Part shown: piece after piece, positions 1-52,608 of the stretch
How positions within the stretch are numbered: position 1 is the stretch's first letter
How the letters are laid out: each line of letters starts with the position of its first letter
Virus record (IMG/VR): IMGVR_UViG_3300027896_000058
Location: 1-52,608 of that record
Strand: one strand, 5' to 3'
Length of the DNA stretch: 52,608 nt
DNA from: a virus
Lineage: Duplodnaviria; Caudoviricetes
Notes under the pieces: generated by a model
Told to the model about the DNA's origin: nothing
Databases searched by the model: none
Seen by the model: only the letters and a program-made list of their open reading frames with translations
Made by a program: the position numbers and the translations under genes

Positions 1-207
1 GTCGGCCGGCAGGTCAGGGAAGTCAATCGTCTGCGGAACAGGTGCAACCCTATCCGAAGGTGGCGGGGTCTCCAAGGGAACCGGCGCAGGGGCAACAGGG
101 GCCGGAGCCACTGGAGCCGCAGGAGTTACAGGAGGAGGAGTGCTGAGCGGATGGTTCATTATCTTTGCCATCACGCCCTTGTTGAGATCACTTAACTGAT
201 TTGCCAT
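1..207 (-). CDS. 5' part of putative capsid scaffolding protein (Pro/Ala-rich N-terminus; runs off window start)
   Basis: ATG at 207 opens MANQLSDLNKGVMAKIMNHPLSTPPPVTPAAPVAPAP... with no stop to base 1. It lies downstream of the portal, and a Pro-rich frame resumes at the window end upstream of the capsid gene. Confidence 0.7.
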   Translation of the reverse strand, partial: MANQLSDLNKGVMAKIMNHPLSTPPPVTPAAPVAPAPVAPAPVPLETPPPSDRVAPVPQTIDFPDLPAD

Positions 208-577
208 TCTTTACCTTGCCTTTCTTGTCTTTCGTTTCTTCCTTCTTGCCGTTCAATTCTGCCTGTTCCTTTGCCATGATCGCCATCGCTCCGAAGTCCT
301 CGACAGGTTCTTCAAACACTGCCAGGTCTCCAGCATCTTGCAGGTTCGTGAGGATGTCGATGACCTCCCACTTGCCGAGCGCAATGCCGTAGAGTATAGG
401 AGCCGCGTGGTTGGGATCTACGTTTCCGAAACTGACCTTCTCGATACGAGGATCCGGCGGGCGCATGCAACTTGTCTTTGCAACGTCCATCAACGCCGCC
501 CATACGCCCGACCGAATCATCTTGCCGTACTCATCCATCAGCGCCCTGTTGCTGATGAATTCCTTGACCGTCATCAT
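188..577 (-). CDS. hypothetical protein between portal and scaffold
   Basis: 129-aa ORF with an AGGAG RBS, tightly packed in the head operon. Confidence 0.75.
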   Translation of the reverse strand: MMTVKEFISNRALMDEYGKMIRSGVWAALMDVAKTSCMRPPDPRIEKVSFGNVDPNHAAPILYGIALGKWEVIDILTNLQDAGDLAVFEEPVEDFGAMAIMAKEQAELNGKKEETKDKKGKVKNGKSVK

Positions 578-589
578 TCTTGATTCTCC

Positions 590-2914
590 TTATTGTTTCC
601 TGTTCTTGGACTGCATGTCGCGAAGCTTCTGGCTTGTGATGGCATCTTTTAAACCCATCATATGCTGTGTCTTAGCTTCCCTGATCTGCTGTTGATTCTG
701 TTCCTTCATGATCGACACCTTCATGTCTGAATCAATCTTCGCCAGCTTCACCTTGAGATCCGGATCTTCAGTGCCTTGCTGAGCCTGCTGGATGGCTTGC
801 TGTTGATCCTGCTGATCCTTCTGGCGTTGTTGCTGGATCTGCTGGAAGTCCCGAGCGATACGCATGTACACCTTTGCGAACTGGTGAAGCTCTTTGATGT
901 ACTCTTTGTACTCATTGGCCCGGGCCGGATCTTCCTTCATCGCGTCAATATGTTGCGAGAAGTGAGGCATAGCAACCTGCAATACAGGGAAGATCTTCTC
1001 TACTGGTTCGCCCTGTCCCTGCATGTATGCTTCGATCATCGGCTTGATAAGCTCGCTATGCGTAAGGCAATGGATAACGTGCATCTGATCCACGCCGACG
1101 ATAGAGTCCACGCCCATCTTGAAGAAGTTATTCTCCATGGTGGCAATGACATGCTCGTTCGTGGGGATCATGTTCCTGTTGGTGAAGGACAGATACTCCT
1201 CTGCCTTCTTGACTCCAACGCGAACCATGAGCCAGTCAAACATAGCGGCCTTCTTGCCTTTCTCGTCCATGTACGGAGCAAGGCTAAGAGTCTCGTTCGT
1301 TACCATGTGAGCATAGGCAGGAGATCCGTATCCAATGGCGCGTGTTGCTGTCACGTTCCAGTTGTCTACGTTCCTGAGAAGCTCCATCGGAATTCCGTCT
1401 TCCTTGCACCGGCTTATGAACTTCTCTCGCTCTTCGTATCCATCGCTTACCGTTGTCCAGTTCGGGCTAAGGATCCTGCGAACGATCTCTTTGTAGAGCT
1501 GATCAAGATGGATGTAATAGAGGTCGATCTCTGAATGTTCAAGCCGGTATTCCCGCATGAACTTCATCTTTGATTCACCGAGAGTCTGTGACTCCTTGGC
1601 GCCTGGAGCGTCGATCACTTCCGGCCTGTCAGTTCCTACGTTGTGAGACATGCCTCCATCAATGATCTGGGCCACTTCAATAAGGGGCTTTACGTTCGGG
1701 GACATGCCGTTCGGAACAGCAGTGAATCCTTTCTCGATTACGGTGAACGCTCCAACCCTCATCATCTTCATCTTGTTGATCGAGGAAGAGTCCGAGTCGC
1801 CTTGAAAGACCATCGAAGCGCCAAGCATAGCGCCATCAACAGCAGAGTTCTTCATCCTATTCGTCACGACACCGGACGCATAGATCTTCTGTCCAAGCCC
1901 CTTGACTGAATGGAACTCACCATCACCAACGTCAGACATGAAGAAGTTGATGAACCTCTGCATGTTCTGATAACGGTTCAGCTTCTTGTACAGGAACTCG
2001 TTGTCTGCTTCTTCCGAGGTGGCAATGTAATGGGAGATCTTGCCGTCATATTCTTTGACCATCAGGTGATGAACATAGATCGGATCACATACCCCGTAGG
2101 AGTAATAGTAATCGTTGTTCTTAATCATCTGCTGGACTTCTTCGTACTGCGAGGTGGAGTACTGTCCATCCTTCGGCTGGATCGTTCTGTTCGCACGAAG
2201 CAGGGAAAGCTTGATGAGATCAGTATCCCATCCATCCTTCTTCGATGCCGCTTCCTTCTCAGGTGTGGCTATACGTGCATACAGTTCATGCGCCCTGTAC
2301 TTGTGCTTGATGCAAACCATTTCGAGTGTGTCGATGGAAGCGTCAGCATCGTTAGGGACAAGGATAGATCCATGCTTCAGTCCTCTGAACTTCCAGGTTA
2401 TCTCGTCAGGGAAGTAGACAGGTCCGACTCCGAACTTGACCATCTCCGACTGGTGCAACTGCATGTTGAACATGAAGCCGTTCCATCCCCTAAGCATCTC
2501 ATCGAGTCGCGTAGAGAATAAACGGCCATAATCCATGTTCGTGTTCTGAGGATCAGTGACCTCAGATGCGACCTCAGCAAGACAAGGAACGTTGGTGAGC
2601 AGGGTATAATAGGAGGTTTTCCTCGCATCGATATGACCTTCGGCATCGCGGAAGTTGACGTTACTCCGATGACCCTGCCCGAGTCTCTTCAACTCATCGG
2701 GATCATACGGAGGGTTCCCGTCGATCAAGCCCTGAACCATCGCTCGTTTCTTTGCACGAACGTCGTCCATCTCACGCATCTTGTCGATTACGGAACGCGC
2801 TGCAACCATGTCCTTTATACGGGACTTTGGTGCATTGCCGTCAACATCCGTTGTCTGCAGTCCAACGATATTTATATTATGCTCGGCGTTAACCTTGTCT
2901 GCTGTGATCGTCAT
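590..2914 (-). CDS. portal (head-tail connector) protein
   Basis: 774 aa, between TerL and scaffold/MCP; helical body with a Gln-rich coiled-coil C-terminus typical of P22-like podophage portals. Confidence 0.8.
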   Translation of the reverse strand: MTITADKVNAEHNINIVGLQTTDVDGNAPKSRIKDMVAARSVIDKMREMDDVRAKKRAMVQGLIDGNPPYDPDELKRLGQGHRSNVNFRDAEGHIDARKTSYYTLLTNVPCLAEVASEVTDPQNTNMDYGRLFSTRLDEMLRGWNGFMFNMQLHQSEMVKFGVGPVYFPDEITWKFRGLKHGSILVPNDADASIDTLEMVCIKHKYRAHELYARIATPEKEAASKKDGWDTDLIKLSLLRANRTIQPKDGQYSTSQYEEVQQMIKNNDYYYSYGVCDPIYVHHLMVKEYDGKISHYIATSEEADNEFLYKKLNRYQNMQRFINFFMSDVGDGEFHSVKGLGQKIYASGVVTNRMKNSAVDGAMLGASMVFQGDSDSSSINKMKMMRVGAFTVIEKGFTAVPNGMSPNVKPLIEVAQIIDGGMSHNVGTDRPEVIDAPGAKESQTLGESKMKFMREYRLEHSEIDLYYIHLDQLYKEIVRRILSPNWTTVSDGYEEREKFISRCKEDGIPMELLRNVDNWNVTATRAIGYGSPAYAHMVTNETLSLAPYMDEKGKKAAMFDWLMVRVGVKKAEEYLSFTNRNMIPTNEHVIATMENNFFKMGVDSIVGVDQMHVIHCLTHSELIKPMIEAYMQGQGEPVEKIFPVLQVAMPHFSQHIDAMKEDPARANEYKEYIKELHQFAKVYMRIARDFQQIQQQRQKDQQDQQQAIQQAQQGTEDPDLKVKLAKIDSDMKVSIMKEQNQQQIREAKTQHMMGLKDAITSQKLRDMQSKNRKQ

Positions 2915-3370
2915 TTAGAATGCTTCTTTCTTTTTCCCGCCTTGGGCGTCGATGGCATCCATTACCAACTTCTTCCTCAACTCGCGTGTTGCGCCGAAGG
3001 GGAACTTGATCTTGATGTCATGGACTCTCATTAATTCCTTCAACTCTTTCGCCTCACTGATGTCTGCCTGCTGAGCCTTCGTGCCTATCTTCGCCTCTGC
3101 GTTTGGCTCCGACTTCTCTGCCGAGGATCCTTCGATCATGCGCCTGACGATACCGGCTATCTGCATGGGCTTGCGCGCCATGTCTGCCTGGAGATCGTCG
3201 ATTGCTGATTCAAACGTCTTGCCCTTACCTGAAGCAGATGTCGCCCAGATGCGACCATCCCTGTCTGCTGTCTCTGACTGCACGAGTACTATCGTTTCTG
3301 CGTCGCTCTCCATGATTGTGACCATGAGAGGAATCTTGAGGTTCGATACTTTGTTGCCGTTCTTTGCCAT
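2915..3370 (-). CDS. hypothetical protein
   Basis: Stop abuts the portal ATG; likely start MAKNG just after the upstream stop; ends KKEAF. Confidence 0.65.
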   Translation of the reverse strand: MAKNGNKVSNLKIPLMVTIMESDAETIVLVQSETADRDGRIWATSASGKGKTFESAIDDLQADMARKPMQIAGIVRRMIEGSSAEKSEPNAEAKIGTKAQQADISEAKELKELMRVHDIKIKFPFGATRELRKKLVMDAIDAQGGKKKEAF

Positions 3371-3372
3371 TG

Positions 3373-3957
3373 TTATTGCCCTTTCAACCAGCACTTATCG
3401 GGACACTTTGACAAGGCGGCCCCCAACACCTTCGATAGAACTTCTATCTCTGTGAACACCGCGAACTCGTTCATGATCCCTGTGCTTGAACACGCCTGCA
3501 GGTCAGCACTCTGCGGAACAGAACAGCCGGCCATCATCTCCGCCTTGATTGCCCTGACACCACGGCAGGATGAACAGCCAGTAAAAGAAACGTTGTTGGC
3601 GCATGACACGCAGATCTTTGCGCGCCGGATAGCCTCTGTCTTCGATACCTTGGCTCGATCCTTGCCGGCCTTGTAGACTGCAATGGTCCGGTTGACCGTG
3701 TTCGCTGCGAACATATGAGGCCCGCCGGAGAGCCTTGCATTCTCGTCCTCGCAGATCCCGTAAGGCATCTTGGTGCAAAGCCAGTCCTCTACGATGACGG
3801 CCATGTCCTTGACGTCGAGCTTGTTCGCGGATCTGTGAGCAATGACAGCCTTCACAAGATCGCCCATGTTCATCGCATTGAAGTGAAAGCCTGTGTCTTT
3901 GTCTGTGTAGTGGAACGATCCTGGAGGAGCCGTGTTCGTCTTTATTAACTTGAGCAT
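3373..3957 (-). CDS. Cys-rich hypothetical protein (probable metal-binding)
   Basis: 194 aa with CxxC pairs (CVSC, CSSC) and terminal CPDKCW. Confidence 0.7.
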   Translation of the reverse strand: MLKLIKTNTAPPGSFHYTDKDTGFHFNAMNMGDLVKAVIAHRSANKLDVKDMAVIVEDWLCTKMPYGICEDENARLSGGPHMFAANTVNRTIAVYKAGKDRAKVSKTEAIRRAKICVSCANNVSFTGCSSCRGVRAIKAEMMAGCSVPQSADLQACSSTGIMNEFAVFTEIEVLSKVLGAALSKCPDKCWLKGQ

Positions 3958-4478
3958 TTCAATTTCTCCAAAGCCGAAACAACAAGTTTCAATTCTGCAA
4001 GACTGGCATTATTTTTTATAGTATTCGCCTTGTATGATATGACCCAAATGTTGTCCTTGGTGTATCCCTTTTTGTTATCTATTCTGTCTATTGTAGGAGA
4101 TCCATCATGTGGCTTTCCTGTGCCAACAGATATAGGTATTCCCAGAACAGGGCAAAAAAGAGGAATGATTATGTCGGAAAGCTCTATGTCTATATCAAGC
4201 CAATTAGCCTTTGCTCTTACTTTTGCATGATGAAGCATCTTAAATTCTGGATGTTCAGCATGCCTTTTTTTCTTGTATGCAACTATATCAGGCCTTCTAT
4301 GAAAATCTTTTGGTCTATGAGCCTTTGAGTAATCATACCCACATGATCTGCACCATCTGTTTAGTTTATCTTTCTTACTATTATCGACAGAGAAAAAAGA
4401 AACATGAAGAGTGGCTTTGCATCTCTTGCAGATTTTATATCCAGGCGGTGCGGTATTTGGTTTGATTAGCTTCAACAT
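3945..4478 (-). CDS. free-standing HNH homing endonuclease
   Basis: CKRC...WCRSC zinc finger, CPVLG and PTIDRIDNKKGYTKDNIWVISYKANTIK HNH-like core; visibly more AT-rich than its flanks. Confidence 0.85.
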   Translation of the reverse strand: MLKLIKPNTAPPGYKICKRCKATLHVSFFSVDNSKKDKLNRWCRSCGYDYSKAHRPKDFHRRPDIVAYKKKRHAEHPEFKMLHHAKVRAKANWLDIDIELSDIIIPLFCPVLGIPISVGTGKPHDGSPTIDRIDNKKGYTKDNIWVISYKANTIKNNASLAELKLVVSALEKLKCSS

Positions 4479-4494
4479 GGCCTATATGTTCCCA

Positions 4495-6207
4495 TTAAAA
4501 TATTGAGTCGGTCAAGTAGCTTTTGTCCGACGAGTCAACGTCATACATCTGCAACTCTTCATCAGATGTACCGGATTCCCTCATGTCTCGGGTCGTGAAC
4601 CTTGAACCCGGGATAGTTCCAAACCTCCTTCTTGCAACCTCAAGAACCATCGTTGCCGCGTCAGCCTTGTTCGGACTGGCGCCCGTCCTCATCCTCATCT
4701 CATGCTTCGTTTCAACGCAGATCTTCTGCTTTGAATTGTCCATCATCCTCGACACGAACTCGACAATGGTATCATCATCTATCCCGAAGATCTGGCCATG
4801 GATAGCAAACTTCCTCATCGAATACCAAAGCTCAGTGATCTTGTTCTGATAGATGTCACATCCCCTGCGCTCATCATTGTCCTCAACCTTGAAGTCTGAA
4901 GCCGCGCCGCCGCACTGGATTCGAAGGATCTGCGAGTTCCATTCGTGCTCAAGGATAGAGGCAAAGGCTGTCTGCGTGCCTGAGCAATCGAGGCCCAGGT
5001 TCTGAGGCGTGACATGGTACTTGCCGCAAAGGTCAATGATCTGCCTTGCGAGATCGTACTCAAGGGTAGTGCCAGCCGATACCTTGAGCCGGATGTTTAT
5101 CGCAGGGGAGAAGTAGATCCCAACGAGTCCAGACCGGAGGATCCCGACCTTCGCGTGCTGCATGATTGCCGCATCTCCACCGGTTGTGAAGGCCGGATCG
5201 ACTGCCGCTATGTCTACCTGCGCTCCTGACCAGACTGGTTTCTCCTGCATCTTGTGTTGGACTGCGAAGCTTTCGGAGAAGATTGATTGGGATACACCGT
5301 CAGGGCAAACGAATCCTATACGCTGACTCCAGAATCTCGGGCTATCTTCTCCTGGATCTTTTCGCATCGCATCAATTTGCGAAGTGTTAAGCATGAAGAA
5401 GAAACGTTCGGGGTCATCGACTCCAGGACTTTTTCTACCGTCAAAGAACAGGGTCTTGCCCTTTTCAGTTTCCCATTCTTCATCCTCTGTGGAAATAGAA
5501 TCCCATCCATGCTTGGGTTTACTCGCACGCCCAAGCGGGTCCATTCGAGAGACTGGGTTTCCCATGCCAAGGAATTTTGCTTCCTTACCTGTTGACAAGT
5601 TATCAAACGCTTCGACCGCGGCTTGCCGTGTGGCTTGCATCTCGTCAATGATAAGACAGTTGTAAGTGTTATGCACACCGACGATGTTTCCGACTGCTTC
5701 TTCAACGGTTCCTTTCTGAACAGCAATACCGAAGATTCCGTTACGACTGTTCTCATCGCCAAGGATGATGGCAAACTTGGTTGCGTAATGGATCCCGGGA
5801 AAGCCAGGAACCATACGATGATACTTCAAGATGTCATTCCAGATGCGGCGTTCCAGCATCTTTCCCGTAGTTGAGCAGATCGTGATAGAAGTCTCTGATG
5901 GCGCACTGAGCCAATGTACCAGAGCAATGACAGCCGCATCTGCGGACTTGCCCACGCTCGACGGCCCCCACCATGTCTGGAAATCGTAGGCACACCAAGC
6001 CTTTACCCGCCTCACCGTCCACTTGCTTATGATGTGACCCTTGCCCCCGTTCGGCATCTTCTCCGGCCAGAGTGCCTCGATCACGTTCATCATGTGCTTC
6101 CATTTGGGAGTCTCCTTGTCGGTGAGGTTATAGTTGCGGTAGCACCAAAGGCTTATCGTATGCGGGTGAGTGTCGTCAGGGAAGTTGGTTCCATGGGCCT
6201 TGATCAT
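4495..6207 (-). CDS. terL: terminase large subunit
   Basis: Walker A GPSSVGKS, Walker B CLIIDE, coupling motif GMGNP, RNase H-like AAVDPA and C-terminal SPNKADA. Confidence 0.9.
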   Translation of the reverse strand: MIKAHGTNFPDDTHPHTISLWCYRNYNLTDKETPKWKHMMNVIEALWPEKMPNGGKGHIISKWTVRRVKAWCAYDFQTWWGPSSVGKSADAAVIALVHWLSAPSETSITICSTTGKMLERRIWNDILKYHRMVPGFPGIHYATKFAIILGDENSRNGIFGIAVQKGTVEEAVGNIVGVHNTYNCLIIDEMQATRQAAVEAFDNLSTGKEAKFLGMGNPVSRMDPLGRASKPKHGWDSISTEDEEWETEKGKTLFFDGRKSPGVDDPERFFFMLNTSQIDAMRKDPGEDSPRFWSQRIGFVCPDGVSQSIFSESFAVQHKMQEKPVWSGAQVDIAAVDPAFTTGGDAAIMQHAKVGILRSGLVGIYFSPAINIRLKVSAGTTLEYDLARQIIDLCGKYHVTPQNLGLDCSGTQTAFASILEHEWNSQILRIQCGGAASDFKVEDNDERRGCDIYQNKITELWYSMRKFAIHGQIFGIDDDTIVEFVSRMMDNSKQKICVETKHEMRMRTGASPNKADAATMVLEVARRRFGTIPGSRFTTRDMRESGTSDEELQMYDVDSSDKSYLTDSIF

Positions 6208-6473
6208 AATCCGAACTTCCTCTCAAGACAACTCTCCATGAAGCTCTGAGCCCCTGCAACGGCCAGAATGAGCAAAGGGATATCAAGGCCTGCCTTGAGC
6301 ATAATAATCGTTCCTAGAGCCATCCAGACCCCTGTACAGTGCGGACAAGAGAGGAGCGCTGTGTACCTCAGAGAGAGCGCGCGCACCCTACTCATTGCTG
6401 AGAAAGGCCCCTCGTCGGTACACAGCAAGATAGTCAGCCTGTAGCAAGCAAGCGAACATATCAAAACATCCAT
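6204..6473 (-). CDS. DUF1360-like small membrane protein
   Basis: LACYRLTILL..D.GPF...LLSCPHCTGVW pattern; GGGGGAG RBS before the ATG at 6473. Confidence 0.7.
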   Translation of the reverse strand: MDVLICSLACYRLTILLCTDEGPFSAMSRVRALSLRYTALLSCPHCTGVWMALGTIIMLKAGLDIPLLILAVAGAQSFMESCLERKFGL

Positions 6474-6481
6474 GACTCCCC

Positions 6482-6583
6482 CTACCTGTCTATGCAGATC
6501 ATCCCAAGCACAAGCGAGAATGCCATCCCCATCACAAACCCCCAGATGAATATCTCGATAGGAGGCAATGAAAGTATAAACAT
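6482..6583 (-). CDS. small hydrophobic peptide (33 aa)
   Basis: Own translation MFILSLPPIEIFIWGFVMGMAFSLVLGMICIDR; fills the gap between neighbours. Confidence 0.45.
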   Translation of the reverse strand: MFILSLPPIEIFIWGFVMGMAFSLVLGMICIDR

Positions 6584-6586
6584 AGA

Positions 6587-7156
6587 TCACCCAGGAAACT
6601 TGACCGTGTTCTCACCACTCACATCACCGACCTGCTCAGGCTTGCTCATCCCCTCGATCTGTATATTCTGAGCCATTGCCCTGTTCTGTATATCGCACAT
6701 CCCGCAGTGCTGCATACTCCCAACCTTGGGTTGCTTGTCCTCAGGGATCTTCAACCACTCCTGTTCAGTCAACTGGATCGTGTGACCACACATCAACTGC
6801 AGGGTCATACTCTTCCGCTGGGGATGCTTGATAATATGCACAAGCTTCCTGAATGCCGTCTGGATACCGAGCTCCTCGTTGCGAGCCTGAGCACTTGCCT
6901 GCTTCTCGTGATGCTCTGCAAACTCATCTACCCAATGAGCCGACACGTCCAGGAACATCTGGTCATCAATCTCTTCCCATCCTTCAGCGTGCTTCTCCTC
7001 ACTGCCAACTGCGCGGAGAGCAGGTAAGCTTCCTCGGATATTCACCTCTCCAATCAACGTGTCCCCGAACACCTTCGTCGTAAGCCGACCGGCAACGAAC
7101 ATCACCATTGCCTGAGATCCCTTGAACCCGTAACACTTGCCTGCTTCAAACTTCAT
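6587..7156 (-). CDS. hypothetical protein with C-terminal zinc-ribbon-like motif
   Basis: GAGGGG RBS before MKFEAG; CGH...CGMC. Confidence 0.65.
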   Translation of the reverse strand: MKFEAGKCYGFKGSQAMVMFVAGRLTTKVFGDTLIGEVNIRGSLPALRAVGSEEKHAEGWEEIDDQMFLDVSAHWVDEFAEHHEKQASAQARNEELGIQTAFRKLVHIIKHPQRKSMTLQLMCGHTIQLTEQEWLKIPEDKQPKVGSMQHCGMCDIQNRAMAQNIQIEGMSKPEQVGDVSGENTVKFPG

Positions 7157-7172
7157 TGCCGTTCCCCTCCCT

Positions 7173-7370
7173 TTACTTCTTGCTTCCAAACCGAGCCTTA
7201 ACCGCTTCCGCTACCATGTCCCTCTGCCTGCCTACCTTCACCCCAAGCTTCTGCATCCCCTTCAACCTCTCCATCGCCATAGGATCATACTTCACCCCAA
7301 CCTTAACCACCGGCTTCTCCTGATCCACCTCAGGGAAGTCCACATCCACATCTACCTTGCCTTTTCCCAT
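7173..7370 (-). CDS. small hypothetical protein (possible DNA-binding)
   Basis: AAGGA RBS before MGKGKV; 65 aa, basic helical C-terminus. Confidence 0.55.
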   Translation of the reverse strand: MGKGKVDVDVDFPEVDQEKPVVKVGVKYDPMAMERLKGMQKLGVKVGRQRDMVAEAVKARFGSKK

Positions 7371-7519
7371 ATTGTCCTTTCCGTACACCCGCAAAACGAA
7401 AGTGAGCCCAGACACGAACACCCGTTCGCCGGACTCACTTCCTTCGTACTGCGGACATGTACACCATCCATTCCTCAATGTTGTTGAGATACAGTACCTC
7501 TTACCAATGCCGACACACT

Positions 7520-7550
7520 ACACCATTCCACGAGGGATGTCAAATCCCCG
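7520..7550 (-). promoter_or_regulatory. putative leftward promoter for the packaging operon
   Basis: Minus-strand TTGACA inside a GGGAT...ATCCC inverted repeat, upstream of the leftward genes; the -10 is weak. Confidence 0.4.
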
Positions 7551-7933
7551 ACACGGACGGACAAATTCAACACGGAATAATTCATTTTGTCCACCGCGTG
7601 ACAAACCTATAATTTCATTGGGGTTTTTGGAAAATTACCAGAGGGAAGCGAAGTCACTGCGAAACCACTTTTCGCTTTCAGCGAAGCCGGTTTTAGCACC
7701 TTTAGTTTTTTAGAGATTTATAATATGAAGCTCGTGGATATATTGATCTATGTGGTGGGTCTTCCCTGTGTGGCTACTGACCCTCCCGGTAGGGTGGGGT
7801 GGGTGGATCGTGTGGGGATAAGCATCCTTTTAATTCCTGCCTTGTGCGTGTGTACCCGCACTCACTACGCTCGTGCTACGTTCTCTGCATCGTGTCCACT
7901 CACACACACTCTACACTAGCACACACGCACATA

Positions 7934-7968
7934 TGCACTCACTTCATATCCCAAGTCTTATGTTCTTT
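7934..7968 (+). repeat. 35-bp imperfect direct repeat, copy 1
   Basis: tgcactcacttcatatcccaagtcttatgttcttt matches 10400-10434 at 32/35. Confidence 0.85.
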
Positions 7969-8029
7969 CTCTTACATCTTCTTTCGGAGATGGGAGCAAG
8001 AGCTAACGCAGTAACTAGGAGTCCAACAC

Positions 8030-8278
8030 ATGAACAACGATACAACCAACACCCAGGACGAACGCGTGCTCTTGATGACAGGCGCACCTGTCGAGTACAA
8101 GACCAAGGCTGGCAAGCCGGGAGTCATCTTCCCGATGTCGTTCAACATCGATGAGCTGATCAAGCTCAAAGGGTCAGGCATGAGCGTAATCGCTCAGGTT
8201 TGCGCGGACGGTAAGTTGAGAATCAACGCTCAGCCAACACGTCAGCGGACAGCAAGTAAGTTCACGTCTGTAGCGTGA
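8030..8278 (+). CDS. hypothetical protein (82 aa)
   Basis: AGGAG RBS; followed by a terminator. Confidence 0.75.
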   Translation: MNNDTTNTQDERVLLMTGAPVEYKTKAGKPGVIFPMSFNIDELIKLKGSGMSVIAQVCADGKLRINAQPTRQRTASKFTSVA

Positions 8279-8285
8279 GAAATCA

Positions 8286-8317
8286 GGGGAGGGAGCACGT
8301 GCTCTCTCCCTTTTTTT
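8286..8317 (+). terminator. intrinsic terminator
   Basis: GGGAGGGAGC-acgt-GCTCTCTCCC followed by T7. Confidence 0.85.
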
Positions 8318-8400
8318 GTGAAGGAAATGTGATACCCCTGCTAACTGACGCAGTGGCATTGCGAGCGTATTGGCGTTGCGATTAACTCGGAGGATGTGCG

Positions 8401-8568
8401 ATGAGAACGATTAAGTGGCTGGCTGAGAAGGCGGATGCGAGTGTGGAGGATGTGGTTTGTTACATAACGGCGTTGTGTGTAGGGATACTGAGTGTCTTGT
8501 GTGCGTACGTACTAGGTATGCTTACATGTGACAGTGTATTGGAGTGGATGATGAAGCGTATGGGCTGA
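8401..8568 (+). CDS. small membrane protein (55 aa)
   Basis: GGAGG RBS; MRTIKWLAEKADASVEDVVCYITALCVGILSVLCAYVLGML... with one hydrophobic segment. Confidence 0.6.
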   Translation: MRTIKWLAEKADASVEDVVCYITALCVGILSVLCAYVLGMLTCDSVLEWMMKRMG

Positions 8569-8625
8569 CGCCCTATTGTTTGGGATGATGGTATACTCCC
8601 GCTTGATGCGGGAAGGGAGGATAGT

Positions 8626-8814
8626 ATGTGGACAGACATCATGTTCAGGACATTGCGAGTGATGAGTTTGACTCCGCGCATGAGTGTGGAGCAAGGCAGG
8701 CTGGCAATGCTTGAGTACGAGAGTAGAGGTGAGCTTGAGTGTGCGGTGGTAGTGCTCAAAGCTCAAGGGTATCGAGTTGAGGATCTGGGCAATGCACTGG
8801 AGGTGAGGGTATGA
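8626..8814 (+). CDS. hypothetical protein
   Basis: GGAGG RBS; ATGA overlap with the next gene. Confidence 0.65.
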   Translation: MWTDIMFRTLRVMSLTPRMSVEQGRLAMLEYESRGELECAVVVLKAQGYRVEDLGNALEVRV

Positions 8815-9071
8815 AGTTGTACAAGATTATGCAGCATGAGAACAATGGTCACGACACATACGATTCTGCTGTTGTGATAGCTGAGTCGATGGAGGAAGCG
8901 TGCAACATGCACCCTGATGTAGTTGACTACGATGATCCGACAAGAGATCCGTGGAAGTCGTGGCCTCACTGCTGGGCATCAAGTCCTAAGCATGTGACCG
9001 TTCTTTATTTGGGCGAAGCAGATATAGGGCTCAAGAAAGGGTTCGTGCTGAAGTCGTTCAACGCAGGTTGA
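8811..9071 (+). CDS. hypothetical phage protein
   Basis: 86 aa, MKLYKI...YDSAVVIAES...SFNAG; GAGGTGAGG RBS. Confidence 0.75.
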   Translation: MKLYKIMQHENNGHDTYDSAVVIAESMEEACNMHPDVVDYDDPTRDPWKSWPHCWASSPKHVTVLYLGEADIGLKKGFVLKSFNAG

Positions 9072-9077
9072 AACAGA

Positions 9078-9110
9078 GGGAGATGGGCAAGTGCCTGTCT
9101 CCCTTTTTTT
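9078..9110 (+). terminator. intrinsic terminator
   Basis: GGGAGATGGGC-aagt-GCCTGTCTCCC followed by a T-run. Confidence 0.85.
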
Positions 9111-9211
9111 GTGATCATGCTACAGAACCTCTAAATGGCTCTAGGATCGATTATCTCTCTCGAACCATGTCTTCGTACAGGTCAGGGGGAGATTGTCAAT
9201 TCTAGGGGCAA

Positions 9212-9778
9212 TCAGAAGGCTTCTTCGTCGGCTGGTGAGGCAGGTGTTGGCACATCACTGAAGTCATGGCATTCGATGGGCTTATTGCCTGAATTGTGCG
9301 TCCGGTCCGGGATTGGCTGGACGTTGAGCTGGAAGAACATTGGGTTCTTGGGTATGTCATCGTGGTGCTGTTGACGATTCGAGTCCTGACGGCGCTGGAC
9401 GATGAGCGTCTTGGACACGGCATGGCTGGACTTGATGGCATTGACGAGGGCAGTGAGTTCTTTGATGCTCTCGGTGTCCTTGAGTTTGCCTCTGAGCTTG
9501 CCGACTGCTTCTGCGAGTGCATCGAGTTCCCTCCGGTGATTGTCGATACTGACTTCCTGGTTGGCTGATAGCTTCTGATCAATGCGAGACATGCCTCGAT
9601 TGATCATGGCTATGCGCTTATCGTTCCACCGTTCAACGCGCATCCAGTTCTTGAGCGTGTTGAGTGGTGTGCCTGCTTCCTTAGCGATCTCACTGCACTT
9701 CTTGTCAGTGGTCATGTAGAGATCGTATGCTTTGACTTTGACTGCTGGGTTGATGTGACGGTTTTGTGTCTTGCTCAT
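9212..9778 (-). CDS. HTH protein, probable terminase small subunit
   Basis: N-terminal KAYDLYM...SEIAKEAGTPLNTLKNW...W helix-turn-helix followed by coiled-coil helices; upstream of TerL on the same strand. Confidence 0.55.
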   Translation of the reverse strand: MSKTQNRHINPAVKVKAYDLYMTTDKKCSEIAKEAGTPLNTLKNWMRVERWNDKRIAMINRGMSRIDQKLSANQEVSIDNHRRELDALAEAVGKLRGKLKDTESIKELTALVNAIKSSHAVSKTLIVQRRQDSNRQQHHDDIPKNPMFFQLNVQPIPDRTHNSGNKPIECHDFSDVPTPASPADEEAF

Positions 9779-9830
9779 GTCCGACAGAGTATCAAAACGA
9801 GCTTCCTTCCAGCAACTCGAAAAAAGAATG

Positions 9831-9860
9831 TTGACGGAAACGATGTCACGGATGTACAGT
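9831..9860 (+). promoter_or_regulatory. sigma70-like promoter
   Basis: TTGACG-18 nt-TACAGT at the start of the rightward early region. Confidence 0.55.
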
Positions 9861-9861
9861 A

Positions 9862-10365
9862 CCGACTCATGCAGTTCAGCGGGAATTGAAAACACCCGTT
9901 CAAGGACTTGAACTACGAAGCATGATAATTTCGATCTTGAACTTCGCAGGAGCGGTAAGCCGCAAGGCCCGCACAAATACTTGAATAAACGTTTTCACCT
10001 GCGAGGTTCACTTTTCAACCTCAGAACTACAGACTCAATTCTATTCGGACAAGCAGGCAACGTGTTGCAGAGTCACGACCTGGATAAGCTCAAGTGAGCG
10101 TGGTGCGAGGTAAGTCTCGGTAACAGTTTCCGCATGGGCTCGGGTTCACACCCACCTGGAGCCGGAAGGAAGACTGATAAAGCGATGGCCTTGATGAGAG
10201 GTGATACTCATCCCGAAAGTCAGTACGCTGAATAGAACGGTCGAAAGAAGAGTAATGCTCTGCTTTTCCGAAAGTCAGTATTACTCTTGCTTCTCGCAGG
10301 ATAGCGAGAGAAGAGAAGATCTGTATCTTGTGTATGTGCATCGAGAGGGTATTAACCCTCTCTCT
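9862..10365 (+). ncRNA. putative ~500-nt structured leader or ncRNA
   Basis: No credible ORF; about ten complementary helices including long-range pairs (see findings). Confidence 0.55.
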
Positions 10366-10399
10366 TTCCAATCTCTTCTTTCTTCATTCGTTCTCTTCC

Positions 10400-10434
10400 T
10401 GCATTCACTTCATATCCCAAATCTTTTGTTCTTT
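10400..10434 (+). repeat. 35-bp imperfect direct repeat, copy 2
   Basis: tgcattcacttcatatcccaaatcttttgttcttt; see 7934-7968. Confidence 0.85.
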
Positions 10435-10482
10435 TCTTTCTTTCAAACGCGGTAATAAACAACACAACAAGGAGACAGTGCC

Positions 10483-10644
10483 ATGCTACGAGACAATGCA
10501 GTAATAGACGAGTGCAAGATGCGGTGTAACGATTGCGTGTACGACGGATCCTGCGAGATCCCGGCCCAGCACATGCAGGAGATGCTGGATGAACGTACAA
10601 TCAGCATGAACTACATGATAGATACAGACACGAGGGAGTCCTGA
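10483..10644 (+). CDS. small Cys-containing protein (53 aa)
   Basis: AAGGAG RBS; MLRDNAVIDECKMRCNDCVYDGSCEIP... Confidence 0.55.
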   Translation: MLRDNAVIDECKMRCNDCVYDGSCEIPAQHMQEMLDERTISMNYMIDTDTRES

Positions 10645-10655
10645 CAAATCTTGCA

Positions 10656-10994
10656 TTGATTGTGTTGTCCATCTGGGTTGTAGAATCAACAGGTGGACAG
10701 CATCTTCAGTCTCAGTTCTCGGAAAGCATATCCGGTCACTTAATGATGAAGCCGATATTCATCAAAGACATGAACCGGATCCAGGATACCAAGTACACTT
10801 TAGAAGACCGATTCGATAAGCATAAAAGCTTTGAGATGGCTCAGAAGTATATGCGGTATTACCTTCCTAAACATTGGACGATTGAAGATGTGGCAATGCT
10901 CTGGCGATACGGGCCTGAAGGCAGGCGACACCAGAGCAAGAAGTGCAGTTATGTAAAAGCGGTGAAACGAGAATATAGGAGGTTGGTTAAGTGA
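10656..10994 (+). CDS. lysozyme-fold protein (SLT/i-type-like), start uncertain
   Basis: VES.G...G.L.MKP..IKD.NRI...YTLEDRFD..KS.EM...Y...W..GP.G...YV.AV resembles small phage lysozyme-like proteins. Confidence 0.55.
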   Translation: MIVLSIWVVESTGGQHLQSQFSESISGHLMMKPIFIKDMNRIQDTKYTLEDRFDKHKSFEMAQKYMRYYLPKHWTIEDVAMLWRYGPEGRRHQSKKCSYVKAVKREYRRLVK

Positions 10995-11791
10995 AAACGA
11001 TAATGCACAGTTATTATTTTCATACATCTGATCCAAATCAAAAGATCATGTATGAAAGAGAGATAGATGCTATTCAGAAGCAGCATCCTCGGAAGTGCTT
11101 CAATGTAATTGCAGGGAACAATTACAATCACGAAGCTGGAACAAAAGAGGTAGATCTCGAAACAGACTTCTTGTTCGACAACCAATGGAATACGACAGAG
11201 GCAAGTGGAAACGAAAGAGTGTTCGATTGGTTTGAAGAATACATTGTTAATGGAAATACCATCAAAAGAGGACACTGGCTAGAGATCACTCCTGAAATGA
11301 TTTCGATAAGACAGTCCACGTACAAGTGTCGGTACTGCGGTGCTCATTATCCAAATCATGATTCGTCCCAGGTGTTCTGTACAAAGTGTATTGATTCGCA
11401 GTCTCTGTCTTCAGGAGATCTGAATCTTTTGAGACTGAGAGCTGTGTCAGACAAGTCTCCGTTCAAAGAATTGTCTGATTACGAAAAGAAACTATTGCTT
11501 ACTATGTACAAAGAAGCACAGCTCAAAGGAAATTCAGAAAGAGCAAGAGCAAGAATTGATAGAGAGCGAGTCGAATGTCTTGAGAAAAGAGATGCAGCGA
11601 TCAAGAATGCAGAAGCAGAGTTCAATGGATGGACTTGGCTTCTCGATCATGGTGTAAATATAGACAACGTGATTTTCTACGATCACACAGGAAGATTCGG
11701 ATTCGGCTGGAGACATCCGGTTGATCCAGAAATAAGAAAGGAGTTGGAGACAGTTCTTTGCGAGTTCCCGTTCGATTACGATATTAAGTAA
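10991..11791 (+). CDS. hypothetical protein with zinc finger
   Basis: 266 aa; CRYCG...CTKC. Confidence 0.75.
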   Translation: MKTIMHSYYFHTSDPNQKIMYEREIDAIQKQHPRKCFNVIAGNNYNHEAGTKEVDLETDFLFDNQWNTTEASGNERVFDWFEEYIVNGNTIKRGHWLEITPEMISIRQSTYKCRYCGAHYPNHDSSQVFCTKCIDSQSLSSGDLNLLRLRAVSDKSPFKELSDYEKKLLLTMYKEAQLKGNSERARARIDRERVECLEKRDAAIKNAEAEFNGWTWLLDHGVNIDNVIFYDHTGRFGFGWRHPVDPEIRKELETVLCEFPFDYDIK

Positions 11792-11843
11792 ATAAACGCA
11801 GTAAGCGCGTGCCGGCGCGTAATCCGGCAGGAGAAAATCAGTT

Positions 11844-13433
11844 ATGAATCAGACACTCAGCACAGTCGAAGTCGATCAGATCGAAACCAAGTTCAACAAT
11901 CCTCGCAAGAACACAAAGGCAGATGCAGAACTGATTGAGTCAGTTCGTCAGTTCGGTGTACGAATTCCGCCCATCGTTACAAATGGCGGAGCAAAAGGAA
12001 AAGAGTACCAGCTCGTAGCAGGTGCTCGTCGCCTTAATGCGGCGATTGCAACTGGACTTCAGACGATCACGGTCATGGTTGTGGACGGTACTCCAGAAGA
12101 GATCTTTGAGTTCACGCTTTGCGAGAATGCAAATCGCAAGAGTCTCACCGTGTTTGAACAGGTGGATGCAGTGAACACGCTGATGAAGATCATCGGAGAC
12201 ATGGATCTCGTTGCAGAGAGATTGTCCATGACAGTTCCGGAGCTTCGTCGCTTGTTGCTTGTGAACAAGATCTCGAAAGGAATCAAACAGTTGATCATCG
12301 AGAATGACGGAGTATTCGCTACGTTGTCGTTGAACTGCCTGGCAGTCATCGCGGCATTGCCCGAGGATCAACAGCAGGATCTGTTTGAGTCTTGGACGTA
12401 CGATGCTCCGGAGAACATCACGGTCAAGTCGTTGAAAGAGTATCTCAACAATAGGTACAGGTTCGATCTGTCCGGTGCGAAGTGGGCTCTTGAAGATGAT
12501 GCGCTTGGTGGTATTGAAGCATGCACAACATGCAAGAAGCAGACTGGCAATGCAAAGCAGGCTGTTCTCTTCGATGAAGATGCGAAGTCAAAGAAAGGCG
12601 TGTGCATGGATCCTGAGTGCTGGAAGAAGAAGACAATCGCGTTCGCGAAGTTGATGGTCGATTCTCACATGACTGCAAATGCAGATTCAGTGATCGTTGA
12701 CTACACAGGCAAGATCAAAAAAGATGCGAGCTACCTTCCGGCAAAGTTCACGAAGGACGAAAAGGGTAAGATCAGCGTGATCGAAGTCGGACGTGATGGC
12801 CAGGTGAAGACGTACAAAGCGAAACTTGAGAAAGGTGAGAAGCTCGATGCTGGCAAGAAGAAGTCAGAAACAATAGACAAGACCAAGCAGTTGCATGGTC
12901 TTCGCATCGGAATCGTGCTCAAGAAAATGCAGGAGTATCTGATCACTCCGGCAGCAGCTTCATATGTCATGGACACTGCAACGACTTCATCGCTTACCGC
13001 GTTGTCCGTGATGAACAGGCAACAGCAGGTTCAATTCAACGAGCCTGATAAGGCGCATGAGGATCTTACCGACGGTAAAGATGTTCTGTTCTCTGTCGGA
13101 TACGGTGGAGAAGAGATCAAGGGTAGCATCGAAGCGGTTCTTTGGCATCAGACAAAGAATTCTTTGGCTGACAACCTGGGATTCAGCAACAGTTCAACAG
13201 CGGCGAATCGCGAGGACTATGCGCAATGGCTGGCAACGTACACAGGCTTCAAGTTCGATGATGCTTTCAGGGAAGCAAAGATCGAGAAGCCTGATCCGAA
13301 AGTGAAGGAAGTTGCTGAAGTGGATCCGAAGCTTGGAAAGGAAAAGATCAAAGCTGAGAAGAAGTCGAAGAAGCCTGCAAAGAAAGTGGACAAGATCAAG
13401 AAAGGAACAGTGACAGACGCAGCTCCGTTCTGA
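11844..13433 (+). CDS. ParB/RepB/Spo0J-family protein
   Basis: NPRK...ELIESVRQFGVRIPPIV...LVAGARRL...ENANRKSL, then an HTH and CTTC...CMDPECW. Confidence 0.9.
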   Translation: MNQTLSTVEVDQIETKFNNPRKNTKADAELIESVRQFGVRIPPIVTNGGAKGKEYQLVAGARRLNAAIATGLQTITVMVVDGTPEEIFEFTLCENANRKSLTVFEQVDAVNTLMKIIGDMDLVAERLSMTVPELRRLLLVNKISKGIKQLIIENDGVFATLSLNCLAVIAALPEDQQQDLFESWTYDAPENITVKSLKEYLNNRYRFDLSGAKWALEDDALGGIEACTTCKKQTGNAKQAVLFDEDAKSKKGVCMDPECWKKKTIAFAKLMVDSHMTANADSVIVDYTGKIKKDASYLPAKFTKDEKGKISVIEVGRDGQVKTYKAKLEKGEKLDAGKKKSETIDKTKQLHGLRIGIVLKKMQEYLITPAAASYVMDTATTSSLTALSVMNRQQQVQFNEPDKAHEDLTDGKDVLFSVGYGGEEIKGSIEAVLWHQTKNSLADNLGFSNSSTAANREDYAQWLATYTGFKFDDAFREAKIEKPDPKVKEVAEVDPKLGKEKIKAEKKSKKPAKKVDKIKKGTVTDAAPF

Positions 13434-13504
13434 ATGTCATAAACTAATGGGATAATATCCCATTGACGAAACCTCTTCGGCCATGGTCGAAGGGTCTTTC
13501 AGTA

Positions 13505-13987
13505 ATGCGCTATCTGAAACTGATGAGTCTTGCGCATGCAGTAAACAAGGAGAGTGCCATGAGTATATGTTCACGACACAATACAAGCAAATGCCCGGGC
13601 GCATACGCGCAATGTGAAAAGTTCTGTTCTGTCTTTCAAGCAATCAACGTGCTCGATAAGGTTCGCGAAGAACCTCCGATTGCACGCAACACGGATCCTG
13701 AGTCCTCGCACATCGCGGCGAAGGACATCAAAGATTCTGGAAGACAGATGATGCAACAGATCGAGTGCTTGTACTTGGTCAGAGAGTTCCCAGGATTAAC
13801 GTCCAGAGAACTTGCTGAGAAAAAAGGTGCAGATCGTTACATGTTCTCTCGCAGATTGCCTGAGCTTGAACGAAACGGCATGGTAGAACGCGCAAGGAAT
13901 CCGGACGGAAGTTTTCTTCTACGAGTATGCAATGTCGGTGGAAAGAAATCCTGCGTTTGGTTCCCGAAGGGGGTTGACGGTCAGTAA
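13505..13987 (+). CDS. winged-helix DNA-binding protein
   Basis: ARNTDPESSHIAA...PGLTSRELAE...RRLPELERNGMV. Confidence 0.7.
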   Translation: MRYLKLMSLAHAVNKESAMSICSRHNTSKCPGAYAQCEKFCSVFQAINVLDKVREEPPIARNTDPESSHIAAKDIKDSGRQMMQQIECLYLVREFPGLTSRELAEKKGADRYMFSRRLPELERNGMVERARNPDGSFLLRVCNVGGKKSCVWFPKGVDGQ

Positions 13988-14014
13988 CAAATTCGATACA
14001 GCAAAGGAGGGTCA

Positions 14015-14524
14015 GTGAAGAGATTAATTGAAACACAAAGAACAAGGATAAGAGATCAACTTTCATGGATACGAGTCTCAGATCCAGATTGCGTCCTCGC
14101 AAAGAGGCGCGTCTGGATCAACGAGGAAGCATCCACGAAGACGGTTTCGATACACGATGAAAACGACACGCTTTTCATTCGCTACAATCGCAACTTTGTT
14201 CAGAAGCTTTCTGGAAAAGACATATATCATGTACTTATTCATGAAGCCGAACACATCAAGCGATGCCATTCAGATAGATGCGGACATATTGTTGAACTGC
14301 TATCGAAAGAAGAGATCGTTCGGATGTTCAACATCGGAGCGGATCTTGAAATCAACCAAGAAATAAAGTGTCTTGGTAATGCAGTTCAAGTCGGAAAGGG
14401 AACATACGACAAGTATCAGGCAGGATTAACAGCAGAACAGTATTTCGTCTGCGTCTTGCATGATAGAATCGAACACGAGAAAGTAAAGGAGTCGTTGAAA
14501 TGCGCAAGAAAACCAAGCAAATAA
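14015..14524 (+). CDS. DUF2201-N-like zincin metallopeptidase domain protein
   Basis: YNRNFV...LIHEAEHI...FNIGADLEINQ...GLTAEQY. Confidence 0.7.
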   Translation: MKRLIETQRTRIRDQLSWIRVSDPDCVLAKRRVWINEEASTKTVSIHDENDTLFIRYNRNFVQKLSGKDIYHVLIHEAEHIKRCHSDRCGHIVELLSKEEIVRMFNIGADLEINQEIKCLGNAVQVGKGTYDKYQAGLTAEQYFVCVLHDRIEHEKVKESLKCARKPSK

Positions 14525-14682
14525 CATTCACAAAAAAAGACTGTATCTTTTTGATGACAGTGGCAGCTGCATCTGCTTTGGATACAGCAGAAGAGGTTGG
14601 AATTCCTCCTGATGTAATTAGAAAAGATGCAGCAGAAATCACTGCAAAATTAGTAATGAAACTTTTCAAGGAAGGAGTATAA
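14500..14682 (+). CDS. small hypothetical protein
   Basis: 60-aa ORF coupled to its neighbours. Confidence 0.55.
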   Translation: MRKKTKQITFTKKDCIFLMTVAAASALDTAEEVGIPPDVIRKDAAEITAKLVMKLFKEGV

Positions 14683-15600
14683 ATGCCTCAGTACACAAAC
14701 AAGAAACAGCTCAGTGCGAGCTGGCTCAAAGCGGCAAAGACCAGCAACGAAGAATACAACAAAGTAGGCTGGCATTCGGTCACGACATTGATTGATTCTC
14801 CTCGGGCAAAGTTGCTCGCTGAGCGTCATGACAGTGAGATCTCAGTGGACATAAGCGATTCGATATTCCAGATCTTGGGTTCAGCAGTTCACAAGATTTT
14901 GGAGTTGTCGGCAGAGCCGAACGTCATCACCGAGCAACGGATAATCTTTCCAGTACTCAGAAAGGAAGTAAGCATGAAGGCAGACCGGATCGAGCCGGTT
15001 CCAGGCACGCTTCCTCGTCAGTACATCGGGAAAGATTACAAGATCACAAAGGTCTGGGCGTGGCGCTACGGAGCCAAGCCTGCCCAGATCGCACAGGCGA
15101 ACTGTTACAGGTTCGGGTATTCGCGCGAAATGAAGTTGGACATACGCGCATGGTATCTCGAAATGCTTCTGAGAGATTGGAGTCCTCTCGAAGCAAAGAA
15201 AGGTGGAGAACAATATCCAGATGCAGAAGTCATGTCAGTGCAGGTTCCGTTGTGGGATCTGCCGATGACAGCAAGGTATCTGAAAGATCGAGTCAAGTTG
15301 TTCATGGAATGCGAGGATCTGGCAGATGATGATCTGCCTGAGTGCAATCCAGAAGAGACATGGCAACGTCCCGACAGCTGGGCGTTTCAGAAGAGAGGAG
15401 CAGCACGCGCAAGTCGTGTGTTGAGCACGAAGGAAGAAGCAGATGCGATGCTTGCAGGAAAGAGTGGGACACATGAAGTTGTGTTCCGGCCGGGGTCTTG
15501 TCCTCGGTGTGAAGAGTACTGCAACGCAAAGAAGTTCTGCAATCAGTGGAAACGATACGCAGGTATCAAGGAAGAAAAGACAGAAGAGGAGGCGTTCTAA
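14683..15600 (+). CDS. Cas4-like PD-(D/E)XK exonuclease
   Basis: GSAVHKILE, EQRI, KADR, DYKIT, Q.N.Y and C-terminal RCEEYC...FC cysteine cluster; near the ERF gene. Confidence 0.8.
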   Translation: MPQYTNKKQLSASWLKAAKTSNEEYNKVGWHSVTTLIDSPRAKLLAERHDSEISVDISDSIFQILGSAVHKILELSAEPNVITEQRIIFPVLRKEVSMKADRIEPVPGTLPRQYIGKDYKITKVWAWRYGAKPAQIAQANCYRFGYSREMKLDIRAWYLEMLLRDWSPLEAKKGGEQYPDAEVMSVQVPLWDLPMTARYLKDRVKLFMECEDLADDDLPECNPEETWQRPDSWAFQKRGAARASRVLSTKEEADAMLAGKSGTHEVVFRPGSCPRCEEYCNAKKFCNQWKRYAGIKEEKTEEEAF

Positions 15601-16154
15601 TGGCATGTTCAGAAGCATACAAGAAGAAGATCATCGCTCTATACAAGATCCGAAAGGAAATTGAAGAGTCTGGTGACAGGTGGGCATCGAGGGAATACGC
15701 GGGCAAGGGAACGGAAGCAGGTTTCATCCAGAAGCAGTACTTCTGGAACATCGAGAAGCCAAACGACCGTGACATGTCTGACAAGCAGAAGGCAGTGATA
15801 GACCAACTGGTTGCTCAGTACATCACTGGCAATCCGAACACAGTGCCATCTGTCGAGGACGATCCGATACCAGACGATCCGATTCCTTCCGATACTGAGG
15901 TTTTGAATTGGCTCAACGGAGTCTCTGCAAAACCAACAGATGAAGGATGGGTCATCTACATCAACGACATCCAGGCAGGATTCCCGTTGACGTTGATTCA
16001 CGCCAAAGTTGTTGGCGACTGGTTGCATCGCAGTGTCGAGTACATGATGCTTGCGATGAAGTACGCTGACAAGTTCAAGGACAAGTTGCCCCCTCGGACA
16101 ACAGAAGATCCAGCGGACTCGGAAGCAGTAGTGAGCGAAGATGAACCGTTCTAG
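15600..16154 (+). CDS. hypothetical protein with acidic C-terminal tail
   Basis: TAATG coupling; ends SEDEPF. Confidence 0.7.
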   Translation: MACSEAYKKKIIALYKIRKEIEESGDRWASREYAGKGTEAGFIQKQYFWNIEKPNDRDMSDKQKAVIDQLVAQYITGNPNTVPSVEDDPIPDDPIPSDTEVLNWLNGVSAKPTDEGWVIYINDIQAGFPLTLIHAKVVGDWLHRSVEYMMLAMKYADKFKDKLPPRTTEDPADSEAVVSEDEPF

Positions 16155-16163
16155 GAGGATGGC

Positions 16164-16349
16164 ATGACAAAGAAGAGATCAGTTCTGAATGGACACGACA
16201 TGTTGCAAGCGTTGAACAACTTCAAGATCAAGGCTCAGGCCGACAACTTGAAGACAGGGTTCAATGCAAATGAAGTCGGAGTTCATGAGTTCGATGACGG
16301 AAGCAAGATCAGCGTAAGCGTGGTAGCGTGGTTTGAGAAAAAGCAGTAA
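16164..16349 (+). CDS. small hypothetical protein
   Basis: AGGAGG RBS. Confidence 0.65.
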   Translation: MTKKRSVLNGHDMLQALNNFKIKAQADNLKTGFNANEVGVHEFDDGSKISVSVVAWFEKKQ

Positions 16350-16368
16350 CAAGAAAGGTATAGCGGCT

Positions 16369-17283
16369 ATGGCACAGATACATGAAGCAATGATCGAGAT
16401 CACAAGGGACGTTCAGGCAATCGGCAAAGACAGTCAGAACGTGACACAGGGATTCAAGTTCCGAGGGATCGACGCAGTGATGAACGAACTGCATCCGATC
16501 TTCGCCAAGCATGGCGTGGTGATCCTTCCCGAAGTCGTGGAAGACCGGACAGAAGAACGGCAGGCGCGCAACGGTGGCAACCTGATATACCGGATCCTCA
16601 AGACTCGGTTTCATTTCGTTGCAGCTGATGGCTCGGAGATCTCCTCGGTGATCCTGTCGGAAGGCATGGACTCGGGAGACAAGGCAGTCAACAAGGCGCT
16701 GGCAGTGGGACTCAAGTACGCCCTCACCCAGATGCTCCTGTTGCCCTATGATGAGGTGGATCCGGACTCGGAAAGCCATGATGTGGCGCCCAAGGGTCAG
16801 GTAAAGCAGCCTCAGAAGGCTCAGGAACCTGCTAAAACAGCTCCAGCAGCCCCTAAAACGGCTCCAAAAGCTCAGGGAGGTACAAAGACCGCCCCCCCTG
16901 CAACAAAACCGGTTGTAGAGGCTCCTAGGGCCATAGAAACGCCAAAGGACGACCTGGACATGGGAAAGCCGGTTGACAGGCCGAACATGAGCCCGCCCAA
17001 GGCAGCGGACAAGGGTGAGAAGATCGTGAACGTGGTCAATGGCAAGGCGACAGAGGTCAAGCCTCCCTACGGCCTGCCGAACACAGGTTCACCGATCATC
17101 AGCGCCGGCACGAAGGCGAAGATCATAGCCGCATTCGCGAAGCACAACATCGCAGAACAGTGGTTGATGACCTACTCAGGGTTCCCTGTCGATCAGTGGA
17201 CAGAGGACATGAAGGTGTACGCCCTGGCAGATTACAAGGCGCTTGAAGGTGGCATGAAGCCGATCGACATCTTCGGGTCGTAG
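16369..17283 (+). CDS. erf: ERF-family ssDNA-annealing protein
   Basis: IGKDSQN..QGFKFRGIDAVMNELHPIFAKHGV...DGSEI...EGMDSGDKAVNKA...KYAL...DPD. Confidence 0.9.
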   Translation: MAQIHEAMIEITRDVQAIGKDSQNVTQGFKFRGIDAVMNELHPIFAKHGVVILPEVVEDRTEERQARNGGNLIYRILKTRFHFVAADGSEISSVILSEGMDSGDKAVNKALAVGLKYALTQMLLLPYDEVDPDSESHDVAPKGQVKQPQKAQEPAKTAPAAPKTAPKAQGGTKTAPPATKPVVEAPRAIETPKDDLDMGKPVDRPNMSPPKAADKGEKIVNVVNGKATEVKPPYGLPNTGSPIISAGTKAKIIAAFAKHNIAEQWLMTYSGFPVDQWTEDMKVYALADYKALEGGMKPIDIFGS

Positions 17284-17290
17284 CAAATAG

Positions 17291-17324
17291 GGGCGGGAGG
17301 GCGTTCCTCTCGCCCTTTTCTTTT
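17291..17324 (+). terminator. intrinsic terminator
   Basis: GGGCGGGAGG...CCTCTCGCCC followed by TTTTCTTTT. Confidence 0.75.
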
Positions 17325-17325
17325 C

Positions 17326-17505
17326 ATGAAAACGAAATTTCACATCTGTTCGGACTCAGGAATTCACAGGCTTTGTGTCGCGTGCTTCCACTCGGAAGAT
17401 CATGTGAAGTGCGAGAACAAAGACGACTTCGGAACTTGTGCTGATGGTCACTGGTGCAAGCTCATGAAGAAAGAACAAACCTGCAACTGCATCGAAATAG
17501 AATAG
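17326..17505 (+). CDS. small Cys/His-rich protein (59 aa)
   Basis: Own translation MKTKFHICSDSGIHRLCVACFHSEDHVKC...CNCIEIE, with 8 Cys. Confidence 0.55.
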   Translation: MKTKFHICSDSGIHRLCVACFHSEDHVKCENKDDFGTCADGHWCKLMKKEQTCNCIEIE

Positions 17506-17515
17506 GGGAAAAACA

Positions 17516-18868
17516 ATGGATGTCATATTAACTGACTTTACATACGCTCCGGAAGCGGAGTCGTACGTCATTGGCGCGCTGCTCAAGGATCCGTTCAAAA
17601 CAATCACAGCAATCGAGACTCTCGGTTGCACACAGGAATGGTTTCAGAAACCAGCATTCATCCGAGTGTTTGAAGCAGCAATGCTTCTTCGCACAGCAGG
17701 ACAGCCAATCGAGATAGATACGATCATCGACAGCTTGAAGCAGAGAAAGCTCTGGACTCTCGTAGGAACTGAGTGCTTGCACAATGCACAGACTTCCTGC
17801 CGGTCATCACATAATGCTTCGGCATATATCCAGATGCTTCGTGACAGGTATCTCAAGCGAGAGATCCTTCAGCAGATAGAGAAAGCGTCGGACATGGTGA
17901 ACAGTGAAACATCTGGACTCGATTGCTTGAGCCAGATCCGGTTCAATCTTTCGACGGTAGACAAAGTCCTGTCGAAGAAGAACTCGGTCAAAGACATAAT
18001 CAGATCAGTAGAGGACAAATACACAAATGCCCAAACTTCAAAATCAGTTGGCATCTCTTCCAGATGGTTATCCTTACAAGCAGTTTTGTGCGGATATATC
18101 GAAGGTAAGATGTCAATCGTCGCAAGTCGTCCGGGACAAGGTAAGACGACACACGGATGCAACGAAATGTACGGATGCATCAATCGTCCTACGCCTGTAC
18201 CTTGCGGGATTGTAAGCATGGAGATGACGGAGGAAGAGATCAGGGAGAAGCTCGCTGCGGATGCTCTCGACATTGATCTCAAGTACTTCCGTCAAGGTCG
18301 TGCTTCAAACGCTCAGATCATTGAGCTGGCAAACAAGATCGAGGATCATTCAAAGGAACCGATCTTCATCTCGGAAGGCAACAAGACAATCGACCAGGTT
18401 GGCATCACGCTGCGAGATATGGCTTCAGATGGATGCAAGTTCGTAGTCATCGACTACATCCAGCGGATCAAAGCGCGTGAGCGTGAATCAAAAGGAGAAC
18501 GTGAACGATATGCAAACTACTCAAACGAGTTGTGCAATCTCGCAAACGAAACAGGGATGCACGTTATGGCGCTCTGCCAGTTGCGCAGGGAAGCTGAGTT
18601 CGATCTACATGATAAGAGGATCTTGCCTCGTATGGAGCATCTTAAGGGGTCAGGTGACTTCGAGCAAGATGCTCACCAGATCGTTCTTATCGGCAGGGCG
18701 ATCACGCTGCAGGGTGATCAAGAGATGTCCGACAATCAGCCGATGGTTATCAAGGTTAGCAAGAATAGGAACGGAGGCTTGTCTTCGGGCCTCGACTTCG
18801 TGTTTGCGAAGTCTCGTCAAAAACTGATGCCGCAAGCGTTGTTTCAAGAAAGTGAAGGAGGGTTTTAA
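17516..18868 (+). CDS. dnaB: DnaB-like replicative helicase
   Basis: Walker A SRPGQGKT, SMEM, VIDYIQ, QLRR, LKGSGDFEQDA, KNRNG. Confidence 0.95.
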   Translation: MDVILTDFTYAPEAESYVIGALLKDPFKTITAIETLGCTQEWFQKPAFIRVFEAAMLLRTAGQPIEIDTIIDSLKQRKLWTLVGTECLHNAQTSCRSSHNASAYIQMLRDRYLKREILQQIEKASDMVNSETSGLDCLSQIRFNLSTVDKVLSKKNSVKDIIRSVEDKYTNAQTSKSVGISSRWLSLQAVLCGYIEGKMSIVASRPGQGKTTHGCNEMYGCINRPTPVPCGIVSMEMTEEEIREKLAADALDIDLKYFRQGRASNAQIIELANKIEDHSKEPIFISEGNKTIDQVGITLRDMASDGCKFVVIDYIQRIKARERESKGERERYANYSNELCNLANETGMHVMALCQLRREAEFDLHDKRILPRMEHLKGSGDFEQDAHQIVLIGRAITLQGDQEMSDNQPMVIKVSKNRNGGLSSGLDFVFAKSRQKLMPQALFQESEGGF

Positions 18869-19042
18869 ATGAAGACAGAATGTAGATGGACTCGTGACAA
18901 TGACGGTATCTATCACACAGCATGCGGACAAGCATGGGAATATCCCGATGGCACGAGATTAGAAAACAAGCAGTATTTTTGCCACTACTGCGGGAAGATC
19001 ATAAATGATTCCAGTGAATCTGCTCAGGAGAAGATTAAATGA
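18869..19042 (+). CDS. small zinc-ribbon protein
   Basis: MKTECRW...TACG...FCHYCGK. Confidence 0.7.
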   Translation: MKTECRWTRDNDGIYHTACGQAWEYPDGTRLENKQYFCHYCGKIINDSSESAQEKIK

Positions 19043-19209
19043 AAACAGAAGAAAGATACATTGACCTAAAAGCACGGATCAAAACATTGATAGCGATGGC
19101 CAGAGACTGCGAAGAGCAAGTCGTCCCGGTCACGGTACTGCAAGGCACGATTGATCATGTTGAGGGATTGGAATCAATCCCATCAGCCGTGGAGGAGGTG
19201 GAGAAGTGA
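19039..19209 (+). CDS. small hypothetical protein
   Basis: ATGA-coupled 56-aa ORF MKTEERYIDLK... Confidence 0.6.
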   Translation: MKTEERYIDLKARIKTLIAMARDCEEQVVPVTVLQGTIDHVEGLESIPSAVEEVEK

Positions 19210-19406
19210 ATATAGACACTTGGTACGCAAAACTTATTGAACTGGCAAAGGCCCAAAACTTAGAGGGTATTCTGGCCGACAAAGAAGAATACGAGTCCAG
19301 TTATTTTGCAGATGGTTACACGCCAGAAGATACACTGAGCGAAGAGATAAGTTACTGCGATTTTGACGCAACACTTGAGGAGGTCTCCAATGAAAATCAC
19401 GGTTAA
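19206..19406 (+). CDS. small acidic protein
   Basis: 66 aa, GTGA coupling, GGAGG RBS. Confidence 0.65.
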   Translation: MNIDTWYAKLIELAKAQNLEGILADKEEYESSYFADGYTPEDTLSEEISYCDFDATLEEVSNENHG

Positions 19407-19587
19407 ACTTAATGTGCCAAACGTATGCATGGGGCGTATATTTAAATGCCGATTCTGCTATGAGTTAGATCCGATGAACTCAATTGTGGGTACGGCTACT
19501 AGGTGTATTTTATTTGATACCGTCACAAATAACAAGAAACCTTGCCCCGCTTGCCTTGCTGCCCGTAAAGATGCGGAGGGGAAATGA
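19390..19587 (+). CDS. small Cys-rich protein
   Basis: GAGGAGG RBS; CRFC, CPAC. Confidence 0.65.
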   Translation: MKITVKLNVPNVCMGRIFKCRFCYELDPMNSIVGTATRCILFDTVTNNKKPCPACLAARKDAEGK

Positions 19588-19733
19588 GTGTTGGAGATCC
19601 ACGCATAGACGCATTCCACGCACACTTGGATAAGTGCGAGAAATGCAGAAACAACCCTATGGACTTATGCCCAGAAGGTCACGCTCTTATAATTGCAGTG
19701 GTTGGCGAAGAAGCAAAAGCGAAGGAGATTTAA
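19584..19733 (+). CDS. small metal-binding protein (49 aa)
   Basis: MSVGDPRIDAFHAHLDKCEKC...LCPEG; coupled on both sides. Confidence 0.6.
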   Translation: MSVGDPRIDAFHAHLDKCEKCRNNPMDLCPEGHALIIAVVGEEAKAKEI

Positions 19734-19900
19734 TGAAAACAGAAACGATAAACGTAATTTGTTGGTGGATCGTAATAATCATACTGACACTTGCTAGCGT
19801 TATTTGCGGAGTACTTGGCAGGAATGATCCCGGTATTACGTTCTTTGTTATTGCCGCACTGATGTTCGTGTTCACAAATCCTGCATGGAGAGATCAATGA
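19733..19900 (+). CDS. small two-TM membrane protein
   Basis: TAATG coupling; two hydrophobic stretches. Confidence 0.6.
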   Translation: MKTETINVICWWIVIIILTLASVICGVLGRNDPGITFFVIAALMFVFTNPAWRDQ

Positions 19901-20310
19901 AAACAGAAGAGAGGGTTGCGCGGCTGGTGAAAGGGGGGGCTATGACCTGCCACGAATGCGGTCAGACATTCAGTAAGCTTCAGATGACAACTCAAACAAC
20001 ATACGAAGGGACGTTCAACCGTTGCCTTATCTGCGCAGACAAAGCACTTGAACGTGCATTCGCACATCACAACGAACAACAAAACAAAGGAGTAAGAGTT
20101 CATGCAAAAGTTGCAACTGCCGATGACAAGAAGATCTCTAACCCACAAAGTAAAGATCCACGCGGAGGATGGTCCGGTGACGATCTATTTCACGGTGGGA
20201 CTACAGGAGAACGGACAGCCGGCAGAGTTGTTCATCAAGGAGGACAAGGAAGGCGCGAGCCTGGGGGGCATGTTAAAGTCTTGGGCCCTTGCGGTGTCGA
20301 TGCTTTTTAG
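19897..20310 (+). CDS. zinc-finger hypothetical protein (3' end overlaps the next gene)
   Basis: CHECG...CLIC. Confidence 0.5.
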   Translation: MKTEERVARLVKGGAMTCHECGQTFSKLQMTTQTTYEGTFNRCLICADKALERAFAHHNEQQNKGVRVHAKVATADDKKISNPQSKDPRGGWSGDDLFHGGTTGERTAGRVVHQGGQGRREPGGHVKVLGPCGVDAF

Positions 20311-20467
20311 AGCTGGATACACTGTCGAGGATCTGTTCAGCAAGTTCGCATTCATCCGTCATCAACCTGCAGGGTTCACGGAGGATCCGTACATTCGCAA
20401 CTGTACGTCGATTGAGGATTACGTTATGCGGTGGATGAAAAATCAGTTCGTAAAGGAGGTAGTATGA
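20102..20467 (+). CDS. stand-alone TSCPD domain (class II ribonucleotide reductase C-terminal, NrdJb-like)
   Basis: THKVKI...YFTVG..ENGQPAELFI...KEGA.LGG...A.AVS..F..G...F.F.R..PAGFT.DP.I...TSIEDY. Confidence 0.8.
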   Translation: MQKLQLPMTRRSLTHKVKIHAEDGPVTIYFTVGLQENGQPAELFIKEDKEGASLGGMLKSWALAVSMLFRAGYTVEDLFSKFAFIRHQPAGFTEDPYIRNCTSIEDYVMRWMKNQFVKEVV

Positions 20468-20679
20468 AAAGAATGTATGTCGTTCAAGCGTTGGTGAAGG
20501 AAAAAGATGTTGAATCTTACGGGCCGATGATGCCTGTATTCATTCCTTCAAAGATTAAACTGCAATGGGCCGACGGAATGATTGGTGTCCTTCCTGTATT
20601 CTCAAACGAGAAAGATGCAAAGAAGTATGCAGGGAAGAAGTTCTCGATTGCTAAATGCGAAGAAAGGCAGGTGGAGTGA
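20464..20679 (+). CDS. hypothetical protein
   Basis: AAGGAGG RBS; ATGA overlap. Confidence 0.65.
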   Translation: MKRMYVVQALVKEKDVESYGPMMPVFIPSKIKLQWADGMIGVLPVFSNEKDAKKYAGKKFSIAKCEERQVE

Positions 20680-20894
20680 TGATAACGAAATGCAAGTGCG
20701 GTCAGGAAATAATCTGGATCAAAACAGCGGCAGGAAGAAACCATCCAATAAACGCAAAGGCTTCAAAACTCTGGGTGAAGGACGAAGACTCCATGGCCTA
20801 CTCACTGGCTGATTGCCATGAGTCTCACTTCACAACGTGTCCAAACGCGGACGAGTTCAGAAAGAAGCCAGTAGCAAAACAGGAGGCATTCTAA
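20679..20894 (+). CDS. small zinc-binding phage protein
   Basis: CKCGQEIIWIKT..G...P...SHFTTCPNA. Confidence 0.7.
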   Translation: MITKCKCGQEIIWIKTAAGRNHPINAKASKLWVKDEDSMAYSLADCHESHFTTCPNADEFRKKPVAKQEAF

Positions 20895-21208
20895 TGGCAC
20901 GACGTGGACGAATACATTACACCACTGAGAAGAAGTTGGAATTTGTAAGAAAGCATCTTCAAGTTCTTTTCGAGAGAAGAAGAAGATACGAAGAAGTAGT
21001 TCCAGGACTCATCGGAAGAGAAAGGGATATTGCAGAGTGTGATGTTCTTCACCTTAATGAAAGCATCAAAGAGTCTGAAAGAAATATCAACGTTCTTGAG
21101 AAAGAACTCGGTGAAGAGAAAGCTCGCAAGTCTCTTGACGAGAAACTTGGATTCGATAGAAAAGAAATTAAGGAACCAGAGAAGCAATACTGGTGGAGGT
21201 GGTTCTAA
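20894..21208 (+). CDS. coiled-coil hypothetical protein
   Basis: TAATG coupling. Confidence 0.65.
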   Translation: MARRGRIHYTTEKKLEFVRKHLQVLFERRRRYEEVVPGLIGRERDIAECDVLHLNESIKESERNINVLEKELGEEKARKSLDEKLGFDRKEIKEPEKQYWWRWF

Positions 21209-21657
21209 TGGCAACAGTTGAATGGACGCAAGAACAGGTGGATGAGTACAAGAAACGTACAGGCAGATCAGTGAACATCATGGGCAAGTCAGGATACGTC
21301 ATTGTAGATACTCCACCACAACAGCCTGCAGTCAAACCGAAGTGCAAGCTCACGAAGACTGAGATCGAGTACGAGAAGATCTATCTCAAGAACTTCGATC
21401 ACAAGTTCGAGGGCATGACTCTCAAGATGGAGAACGGGCATAGGTACACGCCAGATTACTTCGTGTACCAGAAACCAACCATCAACAATAACATGGAGTC
21501 ATGGATCGAGCTTCACGAAGTCAAGGGCTCGTACAAGCTCGGCTCGTATCACAGAGCAAAGCTGGCGTTCGATCAGGCAGCAGTGGAGTATCCGATGTTC
21601 AAGTTCGTGTGGGCAGAAAAACGTAAAGATGGTACATGGAAAATAACAAGGAGGTAG
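21208..21657 (+). CDS. DUF1064-like PD-(D/E)XK endonuclease
   Basis: RYTPDYF...ELHEVKG...AAVEYPMFKF. Confidence 0.75.
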   Translation: MATVEWTQEQVDEYKKRTGRSVNIMGKSGYVIVDTPPQQPAVKPKCKLTKTEIEYEKIYLKNFDHKFEGMTLKMENGHRYTPDYFVYQKPTINNNMESWIELHEVKGSYKLGSYHRAKLAFDQAAVEYPMFKFVWAEKRKDGTWKITRR

Positions 21658-21659
21658 TC

Positions 21660-22334
21660 ATGCGTGCAGAGATTATAATCAAAGGTCAGAATCAGCAGGT
21701 CATAGTTCTCAATCAGGAAACCGCAGATCTCGTAACGAAAACGATCTGCGCGGCAGAAGCAGTTAAGGACATCACCAGCATTGAACAGTTCAAAGCGGCA
21801 GATGATCTTTGCGCAGTACTTCGTCGGCAGGAGAAGGAGATCCAGGAACACAGGGAATCCCTCACCAAGCCGATTGAAGCATTCAAGAAGCAGATCATTG
21901 CGGCCGCAGATGTGGTCGTGAAGGATCTGGCAAGGGCAAGGTTACATGTCGGGAACAAGGTTCTCGCATACCAGCAGGAAGAGGAACGCAAGGCAACGGA
22001 ACTCAGGAGGAAGCAGGATGAAGAACGAAGACAAGCGGAAGAAGCAGAACGCAAGAGACAGATCGAAGTACAGGCATCTCTCGCAAAGGATGACTTTCCG
22101 GAGATCGCTGTTCTATCTCCAGTGTCGCCAGTGGTGCATACTCCAGTGGCTCCTGTTGTTAAGTCACATTCCTCTACAACGGTCACGAACAGAGAGTTGC
22201 GAATTGACAACGAGCTTCTGATACCGCGTGAGTTCCTCGTTCCGAATGAGGTAGCGATCAGGAAGGCATTGATGGAGGGAATGAAGATTGCAGGATGCAG
22301 GTTGGAAGAAGTAACGAAGGTGAGGGCAAAATGA
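21660..22334 (+). CDS. coiled-coil protein with Gp157-like C-terminus
   Basis: IDNELLIPREFLVPNEVAIRKAL..G.KIAGCRL. Confidence 0.65.
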   Translation: MRAEIIIKGQNQQVIVLNQETADLVTKTICAAEAVKDITSIEQFKAADDLCAVLRRQEKEIQEHRESLTKPIEAFKKQIIAAADVVVKDLARARLHVGNKVLAYQQEEERKATELRRKQDEERRQAEEAERKRQIEVQASLAKDDFPEIAVLSPVSPVVHTPVAPVVKSHSSTTVTNRELRIDNELLIPREFLVPNEVAIRKALMEGMKIAGCRLEEVTKVRAK

Positions 22335-22474
22335 CATCTAAAACACTCAAGAGAAAACGACGTGAGTTATATGATTCGTCCAACATAGAAGACTATGACT
22401 GGTACATGCTTATTCTCGAAGGAATGGCCGAGATCCTAAGTCGTCTTGAAAAGTTGAAGGATAAAAAGAAATGA
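22331..22474 (+). CDS. small hypothetical protein (47 aa)
   Basis: ATGA-coupled on both sides. Confidence 0.55.
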   Translation: MTSKTLKRKRRELYDSSNIEDYDWYMLILEGMAEILSRLEKLKDKKK

Positions 22475-22842
22475 AGAAAGGTAAAGGCAAGTATCTTCGG
22501 ATCAATGTCACTGGCATGAAAGAAGTCTTTCGTCCGACGTTAATCCGCAATGACCGTGGCGATTGGGACTGCGAGAAGATCGAGAACCTTCTCGCTCACA
22601 TCGCGGCAGCAATACCGAATGACATCGAAGAGTTGTTTCACAGTGCAATAATGAGGGCAGGAATACATGCAGGAAATAAAAGATCTCCAGCGGCAAGCAG
22701 ATATATTGTGGAGTCAGATCATATGGAAGAAGTTCGGGGGGAAATGCTTCATATGCGGGACAAGCGCTACAAACGCATTCCCGCCCCACTCAGCTCACCA
22801 CATGATCAAGCGTCGGTTCCTGGCAACGCGCTGGGATCTTAA
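22471..22842 (+). CDS. hypothetical protein
   Basis: ATGA coupling; 3' half overlaps the next gene. Confidence 0.5.
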   Translation: MKKGKGKYLRINVTGMKEVFRPTLIRNDRGDWDCEKIENLLAHIAAAIPNDIEELFHSAIMRAGIHAGNKRSPAASRYIVESDHMEEVRGEMLHMRDKRYKRIPAPLSSPHDQASVPGNALGS

Positions 22843-23080
22843 CAACGGTGTCCTGCTATGTCATGGACATCACGAGGAAGCAGAACGCGCAACAGTCGCG
22901 ATGCAGAAGATGCTTGAGTACAAGTTCACATTTCACACTGAGTCAGTCAGACGTCAGATAGAAGACATGCTTCTGTTCATAGATGCGAAGCATGGCAATC
23001 CTCCTAGCGTGAGGTTCACGTTCTTGGAGATGCAAGACATAGTATGCGAGCTTGAAAAGAAGTTTGAAATAATGTCATAG
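22667..23080 (+). CDS. NinG/Rap-like HNH nuclease
   Basis: ADILWSQII...CFICG...AHHMI.R...ATRWDLNNGVLLC..HH. Confidence 0.75.
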   Translation: MQEIKDLQRQADILWSQIIWKKFGGKCFICGTSATNAFPPHSAHHMIKRRFLATRWDLNNGVLLCHGHHEEAERATVAMQKMLEYKFTFHTESVRRQIEDMLLFIDAKHGNPPSVRFTFLEMQDIVCELEKKFEIMS

Positions 23081-23088
23081 TCATGTGG

Positions 23089-23182
23089 CATGACGGTTCG
23101 CGCCTAAAGAAATGTCATTCAGTCTATGCAGGGCGCGGCAACTCCGACGGTGGAATCAGGGCAACATCGGTAATAGACTGAG
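23089..23182 (+). ncRNA. putative small structured RNA
   Basis: 9-bp TCAGTCTAT/ATAGACTGA stem enclosing sub-helices, plus a possible loop-loop pairing. Confidence 0.4.
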
Positions 23183-23191
23183 CCTGTAATT

Positions 23192-23239
23192 GGGGTCGGA
23201 CATTGGGATTGCAGTCCCTCTGTTCGGCCCCTTTTTTTT
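23192..23239 (+). terminator. intrinsic terminator at the convergence of early and late arms
   Basis: GGGGTCGGACA...TGTTCGGCCCC followed by T8. Confidence 0.85.
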
Positions 23240-23247
23240 GGCCCAGA

Positions 23248-23634
23248 TCAAGGAAGGTTGTTCAGGTAATCTTCATACTGCTTCCAGTTGACTCCAAGCA
23301 GGGCGCATAGAAGTCTTTCGACACTGGTTGCAACGCAATGCTCGTTGACGTATGGAGCATTGGGATCGTCGCCCGGTTCGGCAGTTGCTCCAACAAGCTT
23401 CTTCTTCCTACGCTTCTCGAAGTCAAAGTCGAAGTCATCAACCATCTTCTGAGTGACTCCAGTATGTTCGCATATCAGAACCTCGATGAGTTCATGAACC
23501 GCAACGAGCTTTGCGTATCGAGGATCTTCCATCTCGGACACTTTGATGTGAAGGGTCTTGTTCTTGTAGTACCAATCTCCAACTGTCGGATACCTGTGAT
23601 CCTTATGCGGGATCGTTTCAATGATGATCTTCAT
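23248..23634 (-). CDS. small zincin-like protein (HExxE)
   Basis: RYPTVGDW...VAVHELIE...EPGDDPNAPY..EH; coupled to the ATP-grasp gene. Confidence 0.6.
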   Translation of the reverse strand: MKIIIETIPHKDHRYPTVGDWYYKNKTLHIKVSEMEDPRYAKLVAVHELIEVLICEHTGVTQKMVDDFDFDFEKRRKKKLVGATAEPGDDPNAPYVNEHCVATSVERLLCALLGVNWKQYEDYLNNLP

Positions 23635-25316
23635 ATAACTTCACTTACCTCTTCCGGTGTGGGTATTTTTCCGTCCCCGAACTTATACCCGTATTTCTTC
23701 TCGACCAGCGCGATCTCCTTAACCGCGGCAGGTATCGAGTCAAATCGAATGTCAATGTCGTGAGCTTCTATCTGATCCGCATTCTTCTTGCAGTGAGCAA
23801 TAGCTTCAATAATCGAGTTGCCAAGTCCAATGACTGCGCCGATCTGCCCGATCTCCTCGTCCTGAGGAAGACAGTGATACACTCCATCATACCGGCAGGA
23901 GAACTTGAGCTTCACGAAGTCGAGGATCTCCGGAGGGAAGCACACTGGTTGGTCGTTCTTGTCTCCCCACTTGGTGTTTATCATCACCTCTACACCGTAC
24001 TTGAACGGAGCATCAGGCAAGGCCATTATTCCCTGGGCGCCAAGGGTAAGGATCTTTCCCCAGTTTGTGTACTGAGCTTGATAGAGTTCGCTGGGCGGAG
24101 ATCCACATCGCATGCAGTCGTCGATGGAGTAGAACTTCTGATCCTGCTTTCCTCTCCTGAGTTCAAAAGAACAGAATCCACGACAACCAAAGGCAGATAG
24201 GACAGGCGAAATAGCCGCATTCGTTTTTGTAATGATGTCGGGTAACGCTTGGTAGGGAACAACTGCCGATATAAGACCGGCATCTTTAATCTCATACCCT
24301 TGAATCGCAATCTGAGGAAACATGCCATCGACTGAATATCCATCATAACCTATCTCCATGTCTGACTCGATTGGATCCTCGATAATGAACTCCTGTTCCA
24401 TCTGTGCCGGCCCGAGGTCTACGGCAATGCGCTGTAGAATCGGCTTTGTAATAATCCAGTTGCAGTGATGAAAGGTTTCGCAGTCTCCGCGTGTGACCGA
24501 TATCTTGATGAACTTGTTCTCGTTCTTGGGATCCTTGCAGTATACTTCAAGAGCATCCATGCCAACCACTATTTGATACGGGGCAACGGCCATGCCGATT
24601 GACTTCTTAAGCTCCTTGTTTTCCTTGCGGTACATCTCAAGGTGTTCTCCCATTCGATTACCCCAGACGAGTTTGCCGAGGGATTCAAGATGAACCTGTA
24701 GATCTCCGTGGTAGATGTCGGTGAAGATGAAGAGATCTACTTCTGGGATGATGGAGAACAGATCTTCCACACGCTCAACTCCTGGCAGGCCGTGACCGAC
24801 ATTGCGACACACTGACTTCGGGTATGCAGTCTTCCAAGGTTTGAAATGATATAGAACGCGGCCGAAGTACTTGGTCAGCTCGATGGCCCATGACACGAAC
24901 AGGCCATTGTCCACGATGCAGACGGTCATTGCCTTGGTGTCCGGATCCATGTTGATTGGGACCGGAACCTTGCTCTTTGGACTGACGTTGATGAGGCCAG
25001 TATCAGGGATTACGGTGATCGCGCGATCATCCCAATACTCGATTGCATGAGGGCTCTTGTCGGACGTGATCTCAAGTTGTATCCCTAGATGCTGCTGTAG
25101 CCATGCCTGAATGACCCTGTGCTGGACCATAAAGTCGGGGTTGATAGGAGATACCCTTGCGGTAAAGATCTTCACTTGTAGGCCCGCCTGGAGCCATCCC
25201 TTGACACGCTGAACCATGGCAGGGATGGGGTCACCTGTCGCGGTTCTATCGGCGTTCCACTTGTCGTTTAAAGTTGCCAGTGTCCCGTCGAAATCAACCG
25301 CGATGTATTCATTCAT
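23631..25316 (-). CDS. HAD phosphatase fused to a PurD-like ATP-grasp ligase
   Basis: N-terminal IAVDFDGTL, IFTAR, K, WDDRA (HAD motifs I-IV); then VDLFIF.D, VWG...LE..R, FIK, FIIEDPI...EIG.DG, RGF...E, ID.CMR.GSPP. Confidence 0.75.
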   Translation of the reverse strand: MNEYIAVDFDGTLATLNDKWNADRTATGDPIPAMVQRVKGWLQAGLQVKIFTARVSPINPDFMVQHRVIQAWLQQHLGIQLEITSDKSPHAIEYWDDRAITVIPDTGLINVSPKSKVPVPINMDPDTKAMTVCIVDNGLFVSWAIELTKYFGRVLYHFKPWKTAYPKSVCRNVGHGLPGVERVEDLFSIIPEVDLFIFTDIYHGDLQVHLESLGKLVWGNRMGEHLEMYRKENKELKKSIGMAVAPYQIVVGMDALEVYCKDPKNENKFIKISVTRGDCETFHHCNWIITKPILQRIAVDLGPAQMEQEFIIEDPIESDMEIGYDGYSVDGMFPQIAIQGYEIKDAGLISAVVPYQALPDIITKTNAAISPVLSAFGCRGFCSFELRRGKQDQKFYSIDDCMRCGSPPSELYQAQYTNWGKILTLGAQGIMALPDAPFKYGVEVMINTKWGDKNDQPVCFPPEILDFVKLKFSCRYDGVYHCLPQDEEIGQIGAVIGLGNSIIEAIAHCKKNADQIEAHDIDIRFDSIPAAVKEIALVEKKYGYKFGDGKIPTPEEVSEVI

Positions 25317-28300
25317 TACTCAAAATCCCCCGTTGCTTTCTCTTGATCTGGGCCTTGAACTTGTTGAGAGCCTGTACCTCTTCCTGATTCGGTTGCACAC
25401 TCTCGGATGCTTTCTTGAAGATGTCAATAACCTGCTTTGCTTTCTCTGGCGTGAACTTCTGACCAGATGTTTCCATGCGTGTCTGCATCGACTTGATTGC
25501 CTGAGCAACTCCCTTATTCAACCGGATGATTGCTTCGGCTTCATGTTGCATCTCTTTCTGATCGCCACTGTTCATGGCTTTGTAAAACTTAAGGTATGAC
25601 TTTGTGAGAGCGCCGTTGGTTGCCCGGTCCATTGCCTCTTTGACATCAATACCGTTTGCATAGGCGGCCTGAATCACATCACCCATGAGTTGATCGAGCC
25701 GGCCGGTATAGTTGGGCATGCCTTTAAGTTGAGCAGCCGTCCCCCGATTAGCGTATGTTGAGAGTACATCCTCCATTTGATTGAGTGTAGTACCTAACGA
25801 TGCACCTCGGGAGGCGGTTGCAAACCATCCAATAGGCTTGTCGGTTAACGCATTGAGAACCCACATAGGTATTCCTTTCTGCGCTACATAGCCAAGTCTT
25901 GACTCAAGGAACTTACCGTCATGTTCAAACAATCCAAGCAATCCGTCTTTTGCAAATGGAAGAGCAAATCCACTGGTCGATGTACCTGTCACCTGTTCGT
26001 AGACAGTGTGAATTGCCATGCTGGATTTGTTCATTGCAGTTGTGATCGGCTCTGTGAACCATCCACCAACTTCGTAAGCCTGTTTACCCCATCTCATGTA
26101 CACGCGACGCTTGCCGGTGTCTCCACCCTCATAGCCAGGCAGATGACGAAGAAGCGGGGTGACGTCGATGCTCATCTTCTTGCCTACTTCATTCTGGAAG
26201 TTGAACAGTTGATCACCTTCTTCCTTCTTGCCGAACGCGGCATAGATGGAAGCTTGTATTGCATTCGGAAGTCCAAGCAGGAAGATCCCGGCCATTGCCG
26301 GCCAGTACTTCTTTCCAAGAACCTGCGCCTCAGTGCCAGACATTTCAGATCCAAGGAACTGCTTAACTCCAGGAAGCTGAGTAATACCTGCCGCTTCAGC
26401 AACAGATAGAGTCCAGTCAGGAGCAAACATGAGAGCATGAAGCATCTGCTTTGAATGAGGAGTAGCCCACATATACTTCTCCATCTCAAGTCCGCCGAGT
26501 GCTTTGTTGGTGAGCGCGGCAACATTCTCCCGAATAACTTTGTCGTCGAAATGAAGTTGCTTCCGAGTCATTGCATCCTTTGCCTTACCATAAGCATCTT
26601 CATACATCATGAGCTTAAGAGTCGGGTGCATATTGTTCCAAAGGAAATTATCCCATCTCTTCTTGAAGTCAAATACACGTTGACCTACATCCCCGAACGT
26701 AGACTTGAACGAGCTGTCGCTTTCCTTGAGTCTGTCGATTGCAGACTGAACAAGCTTGTCGGTTGCACCAGCATTGATATTCGGATCTGAGTGATGAATC
26801 TGAAGTCCAGACTCGATTGCCCGAGACATGATCTCAGGATCTTCATTGTAACGCTTGTTCGCGGCTCTGTAATCTTCAAGGAACTTGACCGGATGGAAGA
26901 GAGGATTCTTAAAAGAGAGTCCGTGATATGAAAGATAATTCTCCATCAGGGAGAACGGATGAAATGCAGAACCGAAGAGTATGGACTGCTTGGCGAAAGA
27001 GTTATAGTTCTCAATGCCTTTCATCCAGTCACGCCCACCGAACGGACGCCACTCCATCTTCGAGTCGAGAAGCATCTTCATTGTGTTCTCGCCTTCTCGA
27101 CCTGGCATGACATAGAACTTCTCAATTGAATCGAACGGAGAAGCCATCTCTGTGTAGCCAAGCTTCTTCATCTCGGATGCAGGAAGAAGACCGTCTTTGT
27201 CCAGCTCGATGAGTTCACCTTCTCTAGATGCTTTAACTGCATCGTTATTGTTCTTCACATACTCAGCAAGGTTGAGCTTCATCTGCTTGAGCGAACTGTC
27301 TTCGATGATCTTGTCACCCTTGTTACGGGGATTCTCGATTGCAACAACGCTCGGAGTCCCGTCGAGGTTCCTTACTCCAACTGCAGAGTTTAGGAACAGT
27401 TTGCGGAACTTGTTCTTGTAAACCTTCTCTCCCCACATCTTGTAAAGTTGTGCAGCGTTCTGAGTGATCGGCATTAGCCCGTACTTCGCGGCCTCTTCGT
27501 ATGTCGGGATCTTACGAGTCTTTGAACGTGCGGTCTCTTCTACGAATCGCTTTGAGAACGTGGCGAACTCTTCCGGAGTCTGATCGGCAGAACGTCGGTA
27601 CTCGTGATTAACGTACTCATTCAGATACTTGATGTACTCTTTCTGTGTAAGCTTCTGTACATCTTCGTTCACAGTTGTTCTTGATTCATCGTATGCACTG
27701 CGAATGTTAGCCATGAACTCTTCTGCTGTCTGCTGACCTTTGAGTTTGCCGGCATTCCAGTCTGCCATTGCTTGCTTGGCATCATCTCCAATCGGATCCT
27801 CGAATACACGTCTTCCGGTTGGACTTACTCCGGCATACTTGCCACGCTTGCGAACGATCATGTTTGATCCTTCGAGCTGGGCGCCTACTGCTTCGAGCAT
27901 CTTGTTTGCAAGATCTCTTTGGGCTGGAGTCATATCCTTGAAGAACTTGGAGTCAGGAGATATGCCTGCCTCGCGCATCCACTTGTTGAACTGCATGATA
28001 GCGGAGTTGAGGCTTGCCTTGTAGTCACGGTGGAGATCGAGGAACCGTTCGTGAAGTCCTTCGGCTCCATTGAACATCCACGGAGCAATCTCTTTCAGAT
28101 CGTCGGCCGCATTCAAGGAAGCGTTGGCAGTGAAGTTGAGCTCGTCTTGAACCTGCTTCACTCCGTCAGCAGTCCTGAGCATGTTTGCGCGCTGGTCGAT
28201 GTTTGAGTCCTGTCGATCAATGGAGGATTCAAATGCTTCCTTAGATCTGACTGCGAGCTCAGAGAGTTGCTTTGAAGTATATCCAGGGAACTTGTCTCTA

Positions 28301-31300
28301 AGCTCCTGCACGTTGACAAGCTTGCCGCCGGTACGAACAACCATGTCGTGAAGTTCGTCTAGCTTGGAGGAGTCGAGCTTCTCAAAGTCTTTTCCGAGGA
28401 TCTCGCGGTAAGTGTTGCGACGTGATTCGGAAAGACCTGCTTCTGCTTTGAGAGACATGGTTGCTTCCGAGGATGTATCCTGTGCTGCCTTATATGCTGC
28501 ATCCATTGTGTCCAGAAGTCTTTCGCTGGACATCTTCGGCAGGATCTCTTTGATCGACTGGAAGGAATTACGCATGTCGTTTTTTCCAACATAGTCTCTC
28601 ATCGCTTCAGACTGAACCACGGTCAAAGGTCCGGCCGCAGACTCCACCGCAGTCTTGAACTTGACGATCTCAGGGCTCCCAGAGGCAGGAGTACCCTCTC
28701 CAAACCTTGCTTTCAGCTCCGGTTCCTCACGAGTTGGCATGCCCTTCTCGCCTTCAGGAAGGCCTCCAGTTGCCTCTAGGACTGGCGATTCCTCCTCGAC
28801 CAGTGTCTTCATACGGTTTTCGTGCATTGACAAGCCCTTGGGCCCTATAGCGGCCTTGATGACCTGCATGAACTCAGGAAAGCCTTTGCCTCCCACCCCT
28901 ACAGTCTCACCTGTCTTGCTCTTTCCCATCACATCATTCGCATGAATGATAATCTTTGAAGCTCCTGCATCGATCATCTGATCCCGAACCTTGAGAGCCA
29001 GAGCGTCCAGCTCGTTCTTGCTCATGTAGGCCAGCTCCTCCGCAAAGAGAACCGTTGCCGTGTGTCCGTGAGCGTCGGAGATCTTCGTGTCTTCTATCGA
29101 GGTGTCGAGCTGGGTCAGAGTCTTGTCGAAGTTCTTGTCTTCAGGAGCAATGACCTGCTTGTATTCAACCATGCCGGTTTCCGGATCCACTTTCCTCACG
29201 ATCCTTGTATCGAATGGATTCTGGATCTTCATCTCCAGGGGGACGAAGGTTCCTGTCTTTGAAGCATGGAGAAGACGCTGAGCCATGAGTCCATGCAAAT
29301 AGTCGGAGTCATAGTTCATGAGAATGATCATGTGAGAAGGACCACCTTCTGCAGACAACACTGTCTTCATCATATCTTCTGCGATCTGGAAAGGTTTTCC
29401 TTCTGACATGGCAACAACCTTGCGCTTGTCTTCTGGAGACAGAGCTGCTTCAGCATCCTTCCATCTCTGGATGAAATCAACCCTTGCAGGTCCAGGTTTC
29501 CTGAGATCTGGATTGCGAATGAGTTCTTCGACGAACGATTCAAGAGCAGGAGGAACTGAAGGAGGCTTGCCAAGCTTCATCTTCTTGCCAATGCTTTCAC
29601 TCTGAGAAGTAGCGTCTATGATCGTAGCGCCTTTGAGATGATCTCTCAATCCGTAGAACACTGCGTCTTGAACTGCAGAATCTCCAGACACAACAACCTG
29701 CTTGATCTGAGACTTGTGAGTCTTGTCACCTTCCAGCGGAACAGTCGGATCCAGTCTCTTCTGGTCTTCCCAATTCCTTTTCGGGATACCATGCTCATAG
29801 TCCTGCAACTGTCGTGCTGATATTTCTTCGCTACCTTCAGAGGCAAGTTTCTTTTCCATCTCGGTAACGTCATCAGTGATCGCTCCAGGAATCAATTCTT
29901 CTGCAGCTATCTCTTCGGCTGGAACTATGCCAGGAACTTTCTCCACATCAGCAGCTCGAACTTCTTCAGACTTGAGCACAGACTTGACTGAAGGAACCTC
30001 GGTCTTGTTCCTTCCAATCGTAACCATCTTCTCTTTCGACTCTTCAAGGAACCGATCATAAGCAGAATGGAATCTTGACTCGATGGCAGAGAACTTCTCA
30101 ACCCAATCCGCAACCGAAGGTATAGGAGCCGTCTGCTTCCAAGGCATGACGATTGCATCCTTGGCTTTGATCATTTCCTCTTCGTATGCTTGCCATTCTT
30201 TGACTGAAGCATTCTCGTCCGGAGCTTTTGGAACGAACTCAGGATCTCGAATCCAAACCTGAGGAGAAGGTTCATCTGCCTTCGGAATGTAATCGAGTTC
30301 CACATTGGCCGCTACTTTTGCCATCGAAGGAACCTTATCGACCTTGCGCTTTGATTCCCAATACGCCTGCTTCGCAAGACGCTCGATCAACTCTTCCTTT
30401 GTATCAGGCTTATCAGGAGCAAGATCTTCGGGTCGCGCTGCCTTCTTGTGCATCGGAGAGATCATTCCCACCAGACGGTCAAGACGTTCAGCAAATCGCG
30501 CAATAGTGTTTCCTGCAAGACTCTGATCCTCTTTCGAGAATGTGTTGATTACATCTTCTGTCGAATGAGTCTCTTTGAATGCTTCAGGAGTTTGTGTATC
30601 AACCGCTTCTTCAGACACAGGAGCGATAGCATTAACGTGAGTCTTGTAGACTCCTTTGAGAACTTCTTCTACGTGGCCAGGTTGTTCACCTTCTTCTCGA
30701 AGCTTGGCGAAGTATGCTCGATTATATTCTGACTTTGTAATGTCTCCACGCTCCACTGCCGCATTTAGATCCGCCATATGCTTTGCGGCATTCATGGAAA
30801 ATGTAACCGAAGGCTCCATGTCGCGAAGCTCTCGCATCTTGTTCGTGAATGCGTCCTTGTTCACTTGATACCTGAGATCCTGCTGGGAGAGTTTGTACAA
30901 CTCCAGCATCTTCTCTTTTGCGGTATGCTTATAAACATTGTCCATTACGATTGAACGAATTCTTTCAGTTCCACCCTCCATAGGATTGTTGATGAGAGTG
31001 ATGATCTCAGTCTCTCCGGGACCATACTCAACTTTGCGCTGGTTTGGAGAATCATCAAGGATCTTCCAGATGTCTTCACCAATGACACTGTGCATATATT
31101 CAACAACGTCACGACCTGGCTTGAGGCCCAATGCGTCAAGGTTCGCGAACGCATCATTGTTTGAACTCTGGGGATGTTGTCCAAGGTTGTTGAAGACGAG
31201 AGACTTCATCATGCGCTCGAAGTCGCTATGACCGAGGATAGTTTTGAGCTTCTCTATGACTGCAGGATCCGTTTCTGCTGTACCTTTGGACGTCTTTACC

Positions 31301-33174
31301 TTTGCCTTGAGCTGTTCGATAACCTCATTCGGAGTCAGGTTGGAGGAGTCGATTCCATTTTCCTTTGCAATACGTTCCATGTTCTTTGAAACGAATGCAG
31401 GTACTCCATCTCCAAGAGAGTCCAGCAAATCAATCGCATCTTTGGTGACGCCAGTCTTTATATCTTTCCCGTTGATCCGGTCTTCCATCATCTTGCGAGT
31501 ACGGTCAAGATAGTCCCTGCCGGCGCCAGTGAACTCCTGTCCCATGTTCGCCTTGTAAGGAAGTTCAAGGCCGTCCTCAACTAGATCCTGTAATCTGGTT
31601 TCCTTGTTGAGAATCAAGGTTCCTTTGTCATTCACTGCGCCAAGATTGGCGATGATCTTTCCGTTCTTCAGAATTGCACTTGCAGGAAACTTGTAACCCT
31701 TAGCAGCAAAGTCTTCTGGAGTTCCAGTGTACAGAGTCTTCGGCCCGTACTTGACTCCGGCTCCAGGAACGCTGAACTCAGGTTGAGCCATGAGTCCTTT
31801 GAGCTTTGCCATCATCTTTACTGCTTCATCATCTCCTGCAGCTGTGAACAATTTCCTGAAGTCATCAAGCTTCTCGATGTGCTGAGGCTGAATATCACCA
31901 GAGGATATTGTCTCCATGTTCTTGATGTCAGTGAAGAGATTGAGTCCACCCTTGGCAGATGCCTGCTTAATATCTTCATCGGTAAAGAATCGTTTATCAG
32001 AAACGTAAACTTCTGGACCTTCGAAGTGGAAGGACTTTGGATCCTTCGCGTATTCGTCGTTGAGGGTTTTTGCCGTTGCTTCGTCTGGAGTTATGCCGAC
32101 ACCGTATTCATCTCTGATATGTTTCTTGATGTCATCGAACTGCTTCTGAGGATCTTCAGTTTCCGAGAATCTTTGGCGAATACCTTTGAGCGCTGTTCTC
32201 TTGAGGAGATCGTCAACGGTCATGCTGTTGTCAGATCCAAGTATCTTCTCTATTGCAGACTGAAGAGGATTTCCTTTCGATGCTTCCTTCTCTTTCTGCA
32301 AAGACTCTTGAAGATCACGAACCGTCTTGTTGAGTTGTTCGTCTGTCTTGAATCGTGTCTCTGCATCTGCAACCTTGTCGAAGTTCTGGGAGCCAGTGAA
32401 CATGTCCGGAGCACCGCGAAGTTGCTTCATGTACTCAGGGTTATTGAGAAGCAATCCAGAAAGCATTGACTCCATCAGAAGCACTGGCTTGAATCCATCA
32501 CCCTGTTCGATCTGGTTATCTATTTCAGACTTGGCTTGAGTCCCTACACCGAAAGAGATTCCGACAAGATTATGAAGTTGTGCCTTTCCCTCTGCAGTTG
32601 CGGCAAGTTCTAGAACTCCTTTAGTTCCATCTTTGATGATTGTGTCTTTAAGAGTTCCTGCAAACTTGTATGCTTCAAGAGGAGCTTTAACTCCCACTCC
32701 GAATGATAATGCACTACCGAGAAAGTCTCCGAGCATTGCTCCTTGCCGATGTCCTTGAACAAGTTGCTTTTGTTCTTCTTCGTACTTGGAGAGTGTGTCT
32801 TCTCCCAGGATGCCGGATATTGCAGTGTCTCTTAACTTGTCAGCTCCCCATCCACCGATGAACCCACCAACAAGCCCGCCGACAAACTCACTGCCGGCAA
32901 CTATCAAAGGATTGAACGGAGCGGCGGCTCCTGCTGTAGCAACATCTGCTATTCCAGATATTCCTGCTCCGAAAGCAGTTCCGACCATAGATCCTAAAGA
33001 TGAACCTATGAGAAATCCGGCACTTGAAGGAGCCGCATGTATTGCAGTCTTTACTACAGTAGTACCAAATCCAGCCTCTGAATCTCCAAGAACCTTAAAG
33101 TCATCTTGCTGAGGAGTTGAATCACCTAGAACCTTGAACCCGGAATCTTCCGAATCAGAAAGCCCAAAAGCCAT
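25309..33174 (-). CDS. giant internal virion/ejection protein (2621 aa)
   Basis: Last and largest of three genes after the tail genes; N-terminal Gly/Ala-rich hydrophobic helices; helical body; LMFAPDW near the C-terminus. Confidence 0.7.
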   Translation of the reverse strand: MAFGLSDSEDSGFKVLGDSTPQQDDFKVLGDSEAGFGTTVVKTAIHAAPSSAGFLIGSSLGSMVGTAFGAGISGIADVATAGAAAPFNPLIVAGSEFVGGLVGGFIGGWGADKLRDTAISGILGEDTLSKYEEEQKQLVQGHRQGAMLGDFLGSALSFGVGVKAPLEAYKFAGTLKDTIIKDGTKGVLELAATAEGKAQLHNLVGISFGVGTQAKSEIDNQIEQGDGFKPVLLMESMLSGLLLNNPEYMKQLRGAPDMFTGSQNFDKVADAETRFKTDEQLNKTVRDLQESLQKEKEASKGNPLQSAIEKILGSDNSMTVDDLLKRTALKGIRQRFSETEDPQKQFDDIKKHIRDEYGVGITPDEATAKTLNDEYAKDPKSFHFEGPEVYVSDKRFFTDEDIKQASAKGGLNLFTDIKNMETISSGDIQPQHIEKLDDFRKLFTAAGDDEAVKMMAKLKGLMAQPEFSVPGAGVKYGPKTLYTGTPEDFAAKGYKFPASAILKNGKIIANLGAVNDKGTLILNKETRLQDLVEDGLELPYKANMGQEFTGAGRDYLDRTRKMMEDRINGKDIKTGVTKDAIDLLDSLGDGVPAFVSKNMERIAKENGIDSSNLTPNEVIEQLKAKVKTSKGTAETDPAVIEKLKTILGHSDFERMMKSLVFNNLGQHPQSSNNDAFANLDALGLKPGRDVVEYMHSVIGEDIWKILDDSPNQRKVEYGPGETEIITLINNPMEGGTERIRSIVMDNVYKHTAKEKMLELYKLSQQDLRYQVNKDAFTNKMRELRDMEPSVTFSMNAAKHMADLNAAVERGDITKSEYNRAYFAKLREEGEQPGHVEEVLKGVYKTHVNAIAPVSEEAVDTQTPEAFKETHSTEDVINTFSKEDQSLAGNTIARFAERLDRLVGMISPMHKKAARPEDLAPDKPDTKEELIERLAKQAYWESKRKVDKVPSMAKVAANVELDYIPKADEPSPQVWIRDPEFVPKAPDENASVKEWQAYEEEMIKAKDAIVMPWKQTAPIPSVADWVEKFSAIESRFHSAYDRFLEESKEKMVTIGRNKTEVPSVKSVLKSEEVRAADVEKVPGIVPAEEIAAEELIPGAITDDVTEMEKKLASEGSEEISARQLQDYEHGIPKRNWEDQKRLDPTVPLEGDKTHKSQIKQVVVSGDSAVQDAVFYGLRDHLKGATIIDATSQSESIGKKMKLGKPPSVPPALESFVEELIRNPDLRKPGPARVDFIQRWKDAEAALSPEDKRKVVAMSEGKPFQIAEDMMKTVLSAEGGPSHMIILMNYDSDYLHGLMAQRLLHASKTGTFVPLEMKIQNPFDTRIVRKVDPETGMVEYKQVIAPEDKNFDKTLTQLDTSIEDTKISDAHGHTATVLFAEELAYMSKNELDALALKVRDQMIDAGASKIIIHANDVMGKSKTGETVGVGGKGFPEFMQVIKAAIGPKGLSMHENRMKTLVEEESPVLEATGGLPEGEKGMPTREEPELKARFGEGTPASGSPEIVKFKTAVESAAGPLTVVQSEAMRDYVGKNDMRNSFQSIKEILPKMSSERLLDTMDAAYKAAQDTSSEATMSLKAEAGLSESRRNTYREILGKDFEKLDSSKLDELHDMVVRTGGKLVNVQELRDKFPGYTSKQLSELAVRSKEAFESSIDRQDSNIDQRANMLRTADGVKQVQDELNFTANASLNAADDLKEIAPWMFNGAEGLHERFLDLHRDYKASLNSAIMQFNKWMREAGISPDSKFFKDMTPAQRDLANKMLEAVGAQLEGSNMIVRKRGKYAGVSPTGRRVFEDPIGDDAKQAMADWNAGKLKGQQTAEEFMANIRSAYDESRTTVNEDVQKLTQKEYIKYLNEYVNHEYRRSADQTPEEFATFSKRFVEETARSKTRKIPTYEEAAKYGLMPITQNAAQLYKMWGEKVYKNKFRKLFLNSAVGVRNLDGTPSVVAIENPRNKGDKIIEDSSLKQMKLNLAEYVKNNNDAVKASREGELIELDKDGLLPASEMKKLGYTEMASPFDSIEKFYVMPGREGENTMKMLLDSKMEWRPFGGRDWMKGIENYNSFAKQSILFGSAFHPFSLMENYLSYHGLSFKNPLFHPVKFLEDYRAANKRYNEDPEIMSRAIESGLQIHHSDPNINAGATDKLVQSAIDRLKESDSSFKSTFGDVGQRVFDFKKRWDNFLWNNMHPTLKLMMYEDAYGKAKDAMTRKQLHFDDKVIRENVAALTNKALGGLEMEKYMWATPHSKQMLHALMFAPDWTLSVAEAAGITQLPGVKQFLGSEMSGTEAQVLGKKYWPAMAGIFLLGLPNAIQASIYAAFGKKEEGDQLFNFQNEVGKKMSIDVTPLLRHLPGYEGGDTGKRRVYMRWGKQAYEVGGWFTEPITTAMNKSSMAIHTVYEQVTGTSTSGFALPFAKDGLLGLFEHDGKFLESRLGYVAQKGIPMWVLNALTDKPIGWFATASRGASLGTTLNQMEDVLSTYANRGTAAQLKGMPNYTGRLDQLMGDVIQAAYANGIDVKEAMDRATNGALTKSYLKFYKAMNSGDQKEMQHEAEAIIRLNKGVAQAIKSMQTRMETSGQKFTPEKAKQVIDIFKKASESVQPNQEEVQALNKFKAQIKRKQRGILSNE

Positions 33175-33181
33175 GTATCAC

Positions 33182-34732
33182 CTACCTTGGTTGACCGTTT
33201 GCATCTGTATTGATTATGGATCCATCAGCAAGTTGTATGCGCTTATTCGCAGGATAAGTCCTGCTTGTTGTCTTCTTCTTTATTCCGCCAGTCAAAGGAT
33301 CTGTCGTTTCTTCAGTTGTCTGATAATCTTGCGGACCCATCTTTCCAGTACGCATCATTATCTGATTCTGAATTACACGAGCTGCGGCCTCAAACCTTTG
33401 CTTTTTATTTTCAGCGGCCTGAAGCTTTGTCTCTCTTGGAAGTCTTGTTATGTTTGACTCTCCGTAGATGGCTTGATCTATCTCGTCCTTCACTGCTTTG
33501 GATATTCGTTCAGCATCTTGCGGAGCAGTGTGAAGCTCAGTCGAAAACTTCTTTAATTTGGAAACGAACTTAGGATCATTCACAGCTTTGAGAGCTGACT
33601 TAACCTTGCCTTCGTCTCCTTTTACTTTCTGAGCAAAATCATCAAGACGAGTTTCGATCTCTTTGCTCATGATCTTGAACTCTTGAGGAGGAAACTTGTC
33701 TTGAATCTTTTCAGAAACAGCACTAGAAACTTTGCCTAGCCCTTCCGATACGGCTCCAGCAATATTAGATACTGCTTTCATAGCTCTAGGAATCTTTGAT
33801 ACTGCCCATACCGTGGCGTTAATCGGAGCCACTGAGCTTCTCCCAAGAACTTCAACTCCAGTATCTATTGCGTTCATCATTATGTCGCCATAGTACTGAG
33901 ACTTTTCAAGAGGAGTTGCATCAGCAGCCAAAGAGTATCCGACACTATCAGGAATCTTTGAGATCTCTTTTCCCAAAAGAACTTTGCTTACTTCGTCCGG
34001 TCTGTATATCGCAAGACTATCAAACCAAGAATTAACTTCTTGAGGACTGGTCTTTGTCTTTGCAATTTCCTTCAATGACATTCCGCCGAGAGTCGGATCA
34101 GGATCATTTGCAGTTCCTGATACATGAATGTCGGCAGTATCTACAGTGACTCCATCTGCTTGAGTCATCAGATCTGCATACTGTTTTCTCAGTCCGACAA
34201 GTTGCTTGTAGTCTTCAGTCTTTGTTTTGAGTTCTTCTGTCGAAGCTTTCTGATGATCTATACCTGCCAGTTCCTTCTGTTTATCAAGTTCCATCCTCAT
34301 CTTCACTTGCTCTGGAGCGTTGATAAGTTTGTTCATCTCGTTGGTCTTAACCAATGCGTCAGTCTCTGCTTTAGCTTTAGCAACGTTAAGAGGAGCAATC
34401 ATATCTTCGAGTTGACTCTTGTGCTGGATCTCTTCAATGCGAGCTGCAGATTCCTGCGCTTGAGTCTGAGCATTCATTCTATCAAGACCAAGTCTTTCTT
34501 GACTGATCTGAAGATTTTCATGGAACTGCTGTTCCTTAATGGCAGCATCATGCTTCTCGATCTCAAGCTTGGATCGGTTCATCGCAATGTTCTCGTTGGA
34601 AGCTTTGACCTGCTGTCCTTGCGCCATTGCCGCGATCAGATCCACCGGCTTGTAATTCTCTGCCGCTTGCATTGCCGTCCGGCCAACGCCAGCGTAATCA
34701 GGTCCACCAACATGTGATTCATATACTGCCAT
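33182..34732 (-). CDS. putative ejection protein
   Basis: 516 aa, coiled-coil; position in the podophage core-protein cluster. Confidence 0.6.
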   Translation of the reverse strand: MAVYESHVGGPDYAGVGRTAMQAAENYKPVDLIAAMAQGQQVKASNENIAMNRSKLEIEKHDAAIKEQQFHENLQISQERLGLDRMNAQTQAQESAARIEEIQHKSQLEDMIAPLNVAKAKAETDALVKTNEMNKLINAPEQVKMRMELDKQKELAGIDHQKASTEELKTKTEDYKQLVGLRKQYADLMTQADGVTVDTADIHVSGTANDPDPTLGGMSLKEIAKTKTSPQEVNSWFDSLAIYRPDEVSKVLLGKEISKIPDSVGYSLAADATPLEKSQYYGDIMMNAIDTGVEVLGRSSVAPINATVWAVSKIPRAMKAVSNIAGAVSEGLGKVSSAVSEKIQDKFPPQEFKIMSKEIETRLDDFAQKVKGDEGKVKSALKAVNDPKFVSKLKKFSTELHTAPQDAERISKAVKDEIDQAIYGESNITRLPRETKLQAAENKKQRFEAAARVIQNQIMMRTGKMGPQDYQTTEETTDPLTGGIKKKTTSRTYPANKRIQLADGSIINTDANGQPR

Positions 34733-34743
34733 AGCACACCTCT

Positions 34744-35760
34744 TTAGTAAGACATCCCGGGGTTTAATCTCTGCGCGTTAGCCATTGCCGCGGCCGATCC
34801 TGAAGCCGAGTCATTGCCTCCTCCGCCATATCCAAACGAGGAAGCAGATCCAGATCCTGAAGCATTTGTGAATGCAGCGATCATCCGTTCATTCGACGAG
34901 TCCTTCTCGCTCTGCAGGGCAAGCGCACTTGCCTGCTGTTGCTTCATCAAGGATTTCTGTTGATTCAAGCTCCATACTTCAAACTGGCGGTTCAGGTTAG
35001 ACAGCTCTTTATCCCACGACAACGATGAATCATACTTGTACTTGTCCAGTGCAGTCTGAGCCGCACGAAGTCCAAGTTCTGAAGACTGGATAGCGAGTTG
35101 AGACTGCTTGATCCCGAGATCCGCATAGAACTGAGAGTTCTGGACCCCCATCTCATCGTACTTCTGCATGAGGCTGGCACGCTGGAGATCTGCCTGCTGA
35201 GAAGCATTGTACAAGGATGCCGCGTCAACTGTCGGAGCAACGTACTTTGAAGCGATATTCAGCACATTCTCAAGACCTGTCCTGCCTTGAATCATCATAT
35301 CAAGCGAGGTCTTGCCAATGTCACGAGCCCCACGGTTCGCCGCTATGCCACCGAACAGTCCACCTTGAATGTTCTTCTGGGCGGCAGACATGTTGATCTG
35401 TTCCTGTACGTCCTTTGGCAAGGCGCCTGTCAGCATCTCCTGCGCGTTGGCAGTGAGTCCTGCAATGATCTGGTCATATCCAGGGATCGCGGCCTTTACG
35501 TTGGCAGTGAATGCGTCAGTGGTCTGCTTCTGCAATGCTCCTGCAACTGCAGTCGTGCGAGCCATGAGATCGGCAGTGCTCGGCATTGCCGGCATCGTAG
35601 GGACAACGGCAGGGGTTATCGAACCAGATGCTCCACTGGATGAAATAGAAGTAGTTGTGCCAACTGCTTTGAGAGCTTGGCTAAGACCCTCATTGAATAC
35701 CGACATGGGATCAGACGAGCCGGTTGATGCAGATCCGGATACTGCGCTTGGTGTAGCCAT
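34744..35760 (-). CDS. putative ejection/pilot protein
   Basis: 338 aa, Ala/Ser/Gly/Gln-rich. Confidence 0.6.
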   Translation of the reverse strand: MATPSAVSGSASTGSSDPMSVFNEGLSQALKAVGTTTSISSSGASGSITPAVVPTMPAMPSTADLMARTTAVAGALQKQTTDAFTANVKAAIPGYDQIIAGLTANAQEMLTGALPKDVQEQINMSAAQKNIQGGLFGGIAANRGARDIGKTSLDMMIQGRTGLENVLNIASKYVAPTVDAASLYNASQQADLQRASLMQKYDEMGVQNSQFYADLGIKQSQLAIQSSELGLRAAQTALDKYKYDSSLSWDKELSNLNRQFEVWSLNQQKSLMKQQQASALALQSEKDSSNERMIAAFTNASGSGSASSFGYGGGGNDSASGSAAAMANAQRLNPGMSY

Positions 35761-35761
35761 A

Positions 35762-36007
35762 TTAACCTCCGAGCCTTTCGTTCATAAATTTCATAGCCTT
35801 CATTGTGCTTGAGTTCTTCACTGTGTTCGCGTTCATGATCGAAGGCTTTGCTTGCCCGATCTTATTGCCCAGGCCGGCAGACATCATTGACGGAGATGTA
35901 TCGCCGAACATCGACATGCTTGGCTTGGGAGTTGAAATGAACTGAAGCTCAGGATGCTGTTTGACCATCCTTGCGACTGCCGAGCTTTTGAAGTCCATCA
36001 TTCTCAT
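35762..36007 (-). CDS. small hypothetical protein
   Basis: ATGA-coupled; Met/Ser-rich. Confidence 0.6.
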   Translation of the reverse strand: MRMMDFKSSAVARMVKQHPELQFISTPKPSMSMFGDTSPSMMSAGLGNKIGQAKPSIMNANTVKNSSTMKAMKFMNERLGG

Positions 36008-36996
36008 ACTGGATTTATCGTGCCAATGGCAACGCCCTCGTTCATTTCAAAGTCCAACTCAGGTTCTTCTGTCTGAGTGTTCGCAAGTTGAGAGTCAAGG
36101 ATCGCGGCCGCCTTTGCTTCTAACTGCATCGACTTCTCTACTTCCGAATCGTTCTCAAAGTTGATCCCGAGGCTCATGCACTTGAATGCACCGATAGACT
36201 GGATGACAGGTATGTCAGTGTCATGCTTCATGTCAACGTGCTGGAACTTAACAACCGCGTCCAGCCTGTGAGCAAGTTCCTCCTGCGTGCTGGGTCTGTT
36301 CTCTGCCTTGCAGGTGAGTTCACCGATGGCAAAGCGCCGGTACGAAGGAACCTCTTCGTCGGGATGGTAAGATGAAAGATGATACCTGACGCAAGTTGCC
36401 GGATCCCATGTGCAAAGGTAGGTGTAGCCCTGTGTCTCGTCCTTGTGAACAGATGTGATCTTCCGGAACTTATTGATGGAATAGACCGGAGAGTTCTTGT
36501 TCAAGACAAGGATTTCGCCCGGTTGACCATTCGTGATAACTTCCTTGTCATACTCGTCAAATCCGCGAATGCAGATCTTAGCTCCGTCATCCCCTTCGTC
36601 CTCCGATAAGCACATGAGGTAACGATTGTCACCGGTTGGTATGTCGTATTGAGTCGGAGCGAATCCGCGGTCAATGAGATCCATGTGCTTGAAAGAGTTA
36701 TCGTCAAGCATACCCGGGCCATTCGACAGGAACTCATACCACTGACTCCAGATATGACTGAAGCGACCATTGATCCGGCTCTTAAGAACTTTCTCGACGT
36801 TGCGCGGTAGCGTGACATAGCCATTCACCACACACATTGTAATTGTTCCGACAGTGTTCTTCCACCGTCCTTTGTCCAGCAAGCGTTCCTCGCACTCGTT
36901 GAGGCGGGAGATTACACGAGGATCTGAAGAAGACATACCACCGGAAACGTATGGAGCAACTGCTCTGCGAAGCTTCTTTAATGTGATCTGTTCCAT
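36004..36996 (-). CDS. putative tail adaptor (tubular protein A-like)
   Basis: AAGGAG RBS; RLNECEERLL..G.W...YVTLP pattern; adjacent to the nozzle gene. Confidence 0.55.
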   Translation of the reverse strand: MEQITLKKLRRAVAPYVSGGMSSSDPRVISRLNECEERLLDKGRWKNTVGTITMCVVNGYVTLPRNVEKVLKSRINGRFSHIWSQWYEFLSNGPGMLDDNSFKHMDLIDRGFAPTQYDIPTGDNRYLMCLSEDEGDDGAKICIRGFDEYDKEVITNGQPGEILVLNKNSPVYSINKFRKITSVHKDETQGYTYLCTWDPATCVRYHLSSYHPDEEVPSYRRFAIGELTCKAENRPSTQEELAHRLDAVVKFQHVDMKHDTDIPVIQSIGAFKCMSLGINFENDSEVEKSMQLEAKAAAILDSQLANTQTEEPELDFEMNEGVAIGTINPV

Positions 36997-37004
36997 AATT
37001 CTCC

Positions 37005-37280
37005 TTACGGGGCCAGTGGAACCTTTGTCCACGCGCTGTTGTAATAGACATACCACCCGATAGGCGCTCCGTCAATGTAGGTCTTGAGCCAAGGATAAGC
37101 GCGGTTGTCCGAGTTGGGTTCGTCAGGTCCGAAGTTTACAAGCGAGAGTCCATTAAGACTCTCTGCCAGAACCTCGACGTAATCAGGTATCCGTTCGATC
37201 TCTTCCTTGGCGGAAGCATGCTGAAGCGTTGACGGGACTGTGAGAGTCCGAAGTTTGAATCGTATAGTTGTGTTGCTCAT
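37005..37280 (-). CDS. small virion-associated protein
   Basis: GPDEP....YPWLKT...WYVY.NSAW resembles fibre N-terminal modules. Confidence 0.55.
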   Translation of the reverse strand: MSNTTIRFKLRTLTVPSTLQHASAKEEIERIPDYVEVLAESLNGLSLVNFGPDEPNSDNRAYPWLKTYIDGAPIGWYVYYNSAWTKVPLAP

Positions 37281-37291
37281 ATTTCCTTTCG

Positions 37292-40200
37292 TTACTGAGG
37301 CCCGACGGCCCATGGTTCATACTTCACATTGTACGGGGCGCCTGGCTGCAGTATCATTCCTACAGTGAGCGACGGGGCTCCATTATCTTCATAGTTCATC
37401 TTTCCAATAAACCATGTCAGTCCACCAGCACCAACGATCATTACCGTGTCGCCTGCCTTGTACGGGGCAGTGTCAACCTTGTACGTGATTACATAAGTTA
37501 TCAACGTGCTGGTTGGGTCGTAATACGACCAACCCCACTTCGCGGTTGGAGTATCCAACATCTGAGTGAAGTATTCACCGACGATGTTTCTCCACACCTG
37601 CCATCCTCCACCGTAGTTCACCCACAAGACTCCGTTTGCTACCATCGGCCCGGGCCAATATACAGGCAGAACTTTTATGGTTATCGTTATCAACTGCTTG
37701 TCACTTGCCTTAAGACCTGGATCTACCTCTATCGTTGCCAAGTAAGTTCCATGAGTCAGACCAACTGCAGATACAGAAGTAACCACATCTGCTTGCTGTT
37801 GCATCTCAAGATCATTCGTAGGAACGTTTGTGATCGAAACCTGACTGCTTGGAACAAGAGAGTAATTAAGAGTTGAAGGTTCGGTAGAGATATTCTTCAC
37901 CGTAAAGGTCAACGCTTCAGTGTTCGTGTTGCCTTCAATGAAACTCACCTGAGCCGTTAGAGGAGTCACCTGAAGAACCGGAGTTCCTCTGATGACTTCC
38001 GTAGTCGCATTACCGTTGATCTTTGGATCAGGAGTTGTCGCATTGATCGTAAGAGTAGCGTTTAACTTTCCACCTGTGACAACACCGGTTGTGTTGGCTA
38101 TTCCATTGTGGAAGGACGTATGAGCTGCAGTGAACGAATCAGCCTTGTCTGAACATACTCCGGTAAGGATGAGATCGTTCTTGAACTCTTTGAGAGTCTG
38201 CTTCGTCTTGTTATCAAACGCACGAACGGAGATGTCAAACGTCTTGGTTCTGTATACCTGTTTCTTGACAGTAACTTCAAGACCGATGGACGGCTTGACG
38301 TATATGTTGATCGAAATAGTATCTCCAGTTATCTCTCTTCCGTTCACGATTCCTTTGATCGTGCATAGAGCAACGTACTGAGGACCAGAGTATCCGCTGA
38401 GCATGTTGGTTGACGTGAGGGTCATCGTAGCGCCATCAGCCTTTTGCATTGATACAGGACCATGCGTAGCGCCGTCGGCCTTGTCCATGAGAATAGTTGC
38501 TCCTGCCGGCCAGTCACCATACTTCTCGCAGGTCACAATGTAGTTCATATCAGCAAGAGCGGCCAGAGGTCCACCCTGAAGCTTGTGAACAGTGAGAGAC
38601 TTCGTTGAAGTAGTGTCGGGCTCGACGAACCAGTTGTATCCGTTGAGTCCTCCAGAAACATACTCAGGCCACCAAGGGTATACCATCAGAGGCTTGTCTG
38701 GATCTTTCGGTTCAATCGGAGTTTGAGGGGTTGGCTTCAAAGGATTGACGGGTGTCAATGGCTTTGGATCCAGAGGTACAGGAGGAGGTGGCTGTCTTTC
38801 AGGATTGGGCATCCCGGGATCGACAGGGAACGGAGGCCATGGCGGAGTACTGGTCCCTGGATACATTGGTCCAGCAGGAACAATCGGAACAGTAGGAGTG
38901 CATCCTCCGCCATTTGTACATACAGGAATGATCCCTCCAGTTATAGGATCGGTCAACCACCAGTCAGTAGGAAATCCAGCATCGGGAATTCCTGCATCTA
39001 TTATGTACGCAACTCCGGGATCGAACGTGCCTTCGGTAATCACAAGCCAGTTGCCGACATCGAGGCCGATGATAAGAGCGTTCTCATTCGCAGACTCAAA
39101 CCAGTTCTTGAAGTTGCAGGTTGAGGTGTAGTCAAAGTCATCACGAGGATTGTCGATCCGCATGTTTACCGGAACGAACGAATCATTGACCGGCTGGGCG
39201 ATTGTCTTGCCAAGGAAGTCCACCCGCTTGATCTCTGCATATCCATCCCACTCAAGGCAGAACTGGAACTCGAATCCTGACAGGTACGCAAGGTGAGCTG
39301 AGTTGTCAGAAATAGATTCGTCAAGTGACGGGAATGAAAGCATGGATCTTGACTGAGGCTGACCGACGATGATGTTCAGGTTAGGGGCCGGAGAGTAGAT
39401 CTGTTGGGCAAGGACTTCCATCGAGGATACTTTGCCGTAGTCAGCTCTGTTGTCGGGCTTGACATAGAGAGTGAACGCAACATCGTTTATAAACTTGTCG
39501 ATCCAGATCTTGCACTCTCTCACGCGCTTGAACACATGAGGCACATCCATCAAGGATCCGCTTGTTGAGAACGACTGGAACGGATAGGACTTGGTGTACA
39601 GGCGACAGTTGATCGGCTTGTCTTCGCAATCATACTTCCTTGTCTCGTCGATCTCGTAGAGAAGATTCCTGTTGTTCTCATCCTTCGTGAACGCAAAGCA
39701 TCTCTGCTTGTCATGGAACAATCCAACGACCAAGTGAGTTGGCTTGATTCCGGTCCATATACCATCCCAGGCGGGACCGAGTTCGTTCTTGAGATCACTC
39801 ATGCCTGACTTGGGAGCCAGATCGAGAGAAGCGATACCCTTGAACCTGTAGTCGCGTGTGTCTGAATTGTCGATTGCCTTAGCACTGCAGATCTCTCCGT
39901 TCACGGTCATCAGGATCCTGTCATTGAACAAGACCGCTGAAGCATACGGGAGAAGCCACTGCGTGTCATTGTCGTTGACGTCCTTCATCTCCTGCCATAG
40001 ACGAGCGAATCGCCGGCGCGCCTTGACCTCAGACTTCATGAGCCTGTACGAAGCAAGACCCTGCCAGCTCATGTAGAACATGTCTTCAAGCACTGTGAGA
40101 TTGAAGTAAGGTGAAGCGGATCCATATCCTTTGATCGAGATGTGGCCGATGTTCTGTTCCTGCCAGAGCAAGCGATCCACGAACACGTCATAGTTCGCTA

Positions 40201-40927
40201 TGCCATTCTCTCCGAATACAACCAACGGTCCTTGTCCTGTGCCTGTTTCAAAGTCTGCAATGAACGCCATGCCGGTGATGTTGCCCATGTCTGTCGGGAG
40301 AGCAAAGGCTCCTCCACCATTCAAGTAGGCTGTCTCAGTGAACTGGAGAACTGTCGTCGGGCTTGTCGCCTGATAGATGTCACCTGCCAGGAACTGGTTC
40401 CTTCCGTTCTTGATGAACAATCTGCCGTGTCCATAAGCCATGACCGTACCGATAGGAAGCTCGCTCTTGGATGGATCTGCACGACGAGCGTTGAGCCCGT
40501 TGATGATCATTGGCGTGTTGATTCCATCCTGCACGATCATGAACTGTTCGGCCTGACAGAAGAAGATCCTGTCAATCCACTGGCTCATTCTACCGATCTT
40601 GTCCGACACATGACCGACTCTTCCAGTCTCTCCGTCAATCACGAACACATGACCATTCACCGCGCAGGCGATGTAACAGGTCTCTGCCGTGTTGTATTCC
40701 TTCGCACCCTGGAACCGACCATAGGTGAAAAGGTTGTATGTGAAGAGATTGTCGAAGACAAGGTTGCGAGCCTTGAACCCGGGCCTTGTCTTGATGACGG
40801 CATTGCGGCAGACGACGTTGATGCCCTTGACGTACTGCTTGTCCGTGATGTCTCTCGACGACGATCCGGAGTCCATCCCCTCGACGAGAGAGGTGAATTT
40901 ATCGTTGCAGTTTGAGACATCGCCCAT
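37292..40927 (-). CDS. tail nozzle (P22 gp10/tubular B-like) with Pro-rich linker and Ig-like C-terminal extension
   Basis: GMDS...N...IKTRPG start, beta-rich AYGHGRLF segment; residues ~660-750 Pro-rich; Thr/Val-rich C-terminus. Confidence 0.65.
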   Translation of the reverse strand: MGDVSNCNDKFTSLVEGMDSGSSSRDITDKQYVKGINVVCRNAVIKTRPGFKARNLVFDNLFTYNLFTYGRFQGAKEYNTAETCYIACAVNGHVFVIDGETGRVGHVSDKIGRMSQWIDRIFFCQAEQFMIVQDGINTPMIINGLNARRADPSKSELPIGTVMAYGHGRLFIKNGRNQFLAGDIYQATSPTTVLQFTETAYLNGGGAFALPTDMGNITGMAFIADFETGTGQGPLVVFGENGIANYDVFVDRLLWQEQNIGHISIKGYGSASPYFNLTVLEDMFYMSWQGLASYRLMKSEVKARRRFARLWQEMKDVNDNDTQWLLPYASAVLFNDRILMTVNGEICSAKAIDNSDTRDYRFKGIASLDLAPKSGMSDLKNELGPAWDGIWTGIKPTHLVVGLFHDKQRCFAFTKDENNRNLLYEIDETRKYDCEDKPINCRLYTKSYPFQSFSTSGSLMDVPHVFKRVRECKIWIDKFINDVAFTLYVKPDNRADYGKVSSMEVLAQQIYSPAPNLNIIVGQPQSRSMLSFPSLDESISDNSAHLAYLSGFEFQFCLEWDGYAEIKRVDFLGKTIAQPVNDSFVPVNMRIDNPRDDFDYTSTCNFKNWFESANENALIIGLDVGNWLVITEGTFDPGVAYIIDAGIPDAGFPTDWWLTDPITGGIIPVCTNGGGCTPTVPIVPAGPMYPGTSTPPWPPFPVDPGMPNPERQPPPPVPLDPKPLTPVNPLKPTPQTPIEPKDPDKPLMVYPWWPEYVSGGLNGYNWFVEPDTTSTKSLTVHKLQGGPLAALADMNYIVTCEKYGDWPAGATILMDKADGATHGPVSMQKADGATMTLTSTNMLSGYSGPQYVALCTIKGIVNGREITGDTISINIYVKPSIGLEVTVKKQVYRTKTFDISVRAFDNKTKQTLKEFKNDLILTGVCSDKADSFTAAHTSFHNGIANTTGVVTGGKLNATLTINATTPDPKINGNATTEVIRGTPVLQVTPLTAQVSFIEGNTNTEALTFTVKNISTEPSTLNYSLVPSSQVSITNVPTNDLEMQQQADVVTSVSAVGLTHGTYLATIEVDPGLKASDKQLITITIKVLPVYWPGPMVANGVLWVNYGGGWQVWRNIVGEYFTQMLDTPTAKWGWSYYDPTSTLITYVITYKVDTAPYKAGDTVMIVGAGGLTWFIGKMNYEDNGAPSLTVGMILQPGAPYNVKYEPWAVGPQ

Positions 40928-40929
40928 GA

Positions 40930-41805
40930 TTACAGATTCCCGTTATTTGAAGCTATCCACTGAACATTAATGTTCACATCGTTGATAGCGCCGCATGACT
41001 GCTTGATCGTGAACCCATTCACCGTTATCGCGGTAGGATACACGACAAGGATCGCGCCAAGCGCAGACACAGGATTGTACGACAAGACCACGTTAGGGAC
41101 CGTTGTAAAGGCCTTGGTGAAGGTTACAGTGCCTATCGTTTCATCGGCAGTACTAAGCGTAGGGTTACATCCTGCGACGATCCCAGAGGCAACCAGGTGG
41201 CTTGGTTGGACTGCTGGCCATACCTTGGCGCCGGCTGTCAGGCTCAATCCCGCGGCCATGTTGTTTGAGTCCACGTTCATCACGGTAATGCTGAGAGCGA
41301 TTGTGTCCACTGCCAGAACCTTGTAGAACCCTGCACCCTCTACGAAGATCGTCATGCCAGTCTCGCACCACATGTCAGCGCGCTGGAGGTAGAAGACGGA
41401 CGAAGATGTTCCGGCCGGAGCAACGAAGATCTCGGTTGTCAGGTCGTACAGGGCAAACGGAGAGACTGTCGCGCTATACGACAGATCCGGCTGAGCACAA
41501 GGCATCATGACTGTCCCGATAGGGATAGCAGATCCGGCTGCACCATTGGCGGATACCCCGTCATTGATGACGTAGATGTGAGTTGCGTCAGGTGTTCCTG
41601 TCACTCGGAAGAAGCCTGCGCCGGAGATCCAGATCCACATGCTGATCCGGTACTGACTTGACTGAAGGACTTCAACCGTAGTCTGTGATCCGATGTTTGG
41701 AATCACGAAGGTTTCAAGAAGCTGTTCAGTGAACGGATGAACGTGGTTAACCTGGACTGCAGACTGTTCGATGTTGAATACTGTAAGTGTCGGCGGCTGA
41801 ATCAT
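40930..41805 (-). CDS. putative tail/fibre protein without signal peptide
   Basis: Two GAGF-containing repeats; C-terminal VTFTKAFTTVPNVV...NGFTI...VQWIA (H-type lectin/gp53-like). Confidence 0.65.
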   Translation of the reverse strand: MIQPPTLTVFNIEQSAVQVNHVHPFTEQLLETFVIPNIGSQTTVEVLQSSQYRISMWIWISGAGFFRVTGTPDATHIYVINDGVSANGAAGSAIPIGTVMMPCAQPDLSYSATVSPFALYDLTTEIFVAPAGTSSSVFYLQRADMWCETGMTIFVEGAGFYKVLAVDTIALSITVMNVDSNNMAAGLSLTAGAKVWPAVQPSHLVASGIVAGCNPTLSTADETIGTVTFTKAFTTVPNVVLSYNPVSALGAILVVYPTAITVNGFTIKQSCGAINDVNINVQWIASNNGNL

Positions 41806-41823
41806 AGTGTCCTCTCTTTCGTG

Positions 41824-42300
41824 TTAAACAATTCTCGTTGCAATATACTTCAATTCCTCGCTTGTGGCAAGTTCGGCTGGTTCGACCATGAACGAAGGCT
41901 TATTGATTACCGGCCTTCCAGCAACATTACAAGTCTCAGAACAAAGCTCGGAACAGAACCATTTGTCAGAGTTATCGTTTGAGTCTACGAACCATCTGAC
42001 AATAGGAAGGAACCTGAACAAGCCGATGTAATCATACTTCTTGCCAACCTGAGCGAGAAGGAAAGCTTCTGCTTTCATGTTCTCTTCCCGAGTCAAGACT
42101 GTCTTGAAATCAAACAGATCTACCTTTGTACCCTGAGCATGAAAGCATCCGAAGATCTTGTTATGGCAGATCCCGTGACTTCCCCAGGCTTCGATCTCTG
42201 TTCCATCGCTAAGGATCCATGACGCATGTGAATACTTCGACCATGTTCTCGTCTTGATCCACCAACTCAGAAGACCAGTACCTTGATACAGTGCAATCAT
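41824..42300 (-). CDS. permuted papain-like NlpC/P60 (YiiX/YaeF) enzyme
   Basis: YSHA...IEA...GKKYDY...KWFCSEL, with His before Cys. Confidence 0.85.
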   Translation of the reverse strand: MIALYQGTGLLSWWIKTRTWSKYSHASWILSDGTEIEAWGSHGICHNKIFGCFHAQGTKVDLFDFKTVLTREENMKAEAFLLAQVGKKYDYIGLFRFLPIVRWFVDSNDNSDKWFCSELCSETCNVAGRPVINKPSFMVEPAELATSEELKYIATRIV

Positions 42301-42563
42301 TTGCTTCCTCCCATGTAATACTTCAGAACTTCTATCACGGATACTACAAGAGATGCTCCGAGACTTCCGTGAAGGATGGACTGTCCCTTACTCGATGTGC
42401 AGACCTCTCTTCCTGATACGCATCCATTCTTCTGAAGGTCTTCAACCTTCGTGTTCAATGCGTCAATCTTCTTGAACAGAACATCATTCTGTTTTTCGAG
42501 ATTACCTATATTGGCCTCGATTCTCCCCAGCGCCTCAGATGTCGGGTCAATAGATCCAGTCAT
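42297..42563 (-). CDS. coiled-coil protein with C-terminal TM (holin-like)
   Basis: MTGSIDPTSEALGRIEANIGNLE... then a hydrophobic tail. Confidence 0.5.
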   Translation of the reverse strand: MTGSIDPTSEALGRIEANIGNLEKQNDVLFKKIDALNTKVEDLQKNGCVSGREVCTSSKGQSILHGSLGASLVVSVIEVLKYYMGGSK

Positions 42564-42576
42564 TGCTAGATACCTT

Positions 42577-43341
42577 TCAGGATTCGATAAGTGTAATTTT
42601 CCACATGTCCGAGGCAAGACTTGGATTCGAGATGAACGAGTAAGGGAGATAGAAGAATCCCTTATCGCCCCATCCGGATCCCCATGAGTTTTGAACCTTG
42701 AACATCTTTCTCTGGTCGTTGTATCCGACTGCGAGAACCGCGTGTCCGCCCAGAAGCGACTCGTTCCTGGCAGGCATTGGCACGATCCCGGTACGGGCAA
42801 CGATGTCGGATTCAAAACTGTCATAGACAGAGAATCCAAAGACAAAGGGAAATCCAGAAGCAAGGCATGATCTCATGTCGTCAAGACTCTGGATCACTGA
42901 AGCGTATAGCATGACCTGATGTTTGGCCGCATGCGTGTAGCAAGACTTGAGCGGCTTCTTCGTGAACTTGGTCACGTCGTACTTCCACTCAGTTTCCGGA
43001 CAGACTCCAAGAGTTGCGACAGACTTCATCCCGTCACGGATCTGGGCGCCTGAGTCCTGCTTGACAGTGCCTTCCATTTCACGCTCGTTGTAATAGATGA
43101 ACAGGCGGGAAGGCGTAAACTTCTCTTTCGCGTCTTGCTTGATCTGTTCAAAGTAATGGCAGGAAGCAATGGCATTTGCCGTACAGGATCCGAGCTGACC
43201 TTGATTCAAGATCGGGACGATTGGGTTCGCCAGGTCGATCATCGAAGGAAGGTTCTCAGGTATGTGAACCGGCAGGAACTTGAAGTCACGGAAGTCGATG
43301 TGATCCTTATGCCAGCCGTATGATCGTTTGATCTTTTTCAT
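42577..43341 (-). CDS. papain-family (C1) cysteine peptidase
   Basis: NQGQLGSCTANA, SRLFIYYNER, GGHAVLAVGY, QNSWG..WGDKG. Confidence 0.92.
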   Translation of the reverse strand: MKKIKRSYGWHKDHIDFRDFKFLPVHIPENLPSMIDLANPIVPILNQGQLGSCTANAIASCHYFEQIKQDAKEKFTPSRLFIYYNEREMEGTVKQDSGAQIRDGMKSVATLGVCPETEWKYDVTKFTKKPLKSCYTHAAKHQVMLYASVIQSLDDMRSCLASGFPFVFGFSVYDSFESDIVARTGIVPMPARNESLLGGHAVLAVGYNDQRKMFKVQNSWGSGWGDKGFFYLPYSFISNPSLASDMWKITLIES

Positions 43342-43835
43342 CCTTTCACCTTTTGGCTCGGCTTCACTACGATTGTGATCTGACTGCCATAATTACCATT
43401 CGCGTTTACCACGATCCCGTTGTTGACTGTCGGGGAAGCCGTAGCAGTAGAAGCACTGGCCGAAGACTCGTCCTTATCGCTCAGGCCAAGAAGCTTCGGA
43501 TTGTTGGCAATGATCGGCGTCACAACGACAAGGATCGCGGCTGCGGTAACAGTCTTCGGGAACTGTACGGGAACCTGAGCCATTGTCTTGAAGAACCCTA
43601 CCTTTGCCACGCTATCCTTGAATGTCCAGACATCTGCCGTAACTACCCCGCCAGACAGCGATGGAGCCACCTGGATGCCCGTAGGATCGACGATCTTTGC
43701 AGGTACGGGTGTTTGTATGGCTCCGACTGCTTTGTCGGCTCTGAGAGCCATCTGTGTAGGATCTCGAAACGACATATCTTCCCCTGCTACCACACTGGTT
43801 GCCGCCAATACGATCACTGCCATTATCTTGTTCAT
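43338..43835 (-). CDS. signal-peptide protein with internal TM segment
   Basis: MNKIMAVIVLAATSVVA-GED; later VTAAAILVVVTPII. Confidence 0.65.
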   Translation of the reverse strand: MNKIMAVIVLAATSVVAGEDMSFRDPTQMALRADKAVGAIQTPVPAKIVDPTGIQVAPSLSGGVVTADVWTFKDSVAKVGFFKTMAQVPVQFPKTVTAAAILVVVTPIIANNPKLLGLSDKDESSASASTATASPTVNNGIVVNANGNYGSQITIVVKPSQKVKG

Positions 43836-43857
43836 ATCACATACCTTTCTTGTTTTA

Positions 43858-44193
43858 CTATTCATGCCAGTTCCCTCCAAGTTCCGAAAGATGCCACACC
43901 TCATGTCCCAATGTGTATAGGTCAGGGTGTCGCGGCCCGTCAGGTTGCACCCAAATTGTTCTCGTCATCTCATCGTAAAAGCCACGCACCTGTTCGCGTT
44001 TGTGAGCCTCGTGCTTATCCCATTCCTTTTGAATCGTGCCACGATCTGCAACCTTAATCGTGAATGTATCCACCCCATACTCAGCCACGCCCTTATGCAT
44101 CACGCACCCGCAGCCTAGCTGTACGGCTACAACGACACAGAGGATTGCAACCCAGATTAGGCCAAATGCGCGGTAGGTGAGGAGGTGGTTCAT
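43858..44193 (-). CDS. putative lipoprotein mini-zincin
   Basis: Hydrophobic N-terminus ending LGCGC; VRGFY...IWV...TLGHEVWH (HExxH). Confidence 0.6.
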   Translation of the reverse strand: MNHLLTYRAFGLIWVAILCVVVAVQLGCGCVMHKGVAEYGVDTFTIKVADRGTIQKEWDKHEAHKREQVRGFYDEMTRTIWVQPDGPRHPDLYTLGHEVWHLSELGGNWHE

Positions 44194-46046
44194 CTCCCCT
44201 CCAACTTGAGCAATCGCGCTTTCAGTGCCTTACGCGCAATAATCTCATCACGCAATGCCGCTTGCAGGTAGCCGCACCAGCCGACGAGGTCAATGCCAGC
44301 GTTAGGGTCGCCATTGGCGCAAATCTCACGGGGTATCTGCGGGTCATCCAGCATGATGCCAACATGAGTCGCTTGGAACTTAGGCAATGCCGCTTTAGCC
44401 GTTGAGAGTTCATCGCGTTTGGCTTCGACCATCGCAGGTTCAAAACTATCAACGATCAACGCCTTTTCTGCCACGGGTTCCGATACACCCTTTTCATCCA
44501 TTGTTGCGAGTTCCATTAAGGCTTCATCGGTCGTGATGATAGCATCGGCCTTATCCATTCTCTGCAACACTTCCTCGTCACGCACAATCGGTTTACGTTT
44601 CCAGCGGTACACGGGAATCAGTGACAATTCGTCGGCGTAGTTCTTGACCACATCGACTTCAACAATATCCTTCGCGTCACGGTTGCAGGTGTAGGTTGTC
44701 CATGAGTCGGCAATGGGATCGGTCGCGGATGTTTGGACGATGGAGAGGATGTTTGTGCCGGTGGTGGTCCCGATTCCCACGTTGCGCCCAGAAGATATAC
44801 GCATTGCCTCTGCATTGTCGTTATTGTTTGTACCAGCAAAAAATGCCATGTACATAGGAACACTATTGCTGGCAACAGTGCCCTCTGAATACACTTTAAT
44901 TGATGCACTATTAATATACGAATAGCCATCATATCCATGAAATTCTACATTTCCTGCACGATCACCGGAGCTAACAGATACAGGAGCATCGGGATTTCCT
45001 CTAGCTTTTTTCAGGGTAATCACCGGAGGAGATGCGTCCGCAGAGAACTGACTGAATATCGCTGTTCTATCTGCAATGCCAGCAGTAGATATTACTCTTA
45101 ATGGTGTGTTTGTTCCTCCATAAATAACCATCACTGCGTTGGTCACATTGTTCGTTCCTATCCCAACTCGTCCAAGAAACGTATTCACAGCCCCCGCCAC
45201 CGTCTGCGTGATGGACGCGCACGAGATGTTAGTGGCCAAAATGTCACCGGCAACGTGGAGCTTGGCGGCGGGAGAGGTTGTGCCGATGCCGACCAATCCC
45301 CCGAAGTAACTCTTCGTCGTCCCGTCAATATACACCCCGTAATTATTTGACGCGCCAATAAGATTCGCCACGCGCAGGCCGTATTGATTTAGGCATGTTC
45401 CACCTCCCATATAGATATCTCTTGCGGCAAAATGCTCCACGTCTGTTATGGCTATCTTGGACCCTGCAACAGTTTCGGCTCCACTATCGAATCCCCTAAT
45501 ATGGGCCACTGTGCCCGAAGATGATGATCCGAACAAGGGATATGCAAATGCGCCCCGTATATACGGAGTACCTGTAAACTGACTGCGTATATCCATGGCT
45601 GTCGTAAAACCTTGAAAAGCGAATCCCCCGGTGCAATCAAAAGCCATACTACTTAAAATCGGTTGTATCTGAAAATTATTATATACACCCGCTCCGGTAG
45701 GCGCGGCAGGAGACACCGTTGTCCCTAATTGCATATCGTAACTGGCATTTACTACCGCTGTTTTGGTGCTAGCAATGTTCACAATATTACTGAACACGGA
45801 CACGCCCTTGAATACATTAGTCGAGGCGGCAGAGCTATTCGTAATCCCGCCGCTGACTTGGAGGGTTGTTGCGGTAATGTTGGATGCAATCACTTGGGCA
45901 ACAACACCAGATACGGAATTGATACTAGACCACTTCAGAGATGACGTACCTAAATTACCTTCGTTACTTGCTCTTGGGACAACATCTCTCGTTGCACCTG
46001 AACACAGCGAAACCAACAACATAAAATACACGATTAGCTTTTTCAT
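44190..46046 (-). CDS. tail fibre/spike with C-terminal S74-type intramolecular chaperone and N-terminal signal peptide
   Basis: MKKLIVYFMLLVSLCSG-ATR; VGIGTT repeats; WTTY..NR.AK...HVG...C-terminal coiled coil. Confidence 0.8.
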   Translation of the reverse strand: MKKLIVYFMLLVSLCSGATRDVVPRASNEGNLGTSSLKWSSINSVSGVVAQVIASNITATTLQVSGGITNSSAASTNVFKGVSVFSNIVNIASTKTAVVNASYDMQLGTTVSPAAPTGAGVYNNFQIQPILSSMAFDCTGGFAFQGFTTAMDIRSQFTGTPYIRGAFAYPLFGSSSSGTVAHIRGFDSGAETVAGSKIAITDVEHFAARDIYMGGGTCLNQYGLRVANLIGASNNYGVYIDGTTKSYFGGLVGIGTTSPAAKLHVAGDILATNISCASITQTVAGAVNTFLGRVGIGTNNVTNAVMVIYGGTNTPLRVISTAGIADRTAIFSQFSADASPPVITLKKARGNPDAPVSVSSGDRAGNVEFHGYDGYSYINSASIKVYSEGTVASNSVPMYMAFFAGTNNNDNAEAMRISSGRNVGIGTTTGTNILSIVQTSATDPIADSWTTYTCNRDAKDIVEVDVVKNYADELSLIPVYRWKRKPIVRDEEVLQRMDKADAIITTDEALMELATMDEKGVSEPVAEKALIVDSFEPAMVEAKRDELSTAKAALPKFQATHVGIMLDDPQIPREICANGDPNAGIDLVGWCGYLQAALRDEIIARKALKARLLKLEGR

Positions 46047-48013
46047 AACGGTTGCAATCCTCCAGTTGTGTTTGTCTCCCATAAAGCATCAGACTGAAAA
46101 ACACTTACAGGTTCCAGTCCTCCAGTTAAGTTAATATCCCAAGCTCCATTGGTCGTAACTTGAATGCTGATATAGCCGACAGCATTGGTTCTGGTGAATG
46201 CAGAAGTTCCCCCAGATACAACAAGATTGGTAATAATATTGTTCGTGCTCACTGGCTGAAGCGCGGTTGCAACCCCACCACTCACGCTGACCATCCAGTT
46301 TGAAATATTATTTATTGAGCTGGCAAACAATGCCTGAGTTGATGCAGACATCGTAAGTCCATTAGACCAAATAAGAGAGGACACATTTGTAACACTGAAT
46401 CCTCCAAGGCTCAAATCAGACAGCATTGGCAACGTGCCATCAACACGTAAATATCCAAGGTCAGCGGTGGACAACGTAATGTCCATCTGCGAGGGATAGT
46501 TTGTACCCACTCCTACAATGATATTGGTTGTAGCTCCACCGCCGGAAGATGATGCAAGTTTTGACCGTACCGCAAAATACCAAGGTACATTGGTGGAAAT
46601 ATTAGGCAATGGAATTACCCAAGATGAGATGACAGGAACCGCGCCTTTATCCACAAGATTGCTTGCCGCCGCATCGCCCCACTCAATGAATAAATGTGTG
46701 GAAGGCTCGTACCTGTAAACTTCTATCTTTGCGTACTTGGTGTTGTTTCCGCCCGTATTGTCGCAGACATAGTAATTAACTTTAGCACTGCCGCCACCAT
46801 ACACGGTAAACAACTGATTCGTCCAAATTGAACAAGCAAAGTAGCCGCCTATGGGTGCGCCATTTGTTCTAATAGCCTGCACTGGAGGGATGCCGTCACT
46901 GATCACATACGTTGCGTTGGTGGGCGTAATATCATTAGTGTACGAAAGAGTTTTATTGGAGGTAAAATACAGAGTCTTATTCGCGTTGATTACGGAGCGC
47001 AACTGAGCCAGTGTCACGGGCTGGTTGCTGATTGTGGCATCCGGAATGGTCATGGTGTAGAGACCGCCGTTGTTGGTGAAATAAGATGATGGAGCAAGTC
47101 CGCCAAGTTTTCCGGAATCTTTCACTGTTCCATTCGTTGCGTTGTCTACATAGGTAACTGATGCAAGTCCATTCGTGACTGTCTGATTTGTGAATGAGTT
47201 TGGATTGTTGGTTGGATAGAAATAGGTAAGTGTCCAACCCTTCAAAGTGTTCGTTGCTGAGTCCACGTACCCGATGGAAGCAAGACCGTTCGTGATCGCG
47301 GCTGTCACATAGTTCTTGAGAGTTACCCAATTCGTAACAGAAGACCAGAGTGTGTTCGTGGATGAATCAACATATGCCAGGGAAGCGAGTCCATTCGTTA
47401 TCGCAGACGTGACATAGTTCTTTCCGAGGATCCAGTTCGTTACCGTAGACCAGAGAGTATTCGTTGCGCCATCGACGTATAGGAGGCTTGCAAGGCCATT
47501 GGTGACGCTTGAATTAACCAACCCTTGTGTTGATATGGGGTAAAGGAGATTGTTCGTTATACCGTATCCTAAGAGGCTTGTAGGTGTGTTGGTGATGTTG
47601 TTCCAGTTGCGGAAGAAGTTCGTATCCACAACGAAAGCAGGAAAGCCTGTGTTCACGCTCATCACGAATGCGCCGTTGCTGTAGACAAAGCCCCAGAAGT
47701 TCGTGAGCTTGAGAACCGTGTTCGTGGATCCGATCTTGTTCGTGTTCGCTACAAGCCAAGCCCAGGCATTCGATCCAGAGTAATCATTCGTGGGAATCGA
47801 GATCCCCCAATTGTGCGGAGTAATCTTCTGAACGTATCCAGTAGACGAAGGAGCCAAGAGCGTGAGCTGGTAGATCGAGCCGGTAGACGAGGAACTATTC
47901 GAAGAGATGTTGCTGAGAACGTAGGGCTTGTAGTACGGCCAATCATTTCCCTGTGCTTTCGTTTCAGAAAACAATGCCAAGAAAATGATGAGCCGTACCA
48001 TCCATCGGAACAT
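46043..48013 (-). CDS. TN-rich fibre-like protein with signal peptide
   Basis: MFRWMVRLIIFLALFSETKA-QG; ~35-aa internal repeats; YLRVDGT..M and QPVTLAQL fibre-like motifs. Confidence 0.75.
   Translation of the reverse strand: MFRWMVRLIIFLALFSETKAQGNDWPYYKPYVLSNISSNSSSSTGSIYQLTLLAPSSTGYVQKITPHNWGISIPTNDYSGSNAWAWLVANTNKIGSTNTVLKLTNFWGFVYSNGAFVMSVNTGFPAFVVDTNFFRNWNNITNTPTSLLGYGITNNLLYPISTQGLVNSSVTNGLASLLYVDGATNTLWSTVTNWILGKNYVTSAITNGLASLAYVDSSTNTLWSSVTNWVTLKNYVTAAITNGLASIGYVDSATNTLKGWTLTYFYPTNNPNSFTNQTVTNGLASVTYVDNATNGTVKDSGKLGGLAPSSYFTNNGGLYTMTIPDATISNQPVTLAQLRSVINANKTLYFTSNKTLSYTNDITPTNATYVISDGIPPVQAIRTNGAPIGGYFACSIWTNQLFTVYGGGSAKVNYYVCDNTGGNNTKYAKIEVYRYEPSTHLFIEWGDAAASNLVDKGAVPVISSWVIPLPNISTNVPWYFAVRSKLASSSGGGATTNIIVGVGTNYPSQMDITLSTADLGYLRVDGTLPMLSDLSLGGFSVTNVSSLIWSNGLTMSASTQALFASSINNISNWMVSVSGGVATALQPVSTNNIITNLVVSGGTSAFTRTNAVGYISIQVTTNGAWDINLTGGLEPVSVFQSDALWETNTTGGLQPL
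47130..47520 (-). repeat. ~35-aa (105-bp) tandem coding repeat, about 3.5 copies
   Basis: (V/I)TNGLAS..YVD.(A/S)TNTLWS.VTNW...KNYVT repeated. Confidence 0.85.
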
Positions 48014-48507
48014 TACAACTCCTGTATTGCCACCACGTTTGTCTTCGTCGGGTTGGAGACAGCGTTGATCGGCTGCTGGAGCAGGAACGCAGGAACATCA
48101 ATCTCAGTTGCGGCCGCAAGATGAACTCCATTCGAGTACACCGCAATGTCATCACCGAAGGAAAGCCAGATCTCTGCCGCGCCGCCGTTGTAGATCCGGC
48201 ACATCCCGCGTGACGCATGAGGAACGAACAGATATGACAACCCGTTCGTGGAGTAAGTGCCGTTCAAGTGAGTCGGCATATTGGTTGATGTCCCGCCGGC
48301 CACTGTCACCATGTAGATCTTGTTGCTGGCATTCACCATTGCGCCCTGAGCGTATGCAACGTTCGTGGTCCACAACGGAGCAGACTGAAGATAGTTGAAC
48401 CTCGGGGACACGATCTTCTGGCTCGTAGGAGTCACGGAGAACTGTCTTGGTGCATCTGCGAAAGCCGATACTGCGATCATCATTACTGCAAGAAACATTT
48501 TCTTCAT
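48013..48507 (-). CDS. signal-peptide protein with CBM5/12-like motif
   Basis: MKKMFLAVMMIAVSAFA-DAP; WTTNVAYAQGAMV....IY.V..GG.S...P. Confidence 0.7.
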   Translation of the reverse strand: MKKMFLAVMMIAVSAFADAPRQFSVTPTSQKIVSPRFNYLQSAPLWTTNVAYAQGAMVNASNKIYMVTVAGGTSTNMPTHLNGTYSTNGLSYLFVPHASRGMCRIYNGGAAEIWLSFGDDIAVYSNGVHLAAATEIDVPAFLLQQPINAVSNPTKTNVVAIQEL

Positions 48508-48516
48508 TTGATCTCC

Positions 48517-48930
48517 TTACGGTGCGCGATAGATAATAACCCACGTTGATGTTGACGTTCCCATTGAACTGTAAATCATGTTCGTCGTTACCGAATTAGG
48601 AGCCGGTGAAGACAGAACATAAGAATCTCCGATGAACCTGGGCGTCTGATTCGTGGGAACTCCGGTAGAGTTCGTTGTGAAGTACGGAGCAAACATGTTC
48701 GTGATCGCATACGCAACATAGTTCGTGCTGGCCCTTGATGCAAGGTTCGTGGCAAGGACGATGTTGTTATCCATCCAAGTCACCAGATCCGACAGCCGGT
48801 TCGATGTTGAGAGCGTGATGTTGTAGAGCCCGTTTGTCGTGATTGAGATCTGATAATCAGGAACCTTCTGTTCCGCGTGCAGGTTCATTGCAAGGATTAT
48901 CGAGGCAAGGATCAGCGCAAGTTTCTTCAT
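48517..48930 (-). CDS. signal-peptide, TN-rich virion-region protein
   Basis: MKKLALILASIILAMNLHA-EQ; TPRFIGDSYV...W. Confidence 0.7.
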   Translation of the reverse strand: MKKLALILASIILAMNLHAEQKVPDYQISITTNGLYNITLSTSNRLSDLVTWMDNNIVLATNLASRASTNYVAYAITNMFAPYFTTNSTGVPTNQTPRFIGDSYVLSSPAPNSVTTNMIYSSMGTSTSTWVIIYRAP

Positions 48931-48938
48931 GGTTCCCC

Positions 48939-49217
48939 CTATACTGCCTTGACGTAGAACGCGCAGATCTGGGCCTGTGCATTCGGAGCCGAAGTAAAAG
49001 TGATTGTCTGGTTGAGGATCGTGTAATCAATCCCCTGTCTCTGCATGACTCCATTGATGAAGATCACTACAGTTGCGACTGCAATCGGAAGACTGCTTAA
49101 GGTGCAGACGTTTCCCCCTACGAGCAGGAGAGATTCCTGAACATACTGAGTGGAGGGGATGGAGTAGTTGTTGACCGTCGTCGTGGTTGTCGGTGGCTCG
49201 CAGCAGTTCTGACTCAT
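48939..49217 (-). CDS. small beta-rich virion protein, no signal peptide
   Basis: VIFINGVMQRQGIDYTI...TITFTSAP, a common phage structural repeat. Confidence 0.75.
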   Translation of the reverse strand: MSQNCCEPPTTTTTVNNYSIPSTQYVQESLLLVGGNVCTLSSLPIAVATVVIFINGVMQRQGIDYTILNQTITFTSAPNAQAQICAFYVKAV

Positions 49218-49297
49218 GTGTTCTCCCCCTCTTCCTTCCCCTTCGGGCCGGCAGTGCCAAGAATAACACCACCGGCCCAGGGTCAGGGAACGGCAAT

Positions 49298-49801
49298 TTA
49301 CCAGATCGCGATGTAGGACAGATTCGTCTGGACCGCTGCCCAGATGATATTGTTCGAGCTGATCGTCGGAAGTATCAGCGCAACAGTGGTGGCAACATTC
49401 GTTGCTGTGCCTGTGTAGCGCCAGCTTACCGAGATCGGGGAGCTTGTATGAACGCGGGCAAACGTGCCAGTGACAGTCGCGCCGGCAATGGCCGCAACAG
49501 TACCACGTTCAATCGCATAGACCGGATCACTGTTGAACTGAACAGTGTTAGCGACTCCATTGGAGCCCGGACCGATCTGGATCGCGCCGTTCGCAGTTGC
49601 CTGCGAGAGACCGTTGCTCAGACCGTTACCGATTACGATTGCACCAGTAGTCCCATTGGCGATGAACCCATCACCAACAAGCGTACCTTTCCACGTCGGC
49701 GCTGACGGCATCGAGGGATTCGTGCCGAGAGTACCTTCACCTGCGAGCGCGTAGCTTACTGCGAGAACAACCGCGAGAAGACCAACCATGATTTTTTTCA
49801 T
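49298..49801 (-). CDS. signal-peptide protein directly after the MCP (decoration/fibre-like)
   Basis: MKKIMVGLLAVVLAVSYALA-GE; GAIVIG and GAIQIG repeats. Confidence 0.7.
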   Translation of the reverse strand: MKKIMVGLLAVVLAVSYALAGEGTLGTNPSMPSAPTWKGTLVGDGFIANGTTGAIVIGNGLSNGLSQATANGAIQIGPGSNGVANTVQFNSDPVYAIERGTVAAIAGATVTGTFARVHTSSPISVSWRYTGTATNVATTVALILPTISSNNIIWAAVQTNLSYIAIW

Positions 49802-49852
49802 TCGTATTTACCTCTGCTGAATTTCTTTCTGACGTTTGATTGCTTACGATAA

Positions 49853-49886
49853 GGTTCCCTGCCAGGGATCACCCAGCAGGGAACTG
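49853..49886 (-). terminator. hairpin after the capsid gene
   Basis: GTTCCCTGCTGGG-tgat-CCCTGGCAGGGAAC on the minus strand; weak U-tract. Confidence 0.55.
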
Positions 49887-49891
49887 TTTGT

Positions 49892-51448
49892 TCAGACTCT
49901 TGTACCACCGCAAGTTACTGTGGCAGGGCCACCGTATGCAGCGCAACGACCAGTTGCCACTCCGACAGGGAACACGATCTTGTAGATCGGTGCTGCGAAG
50001 TCCTCAGCGATCACGCCCACAACTGCCGTGGACGGGCTCGTTCCGGTCACTGTGACCATCTGGCCCACGTCACAAGGCAAGCAACTTGCCAGTGTGAGAT
50101 AGTACTCTGTCGCGTCTGCCGCAACGTCCGAGGCATTAACCTGGGCGCATGCGCTGACTGCTATCGGGCTGGATCCAGCTGTCCAACAGGTCGGGCATTC
50201 CGTGATCTCAAGCTCGTTGCACCGGCGATGCAGGATGCAGATTGCGTCGTTGGAATGGATCCAAGGTTCAGGCGCGATCCTGAAGCGACTGAAGAAGAAG
50301 CCTTTCTCCCTCAACAGATTGTCGCAACGCTCCTGTATGTTCAGCCAGTGGAATTCACCGAAGTTGTCCGCAGGGTCGAACTTGTAACCGGACGCCAGCG
50401 AGCTGGGGTTCGGGGTGGGTGTCAACGCCTTGTACACATCCTTCAGGAATACCGCGCTGATTTCGAAGGGAGCCGCGATGTAAGCCGGATTGATGTCGAT
50501 CGCATTGCCGATAGTCGTCGGGCTTTCCAGGAACGGCCACACGCGGGTAAGTGCTGTGCCGAGCGCATTCACGACAAGGCGGGGAGCCGCAGGGTCATGG
50601 ATGTGCGAGAAGCCACGGTACGTCAGCGCTGATCCGTATCCCTGAATGAGATACTCTTCCTGCAGGTATCGGTAGTCCTTGCGGATTTCCGTGTCCTTGG
50701 TGATGACTTCATTCGACGTTTCCATCGAGGTGATCAGACCGAAGATAGGTGAACCGGACTTCATCCCGAGGGCAGCGTCAGCGGCCTGACGGGAGAGATA
50801 CGAGTACACGCGGTCAAGGACGCTCTGGGTCAGGCGACCGATGTCACCAATGCCCGCGGCCGGGATCGCCACGGTGGACGAGAACATGCCCATCGTGAAG
50901 GTCTTGAGTCCGAGGTTCGTGGTGTTGCTGGGATCTGCCTGTGCATAGAACTTCTTGCAGAAGTTGAGATACAGTTCGCGCGTGATCTGTTCCCACTCAC
51001 CCAAGGTCACATTGGCAAGAGCCTGATAGATCAGGGCCAACTGCTTTTCGTACTGCCAGTCGAACATGATGTCGGTCAGGCAGATGTCGTTGGTACGACG
51101 GGTTGCCTGATAGATCGTGTAGGACTTCTGCTCGAAACCGTAGTTGATGACTTCGCTCTGATAAGCGCAAGCATCATAACCGGCATCGTCAGATCCGTTG
51201 GTCTTGGGCGCGCGGCTCTGCTGCATCTGCGACCATGAGGCGCCTGCGTCCTGGACGGCGATACCACCGTAGAAGGTTTCATTGTACTTGGTGTAGCCTT
51301 TGCCGTACTCGAAATTGCCACGCTCAATCAGGTCGCGATATACGGCTTTGTACATCTTGGACTTGTTGGCGATGATCGGGTTGATGTCAGGGACTGCGGC
51401 GATAAATGCGTTGTTGATTTGTTCGACATTACAAGGTGTGGATTCCAT
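49892..51448 (-). CDS. major capsid protein with Cys-rich C-terminal extension
   Basis: 518 aa after the scaffold; GGAGG RBS, own promoter and downstream hairpin; strongly biased codon usage. Confidence 0.8.
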   Translation of the reverse strand: MESTPCNVEQINNAFIAAVPDINPIIANKSKMYKAVYRDLIERGNFEYGKGYTKYNETFYGGIAVQDAGASWSQMQQSRAPKTNGSDDAGYDACAYQSEVINYGFEQKSYTIYQATRRTNDICLTDIMFDWQYEKQLALIYQALANVTLGEWEQITRELYLNFCKKFYAQADPSNTTNLGLKTFTMGMFSSTVAIPAAGIGDIGRLTQSVLDRVYSYLSRQAADAALGMKSGSPIFGLITSMETSNEVITKDTEIRKDYRYLQEEYLIQGYGSALTYRGFSHIHDPAAPRLVVNALGTALTRVWPFLESPTTIGNAIDINPAYIAAPFEISAVFLKDVYKALTPTPNPSSLASGYKFDPADNFGEFHWLNIQERCDNLLREKGFFFSRFRIAPEPWIHSNDAICILHRRCNELEITECPTCWTAGSSPIAVSACAQVNASDVAADATEYYLTLASCLPCDVGQMVTVTGTSPSTAVVGVIAEDFAAPIYKIVFPVGVATGRCAAYGGPATVTCGGTRV

Positions 51449-51580
51449 TTGCGTATTCCTCCAAAAGCGTTTTGTAAACTCTTACCCCGGTGTGCGATTC
51501 CGTTTACGCTCTGCTTTGAAGCTTAACGCAACTTCATGCGAACTTGCATTTGCCGGTAACGACGGCCTTCGATTGCTGGA

Positions 51581-51625
51581 TATTATCAAGCAAAAGCCGT
51601 GAGGATGTCAATACCCTCACGGCCT
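51581..51625 (-). promoter_or_regulatory. terminator-like hairpin overlapping the capsid promoter
   Basis: GCCGTGAGG-gtaTTGACAt-CCTCACGGC-TTTT, then GATAAT 18 nt after TTGACA. Confidence 0.6.
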
Positions 51626-51652
51626 TGCATTCACGATCATCAATAAAAAGCC

Positions 51653-52608
51653 TTATGACCTGCCGAAGAATCTTTCCTTGTTTGCCTTCGCCGCGTCCAT
51701 CGGAGTAGCCTTTTCGATAGCCTTCTGCCCTACTGGATCAGGAGATCCTGATCCTCTTGAGTCCACGCCGGGCCTTACCCCGCCAAGGATCTCAAGCTGG
51801 CGCTGAAGGTCATTGGCCCTTGCCGTTGCCTTGAGCATCATCGAATAATAGACAGGAGCAATGATTCCCTGATGCAGAAGCTTGGTCTGCTGTTTGGGAT
51901 CATTGACCTCAAGCGTTTCCCTCATCTGCTGTTTGAGTGAGGATACTGCCCTGTTCCATGCTTCATTGCCAGGAACCTGCTTCAAGATCGGATGGCCTTC
52001 ATCCTCAAGATCTCTTACCACGCTTGAATGCAGGGCTTCTTTGATAGCACGAACCTTTACCTCTGTCTCTGTTACCTGTTCGGTCTGAAGTCTGGACATG
52101 GTATTCTTCCAGTCATCCAACTCTGCGCCCTGTTCCTGCCGGATCTGGTCATGCTGTATGAGCAAAGGCTCAAGCATGTACTGTGTCTCAGGAGCCTTGG
52201 ACATAAGCAGATCATGTCTTTGCTTCGGGGAAAGCCTTGTCAGCTCACCGAGAAGCGCATCATCTGCACCGAAGTCCTTGAGGATCCGCTTCGCTTCGTT
52301 CTCCACCTTGCCAAGCTTTGCCTGATACTTCTTCGCAAACCGAGGATCATCCATGAGGTTATAGCGGGCAAGCTTGTCCTGTGTCTGCTGAAGCTCCTGC
52401 TTGAGCGTCTGGATCTCTTCCTTCGACTGCGAGAACTCAGGCTTGAGTGTCTTACCATCTTCCGCGAAGTACCTTGCCTTCATCTCTACCAGCTCTGCAC
52501 TGGTGGCCTCCAGCTTCGTTCTGAGCTTCGCAAAGTTCAGATCCTTGTCCGAGGTAGGCTGGGCAGTTCCAGGGGCAGGTAGAGGATCTGGGGTGGCTTG
52601 CTGAGGCT
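51653..52608 (-). CDS. 3' part of putative capsid scaffolding protein
   Basis: Frame is open from the window end (PQQATPDPLPAPG...NFAKLRTKLE) into the 276-aa coiled-coil ORF; immediately upstream of the MCP. Confidence 0.75.
   Translation of the reverse strand, partial: PQQATPDPLPAPGTAQPTSDKDLNFAKLRTKLEATSAELVEMKARYFAEDGKTLKPEFSQSKEEIQTLKQELQQTQDKLARYNLMDDPRFAKKYQAKLGKVENEAKRILKDFGADDALLGELTRLSPKQRHDLLMSKAPETQYMLEPLLIQHDQIRQEQGAELDDWKNTMSRLQTEQVTETEVKVRAIKEALHSSVVRDLEDEGHPILKQVPGNEAWNRAVSSLKQQMRETLEVNDPKQQTKLLHQGIIAPVYYSMMLKATARANDLQRQLEILGGVRPGVDSRGSGSPDPVGQKAIEKATPMDAAKANKERFFGRS

What the first reader, a model, noticed from the sequence alone, without database searches (positions are those of the whole stretch)
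3915..4478. HNH gene duplicates its neighbour's N-terminus with almost every codon recoded
Seen: the HNH begins MLKLIKPNTAPPG and the downstream gene begins MLKLIKTNTAPPG (12/13 identical). The DNA differs at 10 of 13 codons: ATG TTG AAG CTA ATC AAA CCA AAT ACC GCA CCG CCT GGA versus ATG CTC AAG TTA ATA AAG ACG AAC ACG GCT CCT CCA GGA. The HNH is AT-rich. Inference: an intron-less homing element inserted after codon 13, took over the host gene's start and RBS, and supplies a synonymous, cleavage-resistant replacement 5' end that repairs the gene.
Basis: partly seen in the sequence, partly recalled or inferred. Interest (0 to 1): 0.72.

Follow-up and report, generated by a model that had tools for sequence, protein, structure and literature searches.

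The report
Homing nuclease borrows neighbour gene's start
A selfish DNA-cutting-enzyme gene sits just inside the start of a conserved phage gene, uses that gene's original start and first 13 codons for itself, and is followed by a differently spelled copy of those codons that keeps the gene whole; this layout is long known from fungal mitochondria but is not one I found described for phages.

Summary
On the minus strand an AT-rich 177-aa nuclease gene (3945-4478) and the next gene, X (3373-3957), begin with 13 residues that are 12/13 identical. At DNA level 27/39 bases match and 10/13 codons differ.

The leader belongs to X. It is the conserved N-terminal signature of a large X family. X normally follows the putative terminase directly, in one copy: 47 of 47 relatives' loci have one copy and 0 of 66 have the nuclease.

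The nuclease is PacI-like (His-Me finger). Its relatives usually start 3-10 residues before the zinc ribbon. This one has no start codon of its own, so it depends on the captured X start. A GGAG ribosome-binding site for X lies inside its 3' end.

A second phage very probably has the same layout on a different X allele (P0003/P0150). Two other phages carry the same nuclease family flanked by duplicated gene ends.

The "recoding" equals synonymous saturation (P=0.14). Ordinary divergence between a donor and a recipient lineage explains it, so designed recoding is not needed. Cleavage resistance and homing remain untested, and no nuclease-free close relative was found.

It is a new variant of a known kind, and this scan has noted the same layout before on other phage DNA.

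The parts
4495..6207 (-). Putative large terminase gene (570 aa), the upstream neighbour
   Evidence: No Pfam, PHROG or PDB sequence hit. The ESM Atlas places it with 'terminase family protein' clusters (feature score 0.99, structure TM 0.83-0.87). It is syntenic with X and a putative portal gene in 47 relatives' loci.
4479..4494 (-). 16-base spacer between the terminase stop and the first copy's ATG, with no good Shine-Dalgarno
   Evidence: In 31 of 47 relatives X's ATG overlaps the terminase stop (ATGA) instead.
4440..4478 (-). Copy 1: X-type codons 1-13 (MLKLIKPNTAPPG), now the start and leader of the nuclease
   Evidence: The leader is absent from 118 of 120 nuclease relatives. It is coil with the lowest confidence in the model. 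It matches the X family's N-terminal signature.
3945..4478 (-). PacI-like His-Me finger ('HNH') endonuclease ORF, 177 aa, probably a free-standing homing endonuclease gene
   Evidence: phrog_3322 at 1.9e-32 and phrog_1035 at 5.1e-26. The best PDB match is PacI by profile (E 4.6e-4) and by fold (Foldseek E 4e-3; VIA Z 7.0, rmsd 4.1, 92 aligned). The model has pLDDT 91.7. GC3 is 0.32.
3958..4439 (-). AT-rich core of the insert (nuclease codons 14 to about 174)
   Evidence: Composition profiles. Both 39-base copies are 46% GC (counted), so the compositional break lies between them.
3966..3969 (-). GGAG ribosome-binding site for X, 8 bases before its ATG and inside the nuclease coding sequence
   Evidence: Many other genes of this phage have GGAG or AGGAG at similar spacing.
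3919..3957 (-). Copy 2: the working first 13 codons of X (MLKLIKTNTAPPG). Its first 13 bases overlap the nuclease's last codons and stop.
   Evidence: Its codon usage fits the phage better than the nuclease (log-likelihood -15.1 against -18.4).
3373..3957 (-). Gene X, 194 aa: a conserved Cys-rich protein of unknown function encoded between the putative terminase and portal genes
   Evidence: 729 homologues at E<=1e-3. It is syntenic in 47 relatives' loci. M1, P11, P12 and the four Cys at 116/119/128/131 are invariant or nearly so. No family or fold match was found.

Best explanation
A free-standing homing-endonuclease cassette sits inside the 5' end of gene X, at the boundary of codons 13 and 14.

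The cassette is an AT-rich gene for a PacI-like His-Me finger nuclease that has no start codon of its own. It is read from X's original position, using an X-type ATG and 13 X-type codons as an unstructured leader. Its 3' end contains a GGAG and overlaps a second, differently spelled copy of X codons 1-13, which restarts X. X is therefore still made whole although the insert lies within its coding sequence. No intron or intein is involved.

The two copies differ because they come from two diverged phage lineages. One was copied from the donor together with the nuclease gene during double-strand-break repair. The other is what the recipient already had. Their divergence is ordinary synonymous saturation under strong protein-level constraint. 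As side effects, the repeats cannot recombine to delete the insert, and the restored junction need not be a substrate for the enzyme.

Shown:
- the anatomy;
- the foreign composition;
- that the leader is X-derived;
- that the nuclease depends on the captured start;
- single-copy empty sites in distant relatives;
- a very probable second instance on another X allele;
- the same nuclease family flanked by duplicated gene ends in two other phages.

Inferred:
- nuclease activity;
- that its target is the conserved X 5' region;
- the homing mechanism;
- that copy 2 rather than copy 1 came with the cassette.
For: 1. Anatomy and composition.

2. The leader is not part of the nuclease.
- Of the 120 family proteins listed, only this one and its nearest relative P0003 begin with it.
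- 34 of the 66 proteins that have an early CxxC have it at residues 3-10.
- In the 20-sequence alignment the family consensus starts M-x-K-x-C, and Tyr14 here sits where the family Met is.
- Model residues 1-13 are coil. The first ten residues have mean pLDDT 64 against 85-97 for residues 11-160.

3. The leader is X's.
- The nearest X-family representatives begin with the same kind of N-terminus as the window's X (ML, then K or R..., TPPGG).
- M1, P11 and P12 are invariant in 15 sequences.
- 64 of 150 homologues have PP exactly at residues 11-12, with M1 in 63 of those 64.

4. Empty sites.
- 0 of 66 related loci have a nuclease homologue.
- Of the 47 loci with both terminase and X, 31 have an ATGA overlap and 5 more lie within 6 bases.
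- 47 of 47 have no second copy; the best other match is 5-6 of 13.

5. No start of its own. No in-frame ATG/GTG/TTG lies between codon 2 and Met81, which is beyond the zinc ribbon C17...C46 (read).

6. Second instance.
- P0003 (52% identical, the reciprocal best hit) begins MLKVIKRDITP, then SIPAG.
- X homologue P0150 begins MLKVIKRDITP, then PGG, which is 11/11 identical.
- Both are singletons from one source, each on one contig of 1625 bases.
- Each leader matches its own X (12/13 and 11/11) but the other phage's X at only 6/11.

7. Family habit. 106 loci with this nuclease family were examined.
- L044 has the gene after codon 8 of a C5 DNA methyltransferase, with the 8 codons duplicated (8/8 aa, 16/24 nt).
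- L041 has a duplicated C-terminus of the upstream gene (54/81 nt).

8. Divergence pattern. There is 1 amino-acid change against about 11 synonymous ones, and codon differences are at saturation.

9. Precedent. Fungal mitochondrial mobile endonuclease ORFs carry replacement gene ends that are 64-81% identical in DNA and 91-100% in protein (PMC3630166, passages read).
Against: - No nuclease-free close relative was found. The nearest putative terminase is 36% identical. The exact empty allele, and which copy is the older resident, therefore cannot be shown.
- Both copies share Ala10, which none of the 14 nearest X representatives has (13 Thr, 1 Val). In the second instance both copies also follow the local allele. 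This fits donors that were close relatives. It equally fits long residence with selection on both copies.
- Composition does not separate the copies: both are 46% GC.
- The family lacks the canonical catalytic His (Arg132 here). Activity rests on the PacI analogy, in which a Tyr substitutes (PMC5714182 and PMC3384342, passages). The fold match to PacI is modest (Z 7.0, Foldseek E 4e-3).
- That P0003 and P0150 share a contig is inferred from equal contig length and source only.
- The relatives used as 'empty sites' overlap between the two collections, so they are not 66 independent genomes.
Confidence: 0.68

Rival explanations
1. Old, fixed arrangement with a functional leader. The duplication is ancient, and the nuclease has been kept by the phage, for example for packaging or for competition. 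Its X-type N-terminal peptide is under selection because it does the same job as in X, such as docking to the same partner in the packaging module. Both copies would then co-evolve with that partner while their DNA drifts to saturation.
For: The fused layout is shared by two nucleases only 52% identical. Each leader follows its own local X allele (12/13 and 11/11, against 6/11 across phages). The ratio of amino-acid to synonymous change between the copies is very low. Both copies share the lineage-specific Ala10. The gene lies between the putative terminase and portal genes, and in Skunavirus a nuclease in that position is read as packaging-related (PMC12724721, passages).
Against: GC3 of 0.32 against 0.61-0.68 is not what long residence predicts. 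The nuclease is absent from 66 of 66 related loci. The P0003 leader breaks the X-invariant P12 (S at that position) and diverges after residue 11. The leader is predicted to be unstructured. In the Skunavirus survey the conserved packaging nuclease is GVE2-like, whereas PacI-like ones are rare and variable.
Confidence: 0.1
2. Mirror version of the main model. Copy 2, together with the rest of X, is the recipient's original. The cassette is copy 1 plus the nuclease gene, with copy 1 being a piece of a previous host's X. It landed between the terminase stop and X's ATG.
For: Copy 2's codon usage fits the phage better than the nuclease, while copy 1's is neutral. In L044 the upstream stub has the AT-rich spelling of the nuclease side, and the downstream copy has the GC-richer spelling of the methyltransferase gene. 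The spacer before copy 1 differs from the ATGA overlap seen in 31 of 47 relatives.
Against: The nuclease's last codons and stop overlap copy 2, and X's GGAG lies inside the nuclease ORF. The nuclease's conserved C-terminus ends at the same Cys in P0003, so the 3' end of the insert and copy 2's start look co-adapted. In break repair, everything between the two homology arms, copy 2 included, is copied from the donor (inference).
Confidence: 0.2
3. The gene is a terminase-associated packaging HNH like HK97 gp74 or the GVE2 enzyme, and the shared 13 residues are an incidental local duplication.
For: The position, next to the putative terminase gene. Many phages encode such a nuclease beside their terminase genes (abstract of PMC3592412 in the listing; PMC12724721 passages).
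Against: It is absent from 66 of 66 related loci. It is of the PacI type without the catalytic His, not the GVE2/gp74 type. Its composition is foreign. The same family occurs beside unrelated genes elsewhere, with the same kind of flanking duplication.
Confidence: 0.05
4. Assembly artefact or chimera: the insert or the duplication is not real DNA.
For: The record is a metagenome assembly. The only sequencing run that holds it is probably its own source.
Against: One 19,241-base contig of that run covers 2900-6300 with no differences and an even depth of 30.6. The proteins are on record from two contigs. Both ORFs are intact and in register. The same layout very probably exists in an independent assembly.
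Confidence: 0.02

Closest known systems
Mobile endonuclease ORFs (mORFs) with a replacement gene end in fungal mitochondria: Allomyces macrogynus atp6; Glomus sp. atp6, atp9, cox2, nad3 (PMC3630166, passages read; the 1994 Allomyces paper is known to me only as its reference 48)
   Same: An endonuclease ORF lies within a coding gene and is flanked by two copies of that gene's end. The copies are nearly identical in protein (91-100% there, 12/13 here) but far apart in DNA (64-81% there, 69% here). The gene stays functional without splicing. The divergence is read as import from another lineage.
   Different: There the C-terminus is replaced and the native end is stranded downstream, sometimes unexpressed. 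Here the N-terminus is involved, and the displaced piece is put to use as the nuclease's only start codon and leader, while a new ribosome-binding site inside the nuclease gene restarts the host gene. The enzyme families differ (LAGLIDADG or GIY-YIG there, PacI-like His-Me finger here), as does the host (organelle against phage).
Intronless homing by free-standing endonuclease genes of T4-like phages (Seg and Mob enzymes; review PMC2988022, passages; definition in PMC12724721)
   Same: A free-standing nuclease gene with a variable presence lies beside conserved genes, and flanking markers are co-converted from the donor.
   Different: Those genes lie between genes and have their own starts. 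The T4 review contains no word beginning 'duplicat'. Homing was not tested here.
Genes split by an endonuclease gene: Aeh1 nrdA split by mobE (passage and reference in PMC2988022) and 'fractured genes' with split inteins (PMC2677866, abstract only)
   Same: An endonuclease gene sits inside a coding region without an intron.
   Different: There the host protein is made in two pieces that reassemble or are trans-spliced. Here the duplicated 13 codons let the host protein be made in one piece.
PacI restriction endonuclease / His-Me finger group 20 (PDB 3ldy; PMC5714182 and PMC3384342, passages)
   Same: An N-terminal CxxC...CxxC zinc ribbon, then a beta-beta-alpha-metal core with D-R-x-D...G-Y...N...N-x-I-K and no catalytic His. 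PacI is the best PDB match by sequence profile and by fold.
   Different: About 15% identity. PacI is a 142-aa bacterial restriction enzyme. This is a 177-aa phage gene with an extra helical linker. Its specificity and activity are unknown.
Earlier notes of this scan on other phage DNA (e1-6109424, e1-6023946, e1-5658171, e1-5480152)
   Same: Nuclease genes flanked by synonymously diverged duplicates of a host gene's end. In e1-6109424 the insert also lies just after the first dozen codons of the host gene.
   Different: They are other genomes and other host genes, and I did not check them. New here are the in-frame capture of the host start by a nuclease with no start of its own, and a very probable second instance on a different allele of the same host gene.

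Membership tests
His-Me finger (HNH) nuclease, PacI-like group | [quoted passage not shown] | tested here: met
   AlphaFold model with pLDDT 91.7. PacI 3ldy is the top hit by Foldseek (E 4e-3, prob 1.00) and by VIA-align (Z 7.0, rmsd 4.1, 92 aligned). It is followed by Gme HNH (Z 5.0), Hpy99I (Z 4.7) and McrA (Z 4.7). The scores are modest.
His-Me finger (HNH) nuclease, PacI-like group | Sequence motif D-R-x-D...G-Y...N...N with no catalytic His, plus an N-terminal CxxC...CxxC | tested here: met
   C17, C20, C43, D131, G138, Y139, N143 and N152 are invariant, and C46, R132 and D134 nearly invariant, in 20 sequences. The profile aligns both parts to PacI (E 4.6e-4).
His-Me finger (HNH) nuclease, PacI-like group | Metal-dependent DNA cleavage | not testable with these tools
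   Inferred from conserved residues and the PacI analogy.
Free-standing homing endonuclease gene (intronless homing) | Sporadic presence among related genomes | tested here: met
   0 of 66 related loci hold a homologue. The relatives are distant, and the two collections overlap.
Free-standing homing endonuclease gene (intronless homing) | Same insertion site in independent genomes or alleles | tested here: inconclusive
   P0003 and P0150 give an 11/11 leader match on a different X allele. Both are on a single 1625-base contig of the same source.
Free-standing homing endonuclease gene (intronless homing) | Cleaves the nuclease-free allele and is inherited preferentially in mixed infection | not testable with these tools
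   No experiment was possible. No nuclease-free variant was seen in the one run that holds the phage (contigs only).
Free-standing homing endonuclease gene (intronless homing) | Not inside a self-splicing intron or an intein | tested here: met
   Rfam scan of 3000-5000 at E<=1 gave only a chance-level ROSE_2 hit on the other strand (20.7 bits against a gathering score of 65). There is no Hint or intein domain in Pfam. The nuclease ORF ends with its own stop, out of frame with X.
mORF-type replacement of a gene end (fungal mitochondria) | Endonuclease ORF flanked by two copies of the host gene's end, alike in protein and diverged in DNA | tested here: met
   12/13 residues and 27/39 bases identical.
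mORF-type replacement of a gene end (fungal mitochondria) | One copy matches the allele of an element-free close relative (native) and the other does not (imported) | not testable with these tools
   No close relative was found in viral contigs, metagenome contigs, genome contigs, the phage records or the protein collections.
mORF-type replacement of a gene end (fungal mitochondria) | It is the C-terminal end that is replaced, in an organelle genome | tested here: not met
   Here it is the N-terminal 13 codons of a phage gene. It works like an mORF but is not a member of that set. L041 shows the C-terminal form with this same nuclease family.
Terminase-associated packaging HNH (HK97 gp74 / GVE2-like) | Conserved next to the terminase genes in related phages | tested here: not met
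   0 of 66 related loci.
Terminase-associated packaging HNH (HK97 gp74 / GVE2-like) | Canonical His-Asn-His catalytic residues | tested here: not met
   Arg132 stands where the general-base His would be, in at least 90% of the aligned family. The family groups with PacI.

The most novel reading that the evidence does not exclude
The 13-residue leader is not a scar but a working part. A lineage of PacI-like nucleases has specialised on the 5' end of gene X and always expresses itself through X's own start. It keeps X's N-terminal peptide because that peptide takes it to the same partner in the packaging module as X. The nuclease would then be delivered, or timed, together with DNA packaging. 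Both copies would co-evolve with that partner while their DNA is free, or even selected, to differ.
Probability: 0.08. Interest if true: 0.75.

Novelty: new variant of a known kind. Interest (0 to 1): 0.57.

Why it matters
Selfish nuclease genes are usually said to enter essential genes harmlessly only by hiding in a self-splicing intron or an intein, or else to stay between genes. This locus shows a third way in a phage. The insert sits inside the coding sequence, ends the interrupted reading frame by using it as its own translation start, and restarts the host gene with a ribosome-binding site and a spare copy of the lost codons.

The design explains short, synonymously diverged duplications at gene ends that annotation pipelines ignore or misread. 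It marks recombination boundaries between phage lineages. It also gives a simple sequence signature for finding active homing sites, and their targets, in uncultured phages.

The same nuclease family shows the N-terminal form twice more (one instance only very probable) and the C-terminal form once. This scan has noted four similar loci in other viruses. The layout may therefore be common in viruses, not confined to fungal mitochondria.

Tried and rejected
**Searches for close relatives or an empty allele**
- X, P0122 and P0150 as single queries in viral contigs found no relatives.
- X in the phage records found nothing.
- The word-indexed protein search with X found only itself.
- The putative terminase in viral contigs, metagenome contigs and genome contigs gave nothing above 36% identity. 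In the phage records it gave one 21.8% match.
- The X alignment A2 was not accepted as a locus query because no stretch is conserved enough.
- One sequencing run holds the stretch and is probably its source. Its contigs show no joint that skips the insert. Contigs drop rare variants, so this says nothing about nuclease-free variants.

**What X is**
- No Pfam or PHROG family.
- No fold match: Foldseek PDB best E 0.93, BFVD best E 0.72, VIA wide best Z 3.4.
- Its function stays unknown.

**Labels of the neighbours**
- The putative terminase and portal proteins have no significant Pfam, PHROG or PDB sequence match.
- The terminase label rests on the Atlas look-up. The portal label rests on size and synteny only.

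**Regulation around the two starts**
- Promoter-like and terminator-like sites do not exceed the shuffled controls.
- No RNA structure is better than shuffles around either start (z +1.06 and +0.85).

**Intron**
- None was found by Rfam.

**Over-dispersed recoding**
- Rejected as unproven (P=0.14).
- Composition or codon usage as a way to tell the native copy gives only a weak hint.

**Other loci and genes**
- The 31 nuclease loci that had an ORF showed no N-terminal match to the downstream gene by eye. The systematic scan then found L041 and L044.
- A second AT-rich ORF of the window with a PHROG 'HNH endonuclease' hit (14015-14524) has no flanking duplication.

**Literature**
- Searches, plus passages read, turned up no phage example of an endonuclease gene carrying a replacement gene end.
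- The library lacks most subscription journals, and supplements were closed, so this is not proof of absence.
Full report
**What is there**

The window is a complete 52,608-base virus record. On the minus strand, in order, lie:
- a 570-aa putative large terminase gene (4495-6207);
- a 177-aa ORF (3945-4478);
- a 194-aa ORF that I call X (3373-3957);
- a 159-aa ORF (2915-3394);
- a 774-aa putative portal gene (590-2914).

The 177-aa ORF begins MLKLIKPNTAPPG and X begins MLKLIKTNTAPPG. 27 of 39 bases are identical and 10 of 13 codons differ. From the sequence, no identical run exceeds about 5 bases. The similarity starts exactly at the ATG and ends at codon 13, plus one base; the sequences before the two ATGs are unrelated. 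The 177-aa ORF's stop lies inside X, with a 13-base overlap. A GGAG sits 8 bases before X's ATG, inside the 177-aa ORF. The first ATG has no comparable Shine-Dalgarno, although most genes of this phage do.

The 177-aa ORF has GC 0.37 and GC3 0.32, against 0.50-0.54 and 0.61-0.68 for its neighbours. It is the most AT-rich 500-base bin of the record. In a six-frame scan of the whole window, only this pair and an internal repeat of a gene at 46043-48013 reach 12/13.

**What the 177-aa protein is**

Pfam finds nothing. PHROGs gives 'endonuclease' phrog_3322 (1.9e-32) and phrog_1035 (5.1e-26), with the matches starting at residues 41 and 11.

A profile of 20 family members finds the restriction enzyme PacI as the best solved relative (E 4.6e-4). 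It aligns both the N-terminal CxxC...CxxC and the D-R-x-D...G-Y...N...N-x-I-K core. The AlphaFold model is confident (pLDDT 91.7). Its best structural match is again PacI (Foldseek E 4e-3; VIA Z 7.0, rmsd 4.1, 92 aligned), followed by other beta-beta-alpha-metal nucleases. These scores are modest.

The family has Arg where the catalytic His normally is. For PacI, two papers state that a Tyr of the loop takes over that role (PMC5714182 and PMC3384342, passages). Gly138-Tyr139 are invariant here and align with PacI's G-Y. That this is the same Tyr is my inference. Activity is therefore plausible but unproven.

**The leader belongs to X, not to the nuclease**

On the nuclease side:
- Of the 120 family proteins listed, only the window's protein and its nearest relative P0003 start with this kind of leader.
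- 34 of the 66 proteins with an early CxxC have it at residues 3-10.
- In the alignment the family begins M-x-K-x-C, and Tyr14 of the window's protein sits where that Met is.
- In the model, residues 1-13 are coil. The first ten residues have the lowest confidence of the chain (64).
- No in-frame ATG, GTG or TTG lies between codon 2 and Met81, beyond the zinc ribbon (read). A complete enzyme can therefore be made only from the captured start.

On the X side:
- X belongs to a large family, with 729 proteins at E<=1e-3 and the nearest at 48% identity.
- The family's N-terminus is one of its best conserved parts. M1, P11 and P12 are invariant in 15 sequences.
- 64 of 150 homologues have PP at residues 11-12, with G13 and G14 each in 52 of those 64.

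**Empty sites**

No close relative of this phage exists in the collections I could search. The nearest putative terminases are 31-36% identical.

I examined 66 such loci: 35 from the viral collection and 31 from the metagenome collection. The two sets partly hold the same contigs.
- None has a homologue of the nuclease.
- 47 have both the terminase and X.
- In 31 of those 47, X's ATG overlaps the terminase stop.
- 5 more lie within 6 bases.
- 3 have a 71-74-base spacer.
- 8 have an unrelated gene inserted there (730 bases in 6 loci, 1044 bases in 2).

None of the 47 has a second copy of its own X start; the best other match is 5-6 of 13, against 12 of 13 in the window. The one sequencing run that holds the phage is probably its source. 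As contigs, it shows only the insert-bearing form, which says nothing about rare variants.

**A second instance**

P0003 is the reciprocal best relative of the window's nuclease (52% identity over the full length). It begins MLKVIKRDITP followed by SIPAG and then K-K-F-C. This again leaves three residues before the first Cys and no Met of its own.

Among the 150 X homologues, P0150 (192 aa, 36% identical to the window's X) begins MLKVIKRDITP followed by PGG. That is 11 of 11 identical to the P0003 leader.

Both proteins are singletons from the same kind of source, each on exactly one contig of 1625 bases. The two genes would fill about 1100 of those bases. I take them to lie on one contig, but I could not read its DNA.

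Each leader matches its own phage's X (12/13 and 11/11) and the other phage's X at only 6 of 11. The P0003 leader departs from X's invariant P12 after residue 11, as expected for a piece no longer serving as X's N-terminus.

**The same nuclease family does this elsewhere**

I scanned 106 loci that hold a family member with an ORF. These came from 109 entries, including the window as a control, and some contigs were fetched twice. Eleven top scores were artefacts of short ORFs overlapping themselves, and 92 loci scored 4-6 of 12.

Besides the window, two loci stood out:
- In L044 the nuclease gene sits after codon 8 of a C5 DNA methyltransferase. An 8-codon stub plus 3 codons and a stop lies upstream. 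The nuclease keeps its own Met. A second copy of the 8 codons starts the methyltransferase (8/8 residues, 16/24 bases).
- In L041 the last 22 or so codons of the upstream gene are repeated after the nuclease gene. Over the 27 codons compared, 54 of 81 bases are identical.

The capture of the host start in the window is therefore one variant of a recurring scar of this family.

**What the 'recoding' means**

Nine of the 12 codons that encode the same residue differ. If both copies drew codons independently from the phage's own usage, 6.9 would differ, and 9 or more occur in 14% of draws. The copies are saturated, not more.

There is only one amino-acid difference, against about eleven synonymous base changes. 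A copy freed from constraint would have collected mostly amino-acid changes in that time. The divergence therefore arose while both copies were working X starts, that is, in two separate genomes, and the two were brought together recently. This agrees with the unameliorated AT-richness of the insert.

It is also the reading given for fungal mitochondrial mobile endonuclease ORFs. There the duplicated C-termini are 64-81% identical in DNA and 91-100% in protein, and the native copy matches an element-free sister species (PMC3630166, passages).

Two consequences follow from the sequence itself. The repeats are too dissimilar to recombine and delete the insert. The junction of copy 2 with the rest of X differs from an uninterrupted X at a third of its bases. 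Whether this makes it resistant to the enzyme is untested.

**Mechanism proposed (inferred)**

1. The enzyme recognises the conserved DNA that encodes X's N-terminal signature in phages lacking the insert, and it cuts near codon 13.
2. Repair from a co-infecting carrier copies the nuclease gene and the carrier's copy 2 between two homology arms. One arm is the terminase end plus X codons 1-13. The other is X from codon 14 onwards.
3. The recipient keeps, or receives, an X-type start that now drives the nuclease weakly. X is translated from the GGAG and ATG embedded in the nuclease's 3' end.

The conserved end of the nuclease supports copy 2 travelling with the nuclease. The window's protein ends ...LEKLKC plus two residues, and P0003 ends ...LEKLQC. 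In the window the Cys codon contains X's ATG.

What does not fit simply is that both copies share Ala10, found in none of the 14 nearest representatives, and that both copies follow the local allele in the second instance too. Donors must then have been fairly close relatives. Otherwise the arrangement is old and both copies are under selection, which is the rival reading. Codon usage favours a phage origin for copy 2 and is neutral for copy 1. It does not decide which copy is native.

**Rivals**

- A packaging HNH of the gp74/GVE2 kind is unlikely. The gene is absent from all relatives, foreign in composition and of the PacI type. In a survey of Skunavirus phages the conserved nuclease between terminase and portal is GVE2-like, while PacI-like ones are rare and variable (PMC12724721, passages).
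- There is no intron and no intein domain.
- An assembly artefact is unlikely (and the second instance).
- A functional leader cannot be excluded. I give it about 0.1.

**Comparison and novelty**

The layout works like the mitochondrial mORF gene hybrids, but at the other end of the gene, in a phage, with another nuclease family. The displaced piece is also reused as the nuclease's start.

It differs from T4-type intronless homing, where the genes lie between genes with their own starts. The T4 review has no word beginning 'duplicat'. It also differs from genes split by endonuclease genes, whose products must reassemble.

My literature searches and the passages read found no phage description. 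The library is incomplete and supplements were closed.

This scan has noted the same kind of layout before on other phage and giant-virus DNA. I did not check those notes. I had reached the mitochondrial comparison before seeing them.

I rate this a new variant of a known kind, with moderate interest.

Noticed in passing
L044:2848-3412: In an unrelated viral contig, a nuclease of the same family sits after codon 8 of a C5 DNA methyltransferase gene. An 8-codon stub lies upstream and a second, differently spelled copy starts the methyltransferase (8/8 residues, 16/24 bases). The methyltransferase gene is GC-richer (0.47-0.50) than its surroundings (0.35-0.40).
   Followed up: partly
L041:2748-3526: The same nuclease family with a C-terminal duplication. 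The last 22 or so codons of the upstream gene are repeated after the nuclease gene (54/81 bases over the 27 codons compared). This is the classical mitochondrial-type layout.
   Followed up: partly
L010:6690-7676 and L017:6560-7297 (also L011, L019-L021, L092, L093): The terminase-X junction is a hot spot in marine relatives. One group has a 328-aa protein with a prepilin-type N-terminus inserted there, and another has a 245-aa protein. In both cases X's start is not duplicated.
   Followed up: partly
window 2915-3394 (-): A 159-aa ORF lies between X and the putative portal gene and overlaps X's end by 22 bases. In the relatives the portal gene follows X directly. It has no family match.
   Followed up: no
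window 46043-48013 (-): A 656-aa protein with several diverged tandem repeats of about 35 residues (for example KNYVT.AITNGLA, 12/13 between neighbouring units). It may be a fibre-like protein. It has no PHROG match.
   Followed up: no
window 14015-14524 (+): A second AT-rich ORF (GC 0.42, 169 aa) with a PHROG 'HNH endonuclease' hit (phrog_1314, 3.6e-12). It contains an HEAEH motif and has no flanking duplication.
   Followed up: partly
proteins P0004, P0005, P0006, P0008, P0272, P0273: Some relatives carry two nuclease modules in tandem in one 256-292-aa protein. PacI works as a homodimer, so these may be single-chain pseudo-dimers.
   Followed up: no
window 4495-6207 (-): The Atlas structure search for the putative terminase lists a cluster of 944-aa relatives that carry LAGLIDADG/Hom_end intein domains. 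The packaging gene next door is thus also a target of selfish nucleases in related phages.
   Followed up: no
L176: The only match to the putative terminase in the bacterial and archaeal genome collection is a 9.5-kb contig binned with a marine Planctomycetes MAG (36% identity). This is a weak hint about the hosts of the marine relatives, not of this freshwater phage.
   Followed up: no

What the first reader, a model, noticed from the sequence alone, without database searches (positions are those of the whole stretch)
43338..49801. Cluster of virion/fibre genes carrying Sec-type signal peptides
Seen: five of the six genes after the capsid gene begin with basic-hydrophobic-small-residue leaders: 49801 MKKIMVGLLAVVLAVSYALA, 48930 MKKLALILASIILAMNLHA, 48507 MKKMFLAVMMIAVSAFA, 48013 MFRWMVRLIIFLALFSETKA and 46046 MKKLIVYFMLLVSLCSGA. 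The next two genes also have export-type leaders (44193 lipobox-like; 43835). One of the five is a clear tail fibre/spike with an S74 chaperone. Established: tailed-phage structural proteins normally fold and assemble in the cytoplasm without signal peptides. Inference: this phage exports fibre/decoration subunits to the periplasm for folding or modification and adds them to particles at lysis. Alternatively they are displayed or secreted as receptor-blocking or decoy proteins. Either would be an unusual morphogenesis pathway.
Basis: partly seen in the sequence, partly recalled or inferred. Interest (0 to 1): 0.9.

Follow-up and report, generated by a model that had tools for sequence, protein, structure and literature searches.

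The report
Phage fibre proteins carrying export signals
In this uncultured short-tailed freshwater phage, seven of the eight genes after the capsid gene encode proteins, five of them fibre- or lectin-like, that begin with ordinary bacterial secretion signals, so they should mature outside the cytoplasm where tailed-phage particles are built.

Summary
Seven of the eight genes between the capsid gene (HK97 fold) and the C1 peptidase gene start with basic-hydrophobic-small leaders. None of the next six late genes does.

The leaders are conserved features. The gene directly after the capsid gene carries one in 7 of 7 close-relative loci. Its protein family has 86 clusters, and 30 of the 32 best members pass my leader rule. 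The leader sequence drifts (18% identity against 47% in the core) but stays uncharged.

The 618-aa fibre resembles a Bdellovibrio MAT surface fibre, and 9 of 32 homologues carry leaders. Its S74-type chaperone is divergent: Pfam misses it and Cys replaces the catalytic Ser.

Export is very likely. Where the proteins end up is open: added to particles at lysis, or acting on the envelope. I found no sign that disulfides or N-glycosylation drive export.

In two cultured Cellulophaga phages, leader-bearing proteins are annotated as MS/MS-detected structural proteins.

This scan has reported the same phenomenon many times on other DNA. No trained predictor was run and no experiment exists.

The parts
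49892..51448 (-). Major capsid protein gene (518 aa), no leader. It is the anchor point of the block.
   Evidence: AF2 model on 24-sequence alignment A1, pLDDT 70.6. Foldseek PDB best hits are HK97-fold capsid proteins, N4 9e99 at E 2.8e-7. 0 of 43 family members pass the leader rule.
49854..49884 (-). 13-bp RNA hairpin between the capsid stop and the first leader gene, with no U tract after it.
   Evidence: strand folding gives -23.2 kcal/mol, z -3.7. Sequence seen.
49298..49801 (-). g167: leader (49742-49801), then a conserved beta-rich core (GxIAIG...QIGxGSN...) and a variable C-terminus. It founds a family that sits right after the capsid gene.
   Evidence: AF2 model has helix 2-24 and strands 38-94 at pLDDT 92-95. 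No significant fold match.
48939..49217 (-). g92: the one gene in the block without a leader. Weak tail-fibre / virion-protein domain hits.
   Evidence: PHROG phrog_2710 at 2.5e-6; Pfam DUF4183 at 0.007, below its cut-off.
48517..48930 (-). g137: leader (48874-48930) plus an N/T/S-rich body. No relatives found in the fetched loci.
48013..48507 (-). g164: leader (48457-48507) plus a CBM5/12-like motif. Conserved family in four phages of the clade, with the leader aligned from residue 1.
   Evidence: Pfam CBM_5_12 E 0.014, below its cut-off. PHROG virion/tail-fibre domain hits at residues 45-93.
46043..48013 (-). g656: leader (47954-48013) plus a repeat-rich fibre-like body. Contains a 105-base tandem repeat and a strong Thr-Asn excess.
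   Evidence: (TN z 9.8). No family or PDB hit. The Atlas search gave only weak leads.
44190..46046 (-). g618: leader (45993-46046), a GIGT-repeat trimeric-fibre body, and a divergent S74-type C-terminal chaperone region (44193-44696) with Cys454 in TYTCNRDAK (44670-44696).
   Evidence: PDB 8ol4 (Bdellovibrio MAT fibre) E 2.6e-10. PHROG tail-fibre hits. Homologues. S74 junction. Start codon.
43858..44193 (-). g111: long N-terminal hydrophobic segment ending QLGC (a poor lipobox) and an HEVWH zincin-like motif. Probably an envelope or lysis-associated protein, not a fibre.
   Evidence: Only weak Pfam metallopeptidase-like hits, below cut-off.
43338..43835 (-). g165: leader (43782-43835), a roughly 85-aa exported part, a second hydrophobic stretch and a Ser/Ala-rich tail. 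Probably a membrane protein of the lysis/envelope group.
40930..41805 (-). Leaderless fibre candidate with a C-terminal H-type lectin domain. Its N-terminal 107 aa are shared with a leaderless 210-aa protein of relative L001.
   Evidence: Pfam PF09458 at 7.4e-7. blastp 1e-10.
37292..40927 (-). Leaderless 1211-aa protein. Its first ~600 aa are conserved in near and distant relatives (a tail-hub-like core). Its C-terminal half lies behind a Pro-rich linker and gave no hits in the relatives.
   Evidence: tblastn to 16 loci. No PDB or family hit.

Best explanation
The leaders are real Sec signal peptides.

Proposed sequence of events:
1. Late in infection the phage makes these fibre- and lectin-like proteins from the same transcript as the capsid protein.
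2. It sends them through the host inner membrane, where signal peptidase I removes the leader.
3. They fold, and the fibres trimerise, outside the cytoplasm. The 618-aa fibre does so with its own C-terminal S74-type chaperone.
4. They meet the DNA-filled particles only when the lysis system opens the inner membrane.
5. They then bind the particles as head or tail appendages through conserved N-terminal parts, with their variable C-terminal parts facing the host surface.

Shown: leader architecture, its conservation in families and in gene position, the fibre-like nature of the proteins, and late-operon placement.
Inferred: export itself (about 0.85), cleavage, and above all the final step of joining the particle. 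The confidence given below is for the whole chain including that last step.
For: - Leader architecture is present in 7 of 8 consecutive genes and 0 of the next 6.
- The gene right after the capsid gene has a leader in 7 of 7 close-relative loci that have at least 400 nt of downstream sequence. L002 and L026 are the same sequence. L024 (384 nt downstream) and L028 (0 nt) could not be judged.
- The g167 family has 86 clusters at E<=1e-3. 30 of the 32 with E<=1e-10 pass the rule, counting the query and L001's copy. The two misses still look leader-like.
- Leader columns have 17.9% pairwise identity against 46.9% in the core, and only 5 of 633 leader residues are charged.
- The family has a conserved post-leader core and a variable C-terminus of 134-349 aa, as in fibres that dock by one end.
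- No promoter-like site lies on the coding strand inside the block. Genes overlap by ATGA.
- There are fibre-type hits.
- Precedent: in cultured Cellulophaga phages phi18:3 (gp085-087) and phi10:1 (gp091-094), seven proteins annotated 'structural protein, experimental MS/MS proteomics' all start with such leaders. 0 of 14 other virion-type proteins I checked there do.
Against: - No trained predictor and no experiment supports export or cleavage here.
- Nothing shows that any of these proteins is in a particle.
- The phage has leaderless fibre candidates with a conserved docking end, so the particle may be complete without the exported proteins.
- The nearest characterised relative of the 618-aa fibre is a cell-surface fibre of a bacterium, not a virion part. 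Three leader-bearing homologues lie on contigs of 0.37-1.9 Mb (P0059 and P0061 pass the rule; P0049 is leader-like by eye only).
- The window's proteins share no sequence similarity with the Cellulophaga proteins.
- MS/MS of purified phage can pick up co-purifying proteins.
- No disulfide or N-glycosylation rationale for export was found.
- In a diderm host no route across the outer membrane is evident.
- Earlier checks of the same bold reading on other DNA priced it at 9-30 in 100.
Confidence: 0.38

Rival explanations
1. The proteins are exported but never join the particle. They act on the infected cell's envelope or on debris after lysis, as receptor-masking or decoy binders, superinfection or re-adsorption blockers, or adhesins. 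In this they would work like a phage-encoded version of bacterial surface fibres.
For: - Same export evidence as above.
- The 618-aa fibre matches a Bdellovibrio MAT fibre, a family described as signal peptide plus trimeric fibre plus S74 or other tip, displayed on the cell surface.
- 9 of 32 homologues pass the leader rule, and four more look leader-like by eye. Of the three on Mb-scale contigs, two pass the rule and one is leader-like by eye.
- Leaderless fibre candidates exist for the particle itself.
- g164 has a sugar-binding-type motif.
- P. gingivalis phage signal-peptide genes were read as envelope modifiers (PMC10367356, passages read).
Against: - The position is fixed directly after the capsid gene across capsid divergence down to 32% identity.
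- There is no own promoter.
- Expression is late and coupled to the virion genes, unlike the exclusion genes I recall (T5 llp, T4 imm), which are early.
- A conserved docking-type core with a variable tip fits attachment to a conserved phage part better than to varying host surfaces.
- Free binders released at lysis would compete with progeny for receptors.
Confidence: 0.35
2. They are host-benefit cargo (moron-type adhesins) picked up from bacterial MAT-like fibre genes. They would be expressed for the cell's sake, for example from a prophage, and be unrelated to virion or lysis function.
For: The bacterial homologues of the 618-aa fibre and their leaders. Fibre bodies differ strongly between related phages.
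Against: - No integrase or lysogeny gene was noticed in the ORF lists and family scans I ran. I did not scan every ORF.
- No own promoter or terminator flanks the genes.
- Two of the families (g167, g164) are conserved core genes of the clade.
- The capsid family and the g167 family were not found in one-genome-per-species bacterial contigs. That search is pattern-based, so its sensitivity is limited.
Confidence: 0.1
3. The N-termini are not export signals. They are hydrophobic helices that tether the proteins to the cytoplasmic face of the membrane, serve in membrane penetration at infection, or are removed like a capsid-type propeptide. The proteins would then assemble in the cytoplasm as usual.
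For: - In relative L001 the hydrophobic runs are longer (about 19-22 residues) and look more like signal anchors.
- Capsid-protein 'signal peptides' in P. gingivalis phages were ascribed to prohead protease cleavage (PMC10367356).
- My rule is crude.
Against: - Five proteins have the full n/h/c architecture with A-x-A-type sites.
- In the g167 family the site sits immediately before a conserved mature N-terminus (for example A|DWTGT) in many members.
- A bacterial cell would route such sequences to Sec.
- 0 of 43 capsid homologues carry anything similar.
Confidence: 0.08

Closest known systems
Leader-bearing 'structural proteins' of cultured Cellulophaga baltica phages: phi18:3 gp085-087 (KC821620) and phi10:1 gp091-094 (KC821618)
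   Same: Runs of consecutive genes in the fibre region of tailed phages whose products start with Sec-type leaders. They are annotated as virion proteins from MS/MS (record notes). Capsid, portal and other virion-type proteins there have no leader.
   Different: No sequence similarity to the window's proteins. The host is Bacteroidota and Gln follows the cleavage site, whereas here the +1 residues are G, E, D, Q, T. Different phage families; one is a siphovirus. The source paper (Holmfeldt et al. 2013, title recalled) is not held, so I saw only the record notes.
Bdellovibrio bacteriovorus MAT (mosaic adhesive trimer) fibres, Caulton et al. 2024, PMC10769870
   Same: Signal peptide plus a long trimeric phage-tail-fibre-like body plus a C-terminal S74 chaperone/protease or other tip. 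Residues 339-438 of g618 match chain 8ol4_A at E 2.6e-10. Passages and the Discussion were read.
   Different: MATs are chromosomal genes of a predator and are displayed on its surface. They share a ~130-aa N-terminal domain after the leader, which I could not compare. g618 is phage-encoded, shorter, and has Cys in place of the S74 Ser.
Signal-peptide genes of Porphyromonas gingivalis phages, Matrishin et al. 2023, PMC10367356
   Same: Phage genes with SignalP-predicted Sec leaders, interpreted as using the host's secretion system (passages read).
   Different: Those are temperate phages. The genes are of unknown function and are read as outer-membrane modifiers. No fibre or virion appendage is named.
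Exported phage proteins of lysis and exclusion systems (T4 antiholin RI, spanins; T5 Llp and lambda Lom/Bor recalled)
   Same: Tailed-phage proteins that use Sec or lipoprotein signals. g111 and g165 may belong to this kind.
   Different: Those are one or two small regulatory or membrane proteins per genome, not a run of fibre-like proteins. For RI I saw only the search listing (PMC8385771). The rest is recalled.
Head fibre or decoration genes next to the capsid gene (phi29 gp8.5, recalled)
   Same: A small fibre-like gene directly downstream of the capsid gene. phi29 capsid is among the fold matches.
   Different: Known head fibres have no signal peptide. No fold or complex evidence links g167 to the capsid.

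Membership tests
Sec / signal peptidase I signal peptide | Positively charged n-region, uncharged hydrophobic h-region, small residues at -3 and -1 | tested here: met
   Crude rule: g167, g137, g164, g656 and g618 pass. g111 and g165 pass but are atypical.
Sec / signal peptidase I signal peptide | Leader kept in homologues while its sequence drifts | tested here: met
   30 of 32 best g167 relatives pass. 17.9% against 46.9% identity. 5 of 633 charged residues. g164 family 4 of 4.
Sec / signal peptidase I signal peptide | Score from a trained predictor (SignalP 6) and experimental cleavage | not testable with these tools
   No predictor on hand and no cultured phage.
Peptidase_S74 intramolecular chaperone (PF13884) | Match to the Pfam model | tested here: not met
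   No PF13884 hit in g618 at E<=10. Homologues P0052 (5.6e-15) and P0059 (9.7e-5) do hit.
Peptidase_S74 intramolecular chaperone (PF13884) | S-D-x-x-x-K catalytic motif at the fibre/chaperone junction | tested here: not met
   The junction aligns to the start of P0052's S74 domain, but the motif reads C-N-R-D-A-K (Cys454, Lys459). The same is true in closest relative P0047. Whether Cys can serve is untested.
Bdellovibrio MAT fibre family | Signal peptide followed by a conserved ~130-aa beta-rich N-terminal domain | not tested
   The leader is present. No MAT N-terminal sequence was on hand for comparison (feature taken from PMC10769870).
Bdellovibrio MAT fibre family | Sequence similarity of the fibre body | tested here: met
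   8ol4_A E 2.6e-10 over g618 residues 339-438.
Bdellovibrio MAT fibre family | Display on the producing cell's surface | not testable with these tools
   Needs microscopy or fractionation.
HK97-fold major capsid protein | Fold match to solved capsid proteins | tested here: met
   Foldseek gave 104 matches at E<=0.001. The top 10 listed are all phage capsid or prohead entries. No sequence-level hit.
Bacterial lipoprotein (signal peptidase II) for g111 | Lipobox [LVI][ASTVI][GAS]C (consensus recalled) | tested here: not met
   The sequence reads V-Q-L-G-C at Cys28, with Gln at -3. This is lipobox-like only.
Virion component | Physical presence in purified particles or a predicted contact with a virion protein | not testable with these tools
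   No cultured member. Analogy only, to the Cellulophaga phage records.

The most novel reading that the evidence does not exclude
A tailed phage finishes its particle outside the cytoplasm. A conserved, capsid-gene-adjacent family of Sec-exported fibre proteins, together with larger exported fibres, waits in the periplasm and is added to DNA-filled particles only after the lysis system breaches the inner membrane. On this reading, extracytoplasmic appendage assembly would be a widespread, undescribed step of tailed-phage morphogenesis.
Probability: 0.33. Interest if true: 0.9.

Novelty: new variant of a known kind. Interest (0 to 1): 0.6.

Why it matters
Textbook tailed-phage assembly is wholly cytoplasmic. 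A block of fibre-type late genes with conserved secretion signals means one of two things. Either particles receive parts that matured outside the cytoplasm, or lytic phages routinely secrete receptor-binding-type proteins of their own. Both would change how tail-fibre genes in metagenomic phages are annotated, how host range is predicted, and how such fibres should be expressed for study.

What this window adds:
- A large (86 clusters), leader-bearing small-protein family fixed next to the capsid gene.
- A sequence link between a phage fibre and the surface fibres of predatory bacteria.
- A negative result for disulfides and N-glycosylation as the reason for export.

The question is testable now in the cultured Cellulophaga phages.

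Tried and rejected
Sequence-level identification of the proteins:
- Pfam, PHROGs and PADLOC gave nothing or only weak domain hits.
- The INPHARED phage collection gave no relative of the capsid or the 1211-aa protein, and one 22%-identical unannotated hit for the 570-aa protein at 4495-6207, which I took for the large terminase.
- PDB sequence searches were blank for capsid, portal, that 570-aa protein, g656, g291 and g1211.

Fold searches of the g167 model found nothing significant in PDB or BFVD. The best matches were E 0.96 and 0.13, with YadA-like head and left-handed beta-helix only as weak leads. The Atlas gave leads under 0.9 only.

Complex prediction of capsid protein plus mature g167 returned 'no answer' (score 0.00). 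I count this neither for nor against binding.

Host search:
- No tRNA.
- The capsid family (A1) and the g167 subfamily (A5) were not found in genome contigs.
- The host stays unknown.

The look-up of sequencing runs listed one DNA run, labelled freshwater metagenome, which may be the source of this DNA. No RNA holder is listed.

Further viral-contig scans with the g164 and g167 families returned only loci already known, plus one unrelated contig, L037.

N-glycosylation idea: N-x-S/T sequons are at composition expectation, so I rejected it for this phage. The Thr-Asn excess noted by another first-stage note is real (z up to 9.8) but is repeat sequence, not a sequon.

Literature searches for the phenomenon found no paper describing signal peptides on tailed-phage fibres as such. 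Supplements were closed and may hold signal-peptide or proteomics tables that bear on this. The Cellulophaga source paper is not held.
Full report
WHAT THE WINDOW IS

The window is the entire 52,608-base record. It is a phage genome cut inside the scaffold-like gene that runs off both ends, with no tRNA. The late genes run on the minus strand:
- a 774-aa portal-position gene, a small gene and the scaffold-like gene;
- a 518-aa protein (49892-51448);
- the block in question;
- a C1 papain-like peptidase (Pfam 9.9e-13) and a small protein that hits phrog_1128;
- an H-type-lectin protein;
- proteins of 1211 aa and 2621 aa.

None of the head genes is recognisable by sequence. I therefore folded the 518-aa protein on a 24-sequence alignment (pLDDT 70.6). 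Foldseek placed it among HK97-fold capsid proteins, with phage N4 best at E 2.8e-7. 'After the capsid gene' is therefore correct, and the phage is a tailed phage. The gene content suggests a short-tailed one (inference). No cultured relative exists in the phage collection searched.

THE OBSERVATION

The six genes after the capsid gene encode proteins of 167, 92, 137, 164, 656 and 618 aa. All but the 92-aa protein begin with Lys/Arg, a hydrophobic run, and small residues at -3/-1. The predicted cuts are ALA|GEG, LHA|EQK, AFA|DAP, TKA|QGN and SGA|TRD. The start of the 618-aa gene at 46046 is backed by an ATGA overlap and a GGAGG box.

The next two genes also have hydrophobic N-termini:
- The 111-aa protein ends its leader QLGC, a poor lipobox, and has an HEVWH motif.
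- The 165-aa protein has a leader plus a second membrane-type stretch.

I had no SignalP. A crude rule passes 14 of 253 six-frame ORFs of 60 aa or more. Five of these lie in the block, and the other nine are ORFs of 60-105 aa. With start choice allowed, 7 of the 8 block genes pass and 0 of the next 6 late genes pass. My first greedy gene caller lost three of the seven to longer opposite-strand ORFs. A published table gives 0-2 signal peptides per genome for five rumen phages (PMC5723332, passages read). Seven in a row is far from ordinary.

ARE THE LEADERS CONSERVED?

This gave 23 viral and 10 metagenome loci.

Among loci with the same long (about 518-aa) capsid type:
- 7 of 7 with at least 400 nt of downstream sequence (L001, L002, L003, L025, L026, L027, L029) have a leader-bearing gene directly after the capsid gene. 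L002 and L026 are the same sequence.
- L024 (384 nt downstream) and L028 (0 nt) could not be judged.

In the distant group with a shorter capsid protein, 0 of 22 loci do. Their only leader-type genes are a lipoprotein/membrane pair in a lysis-like position.

The capsid-adjacent proteins are one family, here called g167. A second family, g164, is shared by four phages. In both, alignments start at residue 1, leader included.

A profile of the g167 family against 1.84 billion representatives found 86 proteins at E<=1e-3 and 32 at E<=1e-10.
- 30 of the 32 pass the rule, counting the query and L001's copy.
- Of the two misses, one has an Asp in the hydrophobic run and the other has an upstream annotated start.
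- Among the weaker 54, 27 pass. Many of the others are long leaderless fibre-type proteins with the domain inside.
- As a control, 0 of 43 capsid relatives pass.

In a 38-sequence alignment the leader columns show 17.9% pairwise identity against 46.9% in the core. Only 5 of 633 leader residues are charged. This is the signature of a working signal peptide. In many members the predicted cut sits directly before a conserved mature N-terminus such as DWTGT.

WHAT THE PROTEINS ARE

They are poor in charged residues (5-17%) and rich in Asn/Thr/Ser (23-38%).

- g618 has PHROG tail-fibre hits. It matches PDB 8ol4 at E 2.6e-10, a fibre of the Bdellovibrio MAT family. That paper describes MATs as signal peptide, conserved N-domain, trimeric fibre and S74 or other tip, displayed on the predator's surface (PMC10769870, passages and Discussion read).
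- Of 32 homologues of g618, 9 pass the leader rule and four more look leader-like by eye. Three of these 13 (P0059 and P0061, which pass, and P0049, leader-like by eye only) lie on contigs of 0.37-1.9 Mb. The rest are leaderless, partly typical phage fibres.
- The S74 chaperone is divergent. Pfam does not see it. The fibre/chaperone junction aligns to the start of a Pfam-positive homologue's S74 domain. The motif reads CNRDAK, with Cys454 in place of the catalytic Ser.
- g164 has a CBM5/12-like motif below the Pfam cut-off and virion-protein domain hits.
- g167 models as a leader helix plus a confident small beta domain, with no significant fold match.
- g656 is repeat-rich and matches nothing.

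The block has no promoter-like site on its coding strand. A 13-bp hairpin sits between the capsid gene and g167.

WHERE DO THE PROTEINS GO?

Export is the straightforward reading (my estimate 0.85). A bacterial cell would route such N-termini to Sec, and selection has kept them.

The destination is open. For particle attachment:
- the fixed place beside the capsid gene;
- co-expression with virion genes;
- the conserved-core / variable-tip design of the g167 family;
- a precedent that earlier notes of this scan pointed to and that I checked. In Cellulophaga phage phi18:3 (KC821620) gp085-087, and in phi10:1 (KC821618) gp091-094, the products are annotated 'structural protein, annotation based on experimental MS/MS proteomics analysis'. 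All seven start with leaders. The 14 other virion-type proteins I translated there, most of them MS-annotated, do not.

Against particle attachment:
- Leaderless fibre candidates exist here, and their docking end is conserved in a relative.
- The best-characterised relative of g618 is a cell-surface fibre.
- There is no similarity to the Cellulophaga proteins.
- Co-purification in MS is possible.
- I found no disulfide or N-glycan rationale for export: 0-6 Cys, and sequon z between -0.4 and 0.1.

My estimates are 0.38 for particle attachment after the membrane is breached, 0.35 for an envelope, decoy or masking role, 0.10 for host-benefit cargo and 0.08 for non-export. The two small proteins at 43338-44193 probably belong with the neighbouring peptidases as envelope or lysis proteins.

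NOVELTY

Five literature searches found no paper that describes secretion signals on tailed-phage fibre modules. The nearest items are:
- signal-peptide genes of P. gingivalis phages, read as envelope modifiers (PMC10367356);
- the MAT fibres;
- the unremarked Cellulophaga record annotations.

This scan, however, has reported the same phenomenon on many other phage genomes. Later checks priced the bold reading at 9-30 in 100. This window is therefore a further, independent lineage. Its own additions are the capsid-adjacent family, the MAT link, the Cys variant of the S74 junction, and the negative result on disulfides and glycosylation.

LIMITS

- No trained predictor was run.
- The host is unknown.
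- Only one possible-source run holds the DNA.
- Paper supplements were closed.
- The complex prediction gave no answer.

Noticed in passing
window 44670-44696 (g618 residues 451-459): The S74-type fibre/chaperone junction has Cys where the catalytic Ser normally sits (TYTCNRDAK). The closest relative P0047 has the same. The chaperone region also looks longer than in homologue P0052, read by eye rather than measured on an alignment. This may be a Cys-Lys variant of the self-cleaving domain, or an inactive one.
   Followed up: partly
window 49854-49884, minus strand: A 13-bp hairpin (-23.2 kcal/mol, z -3.7) lies between the capsid stop codon and the first leader gene, without a U tract. It may be an attenuator or stabiliser that sets the capsid-to-appendage expression ratio.
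   Followed up: partly
window 41824-43341: The lysis-position genes are a C1 papain-like peptidase and a small protein that hits phrog_1128. None of the late-strand proteins of 90 aa or more that I scanned matched an amidase or muramidase family.
   Followed up: partly
window 46043-48013: There is a strong Thr-Asn dipeptide excess in g656 (33 observed against 8.7 expected, z 9.8), and a lesser one in g137, g164 and g618. It comes from repeat motifs (a 105-base tandem repeat at 47276-47464). N-x-S/T sequons are not enriched.
   Followed up: yes
window 1-207 and 51653-52606: The scaffold-position gene runs off both ends of the record. The contig is therefore probably a complete, circularly permuted genome cut inside this gene.
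   Followed up: no
L004-L023 (for example L012 13340-14672): The distant sister group, with a shorter capsid protein, has no leader gene after the capsid gene. It has a conserved trio of lipoprotein-like, membrane and 185-aa proteins just before the homologue of the 1211-aa protein, which looks like a lysis/spanin cassette.
   Followed up: partly
L037 6482-8500: An unrelated high-GC viral contig encodes a 672-aa leader-bearing fibre-like protein that contains the g167 core domain internally. A second leader protein and a lipoprotein lie nearby.
   Followed up: partly
L047 22389-23879 (Cellulophaga phage phi10:1 gp095): The annotated pectate lyase that follows the four leader-bearing structural proteins also starts with a leader.
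   Followed up: no
window 37292-40927: The first ~600 aa of the 1211-aa protein are conserved in near and distant relatives (tblastn hits in 16 loci). A Pro-rich linker and a C-terminal half that gave no hits in the relatives follow. It is probably a tail hub fused to a receptor-binding part.
   Followed up: partly

What the first reader, a model, noticed from the sequence alone, without database searches (positions are those of the whole stretch)
44190..49801. Thr-Asn dipeptide enrichment confined to the signal-peptide proteins: candidate host-glycosylation motif
Seen (hand counts, approximate): TN occurs ~33 times in the 656-aa protein (versus ~10 NT), 7 times in the 137-aa, 4 in the 164-aa, 3 in the 167-aa and ~7 in the fibre; most also carry several SN. 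The Thr-rich neighbours without leaders have none (92 aa at 48939; 291 aa at 40930), and the 1211-aa nozzle has only ~5. The motif tracks export, not amino-acid composition. Inference: [T/S]-N is an acceptor for a host periplasmic glycosylation system, differing from the canonical N-x-S/T sequon, so the phage would coat its fibres in host glycan. From memory, not a search, exported proteins of Verrucomicrobiota/Kiritimatiellota show a similar TN bias, which suggests a PVC host.
Basis: partly seen in the sequence, partly recalled or inferred. Interest (0 to 1): 0.85.

Follow-up and report, generated by a model that had tools for sequence, protein, structure and literature searches.

The report
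Thr-Asn signature shared by phage and host secretome
Five phage proteins with export leaders carry about three times more Thr-Asn pairs than chance, and the same very specific excess marks the exported proteins of one family of soil Verrucomicrobiota, the likely host, which points to an unknown envelope process that reads this pair.

Summary
The hand counts are right. By shuffling, TN is the most over-represented dipeptide in the five leader-bearing proteins at 44190-49801: 55 seen against 16.2 expected, z 10.3. Without the 656-aa protein it is 22 against 7.7. The other 47 ORFs show 33 against 37.4, and NT is never enriched. Collapsing the internal repeats leaves 24 against 6.2.

The excess follows export, not composition. 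It is T-N only; S-N is not enriched. A Verrucomicrobiota host is supported. The "TN bias of Verrucomicrobiota" is real but restricted to certain clades. In one family, leader proteins have TN O/E 2.14 (CI 1.89-2.33) and cytoplasmic ones 0.98. A sample across the phylum gives 0.74 and E. coli 0.70. That family holds the closest relative (57% identity) of a phage gene.

Glycosylation is untested. In favour: extreme dipeptide specificity, site turnover between orthologues, and a conserved TN in a Pro-rich tail. Against: leaderless relatives are equally TN-rich, TN sits in conserved columns at strand starts, the excess appears on both predicted sides of membrane proteins, and no STT3 was found. 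I rate an envelope modification sequon at about 0.3-0.35.

The parts
46043..48013 (-). p656: leader-bearing fibre-like protein, TN 33 against 8.5 expected
   Evidence: 89 relatives at E<=1e-3 among 1.84 billion representatives. No Pfam or PHROG family.
47954..48013 (-). p656 N-terminal leader (about residues 1-20, ending T-K-A before Q)
   Evidence: Hydrophobicity rule and sequence read. The cleavage site is inferred, not predicted by a dedicated program.
47114..47521 (-). p656 repeat region (residues about 165-300): four units of about 24 to 39 residues, with 2 to 5 TN each
   Evidence: The same repeat idiom occurs in relatives. A low-confidence AF2 model puts TN at strand starts.
46469..47011 (-). 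p656 jelly-roll, carbohydrate-binding-module-like head domain (residues about 335-515), with TN at conserved columns 359, 365, 398 and 474
   Evidence: AF2 core pLDDT about 80-90. Foldseek matches the CocE C-terminal domain at E 1e-5, then CBM22, CBM6 and TNF-like folds. Column conservation. The Atlas structure rows agree.
44190..46082 (-). p630: leader-bearing tail-fibre protein, TN 8 against 3.0
   Evidence: PHROG tail-fibre families 18345 and 9942. PDB 8ol4 at E 3e-10. Shuffle test. The leader starts at the internal Met 13.
48013..48507 (-). p164: small leader-bearing protein, TN 4 against 0.9, NT 0
   Evidence: No relative of similar length. Weak PHROG virion-protein matches.
48517..48930 (-). 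p137: small leader-bearing protein, TN 7 against 1.7, NT 0. It holds one unit that resembles the p656 repeat.
   Evidence: No relative of similar length.
49298..49801 (-). p167: small leader-bearing protein, TN 3 against 1.4 (not significant alone)
48939..49217 (-). p92: leaderless, Thr-rich neighbour without TN (an internal contrast)
   Evidence: Weak tail-fibre PHROG and DUF4183 matches.
42577..43341 (-). p254: papain-family peptidase, the gene that links the phage to the TN-biased Verrucomicrobiota family
   Evidence: Pfam Peptidase_C1 at E 1e-12. 57% identity over the full length to G001:C1:535089-535838, 55% to G005, and matches in 29 of 401 phylum genomes at E<=1e-10. The G001 copy lies among housekeeping-like genes.
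4495..6207 (-). p570: large terminase (Walker A and B motifs), used for the host and prophage search
   Evidence: One distant relative in 401 Verrucomicrobiota genomes, inside a syntenic prophage.

Best explanation
SHOWN. The TN excess is a protein-level, compartment-specific and lineage-specific signature. The phage's five Sec-type-leader proteins carry it at O/E about 3.4. Exported and polytopic membrane proteins of one family of soil Verrucomicrobiota carry it at O/E about 2.1 and 1.7. Their cytoplasmic proteins, a phylum-wide sample and E. coli do not. The family is defined by G001, G004, G005 and G406, whose RpoB proteins are at least 90% identical; G407-G411 were added by the tool's own family grouping. 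The signal is the adjacent pair Thr-Asn and nothing else. That family also holds the closest relative found, within this one phylum, of a phage gene, so it is the probable host lineage.

In p656 the excess has two layers. One is a conserved fibre repeat. The other is a set of conserved columns in a jelly-roll head domain. In both, TN sits at predicted strand starts.

INFERRED (my most likely mechanism, about 0.3-0.35 on its own). In this lineage TN is a two-residue recognition element for a process that acts on proteins routed to the envelope. A post-translational modification such as glycosylation of the Thr or the Asn is the leading candidate. Phage proteins that take the same route, or that were acquired from host secretome genes, therefore carry and keep it.
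For: In the phage:
- TN is the top dipeptide in the five leader proteins (z 10.3) and absent from the rest of the phage.
- The excess survives collapsing the repeats.
- All 8 Thr-Asn codon pairs are used.

In the host family:
- Leader proteins have O/E 2.14 (1065 against 498.6, CI 1.89-2.33). Cytoplasmic proteins have 0.98.
- In four family members not chosen for any TN gene, TN exceeds NT in 34 leader proteins against 5 (p 2e-6).
- The excess is the same in every length class from 100 to 1000 aa.
- Cytoplasmic proteins rich in T and N still give 1.05.

Specificity: of the 20 xN pairs only TN is raised (2.00; the rest lie between 0.78 and 1.08, with SN at 0.90). Of the 20 Tx pairs only TN is raised. 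Gapped T-x-N is 0.98.

Spread: it is not one domain family. Of the 10 TN-richest small leader proteins, 6 have no Pfam family and the others are MlaD, Sel1 (two) and TPR.

MlaD orthologues in the family carry 5-7 TN where 1.3-1.9 are expected. Four sites are conserved, one of them in a Pro-rich C-terminal tail. Other sites are gained or lost between proteins that are 64-73% identical. Orthologues outside the family carry 0-1.

Controls: phylum sample leader proteins 0.74; E. coli 0.70.

Host link: p254 is 57% identical to a chromosomal gene of G001. There is a syntenic distant prophage in G359. TN-repeat genes were found in 15 loci of a scan over 185,579 species. Eleven are titled Verrucomicrobia, and a twelfth (G005) is Verrucomicrobial by RpoB.
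Against: Against the modification step:
- 18 leaderless relatives of p656 have the same excess (O/E 3.15; 15 of 18 with z>=3) as 52 with leaders (3.41).
- In the head domain the excess sits in conserved columns (28-34 of 31-39 sequences at four sites). The scattered remainder is close to chance. This fits a structural role.
- TN lies at predicted strand starts next to hydrophobic residues.
- With a crude topology rule, TN exceeds NT in predicted cytoplasmic loops (26 against 11) as well as outer loops (47 against 16) of polytopic proteins.
- No STT3 in 0 of 5 genomes.
- PMT_2 counts do not separate biased from unbiased genomes.
- No glycosyltransferase was seen among the 20 phage proteins scanned with Pfam. 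The remaining ORFs were not scanned.

Against the host link:
- 57% identity is modest.
- p254 was not compared across other phyla.
- The p656 head domain was not found in 401 phylum genomes.
- The G359 prophage has no leader-bearing or TN-rich genes.

Method limits:
- Leaders and topology come from my own hydrophobicity rules on my own ORF calls.
- Samples are 40-400 kb per genome.
- Non-PVC controls are E. coli (27 leader proteins) plus 13 leader proteins from three large plasmids.
Confidence: 0.4

Rival explanations
1. Structural idiom. TN is a capping or strand-initiating pair, with Thr and Asn side chains closing the start of a strand or helix. It is built into fibre repeats and beta-rich extracellular folds. 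The phage proteins are TN-rich because of their folds, and no chemistry happens at TN.
For: TN is fixed in the repeat and in conserved head-domain columns. It lies at predicted strand starts. Hydrophobic residues are enriched at -1, and G, W or S just after the Asn. Leaderless relatives are equally TN-rich. 87 of the 91 proteins in the family set, the query included, have z of at least 1.5.
Against: A structural preference should not be confined to one bacterial family, nor absent from exported proteins of other Verrucomicrobiota and of E. coli. Ser-Asn, chemically close, is not enriched (0.90). The excess also occurs in helical proteins (MlaD C-terminal region, Sel1, TPR) and in a Pro-rich tail. 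Sites turn over between close orthologues.
Confidence: 0.28
2. Inheritance by gene exchange. The leader-bearing fibre genes were taken from, or are shared with, host secretome genes. They simply carry the host's signature (leader plus TN) with no selection in the phage. This explains the phage side only and is compatible with any root cause in the host.
For: Leader-bearing TN-repeat genes sit as single loci in Verrucomicrobiota chromosomes. The phage also carries a host-like peptidase gene. Leaders occur in 52 of 90 relatives of p656.
Against: p137 and p164 have no relative of similar length in 5.8 billion clusters. The p656 head domain was not found in 401 phylum genomes. The phage's O/E (about 3.4) is higher than the host family's (about 2.1).
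Confidence: 0.15
3. A translation- or targeting-linked signal. Thr-Asn, or its codons, affects elongation or recognition for proteins made at the membrane. Secreted and polytopic proteins would then carry it on both sides of the membrane.
For: Polytopic proteins are enriched (O/E 1.70) in both predicted inner and outer loops. TN is spread evenly along the proteins.
Against: All Thr and Asn codons are used within TN, and the codon skew is the same in cytoplasmic proteins. I know of no such mechanism (recalled, not searched). My topology rule is crude.
Confidence: 0.07
4. An artefact of composition, internal repeats or my classification rules.
For: p656 does contain repeats with several TN each. 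Ten proteins carry 321 of the 528 excess TN in the first five genomes.
Against: The excess survives collapsing the repeats, dropping p656, dropping proteins above 1000 aa and stratifying by T*N content. NT is a built-in control and is never raised. Sign tests across proteins are significant.
Confidence: 0.03

Closest known systems
General O-glycosylation system of Bacteroidota, motif D-(S/T)-(A/I/L/V/M/T)
   Same: A short sequon read on many exported proteins of one bacterial lineage. The motif is as stated in the abstract of PMC8550257, seen in the listing. That the system is phylum-wide is recalled.
   Different: The motif here is T-N: no Asp before it, Ser is not used, and Asn follows instead of an aliphatic residue. 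The Bacteroidota motif occurs once in the five phage proteins. No glycan, enzyme or glycopeptide is known for TN. The lineage is a family of Verrucomicrobiota.
PglB/STT3 N-glycosylation, sequon (D/E-x-)N-x-S/T
   Same: An Asn in a short sequon, modified in the periplasm (recalled knowledge).
   Different: Only 10 of 55 TN are followed by x-S/T. N-x-T is 1.09 in host-family leader proteins. STT3 was found in 0 of 5 genomes, while the control rang in 4 archaea.
Trimeric phage tail fibres with repeat shafts and a jelly-roll or CBM-like receptor-binding head
   Same: p630 matches tail-fibre PHROGs. p656 has a repeat shaft and a jelly-roll head. The genes lie in the structural block after the capsid-sized gene.
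   Different: These carry canonical Sec-type leaders, which tail fibres assembled in the cytoplasm normally lack (recalled). p656 matches no Pfam or PHROG family. Trimer formation was not tested.
Compartment-specific composition rules, such as the positive-inside rule and secretome amino-acid biases
   Same: A sequence statistic that separates exported from cytoplasmic proteins.
   Different: It is one ordered dipeptide, not a composition. It is restricted to one lineage and its phage. Nothing like it turned up in five literature searches.

Membership tests
PglB/STT3-type N-glycosylation substrate | Acceptor Asn lies in N-x-S/T (x not Pro) | tested here: not met
   10 of 55 TN in the five proteins are followed by x-S/T. 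N-x-T O/E is 1.09 in host-family leader proteins.
PglB/STT3-type N-glycosylation substrate | Host encodes an STT3/PglB oligosaccharyltransferase | tested here: not met
   PF02516 found in 0 of 5 genomes (G001-G005). The control rang in 4 of 14 genomes, all archaea. The MAGs may be incomplete.
Bacteroidota-type general O-glycosylation substrate | Motif D-(S/T)-(A/I/L/V/M/T) on exported proteins | tested here: not met
   One occurrence in the five proteins.
Any protein glycosylation substrate | Glycan attached at the motif | not testable with these tools
   Needs mass spectrometry or glycan staining.
Sec-dependent signal peptide | Basic n-region, hydrophobic h-region, small residues at -3 and -1 | tested here: met
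   The best 12-residue Kyte-Doolittle mean is 2.4-3.2 within the first 30 residues in all five. The leaders end in L-H-A, A-F-A, A-L-A, T-K-A and C-S-G (read). No dedicated predictor was available.
Phage tail fibre | Sequence match to tail-fibre families | tested here: met
   p630: phrog_18345 at 1e-8 and phrog_9942 at 5e-8. p656: no family, so its fibre nature rests on the repeats, the head fold and its position.
Phage tail fibre | Homotrimer attached to the virion | not tested
   No complex prediction was run. There are no virion data.
   The head domain is a jelly roll, not a beta-helix. The repeat region's model is low-confidence (pLDDT 52), with strand-strand-strand units. No coordinates were available for burial.

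The most novel reading that the evidence does not exclude
Thr-Asn is the sequon of a so far undescribed general envelope-protein modification system (glycosylation or another adduct) in one family of soil Verrucomicrobiota. The phage sends its fibre and accessory proteins through the Sec pathway so that the host system decorates them. TN density in leader proteins would then predict the hosts of such phages from sequence alone.
Probability: 0.3. Interest if true: 0.9.

Novelty: new variant of a known kind. Interest (0 to 1): 0.72.

Why it matters
If TN is a sequon, this would be a new general protein-modification system in an abundant, barely cultured soil lineage, found from sequence statistics alone. 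It would come with hundreds of predicted substrates. It would also be a phage that routes fibre-like proteins through the host's export and modification path.

Even if the cause is structural, three things stand:
- An ordered dipeptide separates the secretome of one bacterial family from its cytoplasm and from its relatives.
- A phage shares that signature, which gives a new kind of host-prediction signal.
- The question can be tested directly by open-search mass spectrometry on TN peptides.

Tried and rejected
Relatives of the phage or of p656:
- IMG/VR scans with p656, with the capsid-sized p518 and with alignment A3 confirmed no relative.
- tblastn of p518 against 50,697 phage records found no match.
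- The metagenome scan with A3 gave one 1.9-kb contig, which was of no use.
- So I could not ask whether related phages share the leader and TN block.

Family searches:
- Pfam and PHROG scans of 20 phage proteins named few of them.
- The PDB sequence search with p656 found nothing significant.
- The Atlas gave only weak leads, with scores 0.80-0.85.
- p137 and p164 have no relative of similar length. Longer and shorter forms were not searched.

Host evidence:
- The p656 head-domain profile A1 matched 0 of 401 phylum genomes and 0 of 5.
- Phage DNA against G001-G005 matched only the peptidase gene plus one 38-base stretch at 87% identity, which I take as chance. I saw nothing that looks like a CRISPR spacer match.
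- No tRNA genes.

A rejected conclusion. I first read G005 as an independent Acidobacteriota case, from its NCBI title. Its RpoB is 91% identical to that of G001, and the tool places both in one family. It is therefore no second phylum. As a result my intended cross-phylum comparison of p254 only repeated the Verrucomicrobiota sample.

Candidate enzymes. PMT_2 is abundant (5-53 matches per genome), but it is equally present in 3 of 5 unbiased genomes. I reject it as a discriminator.

Controls. Three large plasmids gave only 13 leader proteins, too few to use.

Not run: complex prediction, because its score would not show where TN lies; the look-up of sequencing runs and read laying; the RNA tools. 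Supplementary files of papers were not needed. No paper was opened beyond the search listings and the abstract starts printed there.
Full report
WHAT THE WINDOW IS. The window is a whole IMG/VR virus record of 52,608 bases, rated 100% complete by CheckV. It is a very divergent tailed phage. Its genes include:
- a large terminase with Walker A and B motifs (p570, 4495-6207);
- a portal-sized protein (p774, 590-2914);
- a capsid-sized protein (p518, 49892-51448);
- a 2621-aa giant protein;
- ParB-like and DnaB-sized replication genes.

Few of these match Pfam or PHROGs. There are no tRNA genes. The finding covers six consecutive minus-strand genes directly after p518: p167, p92, p137, p164, p656 and p630.

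THE OBSERVATION. Every hand count is right or within one. Shuffling each protein gives these results:
- p656: TN 33 against 8.5 expected
- p137: 7 against 1.7
- p164: 4 against 0.9
- p630: 8 against 3.0
- p167: 3 against 1.4 (not significant alone)

NT is never above expectation. Pooled over the mature parts of the five proteins, TN is the first of 400 dipeptides (55 against 16.2, z 10.3). It stays first without p656 (22 against 7.7, z 5.7). The other 47 ORFs show 33 against 37.4.

p656 holds four repeat units with 2 to 5 TN each. Keeping one unit leaves 24 against 6.2. Removing the whole repeat region leaves 21 against 5.6.

By a hydrophobicity rule, N-terminal leaders occur only in these five proteins and in two tiny doubtful ORFs. 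Each leader has a basic start, a hydrophobic core and small residues at -3 and -1.

All eight Thr-Asn codon pairs are used, so the signal lies in the protein and not in a DNA word.

Two details need correcting. The leaderless p774 also has 6 against 1.8 (p 0.007, uncorrected). SN is not significantly raised (pooled 21 against 14.2).

THE PROTEINS.
- p630 matches tail-fibre PHROGs and PDB 8ol4 (E 3e-10).
- p656 has no family, but it has 89 relatives at E<=1e-3 among 1.84 billion representatives. They match its N-terminal part, its repeat region or its C-terminal domain.
- An AF2 model of residues 300-656 is confident only for about 335-515 (pLDDT 80-90). That part is an all-beta domain that Foldseek places with jelly rolls: the CocE C-terminal domain at E 1e-5, then CBM22, CBM6 and TNF-like folds. 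The Atlas structure rows agree.
- The repeat region's model is poor (pLDDT 52). It shows strand-strand-strand units.
- In both models TN tends to lie at or just before a strand start.
- p137 and p164 have no relative of similar length.

TN WITHIN THE p656 FAMILY. Of the 91 proteins in the set (the query and 90 relatives), 87 have a TN z-score of at least 1.5, and NT is depleted. Because these hits were partly found through the TN-rich repeat, I also looked at 39 segments of the head domain alone. They hold TN 352 against 112 expected and NT 75 against 113. The excess sits in conserved columns. p656 positions 359, 365, 398 and 474 carry TN in 28-34 of 31-39 sequences. The scattered remainder is near chance.

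The excess does not depend on a leader. The 52 relatives with a leader have O/E 3.41. The 18 complete relatives without one have 3.15, and 15 of those 18 have z of at least 3. This is the strongest point against a strictly periplasmic cause.

THE HOST-SIDE TEST. A pattern scan of one genome from each of 185,579 species, using an alignment of TN-repeat relatives, confirmed 15 loci. Eleven lie in MAGs titled Verrucomicrobia. Each genome holds one such locus.

From five of these genomes I took 140-400 kb away from that locus (except in G005). I called ORFs of at least 100 aa and sorted them by my hydrophobicity rules. TN O/E in leader proteins against cytoplasmic proteins was:
- G001: 1.66 against 0.97
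- G004: 2.43 against 1.12
- G002: 1.44 against 1.09
- G003: 1.92 against 1.25
- G005: 2.02 against 0.82
- E. coli K-12, first 250 kb: 0.70 against 0.79

These genomes had been chosen for a TN-repeat gene, so I added two unselected sets.
- Four members of G001's family, none of which matches the repeat profile (0 of 6 family members matched). Leader proteins give 2.25 (239 against 106), with TN above NT in 34 proteins against 5 (p 2e-6). Cytoplasmic proteins give 0.98 and polytopic ones 1.70.
- Five genomes drawn across the phylum. Leader proteins give 0.74 (36 against 48.5) and cytoplasmic ones 0.96.

Pooled with bootstrap intervals:
- family leader proteins: 2.14 (1.89-2.33)
- family cytoplasmic proteins: 0.98 (0.85-1.12)
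- phylum-sample leader proteins: 0.74 (0.45-1.02)
- E. coli leader proteins: 0.70 (0.42-1.00)

The excess is the same in all length classes. It is absent from cytoplasmic proteins rich in T and N (1.05).

A CORRECTION I HAD TO MAKE. G005 is titled Candidatus Sulfopaludibacter, an acidobacterial name as far as I recall. Its RpoB is 91% identical to that of G001, and the tool puts both in one family. There is therefore no evidence from a second phylum. RpoB identities to G001 are 67-73% for the phylum sample and 52% for E. coli. This confirms that the 401-genome sample belongs to one phylum.

HOW SPECIFIC THE SIGNAL IS. I used 196 family leader proteins, taking mature parts and only proteins of at most 1000 aa.
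- TN is the only raised xN pair (2.00). The others lie between 0.78 and 1.08, with SN at 0.90.
- TN is the only raised Tx pair.
- T-x-N is 0.98 and N-x-T is 1.09.
- Around TN, Lys and Arg are depleted from -5 to +5. F, V, A and L are favoured at -1, and G, W and S just after the Asn.
- TN is spread evenly along the proteins.
- There is no sharp longer motif.

The excess is not tied to one fold. Of the 10 TN-richest small leader proteins, 6 have no Pfam family and 4 are MlaD, Sel1 (two) or TPR.

MlaD orthologues make the point concrete. The six family members are 64-73% identical to G001's protein and carry 5-7 TN where 1.3-1.9 are expected. Four sites are conserved, one of them in a Pro-rich C-terminal tail. 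Other sites appear and disappear between close relatives. Four orthologues outside the family carry 0-1 TN.

THE HOST.
- The phage's papain-family peptidase p254 (42577-43341) is 57% identical over its full length to a gene of the same length in G001. It is 55% identical to one in G005. It has matches at E<=1e-10 in 29 of 401 phylum genomes.
- The G001 copy lies between housekeeping-like genes and not in a prophage.
- The terminase has one distant relative in 401 phylum genomes (26% identity). It sits in a prophage of G359 that also holds relatives of p774, p1211 and p350 and a giant protein, but no leader-bearing or TN-rich genes.

Together with the shared signature, this makes a Verrucomicrobiota host, probably in or near the G001 family, likely. 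I put it at about 0.65-0.7. No cross-phylum comparison of p254 was possible, and I saw nothing like a CRISPR spacer match in five genomes.

MECHANISM. Shown: a protein-level, export-linked, clade-restricted excess of the ordered pair Thr-Asn, shared by a phage and its probable host lineage.

Inferred: the cause. I favour a short recognition element for an envelope process, most simply a modification of Thr or Asn, at about 0.3-0.35. My reasons:
- the restriction to one dipeptide, with Ser not accepted;
- the restriction to one clade;
- its presence across unrelated folds and in a disordered Pro-rich tail;
- site turnover at constant density.

The structural reading, at about 0.28, explains conserved columns, strand-start positions and the leaderless relatives. 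It does not explain the clade restriction or the exclusion of Ser.

Simple inheritance of host secretome genes may explain part of the phage side. A crude topology test found the excess on both predicted sides of polytopic proteins (26 against 11 inside, 47 against 16 outside). If confirmed, that would favour neither of the two main readings and remains unexplained.

Candidate enzymes were not identified. STT3 is absent from 5 of 5 genomes. PMT_2-type transferases are numerous but do not discriminate.

WHAT IS KNOWN. The closest known system is the general O-glycosylation of Bacteroidota, with its three-residue motif (abstract of PMC8550257, seen in the listing). The TN pair fits neither that motif (one occurrence) nor N-x-S/T (10 of 55).

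Five full-text searches returned nothing on a Thr-Asn bias, on Verrucomicrobiota protein glycosylation motifs or on tail fibres with signal peptides. I read only the listings. These searches cover open-access papers and bioRxiv only.

VERDICT.

Noticed in passing
window 44190-49801: Five of six consecutive genes in the structural block carry canonical Sec-type leaders, including a tail-fibre homologue (p630) and a fibre-like protein (p656). After the leader, p630 shares a conserved N-terminal motif with the relatives P0010 and P0035. How exported proteins would join a particle assembled in the cytoplasm is unexplained.
   Followed up: partly
window 42577-43341: A papain-family (Peptidase_C1) gene in the phage is 57% identical over its full length to a chromosomal gene of a Verrucomicrobiae MAG (G001:C1:535089-535838). 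At the DNA level it is 66% identical over 468 bases.
   Followed up: yes
L003 / G005 (DATJNM010000050.1): The MAG titled Candidatus Sulfopaludibacter has an RpoB 91% identical to that of the Verrucomicrobiae MAG G001 and shares its family in the tool's taxonomy. The title and the content disagree.
   Followed up: yes
G359:C25:114800-147200 (L083-L086): A distant syntenic prophage in a Verrucomicrobiota genome. It holds terminase, portal-sized, p1211-like and p350-like genes and a 2130-aa giant protein, but no leader-bearing or TN-rich genes.
   Followed up: partly
G001-G005, G406-G410 samples: Polytopic membrane proteins of the TN-biased genomes also show TN well above NT (O/E 1.70 in the family set). 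By a crude positive-inside rule this holds in both predicted cytoplasmic and outer loops.
   Followed up: partly
G003 whole genome: 53 matches to the PMT_2 (GT-C glycosyltransferase) family in one 4.2-Mb genome, many of them in clusters on contigs C17, C10, C4 and C2.
   Followed up: no
window 40930-41805: p291 carries an H-type lectin domain (Pfam E 7e-7) at its C-terminus. It has neither a leader nor any TN, although it is 10% Thr.
   Followed up: no
window 23631-25316: p561 begins with a HAD-phosphatase-like DxDGT motif. It has weak matches to a PNKP phosphatase domain and to a PHROG named phosphoheptose isomerase.
   Followed up: no
window 590-2914: The leaderless portal-sized p774 has TN 6 against 1.8 expected (p 0.007, uncorrected). 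It is the only protein outside the leader block with a nominal excess.
   Followed up: no
window 7000-10700: The genes change strand here and the GC skew flips sign near 8 kb. Only short, doubtful ORFs lie in this stretch. It may be an origin or regulatory region.
   Followed up: no
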